Shown piece by piece: positions 1 to 32,432 of a stretch of DNA of 32,432 nucleotides (position 1 is the first letter of the stretch; every line of letters starts with the position of its first letter). The stretch comes from an uncultured Candidatus Saccharibacteria bacterium (lineage in GTDB: Bacteria > Patescibacteriota > Minisyncoccia > Phycocordibacterales > Phycocordibacteraceae). The stretch is from the NCBI GenBank assembly GCA_964418065.1, contig CAYQJR010000003.1, forward strand, positions 1-32,432. The letters run 5' to 3'. Made by a program: the position numbers and the translations under genes. The notes under the pieces are model-generated. The model had not been told where the DNA came from, searched no databases, and was given only the letters and a program-made list of their open reading frames with translations.

Positions 1-1002
1 CCACTGTTCTTGGTGATACAGCGACGGGTCGTAATACTTGTTGAAGACGTAGTTGAATCCTTCTTGTCCCCAGCCGGTGAGCGGGCGCTCGGCGACCCCC
101 TGAAACGCCATGGACCAAATCGTGCGGCGCACTTTCAAGTCGTCCCAAGTGATAGAAGCCACGCGCTGCAGTGCATAACTTTCCTGAACAAAGGCCGACT
201 GGCGCGCGGCATAGAACGAGCCTATGAGCACGAGCAACAGAACAAGACCGGCAACCGCGTACCGCCGCGCGCGCGCTTCAGCCGTAAGCGCCGTCAGAAG
301 CGCAGCAAGACCGAGCGCGCCTATGAGCCCTACAATCGTTCCGCGTGTCCCTGTGAAGAAAATAAGTATGCCTTCAAGAACCGCGAGCGCAATCAGCGCC
401 CATCTAAGGAGCTTCCATCGCTCGGTAAGCGCGAGCCAGAGCGCAATGAAAACATTGAAGAGAAGGTAGATGGCGAGGTATGCGGAGTTCCCAAGTGTGG
501 CATCAATGCGCGTAGAACCTTGGTGTATCGCCAGAGACCCGTTCATCTGCAGGAGCGCATAGAGCGAGATGACGAACGAAACAGCAAGCGAAGTGAGAAA
601 CCACGCGCGCCACTTCTTCTCCGCGCGCAGCACGGCGCCGGCAGCGTAGAAGAATCCGAGGAGGTGGACAAGAAGTATCCAGCCCTCCATCCGCTCAAAG
701 TTGCTCCAGAAGGCTTTTGCCGCATTAATCGCGAACGCGTCCGCCACAAACATCCAGACGACAAATCCGACTACCGCCGCACCTATCCAGGAGAACCGCG
801 GGCGGTACTCCTTATCAAGACATGCGAGCACCGCCCACGCGACGACCGCAAGCTCCACCAGGATGCGGAAATAGAATGCCTTGCCGGTGATGAAGGGAAA
901 GAAATAGGAGTTCGCAACAAGGAGCGGAGTGAATGGAATAAGAAACAGCGCGCCGAGAGCCACCCACCGCGCGATTGTCTTGGTTACCCCTTCATTCGCC
1001 AT
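1..1002 (-). CDS. O-antigen ligase / O-oligosaccharyltransferase family membrane protein (WaaL/PglL, Wzy_C); 3' end lies outside the window
   Basis: Not in the ORF track because it has no stop in the window. Manual translation from ATG 1002 gives MANEGVTKTIARWVALGALFLIPFTPLLV...FPFITGKAFYFRILVE...AFWSNFERMEG...RIDATLGNSAYLA...FTGTRG...RRTIWSMAFQGVAERPLTGWGQEGF. Many TM helices plus the R-x-x-x-x-x-GN, T-x-TRG and R..IW..A......P..GWG motifs of the family. Confidence 0.85.
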   Translation of the reverse strand, partial: MANEGVTKTIARWVALGALFLIPFTPLLVANSYFFPFITGKAFYFRILVELAVVAWAVLACLDKEYRPRFSWIGAAVVGFVVWMFVADAFAINAAKAFWSNFERMEGWILLVHLLGFFYAAGAVLRAEKKWRAWFLTSLAVSFVISLYALLQMNGSLAIHQGSTRIDATLGNSAYLAIYLLFNVFIALWLALTERWKLLRWALIALAVLEGILIFFTGTRGTIVGLIGALGLAALLTALTAEARARRYAVAGLVLLLVLIGSFYAARQSAFVQESYALQRVASITWDDLKVRRTIWSMAFQGVAERPLTGWGQEGFNYVFNKYYDPSLYHQEQW

Positions 1003-1011
1003 AATGGGGCA

Positions 1012-1020
1012 ATAATACCA
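1012..1020 (-). promoter_or_regulatory. Extended -10 box TGG-TATTAT, 9 nt before the ligase ATG
   Basis: Minus strand reads TGGTATTATtgccccattATG; no SD. Confidence 0.55.
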
Positions 1021-1024
1021 CATC

Positions 1025-1057
1025 AATAAAACACCCCGCGGCGCGGGGCGTTTTATT
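1025..1057 (-). terminator. Intrinsic terminator, possibly bidirectional
   Basis: Minus strand AATAAAAC-GCCCCGC-gcc-GCGGGGT-GTTTTATT, a GC stem flanked by A/T tracts, about 15 nt after the stop at 1073. Confidence 0.8.
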
Positions 1058-1072
1058 ACCTCTTGCTGTGTG

Positions 1073-1945
1073 TTAGAAACGCCAACTGAAGATACCCCAC
1101 GCTTTCTTCTCACCCTGTGCCACGCTCTCTAGCCGCTCCTGCGCCTCTTGGAGCGCCGCGATTTGCGCCGTCAGCTCCGCTTGAATGTCCGTCGGGACAT
1201 TCGCCTGGCCGAGGAGTACCGTGAGCGCGTCAATGCGCTCTTGATTCTGCACCACTTCCTGCGAGATTATCTCTGCTGCGGTTTTGTCGCCGCCGAAGAG
1301 AATCTTTGTGAGAAATCCGCGCGAATGAATCTTGGCTTCGGCATTCGTTGTCGTTGCTGCGGAGTCATCTACCCTTCGTGCGATGTCCGATACTTGCGCT
1401 CCGATTCCGCCACCGAGCAAATCTCTGGAAGCAAGGAGTGCGTGCACAGCGACGCTCATTGACTTCGCGCCGTTAAAGAGTCTGCGGACCTCAGGGGTCG
1501 TGCTCGCTGCCTCATCATCAAGCATCGCGCGCCGTTCTTGAATCATCTGCTTCAGATGTTCAAGTGAGCGAGCTGACGTGCTTGTGCCCTTGCGGAGAAG
1601 CTCAAGGCGGCTCTTGAATGTCTCGCGCGCCTCCTCTCTCTGTTGTTTCGCATCCTCGCGTATCTGCTCCGCCTTTTGCTTCAGCTCTGCACGCTCATCT
1701 CCGCTTAGGGCGGCTCGGTCGGTACCGGAGGCAATCTCGACACGGCGCTCCTTCGCCACCTCGCGCACCTCTCCCATCTTCGCTTTGAACTCTGTCCGCA
1801 GCTGTTCCGGCGTCGGAGCAGCCGTCTCCGTGGTCACCCGGACGCTATCAACTGCAACCTCCTCCGCGGAAGCGACTGTTGTCAGGAATCCGCTCATCGC
1901 GAGTGCGGTCGTGAGCGCCCCTGCTGTATACAGATATTTATTCAT
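1073..1945 (-). CDS. Secreted or surface coiled-coil hypothetical protein
   Basis: Start moved to MNKYLYTAGALTTALAMSGFLTTVASA|EE, a Sec signal peptide with an AxA site. E/K/R-rich helical body, GGIGAQV motif and aromatic C-terminus WGIFSWRF. Confidence 0.75.
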   Translation of the reverse strand: MNKYLYTAGALTTALAMSGFLTTVASAEEVAVDSVRVTTETAAPTPEQLRTEFKAKMGEVREVAKERRVEIASGTDRAALSGDERAELKQKAEQIREDAKQQREEARETFKSRLELLRKGTSTSARSLEHLKQMIQERRAMLDDEAASTTPEVRRLFNGAKSMSVAVHALLASRDLLGGGIGAQVSDIARRVDDSAATTTNAEAKIHSRGFLTKILFGGDKTAAEIISQEVVQNQERIDALTVLLGQANVPTDIQAELTAQIAALQEAQERLESVAQGEKKAWGIFSWRF

Positions 1946-2026
1946 ATGACATCTAATGGCTAGTATCTTCCCAGTATACAGCACCGGAAAGGAGTGCAAC
2001 CTCCAGCCCTATACTAGGGTTATAAA

Positions 2027-2035
2027 TGCTACAAT
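2027..2035 (+). promoter_or_regulatory. Extended -10 box TGC-TACAAT upstream of wzm
   Basis: Near-consensus TGnTATAAT in the AT-rich divergent intergenic region 1946-2086. Confidence 0.55.
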
Positions 2036-2086
2036 ATCTACCTATACGGAATGGCGAAACGCTTCTACAACTAAGGCATTCTACCC

Positions 2087-2908
2087 ATGACTAGCGTTAC
2101 CGTTATCCGCCCCAAGAAGACCCTCTCGCTTGCTGACGCTACGGAACTCTGGCGGTACCGCGAGCTTCTCTTCTTCTTCGTGTGGCGCGACTTGAAAGTG
2201 CGCTACAAGCAGACCGCCGTCGGTGTCGCGTGGGCGGTCTTCCAGCCGTTTATGGCGATGGTGGTCTTCAGCGTCGTCTTCGGAAAGCTCGCCAATATGC
2301 CCTCCGACGGCGTCCCGTATCCTATATTCGTATACACCGGACTTCTCTTCTGGCAATTCTTCTCGTCGTCGCTCGGGGATGTGAGCGGGAGCCTTATCGC
2401 GAACCAAGCAATTGTGACCAAGGTGTACTTCCCGCGCCTCATCCTCCCGCTCGCGGTTATCGCGACCAATCTCGTTGATTTCTGCGTTGCGTCCTTGGTG
2501 CTGGTGGGGCTTATGTTCTACTACGGCTTTGTCCCGCACCTCTCGGGACTCCTCGTCCTCCCTCTCCTCTTAATCATCACCTACTTCGCCGCGCTCGGCG
2601 GCGGTCTCTTCCTCGCGTCTATCAATGTGAAGTACCGCGACGTGCGCTATATCCTCCCCTACTTCCTCCAGATGCTCCTCTTCCTTACGCCGGTTATCTA
2701 TCCTTCCAGCATCGCGGGCGCGTACTCCTGGATTCTCGCTATCAACCCGATGACGGGCGTTATTAAAGCCGCGCGGGCGACCGTACTCGGCACTGAACCC
2801 CTCAATTGGTTCTTGCTCGGTCTTTCTACCGTGGCGGTCCTCGTCCTGCTTGGTATCGGGGTTGTGATGTTCAAGAAGATGGAGCGCTACTTCGCGGACA
2901 TTATATGA
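2087..2908 (+). CDS. wzm: Polysaccharide ABC exporter permease (Wzm/TagG, ABC-2)
   Basis: ELWRYRELL...RDLKVRYKQTAVGVAWAVFQP, KVYFPR, YRDV, TPVIYP, NPM motifs; about 6 TM helices. Confidence 0.95.
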   Translation: MTSVTVIRPKKTLSLADATELWRYRELLFFFVWRDLKVRYKQTAVGVAWAVFQPFMAMVVFSVVFGKLANMPSDGVPYPIFVYTGLLFWQFFSSSLGDVSGSLIANQAIVTKVYFPRLILPLAVIATNLVDFCVASLVLVGLMFYYGFVPHLSGLLVLPLLLIITYFAALGGGLFLASINVKYRDVRYILPYFLQMLLFLTPVIYPSSIAGAYSWILAINPMTGVIKAARATVLGTEPLNWFLLGLSTVAVLVLLGIGVVMFKKMERYFADII

Positions 2909-4167
2909 ATGCTTCTAAGCCCATCATTGAGATAAAGAATCTCGGGAAGAAGTACGACATCGCGCACCAGCGCGGCGGCTATGTTGCTCTACGCGATGTG
3001 CTCACCCATGTCCTTAAACGCCCGTTCTCCTTCCTGCGCAGCAAGGCGAAGCAGGCCATCGGCTTGGAGAAAAAGGAAACCTTCTGGGCGCTCAAGGATA
3101 TTTCATTCACAGTCCAGCCGGGAGAGGTCATCGGCATTATCGGGAAGAACGGAGCGGGGAAATCAACGCTCCTGAAGATTCTCACCGGCATTACGCCTCC
3201 CACCGAAGGCGAGGCGATTATGCGCGGACGTGTTTCCTCGCTCCTTGAGGTCGGGACAGGCTTCCATCCGGAGCTCACCGGACGCGAGAACATCTTCCTC
3301 AACGGCGCCATTCTCGGGATGACACGGAGAGAAATCACGCGGAAATTTGATGAGATTGTGGAATTCTCCGGCGTCAAAAAGTTCCTTGATACGCCCGTGA
3401 AGCACTACTCAAGCGGTATGCAGGTGCGCCTCGCCTTCTCGGTCGCCGCGCATCTGGAGCCGGATGTCCTTATCGTGGACGAAGTGCTCGCGGTCGGCGA
3501 TGCGGAGTTCCAGAAGAAGTGTATGGGCAAGATGGAGGAGGTGACGAAGAAAGACGGCCGCACCATCCTCTTCGTGAGCCACAATCTCGCCGCCGTACAG
3601 CGTTTGTGCAAGAAATCAATTCTGCTTGAGGGCGGGCGCATCAAGATGGTCGGGAGTACGGAGGAAGTTATCCGCACCTATGTGGGCGAGACAGAGCTCA
3701 ACTCCATCGAGCAGTATCCGGTTGATAGCAAGAAAGCGGCGCAGATTACAAAAGTGGCGATAGTGAACAAAGACAAGAAACCGCAGGCGAAGATCCCCAT
3801 CACAGAACCGTTCTTCATTGAGATAGAACTGGCGGTAACCGCCGCAATGCAGGCTCTCCTAACCGCGGTCTTTTATTCTGGAGGCGAGGTGCTTCTCCTT
3901 TCGTCCGAGTCTGATGCGCGCGGCGCGCTCTTGGAGTACGCGCCCGGATCCTATAAGACGACTATCGCTGTCCCTGCCTTTCTCTTCAACGCGGGCTCGT
4001 ATCACTTTGACATACACTTCCATCATCCGGGGTTTGAGCGCTTTGACCACAAGCAAAATATCCGCTTTGAGATACTAGACATAGACAATCCGCGGTCAAG
4101 CATCTTCCCCGGCCACGAACAGGGGAAAATGGCGTCAATTCTTAACTACCAAACAAAGAAGATATGA
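2905..4167 (+). CDS. wzt: Polysaccharide ABC exporter ATPase with C-terminal Wzt_C-type domain
   Basis: ATGA overlap with the wzm stop. Walker A GKNGAGKST, signature YSSGMQVRLAF, Walker B LIVDEVLAVGD, H-loop VSH, then a beta-rich C-terminal extension. Confidence 0.95.
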   Translation: MNASKPIIEIKNLGKKYDIAHQRGGYVALRDVLTHVLKRPFSFLRSKAKQAIGLEKKETFWALKDISFTVQPGEVIGIIGKNGAGKSTLLKILTGITPPTEGEAIMRGRVSSLLEVGTGFHPELTGRENIFLNGAILGMTRREITRKFDEIVEFSGVKKFLDTPVKHYSSGMQVRLAFSVAAHLEPDVLIVDEVLAVGDAEFQKKCMGKMEEVTKKDGRTILFVSHNLAAVQRLCKKSILLEGGRIKMVGSTEEVIRTYVGETELNSIEQYPVDSKKAAQITKVAIVNKDKKPQAKIPITEPFFIEIELAVTAAMQALLTAVFYSGGEVLLLSSESDARGALLEYAPGSYKTTIAVPAFLFNAGSYHFDIHFHHPGFERFDHKQNIRFEILDIDNPRSSIFPGHEQGKMASILNYQTKKI

Positions 4168-4943
4168 GGATGCTTCTGCTTCATCACTTCGGGCTGGGCG
4201 ACCACTTCATGTGCCACGGCATCGTCCGCGAGTACTGCAAAAGATATGAGAAGGTCGCAATCTTCTCGCTCCCCCACAACTATGTCTCGGTGTCGTTTAT
4301 GTTCCGCGACCTCACGAACCTCACGATTATCAAAGGAGATGAGGCGTTCGCACGCGACTTCATCCGCCGTAATGAAACTGCCTCCGGAGCCGAGAAATAT
4401 GATGGGGTGAAGATTCTCGGATTTGAATACTTGCGGCGCTCGGGCACTCCGCTCGAACAGCAGTTCTACGACCTTGCAGGCGTGGACCTCGCGAAGAAGT
4501 GGGAGAGTTTCTATGTAGAGAGAGATTATGCGCGAGAGCGGGCGCTTCTTGAGAAAATCGCCCCCAAGGGAGACTATGCCTTCCTCCACGAAGACACGAC
4601 CAGGGATTTCACCATCAACAGGGAGAGGATACCCAAGCAGTTGGCTGTCTATGAATCAGATCCCGCACTTACCGACAACGCCTTTGACTACTGTATGCTC
4701 ATAGAAAAAGCGAAAGAAATCCATGTCATAGACTCCTCCTTTATGTTCCTGATTGACTGTCTTGTGTATGACGCTCCTAACCAGAAGCTCGTTGTCCACC
4801 GCTACGCGCGACCGAATCCCACCTGGAAACTGCCGATTCTTAAGAAGCCGTGGCGCATCATTATTCTTGCGAATTACACGACGGGGCTCTTCACCTATAT
4901 CCGGCGATGGCTCCACGCCGTTAAAGTCTCTCTATTTGACTGA
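4164..4943 (+). CDS. Uncharacterised GT9-like (GT-B) protein, paralog 1
   Basis: HHFGLGDH near the N-terminus and IHVIDSS near the C-terminus resemble GT9 GD and D(S/T)G motifs. ATGA-coupled to wzt; paralog at 19070-19771. Confidence 0.6.
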   Translation: MRMLLLHHFGLGDHFMCHGIVREYCKRYEKVAIFSLPHNYVSVSFMFRDLTNLTIIKGDEAFARDFIRRNETASGAEKYDGVKILGFEYLRRSGTPLEQQFYDLAGVDLAKKWESFYVERDYARERALLEKIAPKGDYAFLHEDTTRDFTINRERIPKQLAVYESDPALTDNAFDYCMLIEKAKEIHVIDSSFMFLIDCLVYDAPNQKLVVHRYARPNPTWKLPILKKPWRIIILANYTTGLFTYIRRWLHAVKVSLFD

Positions 4944-5504
4944 CGCTTGTTCAATATCGCGTCCAAGCAACAGGACGAAATTTGATATCGGATAGAATGC
5001 CGGTCGCTTGACCGGAATGACGCGGCTTGCAAGACCGTTTTCTTGAAAGAGTCTCTGCCACTCCTCGGCTGTACGGAATGAGAGCGGTATTGGCATAAAT
5101 AAATGATGTATTTTGTTCGCGCCCCAGTCGATGATACGAGCGAGCAACGTCGGATGGAGTTCAAATATAAGGACATTTCTACTCACCCGCAGGGCATCTT
5201 GAACAATCTCTATCTGCTGTTCGTAGGGCATGTGGTGGAGCATATCGTTAAGCATCGCGTAGTCGAACGAAGCATCTGCAAAAGGCAGCACCGTATCGGA
5301 TGCCATCGGGGTGAACGGGAGCGAGGTCTTGGTATATGCCATTCGGTCGGTGCCGACTATGTCGCATCCAGTACGCTCCTGAATAATCTCGGCGACGATG
5401 CCATTGCCACAGCCGATATCCAACACTCGTTTCCCTTTCGTGAGAAACGGTGCATAGGCATTGGCGATGATATTCGCGCGGTATCGTATAGTGCTATCCA
5501 TCAT
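4932..5504 (-). CDS. Class I SAM-dependent methyltransferase
   Basis: VLDIGCGNG, LPFADASFD, DMLHH. Confidence 0.9.
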   Translation of the reverse strand: MMDSTIRYRANIIANAYAPFLTKGKRVLDIGCGNGIVAEIIQERTGCDIVGTDRMAYTKTSLPFTPMASDTVLPFADASFDYAMLNDMLHHMPYEQQIEIVQDALRVSRNVLIFELHPTLLARIIDWGANKIHHLFMPIPLSFRTAEEWQRLFQENGLASRVIPVKRPAFYPISNFVLLLGRDIEQASVK

Positions 5505-5524
5505 AGAAATGAAGCGGGTTGGTG

Positions 5525-7417
5525 TTACGGTCGGATATGTCTTTGGAAAACAGTCTCGGGTTCCTCGTCCGCGAGACGGAGTGCGCCAGGAAGTATATCA
5601 TCTTTCTGCCGATAGATGCCCTCAAATATCTCTTTGTTGAACGGAAAGAATGGGAGGACCGACCCGACATATGAGAGAAGCGCAAATGAAAATCGCGGCA
5701 AAGGAACAAAGAGTGTTTTCTTCTTTGACAGACCCGAAATTGTGCGCACCACATATTCAAAGGAGACTGGTGTTGATGAACCGAGATATATCGTCTTGCT
5801 ACTGTAGTGTCTCGTTTTGTCTTCCGCGATGCCAGCGACCGAATCGCTAATAGCATCAACATCTACGAGCTCCGTGTTGAGGGGAGTATCTGACGGAAGA
5901 GGAAAGACGGGAGCGAGCCGTACCAGTTTATAGAGCATCGCAACCAAGCCCCGGTCTCCCACGACCAGACCCGGCTTGAGTATCGTGTAATCCAGTCCCG
6001 AGGTCCGAATCAATAGTTCGCCAAGCGCCTTTGAGAATCCGTATTTGCCTCGCGCAGGCGCCTGCGACGCAAGGAAAACAATCCTCTTTACGCCGGCCGA
6101 ACGCATAGATGAGATGAGATTAATGACTTCAAACACATTCGCCCGAAGATAGTCTTCCCATGACTTTCTTCCGTGCGCGGTTGTCAGCCCGCCCGCATAC
6201 ACCACCATCCGCTGGTCTTGCAAGAACTCTTTGAGGGAGATCGGGCGTGAAGTGTCACATTGTACCCGTTCAATGTTCGCTTCCTCAAGATTCTCAAGCG
6301 GCAACGGCGAATGATGAACCCCGCACCGGACCTGTAGACCCCTGCTGGAGAGTGTCTGTACAATTTTTGAGCCGATAAAGCCGCTTGCGCCGAGAACAGC
6401 GACGCTGTTGGTAAATGCGCCTTTCTCCAAGACAGGAGGTTCGGCAAACGGAGCCATTGACTCCATATCAAGAGCGTCAAGCGCGCTTGCGCCGTGCCCG
6501 ATATAGATGTCGCGGAACAGCGATTCTAGCTGGAGCGCGGGCGCTAGGCCAAAACGGCTCCCAAGACCAAAGAAAGACGCACAGGCATTATAGAAGAATG
6601 CAGGAAAACGAATTTGCCTAGCACGTATCCCCCGAGACTTTGCACAGTGCTCCACTAAGTCGCCGACCGAGAGGAGCGGTGAAGCGTTCACATCAAAGGT
6701 ACCCTCCAGGCGGGAGGAAACCGCTTTGGTGAGTGTGCGGGCGACATCAAGTACATGCACGATATGGGCGCGCCCCGGGAGATACGGTACCGGAATTACT
6801 TTTGAAATCGTAGTTAGGGACTGCACCGATTTGATTAGACCGAACTGCGACTCTTTGCCGTAGATGCTTGCAAAGCGCAAGATGAGGAGCCGATAGCCGA
6901 AGCGGTTCTGTTCCTCGTGGAGAACCTTTTCCGCCGCAAGTTTCGTGCATCCATAGGGATTAAGTTTCAGAGCCGTCTCTTGTCCGAACCGGTCAGCGAG
7001 AATACCGGTCGCTTCGGCCATGACGCTTGAGGCGAAAATAAAATGTGCGTCTTTGAGGCGCGTATCAAGCGCATGGATAAATATGCGAAGCGTCTCCACA
7101 TTGTCACGAAAAAGCCGTTCATTGCCCGACCATCGGTTGTTGTTCGCCGCAAGATACACGACTGTCTGTATCGGGCCGAGTGACTCAAGTGCTTCCCGGT
7201 ATGCGTCAACAGTTCCCCACGCCGGATACGGCAAAACTCTGACGCCGAGCCGCCGATATTCGTCCAAAAGCCGTTTCTCAACGATGCCGGCTCCCCCGAC
7301 ACGGACGGTATCTCCCTGCGGTATCAGGCAGACAACATCGGATGCCGGGACGGTTTTGACCAGTTTCTTAATCAGGTGCGCGCCCACAAAGCCAGTCGCA
7401 CCGGTGACGAGTATCAT
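5525..7417 (-). CDS. Tandem two-domain NAD(P)-dependent epimerase/dehydratase (extended SDR x2)
   Basis: Domain 1 has ILVTGATGFVG, ASS, YGCTK, LRFASIYG. Domain 2 has VLGASGFIG, YGFSK, ILKPGLVVG. Confidence 0.85.
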   Translation of the reverse strand: MILVTGATGFVGAHLIKKLVKTVPASDVVCLIPQGDTVRVGGAGIVEKRLLDEYRRLGVRVLPYPAWGTVDAYREALESLGPIQTVVYLAANNNRWSGNERLFRDNVETLRIFIHALDTRLKDAHFIFASSVMAEATGILADRFGQETALKLNPYGCTKLAAEKVLHEEQNRFGYRLLILRFASIYGKESQFGLIKSVQSLTTISKVIPVPYLPGRAHIVHVLDVARTLTKAVSSRLEGTFDVNASPLLSVGDLVEHCAKSRGIRARQIRFPAFFYNACASFFGLGSRFGLAPALQLESLFRDIYIGHGASALDALDMESMAPFAEPPVLEKGAFTNSVAVLGASGFIGSKIVQTLSSRGLQVRCGVHHSPLPLENLEEANIERVQCDTSRPISLKEFLQDQRMVVYAGGLTTAHGRKSWEDYLRANVFEVINLISSMRSAGVKRIVFLASQAPARGKYGFSKALGELLIRTSGLDYTILKPGLVVGDRGLVAMLYKLVRLAPVFPLPSDTPLNTELVDVDAISDSVAGIAEDKTRHYSSKTIYLGSSTPVSFEYVVRTISGLSKKKTLFVPLPRFSFALLSYVGSVLPFFPFNKEIFEGIYRQKDDILPGALRLADEEPETVFQRHIRP

Positions 7418-7458
7418 GCGGGTATCATAGCGTACGACCCCGCCAATTCAACCTCCGA

Positions 7459-8118
7459 TCAAATTCTAGACTTTTCGAGCTGTACGACAAACGAGAGTGC
7501 GAAGAGCCCCGGAATAATTCGTGCAAGGAGGCGGAAGATCCCGCCGAATAAAAAGGAATGCTCGAAGATGGTGTTGACGCGCATATTTCTCAAAGAAAGA
7601 TTCTCCCTCCGTATCATACTCTGCAGTACATCCTGATTAAACCAGTAGATATGTCCCTTGTGGGGGTGATTGTTCTCGGGAACCCTACCAAAGAGCACTT
7701 GCAATCGCGCCGCGATTGAATTGAAATTCGGAACGCTCACGATTACCCACCGTCTTGAGACGCGCGCGGCTTCTCTCAACAATGCTTCGGGAGCGTAGAG
7801 ATGCTCAAGCACATCGAGCGCTGTCACGATGTCAAACGCGTTATCAGGGAACGGCAGAGGGCCGCTGATATCTCCCACAACGACGTCATGCCCCTTCGCA
7901 CGCGCCTTCTCCGCGCCTTTCTCCGAAATATCAACACCTTTTGCCTCAATACCCTTTTCTTTCACCAGCGAGAGGAGGAGTCCATCACCGCAGCCGACAT
8001 CAAGCAGCGTATGCGCATCCTTCGTTCCCGAAACGAGCCCGAGAGCCGCCCGATGACGGAACGATATCTTTTGGTCATCACGCGCCCAGCGCTCGTTCTC
8101 AAATGCCGTGACGCTCAT
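7459..8118 (-). CDS. Class I SAM-dependent methyltransferase (MetW-like)
   Basis: Start at ATG 8118 (ATGA overlap). LLDVGCGDG, GVDIS, LPFPDNAFD, DVLEHL, SVPNF. Confidence 0.9.
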   Translation of the reverse strand: MSVTAFENERWARDDQKISFRHRAALGLVSGTKDAHTLLDVGCGDGLLLSLVKEKGIEAKGVDISEKGAEKARAKGHDVVVGDISGPLPFPDNAFDIVTALDVLEHLYAPEALLREAARVSRRWVIVSVPNFNSIAARLQVLFGRVPENNHPHKGHIYWFNQDVLQSMIRRENLSLRNMRVNTIFEHSFLFGGIFRLLARIIPGLFALSFVVQLEKSRI

Positions 8119-9167
8119 ATCTGTTGTGAAATTATAGCAAGGAGCTTCTGTATGAGTACCCTGTTGGAGCATTTCTCTTCATAGGCGGCGCGCGCATTCT
8201 TCGCTAGTGTCGCTCCGAGCTCCGGGTCGTCAATAAGGGCGGTTATCTTCTCTGCGAGATCGGCCGGGTCGGCGCGCTTCACGAAGAGGCAGCTCTCGCC
8301 ATCCGTAAGCAGCTCCCCCACTGCCGGTGAGTATGCGGTGACAAACGGGAGTCCCATATGCATCGCTTCAAAGGTTTTGTGCGGAATGGTCGTATCTAGG
8401 CGCGGACTGGACTCGAATTGGCCAAGCGCAACCCTCGCTTCGCACATCTTCTCCCGCAACGCCTCGTCGGACAGATGCTCATTGATAAAGACGACATTCG
8501 TCAGGTCTAGTTCCTTGATTTTCTTGCGCACCGCCTCGGCAAGGCGGTAATGGGTGCCGATAATACTGAAGGTAATGTCTGATCTGCTCTTTAACAGCTG
8601 AGCGGCCTCCAGAATATGGAAGATACCTGATTCTGGCGTGAGTCGTCCGCGGAAGAGAACTGTACTGCCCTTTCCCCCTGATTCGGGAGAGCAGTGAAAT
8701 ACCGACTCATCCACGCCAGTGTACAACACAGTGAATTTCTCCCGATTCCCGAACCGCCGGATGAAATACGCTTTCTGCGCCTCGCTCTCAAGCAAGACGG
8801 TATCGGCGAGGGTGACCGCGAGCCAGTCAATCATCCGATTCTTCAGGAGACGCCATGCGCTCGGTTCATGCGAGTGGCGCTCTGCGTCCGCAAGAGAGCC
8901 GAGCATGTCCGCAATAATCGGCCTCCGAGAAATGAGTTTCGCGAACGGGACGAGGATATGTTCCGGGTAACCGATAATAAGGGCGTCGTAGTGCGGTATC
9001 ACGGCGTGCTTCTTCCAGAGACGCCAATACTTGAGGAGTCCTCGGCTATCGTCCCGGCACTCTATGACCTGTACGCCCTGCGTACGGAGTCCATTGATAT
9101 AAATCTTGTTGCGGGAAAATACGGTTGCGAACATGCCCATGTAGCAGGCGGTGCGGGGGGCTTTCAT
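8115..9167 (-). CDS. Glycosyltransferase family 4
   Basis: VLFRGRL, IPHKTFEAMHMGLP, LFVKRADPADLAEKI..L; GT-B pattern. Confidence 0.88.
   Translation of the reverse strand: MKAPRTACYMGMFATVFSRNKIYINGLRTQGVQVIECRDDSRGLLKYWRLWKKHAVIPHYDALIIGYPEHILVPFAKLISRRPIIADMLGSLADAERHSHEPSAWRLLKNRMIDWLAVTLADTVLLESEAQKAYFIRRFGNREKFTVLYTGVDESVFHCSPESGGKGSTVLFRGRLTPESGIFHILEAAQLLKSRSDITFSIIGTHYRLAEAVRKKIKELDLTNVVFINEHLSDEALREKMCEARVALGQFESSPRLDTTIPHKTFEAMHMGLPFVTAYSPAVGELLTDGESCLFVKRADPADLAEKITALIDDPELGATLAKNARAAYEEKCSNRVLIQKLLAIISQQI
8131..8139 (-). promoter_or_regulatory. Perfect extended -10 box TGC-TATAAT inside the 3' end of the GT4 gene
   Basis: Minus strand TGCTATAATttcacaacagatATG, 12 nt before ATG 8118. 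Confidence 0.6.
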
Positions 9168-9889
9168 GAATCGCGGCGCCGCGAGAACTGGAGGATAGAC
9201 GCGAACATCCGCAGTGAGTCGGAGAAGAGCGAGACTTTAGAAGTCGGACTATCAATCCAGAGAATGTCTTCCTGATGGATGGTGAGACCGTGCTTGCGTG
9301 CAAGAGCGATAAGCTCCGTATCAAAGAAGAAACCATCCTCTTTGAGCTCCGGAGCCACCGTTTCATATGCCTTCCGCGATATCGCTTTGAATCCGCACTG
9401 ATGGTCATCTACCGCAGTCCGCAAGAACAGCCGCACCATGGCGTTGTAGATTCGCGAGGCGTACTTCCGAAATTTCTTGTCGGTTACTATCTTGGACCCT
9501 TTGCCCAACCGATTTCCGATAGAAAGGTCAGAGGAGCCTGAAGCTACGGCTTCCACAAGCGGACGGAAGGAAGCGAGATCAGAAGAGAGGTCTGCGTCCA
9601 TGAATGTCAGGATGTCGCTCTCCACCCTGTTCCAGCCCGTACGAACGGCATGCCCCTTCCCTTTTTCAACGAGCTTGAGAAGTACGACTTCGGGATGGTG
9701 AGATGCAAACTCCGTCACAACAGCTGATGTTTCGTCCGTACTTGCGTTATCTACCACAGTAATCCGATAGCGATACGGAAATCGCGTCTTCTCAAGGAAG
9801 GCGATAAGGGTGCCGAGCGATTGCGCGATGATCTTCTCCTCGTTGTATGTGGGAATGATAATCGCGACAGATGAAGGCGGTGACAACAT
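9164..9889 (-). CDS. GT2 polyprenyl/dolichyl-phosphate glycosyltransferase (DPG-synthase-like)
   Basis: IIIPTYNEE, VDNASTD, GKGHAVRTG, FMDADLS, DHQCGFKA, FFDTE. Confidence 0.9.
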   Translation of the reverse strand: MLSPPSSVAIIIPTYNEEKIIAQSLGTLIAFLEKTRFPYRYRITVVDNASTDETSAVVTEFASHHPEVVLLKLVEKGKGHAVRTGWNRVESDILTFMDADLSSDLASFRPLVEAVASGSSDLSIGNRLGKGSKIVTDKKFRKYASRIYNAMVRLFLRTAVDDHQCGFKAISRKAYETVAPELKEDGFFFDTELIALARKHGLTIHQEDILWIDSPTSKVSLFSDSLRMFASILQFSRRRDS

Positions 9890-9897
9890 GGGTGCCC

Positions 9898-11397
9898 CTA
9901 TCTTACACTCTTTGTACCGGAGTTCGAGAGGCGTTCTAAAATCGTGTATTTATTATTCGTATCGGTAATCGCGTAGTGAGCAAGATGCGGCTCTGCACTG
10001 TCTAGAAGTCTCGTTTCTATGACAACGATATCCGGTATGCCCTCGGCGAGAACCTGGAGCTCCTGCACGCCCCACTGTACTGCCGCCGGATTACGGTAGG
10101 GAGCAATGTACTGGTAGTAATTCTCCGTGCGGATGAAGACCGCAACTTCGGGAGTGTTGTAGAAGAATACTGACTTGTCTTCCGGCACTCCAGCGAAGAA
10201 CGCTTCCCACGCCGCGGTCTTCGTTGAGGTATAGAAATCCGCGACCCAAGAATCAAACAAGAGTTGGTACCCGCTCATGAGGATGAGTCCTGCGCATACG
10301 AGAGCGGGTACCTTTGAGAAAAAGGGTGCGGACAGGCTGAATTGCGTCCGTAAGTACGCGACCACACGCGAGAGTGCGGACGGAAAAAAGAGCAGTGCAA
10401 TCGCCTGATACGGGAACAGATATCGATAGAAACCTCCGGTGCGTAAGTAAGCAAGAATAGAGATGATACAGAGAGCGTAGGCAATAATCTCTTCAAGAGA
10501 TACCTCTTCACTGGCTCTCTTGCGCACTATAACCGCGAGGGTCCACACCACCATCATCCCGAGGAGGAAGAGCGGGCCGATATCAGTAAAGAAGTGCGAC
10601 AGATTGCCGAGCACAAGACTCCCGAGTTTGGTCTCGGCTACTGCGTATGGATTTGCATAAAATCCGAGCGTCGTACGCAACGAGTCGGTATGCGAGAATT
10701 GCGTCGCCATCCATGTAAGGACGGGTATGGTAAAAGCGACCGCGCTCCACAGCAGTACCTTAGTGTCTTGTATAAATTCCCGCCCCTGGTGGAAGAGGCC
10801 GATGGCGAGGGCGGGCAGAAGAAGCAGGAATACCGGCTTGGTGACACAGGCAAGCCCAACGAAGAGGCCTGCGAGCATGGCGAAGCGTAGCCGCAGTGCC
10901 GCATTCGTTCGCGCGTAGTACAGGAAGAGGAGCGCGAGCGTGAGATAGAGGAGCCCCGGCACTTCGCCGAGCACGCTCTTTCCGTTTGCATACAGGGGCG
11001 GAAAGACCGAGAGGAGTGCAAGCGACCATAACGCGCTTCTGGTGCCGAACAACTTCCGCATGAGCGCGAAACCCGCGAGCGCGAAGCCGAGGATGAAGAA
11101 GACCATCACCGTCCGTGCCTGCTCCACGCCGTACCCGAACGTATTGAAGGCAAACGCGAGCGGGTACGTGAGCGGAAATCCGACGGTCATATACTGCCCT
11201 GAAAGGAAGGTCTGCGGATCTAACTGGATGCCGTAGGTATGAGAAGAGGCGATGTTGCGAGCGGTCTGTATGTAGAGTCCCTCGTCATACCAGATTGACG
11301 GGCTTTCGGTCAGCCGGAAAAGAGAAGAGGCCAGCACAACCCCAATAAGCAACAGAAATAGCGCCTTATGGGAGGCGGTAAATCTCGTATCTATCAT
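9898..11397 (-). CDS. GT-C fold membrane glycosyltransferase (ArnT/PMT-like)
   Basis: First TM helix followed by WYDE in loop 1, GLACVTKP, RYLFP, many TM helices and a soluble C-terminal domain. Confidence 0.82.
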   Translation of the reverse strand: MIDTRFTASHKALFLLLIGVVLASSLFRLTESPSIWYDEGLYIQTARNIASSHTYGIQLDPQTFLSGQYMTVGFPLTYPLAFAFNTFGYGVEQARTVMVFFILGFALAGFALMRKLFGTRSALWSLALLSVFPPLYANGKSVLGEVPGLLYLTLALLFLYYARTNAALRLRFAMLAGLFVGLACVTKPVFLLLLPALAIGLFHQGREFIQDTKVLLWSAVAFTIPVLTWMATQFSHTDSLRTTLGFYANPYAVAETKLGSLVLGNLSHFFTDIGPLFLLGMMVVWTLAVIVRKRASEEVSLEEIIAYALCIISILAYLRTGGFYRYLFPYQAIALLFFPSALSRVVAYLRTQFSLSAPFFSKVPALVCAGLILMSGYQLLFDSWVADFYTSTKTAAWEAFFAGVPEDKSVFFYNTPEVAVFIRTENYYQYIAPYRNPAAVQWGVQELQVLAEGIPDIVVIETRLLDSAEPHLAHYAITDTNNKYTILERLSNSGTKSVR

Positions 11398-13168
11398 CGG
11401 CGTATACTAGCACGGCTCCAATATTCTCCGGCTGATAGCGCGGGTTGAGCAGTTTGTCTTTCAGTATGTAGGAGACATGATACTTCGCCAGATACGCTTT
11501 GATGTTCGGCCTGATGTCGGTTCGTAACTTATGCTCAAGCGTAGCGAAGACTTCATCGCCGATAAACTCCTGATAGGTCGGCGGCGTCCCGCAATCCTTG
11601 TTCCCGTCCCAGAAGAAGAGCATCCGGCATACCTGGATACCGCGTTCAATGGTCTTGGGCTTGTGAGGATAATCCCCGCGGCCGAGGTAGAGGCGCATTT
11701 CACTTTCCTTCCGCAGGTCTTCAAGCGACGGATTGTTGAAGTATTGGGAGACGAGGTAGCGTTCGCGGACCTCCCCTTCAGGCATGAGTTCCAGCATCCC
11801 GTACATAGCGTAGAGCGTGAAGTGGCGCGTGAAAACGGGGATGTTGGCGGTGATAAAATCGTGCGGGTCGGCCCAGATGACGCTCGGGTTCTGCACATTC
11901 TCCTCTAGCCAGGCAAATGGCTTCGCATAGCGCTGCTCATCTTCCCATAGATTCTGTTCCGGGTGCCACAAATCTGGATGGACCGCTGACGGAAGGAAGG
12001 GCGAGAAATACTGGTAGGTGTAGTACCCGCTCACTGTGGAGAATAGGGTGAGTGCGGCGACCGCAAATGTCTTCAGTCCTAGAGAGAGCTGTACACGCCG
12101 CCGCCACAAGAGCGCCCCGATGCTCACCGTGGAGAACAGGAGCATGGGAAGGATAAAGATGCGGAGATGCTCGCCCGTCTCCAGCAATTTACCGGTGAAG
12201 AGGTTGCTTCCCTGCATAACCCAGAGCCCGAGATTGCTCAGGATGAGATACAAGGAGAGAAGCCTCCACTCTGCATCCTGCCGGAGTTCAGGGCTGCGCC
12301 ACAGGAGTACTGCGAGAAACGCGATAGTAGCGCCGGCCCACCCACCCGAATAGACGACCTCCGCCATCGGGAGATGGGTGTTCACGAGCCCGAGACGACT
12401 GACACTCTCCCAGAAGTAGGGCGAGGTGCGGGAGAGCCAGAGAGCGTAGAGCACGACGGGGAGCCCGATAACTCCCCCGATAAGCGAAGAGGAGAGGACC
12501 GCCTTCAGGAGCGGCCAGTTCCTACGGAGAAGCGCGTAGAGGAAGAGGAGGCCGAGCGTGATGACAAACGCCTGCCAAAGGTAGGAATAGAGATAGAACA
12601 TCACTCCCATCATCACGCCGAGGAAGATGGTGTTGCGGCGGCTCTGCTCGCGGATGAAGCGCACAAGCGCGATGCCGAATAAAAAATAGAAGGGGTACAC
12701 CGGCTGGAGATTGATGGGCCGCCATACATGCGCATACATTTGTAAGTACAGGGCAACGGTGCCGAACACGGCAACCCACGGCGGTGTGCGCACTTCGCGG
12801 AACAGATAGTAGAGCGCGAGTGCAAAGAGGAGGCTCCACAGGATGAAATTGAACAGCATAGCTGCGTTGTAGGAGAGACCGGCAAGTTGCGCGAGCGCGT
12901 TTATCCATGCGCCGGCGAAAATCACGAGCGGGAGATCAGTATGGTGTTCAAGGAAATACGGATGACCCCCGACAAAAGACCCTTTGACGATTGACTGCAC
13001 GCGGGCGGGATTGAAGGGCTCGTCGCCGAAGACCGGCATAATGCTTGGCCACGGAGTCCCGAGAACCAGAAACATATCTAGAAATGGGATGGTGGTGAGC
13101 ACTAGAATGATTCCCAGAAGAACCGCGAGCGATCGATGGAGCCGAAGTAAATCGCCCAGTTTTTGCAT
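11366..13168 (-). CDS. Multi-pass membrane protein, probable GT-C fold transferase
   Basis: Start reassigned to MQKLGD (13168). GDE after the first TM helix, HPYFLEH, roughly a dozen hydrophobic segments and a soluble C-terminal domain ending YHVSYILKD...YEIYRL. Confidence 0.65.
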   Translation of the reverse strand: MQKLGDLLRLHRSLAVLLGIILVLTTIPFLDMFLVLGTPWPSIMPVFGDEPFNPARVQSIVKGSFVGGHPYFLEHHTDLPLVIFAGAWINALAQLAGLSYNAAMLFNFILWSLLFALALYYLFREVRTPPWVAVFGTVALYLQMYAHVWRPINLQPVYPFYFLFGIALVRFIREQSRRNTIFLGVMMGVMFYLYSYLWQAFVITLGLLFLYALLRRNWPLLKAVLSSSLIGGVIGLPVVLYALWLSRTSPYFWESVSRLGLVNTHLPMAEVVYSGGWAGATIAFLAVLLWRSPELRQDAEWRLLSLYLILSNLGLWVMQGSNLFTGKLLETGEHLRIFILPMLLFSTVSIGALLWRRRVQLSLGLKTFAVAALTLFSTVSGYYTYQYFSPFLPSAVHPDLWHPEQNLWEDEQRYAKPFAWLEENVQNPSVIWADPHDFITANIPVFTRHFTLYAMYGMLELMPEGEVRERYLVSQYFNNPSLEDLRKESEMRLYLGRGDYPHKPKTIERGIQVCRMLFFWDGNKDCGTPPTYQEFIGDEVFATLEHKLRTDIRPNIKAYLAKYHVSYILKDKLLNPRYQPENIGAVLVYADDRYEIYRLP

Positions 13169-13178
13169 AGATAATGGC

Positions 13179-13210
13179 ATCATACCAGAACGCTGTGGTT
13201 GTGGTATTTT
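13179..13210. promoter_or_regulatory. Back-to-back divergent extended -10 boxes
   Basis: TGG-TATGAT on minus (13187-13179, 10 nt before ATG 13168) and TGG-TATTTT on plus (13202-13210, 6 nt before ATG 13217), in a 48-bp gap. Confidence 0.6.
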
Positions 13211-13216
13211 GTAGCC

Positions 13217-13957
13217 ATGCATAAAGGCAAGACGGTGAGCGTGGTCATCCCGACCTACAACGAGGAGGGGAGCATCCGTGCCGTTATTAATGGGTTCTTT
13301 GATACCGGTGTCGTTGACGAGGTGGTGGTGATTGATAACAACGCGCTCGGGAACACGAAGTATGAAGTCGCGCAGACGAAGGCGCGACTCGTTGATGAGA
13401 AAGAACATCAGGGCTACGGTCACGCGATGATGCGCGGACTGCGCGAGGCCACCGGCGACCTTGTCATCACCTGTGAGGGCGACGGCACCTTCCTGCCGAC
13501 TGATATTCACAAGTTCCTTGCCTATACGGACGAGTCCGAGGCGGTCCTCGGCACGCGCACCTCCCGCGCGGCGATATGGTCGGGTGCCTTCATGCCCTTC
13601 CCGGTGCGCGTCGGCAACTGGGCCGTTGCGAAATTCCTGGAGGTCCTCCATAACGGCCCGACCCTCACCGATGTCAGCTGTTCCTACAAACTCTTCTCGC
13701 GGAAAGTGCTTGAGAGCATCTTTGACTTGTTCCCGCTCTCTTCCGGCAAAGATTCATTCTCTTCGGAAATCATGATTTGGGTCATCCGGCGCGGGTGGGA
13801 TCCGATAGAAATCCCCGTGGTGTACAAGCAGCGCGTCGGCGTCTCATCGTACACGGGTGACAGCATCGTCAAAGCTGCGGGCATCGGCTTCAGAATGGTG
13901 CTGCAGGTGGTCCGCTATCGGCTCATGCATCTTGAGCGCCGCCCCTACAGCTCGTGA
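13217..13957 (+). CDS. GT2 DPM1-like polyprenol-phosphate glycosyltransferase
   Basis: SVVIPTYNEE, IDNN, GYGHA, EGDGT, TDVSCSYK, EIPVVYKQRVG. Confidence 0.9.
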   Translation: MHKGKTVSVVIPTYNEEGSIRAVINGFFDTGVVDEVVVIDNNALGNTKYEVAQTKARLVDEKEHQGYGHAMMRGLREATGDLVITCEGDGTFLPTDIHKFLAYTDESEAVLGTRTSRAAIWSGAFMPFPVRVGNWAVAKFLEVLHNGPTLTDVSCSYKLFSRKVLESIFDLFPLSSGKDSFSSEIMIWVIRRGWDPIEIPVVYKQRVGVSSYTGDSIVKAAGIGFRMVLQVVRYRLMHLERRPYSS

Positions 13958-13970
13958 TATCCTCCGGCAT

Positions 13971-14345
13971 ATGACTGACATACGTATACTCAAGGCCGCC
14001 AAGCACCCGAAGGGCTGGGGGGAAGAAATCTGGATTATTAATACCGACAAGTATTGCGGGAAGCTGCTTAAGTTTAATAAAGGCGCCCGCTTCAGCGACC
14101 ATTTCCATGTGAACAAGGACGAGGCGTGGTATGTGCTGGAAGGCAAGTTGGAGCTACGCTACTACAATCTCGCGAACGCCGAGAAGAAAATTAAGATTCT
14201 TAAAAAAGGCGATGTGGTGCACATCCCACCGACTAAGCCGCATCAGCTCCACGCACTTGCAGCATCAGTTGTAATAGAAGTCTCCACTCCGCACGACGAA
14301 GCCGACTCGTACCGCATCAACAAAGGCGACAGTCAAAAGAAGTAA
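13971..14345 (+). CDS. Single-domain cupin (type II phosphomannose isomerase / sugar ketol-isomerase-like)
   Basis: Start MTDIRI. KGWGEE, HFHVNKDEAWYVLEG and GDVVHIPPTKPHQL supply the His/His/Glu/His cupin metal ligands. Confidence 0.85.
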   Translation: MTDIRILKAAKHPKGWGEEIWIINTDKYCGKLLKFNKGARFSDHFHVNKDEAWYVLEGKLELRYYNLANAEKKIKILKKGDVVHIPPTKPHQLHALAASVVIEVSTPHDEADSYRINKGDSQKK

Positions 14346-14386
14346 GTAAAAAGTAAGTGCCGCACTCCCGTGAGGAAGTGCGGCAC
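14345..14386 (-). terminator. Intrinsic terminator of the EEP gene
   Basis: Minus strand GTGCCGCACTTCC-tcac-GGGAGTGCGGCAC (13-bp stem, one G-U) then TTACTTTTTACT, 15 nt after the stop at 14402. Confidence 0.85.
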
Positions 14387-14401
14387 CGAAGAACTGCGAG
14401 A

Positions 14402-15160
14402 TCACGCCCGCGAAACCGTCGCGAGGAGCGGCGTGTGGTCGGCAACACCGTGGAACTGGCGGACTTCTTCGTGAGGGTAGTAACGCCCCGCTCCGAAGAT
14501 GTAGTCGACGACCACGTGCGGCACTTCGCCACTCTTCAGACGCGCCGTGAGCTTATGGAGCTCGAGGTCCAGCGTGCAGGTAATTGAGCGCGGCGTCCAA
14601 TCCTTGAAGCGTGAGAGCGCAATGAGTTCCCTGTAGAGCGGACCATTTCGGAGCATCACCATGGCGCCGCACAGAACCATTTCTCCAGTGAGCTTGGCTG
14701 CTTCGATGAGAGAATGAAGCGCCGCATAGTGTTGCTCGCTTGCGGTGCCGTCCTTGCTGTACAGGAAATGCGTGTTGCCCACCCGATAGACCCTGCCATC
14801 ACGAACTACGTCGCATGCAAGGAGCGGTCGGCGCTTGGTCGCGTTGACCATCTCGGGCGTGCTCTCGTTGAAGAACAGCAACTCGGTTGCGTTGCCCATG
14901 TAGTACTGTTCGTGCACCCCGCCGACTACGAGATTGGTGCAGGTGACGAGTCCCATCGTTGTGCCATCGGGAAACTGCGTCATCGGCACAAACCGCACAA
15001 AGCGGTAAGCCTCGTGCAACTGCGGCACTTCGAAGTCCATCACCTCCTGCAGGCAAAGCACATCCACGTCTGCCTCCTCGGCGCACTTAAGAATACGGGG
15101 TACCTGCCCCTTGTCGCGCCCGAGGAAAACGCTCATGATATTCAGTTTCTGCTGGAGCAC
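14402..15160 (-). CDS. Endonuclease/exonuclease/phosphatase (EEP) fold protein, catalytically degenerate
   Basis: DVLCLQEV, NTHF, VDYIF and ADHTPL are present, but GDFN is replaced by GAMV. GTG start with SD AAAGGAGG 5 nt upstream. Confidence 0.85.
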   Translation of the reverse strand: MLQQKLNIMSVFLGRDKGQVPRILKCAEEADVDVLCLQEVMDFEVPQLHEAYRFVRFVPMTQFPDGTTMGLVTCTNLVVGGVHEQYYMGNATELLFFNESTPEMVNATKRRPLLACDVVRDGRVYRVGNTHFLYSKDGTASEQHYAALHSLIEAAKLTGEMVLCGAMVMLRNGPLYRELIALSRFKDWTPRSITCTLDLELHKLTARLKSGEVPHVVVDYIFGAGRYYPHEEVRQFHGVADHTPLLATVSRA

Positions 15161-15225
15161 GGTGTCCTCCTTTCAATGTTCGAGTATGGTTAGAATGCCG
15201 TCGCAGGAAATCCTGTTCCGGCGTC

Positions 15226-15255
15226 ACAATAGCACAGATATAGCCTATCTGTCAA
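15226..15255 (-). promoter_or_regulatory. Sigma70-type promoter TTGACA-N18-TATTGT (TGn extended) with an internal inverted repeat
   Basis: -35 at 15255-15250, overlapping the kinase stop; -10 at 15231-15226. ACAGATA-N5-TATCTGT at 15234-15252. Confidence 0.7.
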
Positions 15256-16010
15256 ATAGCACGTACTGGCCTCTTCTGGATTACCGTAACACCCTTGTGC
15301 TTCACGACTTCAGAGGCACATTCGTTTGCAAATGTGATTGCTTTTTCAATATCCCCCGTTTCCACATACTTCACGAGAAGCGCCGCGAAGAAGCTATCCC
15401 CCGCCCCGCTGACATCCTTCACCTCCACTTTTTCCGGAACTGGATAGTTCTTCTTGTTGAAGAACGCGCCTTGGTCGCCCTTGGTGTAGATGAGTTTCTT
15501 TTCAAGACCCTTCGGGAGAGATGCTTTTGACCGTTCGTATTCGTAATTGTTTATCTTGATGTATTTTGCCTTTGACGCCCAGTTGCCGAGAATCTTTTTC
15601 GTATCCATGAAGACATTCTTGTGGTGTTCACAGATATACTTGATATCCGCCTCGGTGAGGAACCCTTTGTTGTAATCAGAGATAGCAATCACATCATACT
15701 TGGCGAGTGGGATTTTCTTCATATCAACGCGCGGAATGCGGTGGTCGGTATCCACCCGGATAAACATATGATTCGTTGTGCCGTGCATATAGCGAGTCTT
15801 GGTGACCGTCTCCCACGAGTCGTTCGTATAGAGCTTCACGGCAGAGTAAATATTCTTCACATTCCGCTCCACGTTCGCTGCCATGCCGGGATTATCCTTC
15901 TGTTCAACAATGCTTAGCACAGGAACCGGTAGGTCAGGCGCCAGGCGCTCGGCCTTACAGTAAACAAATATGTCCCGGCAACTCTCTCCGACGATGAGAA
16001 TCTTTTTCAT
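15252..16010 (-). CDS. PfkB-family sugar kinase resembling the HldE/RfaE heptose-7-phosphate kinase domain (stand-alone, short)
   Basis: MKKILIVGE..D, ERLAPDLPVPV, PGMAANV..N, TKTRY, RVD, ISDYNKGFL, KINNYE, DVSGAGDSF. Confidence 0.88.
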   Translation of the reverse strand: MKKILIVGESCRDIFVYCKAERLAPDLPVPVLSIVEQKDNPGMAANVERNVKNIYSAVKLYTNDSWETVTKTRYMHGTTNHMFIRVDTDHRIPRVDMKKIPLAKYDVIAISDYNKGFLTEADIKYICEHHKNVFMDTKKILGNWASKAKYIKINNYEYERSKASLPKGLEKKLIYTKGDQGAFFNKKNYPVPEKVEVKDVSGAGDSFFAALLVKYVETGDIEKAITFANECASEVVKHKGVTVIQKRPVRAI

Positions 16011-16014
16011 ACTT

Positions 16015-17052
16015 CTAGAGCGTAAGAGACGGCGCAATGTGGAGCTCCTCAAACGAGAGCTTCGTGGTTAGCTTTGGCTTCTGAAATAGATCAAGGAGCG
16101 CATTCGCGATATCAATCTTGGTCGGGTAATAGAATTCCGTGAGTGCGGTTGAGGTTGGGCACGGCACGCTCGGACACGCTATTGAAATGGGAGCATCTTT
16201 GAGCTTGAGGGAGCGATTCTTGGCCACGCTCGCAATAACCTCGGAACCAATACTGAAGGCTTCGTTCGTCGTATCAATGCAAAATAGTCTGCCTGTTTTC
16301 GCCACCGAGGTAGCGATGGTTTTATAGTCAATCGGGTTGAGACTGAGGAGGTCAATAAGTTCTACCGATACCTGCTCTCCGATAAGTGCTAATGCTTCGT
16401 GCGCCGAGATGAGTCCGTCGCCGTACGCAACAACCGTTATATCCTTACCCTCTTTCACCACCTGTGCTTTATCAAGCGGCAGAGCGTACGGTTCGATAGG
16501 CACATTCTGCTTCACATTAAAAAGCCACCGCGACTCCAGCAGAACGACCGGATTCTTATCTTTGAGCGCCGCAATCAGCAGTCCTTTCGCCATTTTCGGT
16601 GTAGAAGGTATAACCACTTTTAGCCCGAGAACGTTACCGAAGAGCGAGTAGAGCGCCTGCGTGTGCTGGGGACCGTTCCCCCACTGCCTCCCCACGTTTA
16701 TGCGCAGAACGAGTGGGACGGGGTGGCCGCCGCCGAGCATATAATTCCACTTCGCCGCCTGGGTGAAAATCTGATCAGCCGCGAGCAGACTGAACTCAAC
16801 TCTTCCGTGATGCACAATCGGGTGGAGCCCGTTTATCGCCGCGCCGACAGCGAGACCAGTGAATGAAGACTCCGACACCGAGACATCAAGGATGCGTTCC
16901 GGATACTTCGCCTTCAGGCCGGCGGTGGTTCCATCAGCGCCGTTTTTGTATGAGACGCCGAGGCCCATCACGAACACAGAAGGGTCAACCTCCATCATCT
17001 GGTCGGTCGCCTCCTTCAGCGCCTCGGTGTATTTAAGTATTCTAGGAGGCAT
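16015..17052 (-). CDS. ThDP-dependent 2-oxoacid/acetoin dehydrogenase E1 beta-like subunit
   Basis: YTEAL, SESSFTGLAVGAA, EFSLLAADQ, GPQHTQ, NPVVLLE, GKDIT, ELIDLLSLNPID. Start could alternatively be 17058. Confidence 0.92.
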   Translation of the reverse strand: MPPRILKYTEALKEATDQMMEVDPSVFVMGLGVSYKNGADGTTAGLKAKYPERILDVSVSESSFTGLAVGAAINGLHPIVHHGRVEFSLLAADQIFTQAAKWNYMLGGGHPVPLVLRINVGRQWGNGPQHTQALYSLFGNVLGLKVVIPSTPKMAKGLLIAALKDKNPVVLLESRWLFNVKQNVPIEPYALPLDKAQVVKEGKDITVVAYGDGLISAHEALALIGEQVSVELIDLLSLNPIDYKTIATSVAKTGRLFCIDTTNEAFSIGSEVIASVAKNRSLKLKDAPISIACPSVPCPTSTALTEFYYPTKIDIANALLDLFQKPKLTTKLSFEELHIAPSLTL

Positions 17053-18001
17053 AGACATCGGTGTAGAGACTCTCCTTCGCGGGATACGGGGCGGCGACGG
17101 CATACTGGATACATTCTAGGGTATAGGCGCGGATATCGTTCTCCATGCGCGCTAGCTCTTCAGCAGATACTCCTTGCGTTAAAAGCTGATTCTTCACTTT
17201 CTTAAGTGAATCCTGCTCCAACCGCTTTTCAAGCACATCTTCTTCCCGATAGCCCTGCGCATCGTCAAAGATGGGCGCGCTGTGGGCCATATGCCGATAG
17301 GTTACGCATTCAAGAACGGCAGGATTCCCTTTACGCACTTCGGCCACCAGCGTCTTCGCCTTCTCAAATACATCCTGATAGTTATTCCCGTCAGCCTTCA
17401 TATACGCGACGCCGATGCCGGTAACGACTTTCTCCGTATTGTATTGCTTTGATCTCCGGTCCTGTATCTTTGAGTTGACCGAGTAGAGATTGTTCTCTAT
17501 GACGAATAGGAGCGGTAATTTAAAAAGCGCTGCGAGATTCAGCGTCTCGTACATCACTCCCTCTTCCGAAGCGCCATCACCGAAGAATACCGCCGTCACC
17601 TCATTCCTCTTATTGTATTTTTGTTCAAACGCGCTCCCGCTTGAAAGGGGGATGACGCTCCCGAGTATCGGCGTAGAGCCGACGAAGTTAACCGAGGTAT
17701 CTACCATATGCATGGACCCTCCCTTGCCTTTGCAACAGCCCTCTTCCTTACCGAGGAGCTCGCAGACCATACGCTTCAAATCGCCTCCTTTGGCGAGGTA
17801 GTGGCCGTGCGAACGATGATTGCCCATCGCCCGATCATTCTTCTCCAGAGCGTCGCAGACTCCGACTGCAACCGCTTCTTGCCCGACATAGAAGTGAACG
17901 AAGCTCATCACCTTGTTCTCAAGATAGAACTTCGCGATTTCCTCTTCAGCAATACGAATGGAGAGCATTCGCTTATACACGTCCTGTAATGCAGTCTTCA
18001 T
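17042..18001 (-). CDS. ThDP-dependent E1 alpha-like subunit
   Basis: HFYVGQEA, HRSHGH, GKGGSMH, ThDP motif GDGASEEG...ENN, TYRHMAHS. Confidence 0.93.
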   Translation of the reverse strand: MKTALQDVYKRMLSIRIAEEEIAKFYLENKVMSFVHFYVGQEAVAVGVCDALEKNDRAMGNHRSHGHYLAKGGDLKRMVCELLGKEEGCCKGKGGSMHMVDTSVNFVGSTPILGSVIPLSSGSAFEQKYNKRNEVTAVFFGDGASEEGVMYETLNLAALFKLPLLFVIENNLYSVNSKIQDRRSKQYNTEKVVTGIGVAYMKADGNNYQDVFEKAKTLVAEVRKGNPAVLECVTYRHMAHSAPIFDDAQGYREEDVLEKRLEQDSLKKVKNQLLTQGVSAEELARMENDIRAYTLECIQYAVAAPYPAKESLYTDVYAS

Positions 18002-18004
18002 AGG

Positions 18005-19039
18005 CTACATCTCGATGAGCACTCTTCCTGCTTGGCCGTTTCTCACAAGAGTGATAACCTCGTTTATTTGAGGAAGTTTCATCCGGTGCGTGATGATGCC
18101 GTCGGTCTTCAGCACGCCGGCTTTGTGGAGGCGCACATACCGCGCGATGTCCGAGCTTGGCGAGAATCCTCCGCCCTGCGTCGCCTTAATGCTTTTCCCC
18201 TCGCCCGCGAAGAGGTGGAGCGCAGTATGGAGCTCTATACTCTCCCCTGGCTTCGGCTGGCCCACCATGATGTAGCGGCCGATACCGCTTAGAAGCGGTA
18301 TCGTGCTCTCTATCGCTGTCTTACTTCCCGAGGTATCAATGATGACATCTATCTCCTTGGTGCCGAAGGTCTTATTAATCTCTTCTGCTATTGAACTTGT
18401 CTTTGAATTAATGAAAAGGTGGGCACCCATGGTCTTGCTGGTCTCTCTTTTATTCTCGTGGATGTCGGTCACGACGATGGGATATGCGCCCGCGAGCTTC
18501 GCCGCCTGGATGAGATTCACCCCGAGTCCGCCCGCGCCAACGATAAGCACGCTCTCGCCGAACTTCACCTCCGCCTCCTGATTAATCGTGCCGAGCGCCG
18601 TTGAGAGACTGCAGCCGAGAAGCGCACAGAGTTCGTTCGGCGTATCCTGCGGCACCGGAGTAATCCTATTCTCCGAGACTATCGCGTACTCGCACAAGGT
18701 ATTGACCTTCCCGCTTTTCATCGGCTTACCCTTATAAGTATAGGTTGGGAAGTCTGACTCAATGCCGTCGCCCTTCCGCCAGTGCATCACCACCTTGTCG
18801 CCCTTCTTCACGCGGGTAACGCCGTGACCGACCTCCTCAACGATGCCGCACCCTTCGTGCCCCATGAGATGCGGGACGAACTTCGCATTCCCCTTGTTGC
18901 CCGCAATCTCCTGCAACTGTGATCCGCAGAATCCGCTTACGAGAATCTTGACCCGTACCTGGCCGAAGGTAAGCGGGGTGAGTTCCACATCCCCAACCAC
19001 GAGCGGTGCGTCTATTGTCTCGAGTATCGCGGCTTTCAT
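18005..19039 (-). CDS. Zn-dependent medium-chain dehydrogenase (MDR) lacking the structural-Zn lobe
   Basis: Start MKAAIL. GFCGSQ, GHEGCGIV..VG.GV...K.GD.V, LLGC, GAGGLG; no Cx2Cx2Cx7C. Confidence 0.9.
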   Translation of the reverse strand: MKAAILETIDAPLVVGDVELTPLTFGQVRVKILVSGFCGSQLQEIAGNKGNAKFVPHLMGHEGCGIVEEVGHGVTRVKKGDKVVMHWRKGDGIESDFPTYTYKGKPMKSGKVNTLCEYAIVSENRITPVPQDTPNELCALLGCSLSTALGTINQEAEVKFGESVLIVGAGGLGVNLIQAAKLAGAYPIVVTDIHENKRETSKTMGAHLFINSKTSSIAEEINKTFGTKEIDVIIDTSGSKTAIESTIPLLSGIGRYIMVGQPKPGESIELHTALHLFAGEGKSIKATQGGGFSPSSDIARYVRLHKAGVLKTDGIITHRMKLPQINEVITLVRNGQAGRVLIEM

Positions 19040-19069
19040 AAAGTCGCATTTTATAGTAAAAATAGAGGG

Positions 19070-19771
19070 ATGTCGAGTATTCTCTTTGATTATCACCAAG
19101 GGCTTGGTGACCATATTATATGCAGCGGTATTGTCCGAGAATACTGCAAAAAGTACGATCGTGTCGGCATCTTTTGCCTATCGCGAAACTATCCTTCTAT
19201 CTCGTTTCTGTACCGCGACCTCGCGAATCTGCGCATCCACCGAGTTGAGTCGTATGCCGAGAAGTATCGCTTCCGCCTCCTGAATGCATTCCGATTTGGG
19301 AAGAATCATTACGATACCGTGCACGTTATCGGGGCCTATGACCAGGAATCGGGGATCCTCTTTGAACGCCAAATCTACAAGCTGGCTGGTTTTGACATCA
19401 AGAAGAAGTGGGAGAACTTCTTCGTGAAGCGTGACGCTGAAAGAGAGCAGAATCTGGGTAAGAAAGCCGGATTGTCGGGGCCCTATGCGTTTGTCCACGA
19501 TGACGGTCGCTACCCGCTGGATTCTGCGCGAATTGCCTCCCCCCTCCCGCTCTTTCGGCCGGACCCGAAGCTGACGGAGAGCATGTTCGATTATTGCGGG
19601 ATTATAGAACGCGCGGATGAGATCCATGTCATTGACTCTTCATTTATGTTTCTCGTGGACTGCCTCCCCTACACGAACCAAAATCAGAAACTCTTCGTCC
19701 ATCGCTACGCGCGGCTCAATCCGCCCGTCCAGATGCCACTCCTGAAGAAACAGTGGCACATTCTCACTTGA
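19070..19771 (+). CDS. Uncharacterised GT9-like protein, paralog 2
   Basis: YHQGLGDH, IHVIDSSFMFL; colinear with 4164-4943. Confidence 0.6.
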   Translation: MSSILFDYHQGLGDHIICSGIVREYCKKYDRVGIFCLSRNYPSISFLYRDLANLRIHRVESYAEKYRFRLLNAFRFGKNHYDTVHVIGAYDQESGILFERQIYKLAGFDIKKKWENFFVKRDAEREQNLGKKAGLSGPYAFVHDDGRYPLDSARIASPLPLFRPDPKLTESMFDYCGIIERADEIHVIDSSFMFLVDCLPYTNQNQKLFVHRYARLNPPVQMPLLKKQWHILT

Positions 19772-19773
19772 TT

Positions 19774-20598
19774 ATGAAGAAGATTATTATTACCAAGCCC
19801 GGCTGTCGAGAACTCGCAAATCATTTGTGGAATTATATGAGTGTGTATGCGTATGGTCTGGAGACCGGAGCACGCGTACTAAATCCGTCATTCTCCGCTT
19901 GGCACCAATATTTCAACCTCCGGAGCTCTTTTCTCGGGCGTCTATGGGGGATGGTTGATTCGCTCTACGGAAGTTATGTCGTCCGTGCGCATAAGAAGTG
20001 CGCCCTGCTCGCAGTGAATGAAATCGTGCACCTGCCGCCGAAGAAAGATGCCTGTGACACGCTTTACTGCATCGGCTGGTTCTTCAGAAATCCTCGCGGG
20101 CTGGAGCGATATAGAAAGGAGATTGTCACTGCCTTTGAGCCGAGAGAATATATTCGCAGAGAAATAGACACTGCACTCGCTCCGCTTAGAGGAAAGACGC
20201 TGATAGGAGTCCAACTGCGGCAGAAACCCTTCCCGGGATTTCCCAATGGGGACTTCCTCGTCTCCCCTCTACGCGTCCGCCAGATTATTGAGGAGTATCT
20301 CCGCGAACATGCACTGGATGCGCGAGATGTTGCGCTTGTGATTGTCTCGGATAAGAATGTTGACCCCCTTGCCTTTGACGGATTCGCCGCACAAGTGATT
20401 CGCGCAGATGCCGCCACCTTCCTCTTCTCGCTCGCAAGGTGTAGCGTGGTCATCGGACCAAACTCAACCTCGAGTAATCTTGCCGCGTGGTTCGGCAATG
20501 TCCCGCATATCGTCACGACAAACGAGTCAATTGATTGGGAGTACTATCGCGATAAGAAAATATATTTTGAGAACAAATACGCGACCTTTGCGCAGTAG
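19774..20598 (+). CDS. Divergent GT11 (alpha-1,2-fucosyltransferase-like) protein
   Basis: ELANHLWNY (GLGNQMF-like), GWFF, GVQLRQ (HVRRGD position), VSD, GPNSTSS..AAW (NSTFSWW-like). Confidence 0.65.
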   Translation: MKKIIITKPGCRELANHLWNYMSVYAYGLETGARVLNPSFSAWHQYFNLRSSFLGRLWGMVDSLYGSYVVRAHKKCALLAVNEIVHLPPKKDACDTLYCIGWFFRNPRGLERYRKEIVTAFEPREYIRREIDTALAPLRGKTLIGVQLRQKPFPGFPNGDFLVSPLRVRQIIEEYLREHALDARDVALVIVSDKNVDPLAFDGFAAQVIRADAATFLFSLARCSVVIGPNSTSSNLAAWFGNVPHIVTTNESIDWEYYRDKKIYFENKYATFAQ

Positions 20599-20600
20599 AT

Positions 20601-21305
20601 TTATTTACGAACGAAGATGGAGTTTATATGGGTGTCTGCGTAGAGAGTGTAGCCCTGCGCGAGTACGTAGTCTACAATCGCCTTCTGCTTCTCTTCTTTC
20701 CCCGCATCATTAAAGCGCAGTGTCTCCACACACATGACCTGCGGCGCATATTGCTTAAAATCGAGCGACTGCAGTATCTCCAAGTCGTATCCCTCCGTGT
20801 CTATTGAGAGGATATCAACTCCGTGCGGGAAATAGGTGTGCATCAGCGAGTTAATCGCGACAAGCGGGATGTCTATCACGCGTTCTATCGCCTGTTTGCC
20901 GTAATTCGTGCTTGCCACCATGCTGTCGGCCTCGTCTTTCTTGAAGGTACTCAATTGCTTGGACGTCATGACATAGAACGGGACGCTCGTGCTGTCTCGT
21001 GTGCCGATGCCAACATTCAAACAAACATCATTTCTTGTTTTCTTGATTACCCGGTAGACCTCGGGATCCGGTTCAACCAGAACGCCTCTATCCCCCCTCG
21101 TGTAGAAGAGGTAGGTATTGTTGTTATAAATGGGGTGATTAGTCCCTATATCAAGATAGGTCGGGTTTTGTATCCCGAGCCTCCTAACCGCAGAAGCAAT
21201 AATAATGTCCTCTCCGTTTTGCGAATAGCTGTGTTTATATTTCCGAGAGAGCGTGTAGGAAATGAAGTCTGTCCATGTCTTCAGCTTCAGATATTTTGTA
21301 TTCAT
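20601..21305 (-). CDS. FkbM-family methyltransferase
   Basis: SYSQNGED, YLDIGTNHP, NNTY, VEPD, LSIDTEGYD. Confidence 0.9.
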   Translation of the reverse strand: MNTKYLKLKTWTDFISYTLSRKYKHSYSQNGEDIIIASAVRRLGIQNPTYLDIGTNHPIYNNNTYLFYTRGDRGVLVEPDPEVYRVIKKTRNDVCLNVGIGTRDSTSVPFYVMTSKQLSTFKKDEADSMVASTNYGKQAIERVIDIPLVAINSLMHTYFPHGVDILSIDTEGYDLEILQSLDFKQYAPQVMCVETLRFNDAGKEEKQKAIVDYVLAQGYTLYADTHINSIFVRK

Positions 21306-22318
21306 ACCAGTACTTTAGCGCAAGCTGATACAACCTCGGGTATCGCTATTTTGCCGAGGCAATCAGAATATCCTCTGTTCACTTTATGTCCATCGGTACA
21401 CAAATCAGCGCGTGAGAGGACCGAAACGGGCGTCTCCGGCGCATACTGCCCTGCTTGCCACCAGTGAATCCCGAGACAGCCCGCGAGCACCACAAGCGGC
21501 TTCCCGAGCTGGGCCGTCATATGCGCCATACCGGTGTCCACACTCACTACCCCCCGGCTCCCGACTATCAGATTCATCATTTCTTGGAGCGTGGTCTCGC
21601 CAGCGAGTACTCGCGCATTGAGACCCTCCGCTACCTGCTCCGCTTCCGCTCTATCGCCCTTCCCTCCACTTATAACGAGACGAGTATCTGGAAACGCCGT
21701 GTGAAGAGCTGTGAGGAGCTCGCGCTTCTTCTCCGGGTGGAGTCCGCGGCTTTTATTGCCGGCAAACAGATGAACTACCAGATACGCGCCGGTAAGACCG
21801 TGTTTCTCTGTCACTCGCGAGTCTGGAATGTAGTTGAGCGTGGGCCACTCCTGTCTGACTGGAATCCCCGCGGCGCCAAGCGCTTTGCGCTCAAGGAGCG
21901 CGGGGGGCTCCTTCTGGGTAAATGAAACTATCTTGTCATACAGAAGTGCGTTTATCTTTGACGCGTCCACGAACCCGATAAGCCCGCCTCGCTTCGCGAG
22001 CAGGCGGGCGGCGAGCTTGCTCGCGAGGCTGAATTTGCCACCCTTTTTACCTGCATATTGTGTTACCACGAGGTCGCTCCCGTGGAAATTAGTCCAGAGA
22101 TGCGACAACGAACGCGAATTCCGGCGATTCGCTTCAATCACCTCCAGCCATGGGTAGGCGCTGAATAAATCGCGCATCAAATCTCCGTGATTCGCGACTA
22201 CGATGCCGCAGCGCGCTTGCGGGAATTCTGCATGCACATTCTCCAGGAGGTACTTCCCCATCAGACAGTCCCCCACGGAGGAGGCACGGAAGGTGAGAAC
22301 TTTCTTGATGTTTTTCAT
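21302..22318 (-). CDS. Glycosyltransferase family 9 (heptosyltransferase WaaC/WaaF-like)
   Basis: SSVGDCLM, LAGETTL, VSVDTGMAHMTAQLGKP, C-terminal Cys pair. Confidence 0.88.
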   Translation of the reverse strand: MKNIKKVLTFRASSVGDCLMGKYLLENVHAEFPQARCGIVVANHGDLMRDLFSAYPWLEVIEANRRNSRSLSHLWTNFHGSDLVVTQYAGKKGGKFSLASKLAARLLAKRGGLIGFVDASKINALLYDKIVSFTQKEPPALLERKALGAAGIPVRQEWPTLNYIPDSRVTEKHGLTGAYLVVHLFAGNKSRGLHPEKKRELLTALHTAFPDTRLVISGGKGDRAEAEQVAEGLNARVLAGETTLQEMMNLIVGSRGVVSVDTGMAHMTAQLGKPLVVLAGCLGIHWWQAGQYAPETPVSVLSRADLCTDGHKVNRGYSDCLGKIAIPEVVSACAKVLV

Positions 22319-23169
22319 ACGAAATGCTTTTGTAGGCGGCGGACTTTATCGCGCAGATTCTGGCCTATCACATATCCCATCGTACGCCACTTGGATAAAA
22401 TCGGTAGGGGGGCTATTTTCCCTTTCGGCAGGGCAAGGATATCAAAGACTGAGCTCGTCCGACGGAAGAGATACGCTCCCGGATACATACAGAGTGCAAT
22501 GAGAGAGAGATTCGGTATTTCTCCGAGCACAAGCGCTCCGCTCGAGCGGAACGATAGGTACAGACGGTACTGGTGTTTGCGGAAGAATGCCGATAATGCC
22601 GGCAGAGATGCACGATGCGCTCGTAATTGCGAAAGATTGACTTCAAATAACACCGACGGGCGCGCTTCCCGTATGATTCTTCCCGCACCTTGCAGAGCGG
22701 CAAGTTCCATACCCTCCACATCAAGCTTCAGGACATCAAAGTGTTCCAATTCCTCGTCGAGCGCGACAATCGTGACACCTCCTTCTCCCACCGAGAGCGA
22801 GTGCGCACCCGCATTCCCCTCGCGCACCGATACAATGTCCCCCCGTCCGGCCGATGCACCAAGACCCTTCTCGCGCACATCGGCCGAGACTCCATTGCGT
22901 TCGACATTCTGGCGCAAGAGAGCGCAGGTGTGTGCATCCGCTTCGTAGGCGACAGTGCGCCTAGTCTTGCGCGCAAGAGGAATCGTAATGGTGCCGATAT
23001 GCGCGCCGCCATCAACGAAAATGCTCTGGGGAGTCACGAGCGCGGACAAAAGTTCAACCGTGTCTTTCTGATGGTACTCCCCACGTTCAAAGACCGCGGC
23101 CATCTTAGCATCCGCAGTTGTGTCTATCGAGAGCTCGCCGTACGGAGTAGAAAATAGCTTAACGCTCAT
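22315..23169 (-). CDS. FkbM-family methyltransferase
   Basis: FVDGGAHIG, AYEA, L.QN...N, LKLDVEGME.AAL.GA, FE. Confidence 0.9.
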   Translation of the reverse strand: MSVKLFSTPYGELSIDTTADAKMAAVFERGEYHQKDTVELLSALVTPQSIFVDGGAHIGTITIPLARKTRRTVAYEADAHTCALLRQNVERNGVSADVREKGLGASAGRGDIVSVREGNAGAHSLSVGEGGVTIVALDEELEHFDVLKLDVEGMELAALQGAGRIIREARPSVLFEVNLSQLRAHRASLPALSAFFRKHQYRLYLSFRSSGALVLGEIPNLSLIALCMYPGAYLFRRTSSVFDILALPKGKIAPLPILSKWRTMGYVIGQNLRDKVRRLQKHFV

Positions 23170-23170
23170 A

Positions 23171-24031
23171 CTATTTCCTCAGGCGTTGAATGAATGCGTA
23201 GAACGGCAGTTTGCGCGCGAAGTACTTCGCGGTGCGCACAAGGGCGCTCTCGCTTATCTTGGCCGGGTACGCGCGTTTCTGCCTCGGCAGTATCTGCAAC
23301 TTCTCCTCATCTATAGGGAGATTATGCCAAATCAAGCGATTATAGCCGGCGATCTTCAGCGTACCGTCATAGAGCTGAAAAAGTCTCGTCTCGTAGGTAT
23401 GCTCGGTGTGAAGCGCATCAATAGAATTATTTGTGATACCGAATTTCGGAAATAATTCCCGCACAACGAAAAAAGCGTTTACCTCGTTCGTGGCGACAAG
23501 TTCGTATCCCTTACGCTTGCCAAGCTCAACAAGCGCACGGAGCGAGGACCCTTGAAACACGCTCATATCGCGCGGCTGGATAAACGACACCTCGTTAGGA
23601 ATAGAGGGATTGAATTCCACGACCATCACGCGCGGGCGATAGCCAGTGAGAGAATCCCAGAGATGGTACTCGTTCCCGTCAACATCCAGAGAAAATAGGT
23701 CAAAGGTGCGCGGCAACGGCGTCTTGGCGAATATCCGGTCCAGCGAGTACTCTCCTTCAAATGATACGAATGCATTGACGGGATGCGTCCGCTCCACACC
23801 CGAATACTCCTGCTGGAGTTTCTCAAAGTAGGTCCGATCAGCTTCTATCAAGACGCCCGACCACCCCCGCTCTTTAATGAGGTGCCATACATTGCTGCCA
23901 TGGACGCCGTTCAACGCACCGAGCTCAACGCACCACTTCTCCCCTTCGCCGATAATCTGGAATAGCTCCTCAATAACGCCATCTTCCCCGTGTTCCGAGG
24001 TAACGGTGCGTCTGGCTGAGAGAAGGCCCAT
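23171..24031 (-). CDS. FkbM-like methyltransferase
   Basis: SEHGEDG, VELGALNG..GSN, LIEAD, SLDVDGNEY, PRVMVVEFN, GSSL.AL..LG..KGY.LV. Confidence 0.8.
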   Translation of the reverse strand: MGLLSARRTVTSEHGEDGVIEELFQIIGEGEKWCVELGALNGVHGSNVWHLIKERGWSGVLIEADRTYFEKLQQEYSGVERTHPVNAFVSFEGEYSLDRIFAKTPLPRTFDLFSLDVDGNEYHLWDSLTGYRPRVMVVEFNPSIPNEVSFIQPRDMSVFQGSSLRALVELGKRKGYELVATNEVNAFFVVRELFPKFGITNNSIDALHTEHTYETRLFQLYDGTLKIAGYNRLIWHNLPIDEEKLQILPRQKRAYPAKISESALVRTAKYFARKLPFYAFIQRLRK

Positions 24032-24043
24032 GACCACAGTGTA

Positions 24044-25294
24044 CTACCGGAATTTCAGTTTACGAGCGGCGAAGACCGTCATCTTCAGGAGGAGCCAACC
24101 GTGCTTCCATCGGCTGATGTTGGTCGTGCCGTAGACTCTGTCGCGGTAGTGCACCGGCACTTCTACAATCTTCAGGTTCAGCTTCGCCGCGCCGAAGAGA
24201 AGGTCGAAGTCGCCGAACGGGTCGAAGTCGCCGAAGAACGCGCGGTGCTTCTTAATATTCTCGTAGTCCTTCTTCCAGATTACTTTTGTCCCGCAGAGCG
24301 TGTCCTTGAGCGGCTGGCCGAGGATGGCACTGAAGGCGAAGCTGAAGAACTTGTTCCCGAAGAAGTTCAGTAGGCGCATAGCACCTTTCTCCACCGGATA
24401 GACCAATCGCGAACCGTTGATGAAGTCGCCGCGGTTCAGAGTGATTGCACGGTAGAATTTCTCCATCTCCTCCGGCGGCACGGTCATATCGGCATCAAAG
24501 ATGGTGAGAATGTCTCCTGTCGCCATATCAAAGCCCTTGCGCACCGCATCTCCCTTGCCCTTGCCGCTCTGCACCGCTACTTGAATCCGCTTATTGCCTT
24601 GATACGCCCCCTTGACCCGCTCCATTTCTGCAAGCGTGTTGTCGGTTGAGTGCCCCTCAATAAAGATAATCTCCGTAAACGCCCCGAGCTCCGGCAACTC
24701 CTTCACAATCCGCTCTATGGTCCCCGCCTCGTTTCGCGCGGGAACAACGATGGAGAGTGACGGTTTCGTGTTGGCCTTTTGTTCCGGGAGGGGACGAGCG
24801 ACCGCGTAGTGGATAAGACAGAGGTACGAGAACGGCCACAAATTCGCAAGAACGCTATTGAAGAAGGCGGAGACGAGCGGTACATACTTCGGGAACAGCA
24901 TCTTCCCCCCTGACTTCACGACCTCAAACCCGGCGAGGTGGAGGAAGTTCCGCAAATCATGAGGGGATATCCAGTTCTGCTCCACGGACGGGGAACGCAG
25001 TCCAAGCCACGATGCGAGGCGCAAAATAGGTTCCCAGAGCGTACTGTACTGGGTGATGACGATACGCCCATCCGGTAAGAGACGCGCACGCGCCGCCCCG
25101 AGGAAACTTTCAATGTCGTACACATGTCCAAGAATGTCCGTTGCGACAATATAATCAAACTCTTCTTTCGTCTTTCCGAAATCCATATGCGGATCATCAA
25201 CGACCAGGGTGCGCGCTCCCTCGGGGACGATAAAACGCACCAGGGATTCAACATAGCGGTGATAAAAATTCCCTATTTTCTTGCCTGCTTGCAT
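24044..25294 (-). CDS. GT2 glycosyltransferase with a remnant N-terminal methyltransferase-like domain
   Basis: C-terminal half has SIVVPARNEAG, EGHSTD, GKGDAV, DADMT, DTLCGTK. N-terminal half has FDYIV..D, L.PDGR but no GxGxG. Confidence 0.88.
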   Translation of the reverse strand: MQAGKKIGNFYHRYVESLVRFIVPEGARTLVVDDPHMDFGKTKEEFDYIVATDILGHVYDIESFLGAARARLLPDGRIVITQYSTLWEPILRLASWLGLRSPSVEQNWISPHDLRNFLHLAGFEVVKSGGKMLFPKYVPLVSAFFNSVLANLWPFSYLCLIHYAVARPLPEQKANTKPSLSIVVPARNEAGTIERIVKELPELGAFTEIIFIEGHSTDNTLAEMERVKGAYQGNKRIQVAVQSGKGKGDAVRKGFDMATGDILTIFDADMTVPPEEMEKFYRAITLNRGDFINGSRLVYPVEKGAMRLLNFFGNKFFSFAFSAILGQPLKDTLCGTKVIWKKDYENIKKHRAFFGDFDPFGDFDLLFGAAKLNLKIVEVPVHYRDRVYGTTNISRWKHGWLLLKMTVFAARKLKFR

Positions 25295-26922
25295 GTGTAT
25301 ATCGTGCTGATTATGACGCCTGACTGAGTCTGGAACAGACTATCACACTTCTCGAAATAACGGCTATAAAATCCGTCATAGAGGGGCGGAATGCCCACCA
25401 CGAGGAACTGCCCGTCGTAGCTGGCGAAGAGCTGCTCATGCCCCGCCTCAAAGGCCGGTACGGCATAGAATCGCCCTGCATACTTCCCCATCTTTGAGAG
25501 TTCGTACGCGCCCACGTCGTTGTAGGTGATTATCTTCTCTACGGCGCTTGACTCTTCAATAAAGGAGAGGGATGCGGCAAGCGCCGTCGGCGCGCTCCCA
25601 TGTATCTTCCCGAACGAGAACTCCTCAAAGAAGAGCGCGTTGTACGAGAGGCCCGCAAGCAGGACGACGACCAGGACCCCTTGTCGCCAGCGCGGTACGA
25701 AGAACCCTATACCTACGGCAACAAAAGAAATGAGGAATCCGAGGAAAATAGGGAGGAAGGAGACATAGAACCCAAGCGGTCCCGAACCGCCGTTAAAGGG
25801 AGTGAGGACATTCAATTGGCCGTGAAGCACGGAGAGAAACCACGCGGACTTCGGATAGAGTGGGACGACCGTCTGTGAGACGAATGCGCCGCATAGAATA
25901 ACGGCGGCAGATACAATGCCTGCGCCAAACCAGAAGCGGGATAGAGAATACGATTTCATCCAGTGCGACAGTACTGCGCCCGAGAGGACACAGAGCGGAA
26001 TAATCGTGAACATGAGGTACTTGTCGAGCGCCCCACGCGAGAAGTCAAAGAGGATGAAATAGAAAATGAGACCGAGAATAAGATAGAGGACGAAGATGCG
26101 CGTCTTCTGGAGAATATCGCGAGAGAGGAAGACGAGCGGGACGAGAAGAAGCGGCGACAGATAATAGAGCGCTTTCACTGACTGCACGAGTACTTGCATA
26201 TAATTCCGGTCGGCGAAATGTATATAGGCGCGCGCATGCTCTATCATTCCTCCGAATTGAAATACGGGGTTGACGAGTCGTATACCGATGAATCCTAACG
26301 CCAGGAGAAAACCGAGTCCGAGGAGCCCTGCGCCCAGCAGCTTCAGATGCCGAAGTTGTATGAATTGACGGCGCTCAATCAAGAAATCCGCACATAGCGC
26401 ACCGAGTACGAGTACGAAACTCAATTTGACCATGAGACCGGTGACAAGCGTGAGCCCGAGGAGTCCGGCCCAAAGGATTTTCCGGGTCGGGTGCTCCCGG
26501 AGGCGGTCGTAACAGTACACTGCCGCCAGAAAGAGCGTCGGGAGAATTGCACCATCGGTGTCCACCATAAGCGACGCCCACACCCCATAAAAAGAGACCG
26601 CATAGAGCCCGACTGACCATAGCGCCGCGCTCTCATCAAACCTCCTGCGGACAACAAGGAAAAGCAGAGCGAAAGAAAACAGCCCGAAGATAAGGGGAAG
26701 TACCCGCATATTCTCTCCGCCAAATACAACCGCGTCCGTCCTGAATAAGAGCGCAGTCAAGGGCGGGTGGGTGAGAAAGGCGCTGGCGGCAGCAAGACTG
26801 GTCTCTGAAGCGACAACCGTCTTGAATTCGTCTTGATAGTAGGAGAGGTACAGCCCGGGGATACGTAGGAGAAGAAACAGCGCAAGAGTGCTTATCAACA
26901 GCGCTCTGGTCGCAGTGTTCAT
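25273..26922 (-). CDS. GT-C fold membrane glycosyltransferase (ArnT/PMT-like)
   Basis: Start MNTAT (ATGA overlap with gtrA). YYQDE then HPPL, many TM helices and a soluble tail. Confidence 0.82.
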   Translation of the reverse strand: MNTATRALLISTLALFLLLRIPGLYLSYYQDEFKTVVASETSLAAASAFLTHPPLTALLFRTDAVVFGGENMRVLPLIFGLFSFALLFLVVRRRFDESAALWSVGLYAVSFYGVWASLMVDTDGAILPTLFLAAVYCYDRLREHPTRKILWAGLLGLTLVTGLMVKLSFVLVLGALCADFLIERRQFIQLRHLKLLGAGLLGLGFLLALGFIGIRLVNPVFQFGGMIEHARAYIHFADRNYMQVLVQSVKALYYLSPLLLVPLVFLSRDILQKTRIFVLYLILGLIFYFILFDFSRGALDKYLMFTIIPLCVLSGAVLSHWMKSYSLSRFWFGAGIVSAAVILCGAFVSQTVVPLYPKSAWFLSVLHGQLNVLTPFNGGSGPLGFYVSFLPIFLGFLISFVAVGIGFFVPRWRQGVLVVVLLAGLSYNALFFEEFSFGKIHGSAPTALAASLSFIEESSAVEKIITYNDVGAYELSKMGKYAGRFYAVPAFEAGHEQLFASYDGQFLVVGIPPLYDGFYSRYFEKCDSLFQTQSGVIISTIYTCKQARK

Positions 26923-27356
26923 ACCGATTCGGAACGAAAAACAAACCGCTGATAGATGAAGAAGCTCCCGCATGCAATGAGCAGGCTTGCGATAATCTGG
27001 GCTACGAGATAATGGAGACCGACCACCTCAACGCCGAAATAGACAATGAGCGTGTTAAGGCAGAGGTTGGTAACCGAAATGAGGAAGTAGAGGCCCATTT
27101 GAGAATGTATGCCCGCACGCTCGCGATCGCGGAATGTCCAGAATTTCTGCAAGGTGAAACTCACAAGAAAAGCGAGGATGAAAGCGAATACCGATGAGAG
27201 CAAATACCATATGCCAAGGATGTCGGTGAACAGATAGAGGAGCGCGAGGTCAACACTGACGGCAATACCGCCTGAAATCAAAAAGCGCAGGACCTTTGTA
27301 TGCGTGGGGTATCGCTCATCAAGCGATGCGTAGGTGTTTTTGATGTTGTGTATCAT
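26919..27356 (-). CDS. gtrA: GtrA-family putative lipid-linked sugar translocase
   Basis: 145 aa, 4 TM helices, RFLISG, KFWTF, RFVF. Confidence 0.88.
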   Translation of the reverse strand: MIHNIKNTYASLDERYPTHTKVLRFLISGGIAVSVDLALLYLFTDILGIWYLLSSVFAFILAFLVSFTLQKFWTFRDRERAGIHSQMGLYFLISVTNLCLNTLIVYFGVEVVGLHYLVAQIIASLLIACGSFFIYQRFVFRSESV

Positions 27357-28414
27357 GAGGAGGAGTCTATTTCGCGGGAGAGCGCGGTCGCAAGTGCGGT
27401 AAGGGCATTGTGAGCTACGAGTGTCTTAAGTTTCTGAGATATGATATCACGCCTGTCGGGCGGCATCGCGAGAAATGTCTTGAGGCGAGCAGCAAGCTCC
27501 TGTGCTTCAGAAAATGCGGCTTCTCGCCCTAGAGCATCTGCGAAGTCCTCGCTTGCCGCGAGGACGAGACATCCTGAGGCCGCCGCCTCAAAGAGCGTTT
27601 TATCAAGCATGCCGGAGGGAGAAGTATTCACGAAGATATCATGCGCGCGATAGAGGTCGGGAGTCTGGTTCTGCGGAACGCCGGGCACGAATGAGATGCG
27701 GTCTAGAAGCGTGCGGGCTCTCTCCTTGATTCCCCGATAATACCTTTCATCTTGCGGGAGCGGCGAACCGACGAAAGTTGCGGTGAAATCAACATTCGTT
27801 CCTGCAAGTTCCGTAAGGGCGTCAAGAAGCATCTCGGGGCGCTTGCTCGGCGCCATTCGCGCGAGAAACAGGATTGAGTGCGGTGCGCGCGCGACCCGCG
27901 TATCAGGGGAGAACCGCTCCGTGTTAACGCCCACGGGCATGAGAACTGTCTTTCTGTACCGTGCCGTGTAGGAGTGCTTTGAGGTGCAGAAAATCTTGTT
28001 GCAGAAGAGGCTAGCCATATCTGTTAAGAGCGAGCCCGCATAGTGATTGCGCCAGAGGTACACTCGCTTGCCGAGCAACCTCCAGAACCAACCGGCAAGA
28101 AGAACGTACTCTTGGTTCATATGCACGAAGACGGCATCGTACTCGTCTCGCAGTTTCCAGACAAGCGAGAGAAATCGCCATGCGTATCGTACACGGCGAA
28201 AAACACTATCATATATGATAGTGTTTTCCGCCGCGATGCGTTCCTTGCCGAGCGAATGCACGCGTACATTCGCCGGGAGCGCGTGCTTCCCTTCTCGGAG
28301 GCAAATAACTTCAATTCGCTCAACATGCTTCGCGAACTCTTCTATCCAACGCACGAAGAACCCGAGGACTGGGTCCTCTGTATCAACCGCTTGCGTAACA
28401 ATAAGGAGTCTCAT
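27353..28414 (-). CDS. Glycosyltransferase family 4 carrying an in-frame palindromic segment
   Basis: GVNTERF, LFLARMAPSK, FVNTSPSGMLDKTLFEAAASG. Confidence 0.9.
   Translation of the reverse strand: MRLLIVTQAVDTEDPVLGFFVRWIEEFAKHVERIEVICLREGKHALPANVRVHSLGKERIAAENTIIYDSVFRRVRYAWRFLSLVWKLRDEYDAVFVHMNQEYVLLAGWFWRLLGKRVYLWRNHYAGSLLTDMASLFCNKIFCTSKHSYTARYRKTVLMPVGVNTERFSPDTRVARAPHSILFLARMAPSKRPEMLLDALTELAGTNVDFTATFVGSPLPQDERYYRGIKERARTLLDRISFVPGVPQNQTPDLYRAHDIFVNTSPSGMLDKTLFEAAASGCLVLAASEDFADALGREAAFSEAQELAARLKTFLAMPPDRRDIISQKLKTLVAHNALTALATALSREIDSSS
28194..28233. repeat. 40-bp palindrome with one mismatch and a 28-bp perfect core
   Basis: CGGCGAAAAACACTATCATATATGATAGTGTTTTCCGCCG. Perfect from 28200 to 28227; the single mismatch is 28199/28228. 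Confidence 0.97.
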
Positions 28415-29538
28415 GCAAACCTTGCGAGATCCTCGGCGATACGACTTGGAATATCTCCTGCCGCGGCGAGATGCGCGCGAGCGGTCTCTTCGGCGTGACG
28501 CGGGAGCTCCTGCCGCACGGAATTATCTTCAATGAATCCTACAATGGCGAGCGAGAGCGCGGTTGGATCGGCAACAGGGACTGACAATATATCCTCATAT
28601 CCCTTGAATACTTCGCCGACGATACCGACATCGGTAGTGATGAGCGGGACTCGGGCAAGCGCCGCTTCTATGAGGGTGCGCCCGTACCCTTCGTACGCGC
28701 TCGCCTGGATAACCGCCTGCGCGCTCCGCATAAGGCCCCACGCATCGGGGCGGGACCCCAAGAAAATGACCTGCTTCTCAAGACCAAATGAGCGGGTCAT
28801 TCTCTCGAGCCGTCCGCGCTCGCTGCCATCTCCGACGATGAAAAGTCCGACCATCGGGTAGTGCGCCACAACGAGTTTGAGTGCCGCAAGAATGTCTTCT
28901 ATGCGCTTCTCGGGCTCTAATCGCCCAACGGTGATGAGTGCGAAGGTGAAGGGGTGATTGGGTAGTCGCACAGCTTCAGGCACGACCGGGCTGACCGGCA
29001 CCGGGATGACCGCTGGCTCCGCGATAGATGAGCCGTAACGAGCGAGAAGCGATGCTTTCACGCGCTCCGATACAACACGGATACCCTGCGCCATCGGCAG
29101 GACGCGCTCGGCAATCCCGCGGCGCCAGCGATTAAGAAAGGGCATCCGAACCTGCGGCGAGCGCCAATTGCCACTCTTCACAAACCACGGAGAGAGGAAG
29201 TCCGTGTGCACCTGGATATGCAATTTCGCGTTTGTGCCTTGTACCGCGCGGAGGGCGGCGAGTCCGTGCTCAAAGGGATCCTGGGCCGATACGACCTCAA
29301 TACCGTACTCCTGGATAAGCGCGTTCGCGCGCGCAGCGAGCGCGCGAACGCGGAAAAGCTTCCATGCATACACGGGGTGGAGATACAGATTCCCGTCTTG
29401 TTCGTCGCGTACTCCAAAATCAGCAGAGGAGACGATATGGAGCTCGCCTATCGTAGCGGCGTAGGCGCGCATACGCTCACGAGCGGCGCTTGCTGTATCA
29501 AATATCGTCGGGTCGTTGGAGACAAAAAGTACTTTCAT
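28411..29538 (-). CDS. Glycosyltransferase family 4
   Basis: VGRLEPEK, VGDG, SAYEGYGRTLIEA (Ex7E), TTDVG. Confidence 0.92.
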   Translation of the reverse strand: MKVLFVSNDPTIFDTASAARERMRAYAATIGELHIVSSADFGVRDEQDGNLYLHPVYAWKLFRVRALAARANALIQEYGIEVVSAQDPFEHGLAALRAVQGTNAKLHIQVHTDFLSPWFVKSGNWRSPQVRMPFLNRWRRGIAERVLPMAQGIRVVSERVKASLLARYGSSIAEPAVIPVPVSPVVPEAVRLPNHPFTFALITVGRLEPEKRIEDILAALKLVVAHYPMVGLFIVGDGSERGRLERMTRSFGLEKQVIFLGSRPDAWGLMRSAQAVIQASAYEGYGRTLIEAALARVPLITTDVGIVGEVFKGYEDILSVPVADPTALSLAIVGFIEDNSVRQELPRHAEETARAHLAAAGDIPSRIAEDLARFA

Positions 29539-30542
29539 AATGAGGTGAGGAGTCGTGCAGTCGCGTCAAGCATCTGCAGCAGCGAGAAGTTGCTCGTGCG
29601 CTTCAGTGCGGCGAGAGCACGCTCCCGCGCGGCGGTGCGATTCTCTGCCACTGTCGTGAGGGCCTGCCGAAGAGAAGCGTCGTCCCCTGGAGGTACGAGA
29701 AGGCCGGTCTCTCCTTGTGTAACGAGCTCTCCGTTTCCACCTGCGCTCGTCGCAATAACCGGCGTTCCAAGTGCCATTGCTTCAATAAGCACATGAGAGA
29801 GACCTTCATAGTGCGAGTTGAGAACGAAAACGTCAGCCGCCTTTATCCAACCGAGCGCTTCAACACGCGGAAGTCCGGAAGCTATGAACACGCGCCAATT
29901 CGCGTGCTCCTGTGCTATGCGTTCAATTGCTTCAAATCCTTTCCAAGGAACGCGCCTGCCGGCAGACACGATAAGAAACTCTCCCTCTTTCTTCTGGTGT
30001 ACGGACAGATGCGCGGGGAGTTCAATCGCATTATAAATCACGGAAATCTTCTCGCCCGAGATGCCCCACGCCGTCACGATAGTCTTTAGATATTCGCTCG
30101 GCACAATGACGCGCACGGCGCTTCGTGCGACGAGCGTCTGGACTCTTTGCAGTCTGCGTACGAAGAAAGATCTTTGCGGCGTGCGCACGAACTCGTCCAG
30201 ACTCTGCGTGACGCCGAACCGTTGTCTGCCCTGTTCCCACGCGTAGTCGCCAACTATCTTCACGAGAAAAGGTTTGTGTAATATCCGCGCTGCCCACATA
30301 GCTGGATACCCGACCGATACGGGATCAAGGGCAAGAATCGCATCAGTCCCTATGGCATTCCAAAACACACGCAAGAAATATAGGAGGTGACGGATAAACT
30401 TCGGGAAATGACGAACATCGCTGAATTTCACCAATTCAACCTCAATGCCCTTTCCCGGCAATCCCTCCTCCAGAAGCCTGGAATAGGTCGCCGGACCGCC
30501 TATGTCAGGCGGGTACAGAGGAGTCGCAATGACGAGCTTCAT
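29535..30542 (-). CDS. Glycosyltransferase family 4
   Basis: YPPDIGG, GRRVPWKG, SHYEGLSHVLIEAM (Ex7E), GGNGE...GETGLLV. Confidence 0.92.
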   Translation of the reverse strand: MKLVIATPLYPPDIGGPATYSRLLEEGLPGKGIEVELVKFSDVRHFPKFIRHLLYFLRVFWNAIGTDAILALDPVSVGYPAMWAARILHKPFLVKIVGDYAWEQGRQRFGVTQSLDEFVRTPQRSFFVRRLQRVQTLVARSAVRVIVPSEYLKTIVTAWGISGEKISVIYNAIELPAHLSVHQKKEGEFLIVSAGRRVPWKGFEAIERIAQEHANWRVFIASGLPRVEALGWIKAADVFVLNSHYEGLSHVLIEAMALGTPVIATSAGGNGELVTQGETGLLVPPGDDASLRQALTTVAENRTAARERALAALKRTSNFSLLQMLDATARLLTSL

Positions 30543-31657
30543 ACGCCTATTCTAGCGAATATATCGCGCATCTGCTTGGCGATGAGATTCCAGTCATATT
30601 TCTCCGTCACCATACGCTTGGCGTTCGCGGTCACCCGCGCGGCTTGTGCCGGATGCGCGAGGATATCCCTTACCGCCTCGGCTATCTGCTCGGGAGAGTC
30701 CTTGTCTACCGCCCAACCGGTTGGCTCCTTATCAGGGTTACGCTTCGCATCAAAGAGAAAGTCAACAATACCGCCCTCTTGGGTTGCAATGACAGGCAGT
30801 CCTGCCGCCATCGCCTCCATAAATGAAATCCCGAATCCTTCAGTGCGCGACGGACGGATGAATATGTCGGCAGCGTGAAGATATGTCGGCATCACGCTGC
30901 GGTCTATATGGCCGAGAAATTCAACGCGGTCTTGTACGCCGCATCTTCGTGCGAGCTCTTTGAGCACTGGCTCCTCGGGTCCGCTACCGAGCACCTGGAA
31001 CCGCACCTCGGGAAGAAGCGCGAGTGCCCGTATGACATCATCGATTGCATTCTTAGATACGAGACGCGAGGTGGTAATCAAGGTCGTCTGCTCGTGTGGA
31101 GTAGGCACACCGGAGAACTCTTGTATCGAGACACCGTTTGGCACAATCTCTATTGGCCCAGTAAACCGACGGCTACGTGCCCAACGAGCAAGATAATTGG
31201 AGAGCGGGAGTATGATGGCAGCTCGGGTAAATGCACGCGTGAAAAGCGGCCAGAGAGGAACCATTGTGCGTTCAATGTGTGGTATCGGATCCCCTTCTTG
31301 GAGACTCAAGGCATACGGCACATCTGGGTGGAAAAGGTTGAAGAACGCCGCAGGCACTCCTGCTGAGTGCGCCATCATCGCCCATATCGCATCGAATTTC
31401 TTCATTCTGTATAATCTCCATGCGACATGAGCTGCACCGAATTGAAACAGAAATTTGTCTAATTTCCCACTGCCATTTCCAATTCGATGCACCATTATGT
31501 TGCCTATTCTTTCCTCACGCTTATCTGTGTTGGAGAAACGAAGCGTCACCAAGTGAAATTCTATATCGCGTATGCGGTCGGTCACTTCCTTGATGGCGAC
31601 CTCCGCCCCGCCCACATGCGGATAGTAGGCGAGCGAAAAAATGAGCACCCGTTTCAT
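30539..31657 (-). CDS. Glycosyltransferase family 4
   Basis: YYPHVGGAE, PNGV, SRLVSKN, PSRTEGFGISFMEAM (Ex7E). Confidence 0.93.
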   Translation of the reverse strand: MKRVLIFSLAYYPHVGGAEVAIKEVTDRIRDIEFHLVTLRFSNTDKREERIGNIMVHRIGNGSGKLDKFLFQFGAAHVAWRLYRMKKFDAIWAMMAHSAGVPAAFFNLFHPDVPYALSLQEGDPIPHIERTMVPLWPLFTRAFTRAAIILPLSNYLARWARSRRFTGPIEIVPNGVSIQEFSGVPTPHEQTTLITTSRLVSKNAIDDVIRALALLPEVRFQVLGSGPEEPVLKELARRCGVQDRVEFLGHIDRSVMPTYLHAADIFIRPSRTEGFGISFMEAMAAGLPVIATQEGGIVDFLFDAKRNPDKEPTGWAVDKDSPEQIAEAVRDILAHPAQAARVTANAKRMVTEKYDWNLIAKQMRDIFARIGV

Positions 31658-32432
31658 ACCTTACGGACTTCCGCAATGTAGTCAGTAAGCTTCTTGTGCG
31701 GGGTCCAACCGAGTGCTCGCGCTCTTGTCGTATCGAGGGACGCCTCCATGCGGTTTCCTTTCCGTTCGGGGAGCATGGTAATGTCCCCGCCGAACATGTG
31801 TGCGACTTCAAGTATCGAATAGGATTCATCGGCACCAAGGCCGAATTCGTCCCCTTCGCCCTTCTCTCCCACAAGAAGAAGACCGGAAATAATGTCGTCA
31901 ATGTGGGTGAAATTCCTTTTCTGGCTTCCAGGGGCGACAACGGTGAGCGACTCTTGACACAGACGCTTCTGGCGAAATATCTCAATAAGGGTGCCGTACG
32001 CGCCTGCCCTCTCTCTCGGACCGTATACATTATAAAAATACGTGACAGCGTATGTACGGCTGTACCATGCGCCGTAATTCTGAACGAGCTCGGTATTGCT
32101 TGCTTTTGTCCACGCATAGGGGCTCTGCATACGGCCGAGCCCACCGTCGCCAAACTTCGTTGATGAGCCAGCATAGATGAGTTTGCCGCCCCTCTTCCGC
32201 CAGAATTCAAGCACGCCGAATGTCCCATCCTTGTTCAGGTCCCAGACAAGCGCCGGCTCTTCTAGGCTCTTCTCAACGCGGGAATATTCGCCGAGGTGGT
32301 AGATGAGATCGGGCGTCTCGCTGATATGCTTCTCAATGTCTTTCGTGTGCCCCTCGCGATACTCCACGCCCGCGACATGATTCTCGCGACTGCCGGTGAA
32401 GTAGTTGTCCAGCGAGATAACCTCATGGCCGT
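31654..32432 (-). CDS. NAD-dependent nucleotide-sugar epimerase/dehydratase (extended SDR); 5' end lies outside the window
   Basis: The frame stays open beyond 32367 (GHEVISLDNYFTGSRENH...). YAGSST, SPYAWTK (YxxxK), FYNVYGP, RNFTHIDD. Confidence 0.9.
   Translation of the reverse strand, partial: GHEVISLDNYFTGSRENHVAGVEYREGHTKDIEKHISETPDLIYHLGEYSRVEKSLEEPALVWDLNKDGTFGVLEFWRKRGGKLIYAGSSTKFGDGGLGRMQSPYAWTKASNTELVQNYGAWYSRTYAVTYFYNVYGPRERAGAYGTLIEIFRQKRLCQESLTVVAPGSQKRNFTHIDDIISGLLLVGEKGEGDEFGLGADESYSILEVAHMFGGDITMLPERKGNRMEASLDTTRARALGWTPHKKLTDYIAEVRKV

Follow-up and report, generated by a model that had tools for sequence, protein, structure and literature searches.

In the biosynthesis of several actinomycete antibiotics, E1-like protein pairs use pyruvate to attach acetyl branches to keto-sugars, reduction of the branch being the next step (PMC4753412, PMC12247030). 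The pairs, termed alphaKADH2 (AviB1/AviB2, Pau11/Pau12, the aldgamycin pair and KbDH-alpha/beta), are stand-alone PDH-E1-like alpha and beta proteins, encoded among sugar-biosynthesis genes with no E2 or E3; the C2 unit that they take from pyruvate goes to the carbonyl of a sugar, after which a separate reductase may reduce the branch (PMC4753412, PMC12247030). The review PMC12247030 presents a proposal, unproven in vitro, for how Streptomyces forms the hydroxyacetyl branch in miharamycin and amipurimycin: an oxidoreductase makes the keto-sugar and a split-gene transketolase then adds the C2 unit. Both papers (PMC4753412, PMC12247030) describe YerE of yersiniose A, which puts a pyruvate-derived C2 branch on a sugar of a cell-surface polysaccharide. 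YerE is a single-chain ThDP flavoenzyme of the decarboxylase superfamily, in contrast to the E1alpha/beta pair considered here, and its acceptor is a CDP-linked 3,6-dideoxy-4-keto-hexose. Two other systems share parts with the locus described below, namely the ADP-L-glycero-D-manno-heptose pathway (GmhA, HldE/HldA, GmhB, HldC and HldD) and the acetoin and pyruvate dehydrogenases AcoAB(C,L) and PdhAB.

The window, by which we mean the whole 32,432-nucleotide stretch of DNA analysed, belongs to a 555-kb genome that is 90% complete, on a contig open at both ends. It carries a gene module that resembles the alphaKADH2 pairs. An earlier sequence-only reading took the module for an unusual-sugar route rather than central PDH, and proposed an E1alpha/beta phylogeny, a genome search for E2, E3 and lipoate ligase and a gene-neighbourhood survey as checks; that interpretation is partly supported by the results given here. 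The features concerned are as follows.

2087-4167, plus strand: Wzm/Wzt-type ABC exporter of the glycan locus (ABC2_membrane, ABC_tran and a weak Wzt_C match)
4164-4943, plus strand: second copy of the compact GT9-like gene, downstream of wzt
5525-7417, minus strand: fused double SDR, epimerase/dehydratase-type, with two Epimerase/NAD-binding regions
13971-14345, plus strand: small metal-type cupin, PMI-like (Pfam Cupin_2), convergent with the operon
14356-14387, minus strand: terminator-like hairpin with a 14-bp stem, between the EEP ORF and the cupin
14402-15160, minus strand: last gene of the operon, coding for an EEP-superfamily protein of 252 aa (candidate sugar-bisphosphate phosphatase)
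15252-16010, minus strand: short PfkB kinase (Pfam PfkB), 252 aa, 4 nt past the E1beta stop
16015-17058, minus strand: E1beta (Pfam Transket_pyr and Transketolase_C), start uncertain
17042-18001, minus strand: E1alpha, ThDP-dependent subunit (Pfam E1_dh), starting 3 nt past the MDR stop
18005-19039, minus strand: MDR, a Zn-dependent medium-chain, ADH-like dehydrogenase (Pfam ADH_N and ADH_zinc_N), first gene of the operon
19070-19771, plus strand: glycosyltransferase of the compact GT9-like type (233 aa), transcribed away from the MDR across a 30-nt gap
19753-20598, plus strand: 281-aa protein, recurring beside the module (7 of 25 loci)
21302-22318, minus strand: canonical GT9 of the heptosyltransferase family (PF01075, E 2e-13)

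In the ORFs and translations of the window, the four core genes (MDR, E1alpha, E1beta and kinase) all lie on the minus strand, with the orientation and the spacing (3 nt, an overlap and 4 nt) previously reported for them. The E1alpha/E1beta overlap comes to 11-62 nt, because in-frame E1beta ATGs stand at 17103, 17058 and 17052. The cupin had been placed just beyond the module; it does adjoin the end of the operon, but on the plus strand and convergently, with the 252-aa EEP ORF intervening. This ORF, between kinase and cupin, is absent from the sequence-only reading. The hairpin came from a consensus scan whose total site count was not above that of shuffles. MDR, E1alpha and E1beta are contiguous in all related loci whose contig reaches far enough, and their arrangement is not due to chance.

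The E1 subunits have the same domain architecture as AcoAB and PdhAB, at ~38-40% identity. In Pfam scans, E1alpha matches PF00676 (E 1.3e-62) and E1beta matches PF02779 and PF02780; on the curated models TIGR03182 and PRK09212 they reach 301 bits (cut-off 394) and 248 bits (cut-off 321), respectively. Kinase, E1alpha and E1beta all fall under NCBIfam curated cut-offs, which we count against the reading preferred below. What sets the window apart from AcoAB and PdhAB is its gene context, its separate clade and the missing partners: the 34 window proteins scanned gave no match to the Pfam E2, lipoyl or E3 families, as had been noted for these 32 kb, and E2 (PF00198), the lipoyl domain (PF00364), the E3 dimerisation domain (PF02852) and lipoate ligase (PF03099) were not found in the 90%-complete genome either. 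A full-length E1alpha was found in 11 of 151 genomes sampled from the order and E2 in three; the two co-occur in G062 alone, where the E1alpha, at 28% identity, belongs to a different type. E2 was found in none of the six genomes of this sample that carry the window-type E1.

In a 91-row E1alpha tree, the window sequence falls within a 24-row clade (SH-aLRT 99), nested in a 76-row clade (SH-aLRT 100) that leaves out PdhA, AcoA and a Phaeobacter E1 having E2 and E3. Among the other members of the larger clade are E2-less pairs encoded in a glycan cluster on an Azospirillum plasmid, in a GT9/radical-SAM/GT41 locus and in CPR loci linked to HldE or a 4,6-dehydratase. A constraint grouping the window clade with AcoA was rejected (delta lnL 123, p-AU 0.00017), in a quick tree search whose rows were picked by likeness to the query and for an AU group named once the tree had been seen; the rows do not include the characterised AviB1, Pau11, AlmDI and KbDH sequences. 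Together with the missing E2, lipoyl domain, E3 and lipoate ligase, this position outside PdhA and AcoA bears out the claim that the pair is not central PDH, and speaks equally against an acetoin complex.

An HMM scan of gene neighbourhoods covered 25 loci (the window, L003-L023, L037, L041 and L046) after removal of three duplicates, across which the linkage to glycan and heptose genes proposed from the window is conserved. MDR-E1alpha-E1beta is found in at least 23 Patescibacteria loci, usually with the kinase next: the MDR is present in 23 of the 25 and as a fusion in L010, while the contig of L041 begins at E1alpha. The short kinase occurs in 18 loci, the compact GT9-like gene in 12, an HldE-II-like adenylyltransferase and an HldD-like gene in 10 each, Wzt in eight, canonical GT9 in seven, GmhA in five and GmhB in four. 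Within the 151-genome sample, MDR orthologs (at least 65% identity) occur in six genomes, each time adjoined by a ThDP pair; the short kinase occurs in six and the compact GT9-like gene in five of these same genomes, and the genes are co-inherited. The best solved relatives of the MDR are class I/III alcohol dehydrogenases, and in L010 and L012 the MDR is fused to E1alpha with no intervening stop codon.

In one genome, G027, E1alpha/beta is replaced: the MDR and the kinase are retained, at 70% and 59% identity respectively, and between them lies a split transketolase, additional to the housekeeping one. With the same MDR and kinase on either side of the swap, the constant function would therefore be ThDP-dependent C2 transfer rather than 2-oxo acid oxidation. 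The pairing of an oxidoreductase, here the MDR, with a split transketolase is the one proposed for miharamycin and amipurimycin, whereas the ThDP enzyme of the window is of the E1alpha/beta type. A literature search found no description of an MDR-E1alpha-E1beta-kinase module.

The kinase (Pfam PfkB, E 7e-20) scores 118 bits on TIGR02198, below the cut-off of 345. The top seven Foldseek matches of its predicted model (pLDDT 89.3) are all HldA of B. cenocepacia (E 2e-18 to 8e-17; other families begin at 5e-13), and in L008, L015 and L021, where full ADP-heptose sets adjoin the module, no other kinase accompanies GmhA, GmhB, the adenylyltransferase and HldD. Model and gene context thus uphold its earlier description as HldA-like and make it a candidate heptose-7-phosphate 1-kinase. 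L013 has a full-length HldE-I-like kinase instead, with GmhA and rfaE_dom_II matches above NCBIfam cut-offs. The window genome departs from the known pathway: GmhA, GmhB and an HldE-II-like transferase were not found in its 90%-complete assembly. Nor did it contain a member of PF00483, PF12804 or PF01467; no sugar nucleotidyltransferase was seen, which we also count against the preferred reading. Since G034, G053 and G069 carry the module with neither gmhA nor the cupin, known enzymes leave gaps in the heptose route of most carriers, a further point against that reading.

Two window proteins may stand in, non-orthologously, for the missing enzymes. The cupin (Cupin_2, E 1e-10) reaches 20.3 bits on MannoseP_isomer, below the cut-off of 23.6; a relative encoded in G077 carries a fused cytidylyl/adenylyltransferase part and matches PF01050 at 82.5 bits. 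It is a candidate PMI-like aldose-ketose isomerase in place of GmhA. Its earlier assignment as the isomerase of the module holds in so far as it is PMI-like and all seven loci that have it lack GmhA, but it is not co-oriented and those seven are out of 25. The EEP ORF has no Pfam match from its own sequence, whereas a profile of five homologs aligns with a G088 protein bearing PF03372 (hhalign probability 99.95, E 4e-38); it is present in five of 25 loci, none of which has GmhB, and is a candidate sugar-bisphosphate phosphatase in the place of that enzyme. Nothing in the known ADP-heptose pathway corresponds to MDR-E1alpha/beta.

Pfam confirms that the module is flanked by glycosyl- and methyltransferases (GT9, three FkbM, GT2, GT4 and PMT_2). 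The canonical GT9 matches heptosyltransferase I, II and III models below their cut-offs. The two compact GT9-like copies are 50% identical, and in a Foldseek search with the family model (pLDDT 92.8) the ten best matches were GT9 heptosyltransferases without exception, WaaF, WaaC and TibC being the closest; we regard them as a new family with a predicted GT9 fold, in keeping with their earlier naming. The family is confined to module genomes in the order sample, and certain members (P0196, P0218) have a GmhB-like HAD phosphatase as fusion partner. The 281-aa protein has no Pfam or NCBIfam match, and its former assignment to GT11 is not confirmed. The double SDR matches the HldD-like profile weakly (38.8 bits) and could possibly supply a further redox or epimerase step.

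We know of no alphaKADH2 pair described for cell-surface glycans. The window module differs from those pairs in lying within a Patescibacteria cell-surface glycan locus and not an antibiotic cluster, in its ADP-heptose-type context (HldA-like kinase, GT9) as against dTDP-/NDP-6-deoxyhexoses, and in having as fixed partner a Zn-ADH, sometimes fused to E1alpha, rather than an AKR. An NDP-sugar 4,6-dehydratase is not part of the conserved core, a further point counted against the preferred reading.

Of the other ways to read the module, the strongest, though still unlikely, is that the MDR and ThDP enzyme build the substrate of the kinase from a C2 unit and a pentose phosphate or similar compound, reaching a heptulose- or heptose-type phosphate without GmhA. 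The lack of gmhA from all six carrier genomes of the order sample, three complete ones lacking the cupin too, would agree with this, as would the transketolase that takes the place of E1alpha/beta in G027, this being the enzyme type that classically yields sedoheptulose-7-P. However, every carrier checked has a housekeeping split transketolase, the module copy of G027 being a second, divergent one, and GmhA lies beside MDR-E1alpha/beta in L008, L013, L015, L016 and L021; because the two share an operon in L013, the module is there an addition to the canonical route. On chemical grounds, moreover, the pyruvate-derived product would be a 1-deoxy-ketose, which is not isomerisable to an aldose. 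Somewhat less likely is a non-sugar substituent (acetoin-, butanediol- or hydroxyethyl-type, pyruvate-derived and ADH-reduced) attached to the glycan, with the kinase acting elsewhere. Acetoin/butanediol chemistry does follow the same logic of ADH plus E1-type carboligase, and tailoring enzymes abound at the locus, among them methyltransferases (three of them FkbM), while L014 has a carbamoyltransferase; yet the genes with which the module is tightly co-inherited encode an HldA-like kinase and GT9-type transferases, not acyl or alkyl transferases, and the core showed no enzyme that would activate such a unit.

Readings that place the module in energy metabolism fare worse. These bacteria are fermenters, and an E2-less E1 acting as pyruvate decarboxylase could feed acetaldehyde to an ADH for reduction to ethanol, the glycan context being incidental; the likeness of the MDR to class I/III alcohol dehydrogenases and an MDR::E1alpha fusion suited to channelling acetaldehyde would fit. 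We consider this improbable, as the module is present in only ~6 of the 151 genomes, always within glycan/heptose loci and co-inherited with the kinase and GT9-like gene, and its E1 pair is replaced by a transketolase in G027. Least probable, and already disfavoured, is acetoin/2,3-butanediol catabolism by AcoAB and a butanediol dehydrogenase, the alternative that the sequence-only reading itself had named as its refutation. Homologs are named 'acetoin:DCPIP oxidoreductase alpha' in some sources, and MDR-type butanediol dehydrogenases adjoin acoAB in known aco operons; but AcoC/E2, a lipoyl domain, E3 and lipoate ligase were not found in the 90%-complete genome, the true aco operon compared reads acoR-acoX-acoA-acoB-acoC-lplA, and both tree and AU test set the window clade apart from AcoA.

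On balance we favour, with moderate confidence, the reading in which ThDP-dependent C2 addition and a Zn-ADH redox step tailor a heptose-type sugar of the surface glycan. From the gene content, the absence of E2 and E3, the conserved linkage, the fusions, the transketolase replacement, the folds and the tree position, we infer donor, acceptor, step order, product and MDR role as follows. The kinase would act as a heptose-type anomeric kinase, with isomerisation by the cupin or GmhA, dephosphorylation by the EEP or GmhB phosphatase and nucleotidylation by the HldE-domain-II-like transferase, each where present. The stand-alone E1alpha/beta pair would deliver a C2 unit, most likely hydroxyethyl/acetyl from pyruvate, via ThDP to the carbonyl of a heptose-derived sugar, and the Zn-ADH would either create that acceptor carbonyl or reduce the new keto group. 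The product would be a C2-branched or C2-extended heptose-type sugar, moved by the GT9-type enzymes. The five-gene operon, together with the cupin and the GT9 and compact GT9-like genes, would then constitute a sugar-building module for the cell-surface glycan of these bacteria, rather than a part of their energy metabolism.

The operon is carried by contig C3, which makes up the entire 32.4-kb window and is open at both ends, in an assembly (G000) of 555 kb and 36 contigs that is 90% complete; the nearest homologs of its genes are labeled as Patescibacteria. It and the neighboring cupin are laid out as follows:

Operon and adjacent features in contig C3
18005-19039, minus strand: Zn-type medium-chain dehydrogenase (MDR), assigned by Pfam
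17042-18001, minus strand: E1alpha (PF00676)
16015-17058, minus strand, start uncertain: E1beta (PF02779 + PF02780)
15252-16010, minus strand: short PfkB kinase (PF00294)
14402-15160, minus strand: fifth operon gene, a 252-aa ORF assigned to the EEP superfamily by hhalign
3' of the fifth operon gene: terminator-like hairpin of 14 pairs
13971-14345, plus strand: cupin, convergent with the operon

The junctions described in a sequence-only reading of this DNA, namely a 3-nt gap between MDR and E1alpha, an overlap of E1alpha and E1beta, and a 4-nt gap between E1beta and the kinase, were all recovered. A cupin near the kinase, also claimed there, is indeed present, but it lies on the opposite strand, converging on the operon, and the 252-aa ORF had gone unmentioned.

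The remainder of the contig is, by its Pfam matches, a glycan locus with a Wzm/Wzt exporter, GT2, GT4, GT9, two PMT_2-type and GtrA genes, three FkbM and other methyltransferases, and SDR genes of the epimerase/dehydratase type. It also encodes a 630-aa protein (5525-7417, minus strand) that is a fusion of two SDR halves (epimerase/thioester-reductase-like), a GT2 gene resembling AglJ and Dol-P-hexose transferases (13199-13957, plus strand), and a 761-aa membrane ORF with no family match (11366-13651, minus strand), whose first ~150 codons overlap the opposite-strand GT2 gene, so that its true start is probably later. Three further proteins are without a family match (1-1029, plus; 1073-1999, minus; 19753-20598, plus), the second showing only a weak match to T7SS_signal (E 0.0015). 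The third repeatedly adjoins the module (7/25 of the loci mapped below); compared with GT11 it reaches no better than E 0.13.

The E1 pair displays the domain architecture of the PdhAB/AcoAB type, with PF00676 in E1alpha and PF02779 plus PF02780 in E1beta. On the family models, E1alpha scores 301.3 with TIGR03182, under the equivalog cut-off of 393.85, and E1beta 248.2 with PRK09212, under the cut-off of 321. The lack of a lipoyl E2 or E3, initially remarked for the window, extends to the whole of the 90% complete genome: E2 (PF00198), lipoyl (PF00364), E3 dimerization (PF02852), and lipoate ligase (PF03099) domains were all not found, each family being detected in 10-14 of 14 control genomes searched in the same manner. 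Of 151 genomes sampled from the order, 11 encode a full-length E1alpha and 3 an E2. G062 alone encodes both, and its E1alpha belongs to a different type (28% identical); none of the six carriers of the window-type E1alpha (G000, G034, G042, G053, G069, and G071) has an E2.

For comparison, we used three annotated reference plasmid records, which respectively contain an aco operon (acoR-acoX-acoA-acoB-acoC-lplA), a pdhAB pair, and an E1alpha/beta pair accompanied by genes for a lipoyl protein, E2, and lpdA. An E1alpha tree of 91 rows, built by a quick search from rows selected by likeness to the query, puts the window protein in a clade of 24 rows (SH-aLRT 99) nested in one of 76 rows (SH-aLRT 100), and all three references, PdhA and AcoA included, fall outside the latter. 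Ten protein clusters examined among the nearest outgroups of the E1alpha clade are all nameless. Constraining the window clade to group with AcoA costs 123 log-likelihood units and is rejected by the AU test (p-AU 0.00017), the tested group having been named post hoc with the tree already seen. The earlier contention that this is not a central pyruvate dehydrogenase is thus borne out by both the failure to find E2, E3, and lipoate ligase in the 90% complete genome and the separation of the E1alpha clade from PdhA and AcoA: the window E1 pair is not part of a dehydrogenase complex.

The 76-row clade contains other E2-less pairs with varied genomic associations. On an Azospirillum ramasamyi plasmid (NZ_CP029835.1, 33767-52684), the pair is surrounded by an HddC-like nucleotidyltransferase/GmhB fusion and by genes for an SDR, a DegT aminotransferase, an MtnA-like isomerase, a sulfotransferase, and TPR proteins; the bearer of this related module can be cultivated. 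In a proteobacterial MAG, the pair is placed between a GT9-like gene, a radical SAM enzyme, and three TPR-GT41 proteins. Pairs of a second CPR type have as neighbors HldE-like genes, a radical SAM enzyme, or a gene resembling 4,6-dehydratases, the last of these neighboring E1 only in this type (locus L036). On the Streptomyces griseofuscus plasmid pSGRIFU1, the pair adjoins a condensation-domain protein, an ACP, and a PPTase, with butyrolactone-regulator genes around them, an instance of this E1 clade employed outside sugar metabolism.

A genome scan recovered 21 Patescibacteria loci with an E1alpha 58-75% identical to that of the window. Together with the window, two more loci from the order sample, and a variant from the genome G027, these constitute a set of 25 loci mapped with HMMs, which excludes three duplicates and the loci with E1 of other types.

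Occurrence of gene families in the 25 mapped loci
MDR: 23/25, and additionally as a fusion in L010; the contig of L041 starts at E1alpha
E1beta: 25/25
Short kinase: 18/25, and additionally a full-length HldE-I-like kinase in L013
Compact GT9-like family: 12/25
Canonical GT9: 7/25
HldE-II-like adenylyltransferase: 10/25; immediately 3' of the kinase in L018, L019, and L022
GmhA: 5/25
GmhB: 4/25
HldD-like SDR: 10/25
Cupin: 7/25
EEP-like ORF: 5/25

The proposed linkage to glycan genes hence holds across these loci, with GT9, compact GT9-like, and heptose genes as the recurrent neighbors. In L013, gmhA is the gene immediately upstream of MDR, and the GmhA and rfaE_dom_II matches of this locus are above the NCBIfam cut-offs. 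In L008, L015, and L021, GmhA, GmhB, the adenylyltransferase, and HldD are all present, and the short kinase is the sole kinase. Concordantly, the same few of the 151 genomes account for the compact GT9-like family (5 genomes), for the short kinase (6), and for MDRs of at least 65% identity (6). The constant oxidoreductase of the 25-locus map is the MDR, with no NDP-sugar 4,6-dehydratase in the conserved core; an extra classical SDR within the operon in L008, L010, L015, and the G027 locus would be in keeping with a pair of distinct redox steps. The idea that the module replaces GmhA as a rule is unsupported, as five loci carry both.

The MDR and E1alpha are physically joined in two loci (L010:8322-10298 and L012:296-2284), where the MDR frame continues into E1alpha without a stop codon. 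The G027 locus (L046, G027:C3:7000-25000; 7339-13952, minus strand) reads GT9 ... SDR, HldE-II-like transferase, MDR, split transketolase (255 + 294 aa), and short kinase. Here, an MDR 70% identical and a kinase 59% identical to those of the window flank the split transketolase, which takes the place of E1alpha/beta. As G027 has a housekeeping transketolase elsewhere in its genome, the module transketolase is an extra copy, and its exchange with E1alpha/beta between the MDR and the kinase suggests that the constant function at this position is ThDP-dependent C2 transfer.

The kinase, some 60 residues short of HldA in length, has the PfkB (ribokinase-like) fold (PF00294; model pLDDT 89.3). The top seven Foldseek matches of its model are HldA chains (E 2e-18 to 8e-17), which are ahead of the other PfkB kinases by five orders of magnitude in E-value, the next family coming at 5e-13. 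Going by this model, HldA is its best match, making the short kinase a candidate heptose-7-phosphate kinase. Its original description as HldE-like is sustained by this fold and by the heptose-gene context in L008, L015, and L021, but not by TIGR02198, on which it scores 118 bits against a cut-off of 345, in a match confined to the C-terminal two thirds.

Divergent from the MDR lies a gene (19070-19771) that, with a paralog of 50% identity (4164-4943), defines a compact family of 251 detected members without a Pfam match; neither window protein matches PF01075 or any other Pfam family even at E 5. The window proteins, at 233-259 aa, are small against the approximately 320-350 aa of GT9. Sequence-based comparisons are equally silent (hhalign probability of 0.5% against the window GT9; best PDB sequence match at E 0.83), and the family is assignable by fold search only: its model (pLDDT 92.8) retrieves GT9 heptosyltransferases of the WaaC/WaaF-like fold as all of its top 10 Foldseek matches (probability 1.00, E 6.5e-5 to 6.5e-4, TM 0.45-0.57). 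The modeled structure thus points to a GT9-like fold and a putative glycosyltransferase. Many other members reach ~400-450 aa, with an additional region without a Pfam match, and two homologs of 4164-4943 (P0196 and P0218) have a GmhB-like HAD phosphatase as fusion partner, an indirect hint that ADP-heptose may be the donor; hhalign found no relation between the family and the Azospirillum HAD fusion.

The fifth operon gene has neither a direct Pfam hit nor a PDB sequence match. It aligns with a PF03372-bearing protein of the genome G088 (hhalign probability 99.95, E 4e-38; PF03372 in the latter at E 8e-11), and by this profile relationship is an EEP-superfamily protein. In G088, the relative belongs to an operon (L048:1620-6092, minus strand) coding for the EEP phosphatase, an RpiB-like isomerase fused to a cytidylyltransferase, a PfkB kinase, a 390-aa protein, and a class II aldolase, which looks like another sugar-activation route made from non-orthologous parts. 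The cupin scores 20.3 bits on PF01050, below the 23.6 cut-off, and retrieves only generic bicupins and dioxygenases among PDB sequences; its relative in G077 (E 5.5e-8), a genome of the same family as G000, passes that cut-off with 82.5 bits, and on these sequence similarities the window cupin is probably PMI-like and a candidate isomerase. In G077 (L047:3280-4152), the PMI-type cupin and a cytidylyl/adenylyltransferase form a single fused protein of 290 aa, encoded in a GT4/GDP-mannose-dehydratase locus without an E1 pair.

In the 25-locus map, the seven cupin loci and the five GmhA loci show zero overlap, as do the five EEP and four GmhB loci, which suggests non-orthologous replacement of heptose-route parts. 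The module would thereby expose such a pattern in heptose activation: cupin for GmhA, EEP for GmhB, and the compact GT9. Replacement of GmhA by the cupin as a general rule was rejected, since G034, G053, and G069 carry neither gene.

The supply of nucleotide sugars in the window genome itself presents a gap. GmhA, GmhB, and the HldE-II-like transferase were not found in this 90% complete genome, and its 555-kb assembly has no member of the sugar nucleotidyltransferase families PF00483, PF12804, and PF01467, with more than ten glycosyltransferases on contig C3 alone. The missing nucleotidyltransferase and heptose genes may be located in the 10% not assembled or past the open contig ends; alternatively, the organism may obtain nucleotide sugars in another way.

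E1-like pairs are described as acting in antibiotic sugar pathways, providing a model for C2 addition (PMC4753412; PMC12247030), and an oxidoreductase with a split transketolase pair has been proposed for the attachment of C2 units to sugars (PMC12247030). From these precedents and the gene neighborhoods, we infer that the module most likely combines heptose-type sugar activation with a tailoring step by the Zn-dependent alcohol dehydrogenase (the MDR) and the stand-alone ThDP enzyme. Activation would proceed through an isomerase, an anomeric kinase, a phosphatase, and a nucleotidyltransferase to GT9-type transfer. By analogy with the antibiotic-sugar pairs, the ThDP enzyme would place a C2 unit on a sugar carbonyl, and the dehydrogenase would act either before this step, making the acceptor carbonyl, or after it, reducing the keto group just formed. 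A more specific scheme, which we regard as unlikely, has the dehydrogenase acting on a heptose phosphate or ADP-heptose, one hydroxyl of which it would oxidize to give an aldehyde or ketone that would pass straight to the E1 active site; such direct handover would explain the natural dehydrogenase-E1alpha fusions. Acyloin condensation with pyruvate would then yield a nine-carbon, deoxy, higher-carbon, or branched sugar, to be activated in an HldA-like way via non-orthologous parts (PMI-like cupin, short kinase, and EEP phosphatase) and transferred by the miniature GT9, with the ThDP part exchangeable between E1alpha/beta and the split transketolase. If true, ultra-small bacteria would make a higher-carbon sugar of their envelopes by a route not yet described.

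The closest known systems to the proposed heptose-type tailoring module are the alphaKADH2 sugar-branching pairs, the ADP-heptose pathway, and YerE, which serves cell-surface sugars. The alphaKADH2 trait, a stand-alone E1alpha/beta without E2 within a sugar-biosynthesis gene cluster, is present here. A genome scan with the Streptomyces plasmid E1alpha gave 80 loci, none from the known producers of AviB1/Pau11/AlmDI/KbDH-type pairs. Set apart from these systems, the module of Patescibacteria joins an E1 pair lacking E2 to a constant and in some loci fused Zn-dependent dehydrogenase partner within a heptose-type surface-glycan context; our search of published articles found no paper on an E1alpha/beta pair in glycan or heptose loci of Patescibacteria/CPR.

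Genome pipelines name the homologs 'pyruvate dehydrogenase E1' or 'acetoin oxidoreductase', an annotation that would wrongly credit the ultra-small, metabolically poor Patescibacteria with a piece of central carbon metabolism. The alphaKADH2 sugar-branching pairs are placed mainly in specialized natural products by a review (PMC12247030). If our reading is right, the ThDP-dependent sugar tailoring of Streptomyces antibiotics extends to the primary cell-surface glycans of an uncultured phylum, and the natural fusion of the dehydrogenase with E1 and the exchange of E1 for transketolase would offer starting points for identifying the substrate as well as for biocatalysis. It would also point to an unknown heptose-derived sugar on these host-attached cells.

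Follow-up and report, generated by a model that had tools for sequence, protein, structure and literature searches.

A 40-bp palindrome lying in frame within a glycosyltransferase gene of the window, the 32,432-nucleotide stretch of DNA analyzed here, is probably (we would put the odds at about 0.6) an orphan, REP-like copy of the putative binding palindrome of a YerC/HisR-type regulator that is tolerated in a coding loop. This reading rests on sequence comparisons with related genomes, in which the same palindrome brackets the gene for a helix-turn-helix protein of the TrpR/YerC (HisR) family. The usual unit of about 26–30 bp, AAAACACTAYCATATATGRTAGTGTTTT with core ACTWYCATATATGRWAGT, is a short dispersed palindromic repeat, and it has spread in one Parcubacteria-type genus and, with other cores, in related genera.

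To our knowledge, hardly any pairing of a regulator with its site has been described for ultra-small candidate-phyla bacteria. In the present case the sequence flanking the regulator gene itself reveals the site, and a single purified protein with a 28-mer would suffice to test the pairing. The puzzle is that a repressor-type palindrome has been copied into coding loops of glycosyltransferases, Mur ligases, tRNA synthetases, primase, and UvrB, and that it stays perfect in genomes seemingly without the protein.

A near-perfect palindrome in frame within a glycosyltransferase gene

The palindrome occupies positions 28194–28233 (CGGCGAAAAACACTATCATATATGATAGTGTTTTCCGCCG) and its arms are 95% complementary, the sole mismatch being that of 28199 (A) with 28228 (C), as the earlier note had described from the letters alone. 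Nested within it are a perfect 28-bp unit of the form AAAAC-core-GTTTT (28200–28227), the same as the copy upstream of a YerC-like gene at congener locus L127/L177, and the 20-bp core CACTATCATATATGATAGTG (28204–28223), which is single in the window (0 expected from 100 shuffles) and which flanks YerC-like regulator genes at loci L177, L228, L230, and L241. In minus-strand RNA the mismatch becomes U·G, and the region folds into an uninterrupted run of 20 pairs (−35.5 kcal/mol; z −5.9; 0 of 200 shuffles equal it), in line with the earlier note's view that the stem pairs fully. The weight that had been laid on this pair was not upheld: across 44 intragenic copies, sense-strand G·U and A·C mismatches number 37 and 39, and these equal counts do not point to selection at the RNA level. 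On this ground, selection for an mRNA hairpin was rejected. The outer stem that had been proposed between 28183–28189 and 28234–28240 is weak, having an extra mismatch and a one-sided 4-nt bulge and lying outside the minimum-energy fold.

The host gene (27353–28414, minus strand) encodes a 353-aa GT4-type (GT-B, Glycos_transf_1) glycosyltransferase, as judged from Pfam matches (Glycos_transf_1/Glyco_trans_1_4), a structural model, and its neighbors, which include two further GT4-type genes, a GtrA-like gene, and a PMT_2 gene. Within this ORF the palindrome codes for AENTIIYDSVFRR, and the peptide NTIIYDSVFRR also occurs in a plus-strand shadow ORF, as had been noticed before. The surrounding glycosylation cluster (25273–31657) is entirely on the minus strand and comprises a PMT_2-type membrane glycosyltransferase gene, the GtrA-like gene, three Pfam-confirmed GT4-type genes, and a 372-aa ORF as a putative fourth; several of the gene junctions are overlaps of 4 nt.

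Alignment of 29 orthologous GT4 N-termini placed an in-frame insertion of about 30 nt at codons N64–R73 (28196–28225, minus strand; boundaries ± a few nt). The 10 residues, NTIIYDSVFR, are present in three orthologues, those of the window genome (G000), G013, and G068, and absent from the other 26; the G074 orthologue possibly holds a decayed copy. Where the three palindromes differ, a change in one arm has its counterpart in the other, and symmetry is thereby preserved (ACTATC/GATAGT, ACTACC/GGTAGT, and AGTACC/GGTACT). In the AlphaFold model (mean pLDDT 91.7), residues 59–68 are the sole segment below 50 and are situated between a strand (50–54) and a helix (71–87), and the insert thus sits in a loop, as the earlier note had guessed. 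The palindrome entered this gene in frame, as some 30 nt that lengthened a disordered loop by 10 residues. The suggested alignment with orthologues thus confirmed an insertion after the SLGKE region, and for annotation purposes the palindrome accounts for the 10-residue insert of this glycosyltransferase. The idea of in-frame insertion holds for this gene and fails for a copy in a MurC-type gene, which is without length change (see below).

A read check had also been proposed to exclude an assembly fold-back. A 6154-nt Logan contig from run X1 bridges the palindrome with 0 differences; X1 is probably the source sample, and this contig is therefore not independent evidence. An assembly artifact was rejected because the contig spans the site and because the same palindrome is found at the same codons in the GT4 orthologues of two other genomes. 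Palindromes of this kind should accordingly not be mistaken for fold-backs during annotation.

Copies elsewhere in the genome

The genome (555 kb in 36 contigs) holds four occurrences of the 20-bp core and none of its reversed control. Besides the copy in the GT4 gene, one with a single mismatch lies inside the MurC-type gene (C27:4611), one lies between convergent genes for peptidyl-tRNA hydrolase (pth) and an S1-domain protein (C19:2427), and one lies inside a 297-nt insertion of the 23S rRNA gene (C22:10622). At C19:2427 the palindrome carries on for 11 nt further on each side with a different sequence. No broken palindromes hinting at a lost cassette were found at the contig ends of this genome. 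A 100-base run of N (C1:8499–8598) gave spurious palindromes in the palindrome scan.

The insertion in the 23S rRNA gene (C22:10240–10870; L049:3245–3871, minus strand) is located near position 2620 of the Rfam LSU model and folds strongly (z −7.1), with the palindrome copy forming a local hairpin inside it. A group I intron was rejected, as no Rfam intron match was obtained at E values up to 10. Contig C22 ends within the 23S rRNA gene.

In MurC the palindrome replaces codons and leaves the length unchanged. It covers the same codons in 4 of 30 orthologues, which read DTIVYDSVS and similar, and the rest read SDxTIAESLA. With three more genomes added, palindromes are present in 7 of 33 MurC genes, which are scattered on a tree built with the palindrome columns masked. 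The seven fail to group together, which makes a single ancient gain unlikely; the tree fits repeated gain as well as repeated loss and does not distinguish between them.

Spread through the genus and beyond

Searches of relatives, as the earlier note had advised, recovered further copies both inside and between genes. With up to 2 mismatches allowed, the core was found in 9 of the 36 genomes sampled from this genus, whereas none of 24 other families of the order has it. A degenerate form, ANTNNCATATATGNNANT, is present in 58 of 222 genus genomes at 1–12 copies per genome, with 169 sites by hand count over the 222 genomes as against 11 for the reversed control. Together with the four copies in the window genome, these counts substantiate the option of a repeated element that the earlier note had raised. 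The window palindrome belongs to this CATATATG-centered family by its core ACTWYCATATATGRWAGT, its dyad symmetry, and its several copies per genome.

Intragenic hosts in congeners include PheT, DnaG, UvrB, an HhH-GPD glycosylase, a TrpRS-type synthetase, AlaRS, ArgRS, MurD, and Dus, as well as class-V aminotransferases, Obg, and a reverse transcriptase. Relative to the orthologues in the window genome, the number of added residues ranges from 0 to 18 (UvrB +16, AlaRS +18, Dus +7, ArgRS +5, HhH-GPD glycosylase +4/+5). No direct repeats indicative of target-site duplication were seen at nine inspected copies, and the added length, 0 to 54 nt, is not fixed at any value; a MITE was rejected for want of a target-site duplication or a defined length. 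Four congeners (L084, L105, L011, and L161) have an in-frame palindrome, encoding LPYM[VE][VA]F, that occupies a common position within an RVT_1 reverse-transcriptase gene of 350–400 aa, a gene with no orthologue in the window genome.

An alignment of 86 distinct copies (A3) was evaluated for covariation. Changes on both sides were observed for 16 of 18 arm pairs, and 77.3% of cells pair, compared with 61.5% after shuffling (0 of 500 shuffles reach the observed value) and 33–44% with slid partners; because rows had been picked for at least 4 of 6 inner pairs, the counts for these pairs are biased upward. Pairing reaches 15–20 nt from the center without sequence conservation. ORFs of at least 280 aa hold 44 of the 86 copies, and for 28 there is either no ORF or only a short one; copies outside ORFs have the longer perfect arms (median 15 vs 10).

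The 12-mer ATGATATATCAT is present in 18 copies in G246, a genome of another genus. A regulator gene of the type described below is flanked by two of them, and the other 16 are orphans, which are alike over about 30 bp; 13 of the 16 are in short spacers. Nine orphans lie between tandem genes, four between convergent genes, one between divergent genes, and one inside an ORF, with one unclear. This pattern is that of a repeat family, unlike degenerate operators.

The palindrome brackets a TrpR-family regulator gene in related genomes

In three genomes, two palindromes about 470 bp apart enclose an ORF of 136–142 aa. The bracketed protein (135–142 aa) matches Pfam Trp_repressor (PF01371) with E values of 1e-12 to 1e-14 and the PDB structures 3FRW, 3KOR, and 3G1C; 3G1C is termed a HisR structure in PMC9413887. 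The 1291 relatives of the protein bear the source names trp operon repressor or YerC. A monomer model of the YerC-like protein has a pLDDT of 65.5, which is too low for fold comparison.

Twenty-five such genes were found in 23 of the 222 genus genomes, and a palindrome stands beside the gene in all 23 loci shown. At most genus loci the upstream copy ends 3–10 nt before the ATG (right arm ...GGTAGTATT), and it overlaps a −10-like TAGTAT located 6–7 nt before the start codon. The downstream copy follows the stop codon by about 10–35 nt in nearly all 23 loci, often with long extra arms. The cores vary by genome (CCTCCATATATGGAGG, GCTACC..GGTAGC, CCCACC..GGTGGG, GTTCC..GGAAC) and the two flanks of one gene agree; the recognition-helix region of the regulator, TGAGYATIERIRRWL, is also variable. 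The bracketing palindromes thus co-vary between lineages while the two flanks stay alike. The usual neighbors of the gene are secA and obg, each in 13 of 23 loci, and other contexts are found in 10 of 23 genomes. The motif is present in 17 of the 23 gene-bearing genomes and in 41 of the 199 others (odds ratio 10.9, uncorrected for kinship).

A wider set of 80 loci was taken from genomes whose titles name Kaiserbacteria, Adlerbacteria, Nomurabacteria, or other groups, with an upstream site defined as a perfect palindrome with arms of at least 7. An upstream palindrome, which would place the site at the regulator's own promoter, is present at 64 of 79 loci, a downstream one at 68 of 79, and both at 57 of 78. 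The same central 12-mer is found on both sides at 53 of 78 loci and in 0 of 63 control windows. The shared center is GATATATC in 27 loci and CATATATG in 23, with others in 3.

The length of the core and its CAC/GTG ends equal those of HisR sites, and from this we infer that the palindrome is probably the operator of the bracketed protein. Binding is thus predicted, and the earlier suggestion of a dyad protein-binding site appears to be an apt one, given the bracketing of a TrpR/YerC-family gene in relatives and the 20-bp architecture that the palindrome shares with HisR operators. The scattered copies would then be REP-like orphan copies of the operator, presumably made by a copying process, and within coding regions they may survive only in the two open reading frames and in tolerant loops. 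That 44 of the 86 aligned copies are in long ORFs is odd for a plain operator. Also counting against it are arm complementarity 15–20 nt from the center, which exceeds the reach that would be expected of a TrpR-type dimer, and the combination of no target-site duplication, no fixed length, and a MurC copy without length change.

The regulator gene is missing from the assembly of the window genome

No PF01371 gene was detected in the 90% complete assembly of the window genome by protein search, by family search (E up to 10), or by tblastn with 23 orthologues. On contig C4 of this genome secA and obg are contiguous, with an unrelated 206-aa ORF without a Pfam match between them. This AT-rich stretch (C4:19703–20758; L281:1208–1828, minus strand) stands where 13 of 23 congeners have the YerC-like gene. 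The regulator gene was likewise not seen in 41 of the 58 motif-bearing genomes; profile searches of five motif-rich genomes gave no match; secA abuts obg in three of them, and a solo palindrome separates the two genes in one. Such a solo palindrome, without a regulator gene, is seen between secA and obg at locus L146 (G122:C4), at a distance of 85 nt from the start of obg; its appearance suggests an empty site or a deletion that joined two flanking copies. By hand count, copies in gene-less genomes (30 of 39) are no less symmetric than those in gene-bearing genomes (24 of 29).

Because the regulator is missing from the assembly, a local function for the GT4 copy is doubtful. With no partner gene assembled, this copy is most likely a tolerated passenger, perhaps a relic, rather than a working switch of the GT4 gene.

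Alternative explanations

The copies might nonetheless be working regulatory sites, with a regulator that is unassembled here binding inside GT4, MurC, and other housekeeping genes, where it would act as a transcriptional roadblock or tune downstream operon genes. Palindromes at the same codons in several species (three genomes for GT4, 7 of 33 for MurC) speak for such a role, as do the perfection in which they are kept and an enrichment of aminoacyl-tRNA synthetases and Mur ligases among the hosts, which would suit an amino-acid-sensing protein of the TrpR/HisR type. We nevertheless regard it as unlikely, since copies lie far from promoters (e.g., codon 266 of 423 in MurC and codon 470 of 564 in ArgRS), 4 of the 16 orphans in G246 are placed where two genes converge at their 3′ ends, an rRNA insertion holds one copy, many genomes have sites and no regulator, and copies are near-identical over about 30 bp within a genome, which is repeat-like and not what degenerate operators look like. 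It is similarly improbable that a hairpin or cruciform has a structural role of its own, as a terminator, an RNA-processing site, or a DNA hairpin, or that the palindrome is kept and extended by template-switch mutation, with the link to the regulator being secondary. The two-sided changes at 16 of 18 arm pairs and the excess of pairing over shuffled copies are consistent with this explanation, although the selection of alignment rows inflates the inner-pair counts; complementary outer arms without conservation, the longer arms outside ORFs, the terminator-like appearance of other long palindromes of the genome, and the persistence of copies in genomes without the regulator point the same way. 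On the sense strand, however, G·U mismatches are not in excess over A·C, and pure structure leaves unexplained both the invariant CATATATG center and the lineage-specific cores that match the flanked gene. A simple scan for a GC-rich stem followed by a T tract calls neither the GT4 nor the C19 copy, and an intrinsic terminator was rejected for the window palindrome on that basis.

A site for a tyrosine (Xer-type) or other recombinase is considerably less probable still. The 28-mer can be divided into 11-bp arms around a 6-bp ATATAT center, an 11-6-11 geometry that we take to resemble dif/pdif sites, and the bracketed gene would then be a dif-module-like cassette. A cassette that is present, absent, or reduced to a solo palindrome between secA and obg across genomes fits this idea, as does the placement of the gene in other contexts in 10 of 23 genomes, but the cargo is always the same regulator gene, a wholly symmetric center lacks polarity, and nothing seen here ties a recombinase to the sites. 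Still harder to credit is a chromosomal parS or other partition site, which the earlier note had listed among its options and for which the palindromic, multi-copy nature of the element and its tolerance in coding sequence could be cited. The canonical-like parS cluster stands elsewhere in this genome, with four sites (2–3 mismatches to the 16-bp consensus; up to 3 were allowed) within 900 bp at C5:5930–6825 and a single ParB_N gene on C18 (11110–11409), and on the closed 1-Mb chromosome of G017 the palindromes are dispersed, without clustering near an origin; parS was rejected on these grounds.

Comparison with known systems

Of the systems considered, the operators of HisR (B. subtilis YerC) and TrpR are closest in architecture. 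According to PMC9413887, regulators of this family bind 20-bp palindromes, the HisR consensus is cacTTTAnnnnnnTAAAgtg, and a site precedes roughly half of hisR genes. The window core shares the 20-bp palindromic form with CAC...GTG ends, and the sites in congeners share the location ahead of the regulator's own gene, which would imply autoregulation, and the lineage-specific consensus; the bracketed protein likewise matches PF01371 and the HisR-type structure 3G1C. The present system differs in a conserved C-terminal extension of about 35 aa in the protein, in a second copy that always follows the gene, in perfect palindromes of up to 54 bp, and in the many copies within genes, between convergent genes, in an rRNA insertion, or in regulator-less genomes. 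Literature searches found no description of this system of bracketed regulator and palindrome, and one of them turned up the HisR paper alone.

Rickettsia palindromic elements, to which the earlier note had compared the palindrome, are similar in being inserted in frame into unrelated housekeeping genes and in placing a peptide where it is tolerated (PMC10969869); they measure about 150 bp (100–150 bp across the RPE families), whereas the unit here is about 28–40 bp. The elements described here are also in another phylum and have a candidate cognate protein, and some of their copies replace codons.

The resemblance to bacterial REP/REPIN-RAYT systems extends to the overall arrangement. In those systems the cognate palindrome stands at both ends of a single-copy gene, copies are dispersed, the palindrome sequence is lineage-specific, and synteny is mostly conserved. 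Cognate bracketing, dispersal, specificity to the gene lineage, and mostly conserved synteny are all seen here. The bracketed gene, however, encodes a TrpR-fold DNA binder (PF01371) and not a Y1 HUH transposase, the copies number 1–12 per genome (18 in G246) rather than tens to hundreds, half of those in this genus are intragenic rather than extragenic, and the repeats are fully symmetric. Y1_Tnp genes occur in 116 of the 222 genus genomes in up to 11 copies, and none was found in the window genome. All eight that were inspected (loci L272–L279 in G017, G010, G185, G199, and G246; about 210–260 aa) are bracketed by 21–45-bp palindromes of their own, so that the classical arrangement exists side by side with the TrpR-fold one. 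Y1_Tnp genes are associated with the motif, being present in 47 of the 58 genomes that have it and in 69 of the 164 without it, but no direct link between these genes and the palindrome was found; Y1 transposases as mobilizers were rejected because each inspected gene has its own, different palindrome and the window genome has none of these genes.

It is conceivable, though we offer it only tentatively, that these Parcubacteria possess a second system of the REPIN-RAYT kind, in which the bracketed single-copy gene encodes a TrpR/YerC-fold protein and the sites multiply, even in frame within essential genes and in an rRNA insertion, and outlive the loss of the gene, perhaps because genomes with very few regulators use them as protein-dependent roadblocks or gene-end insulators.
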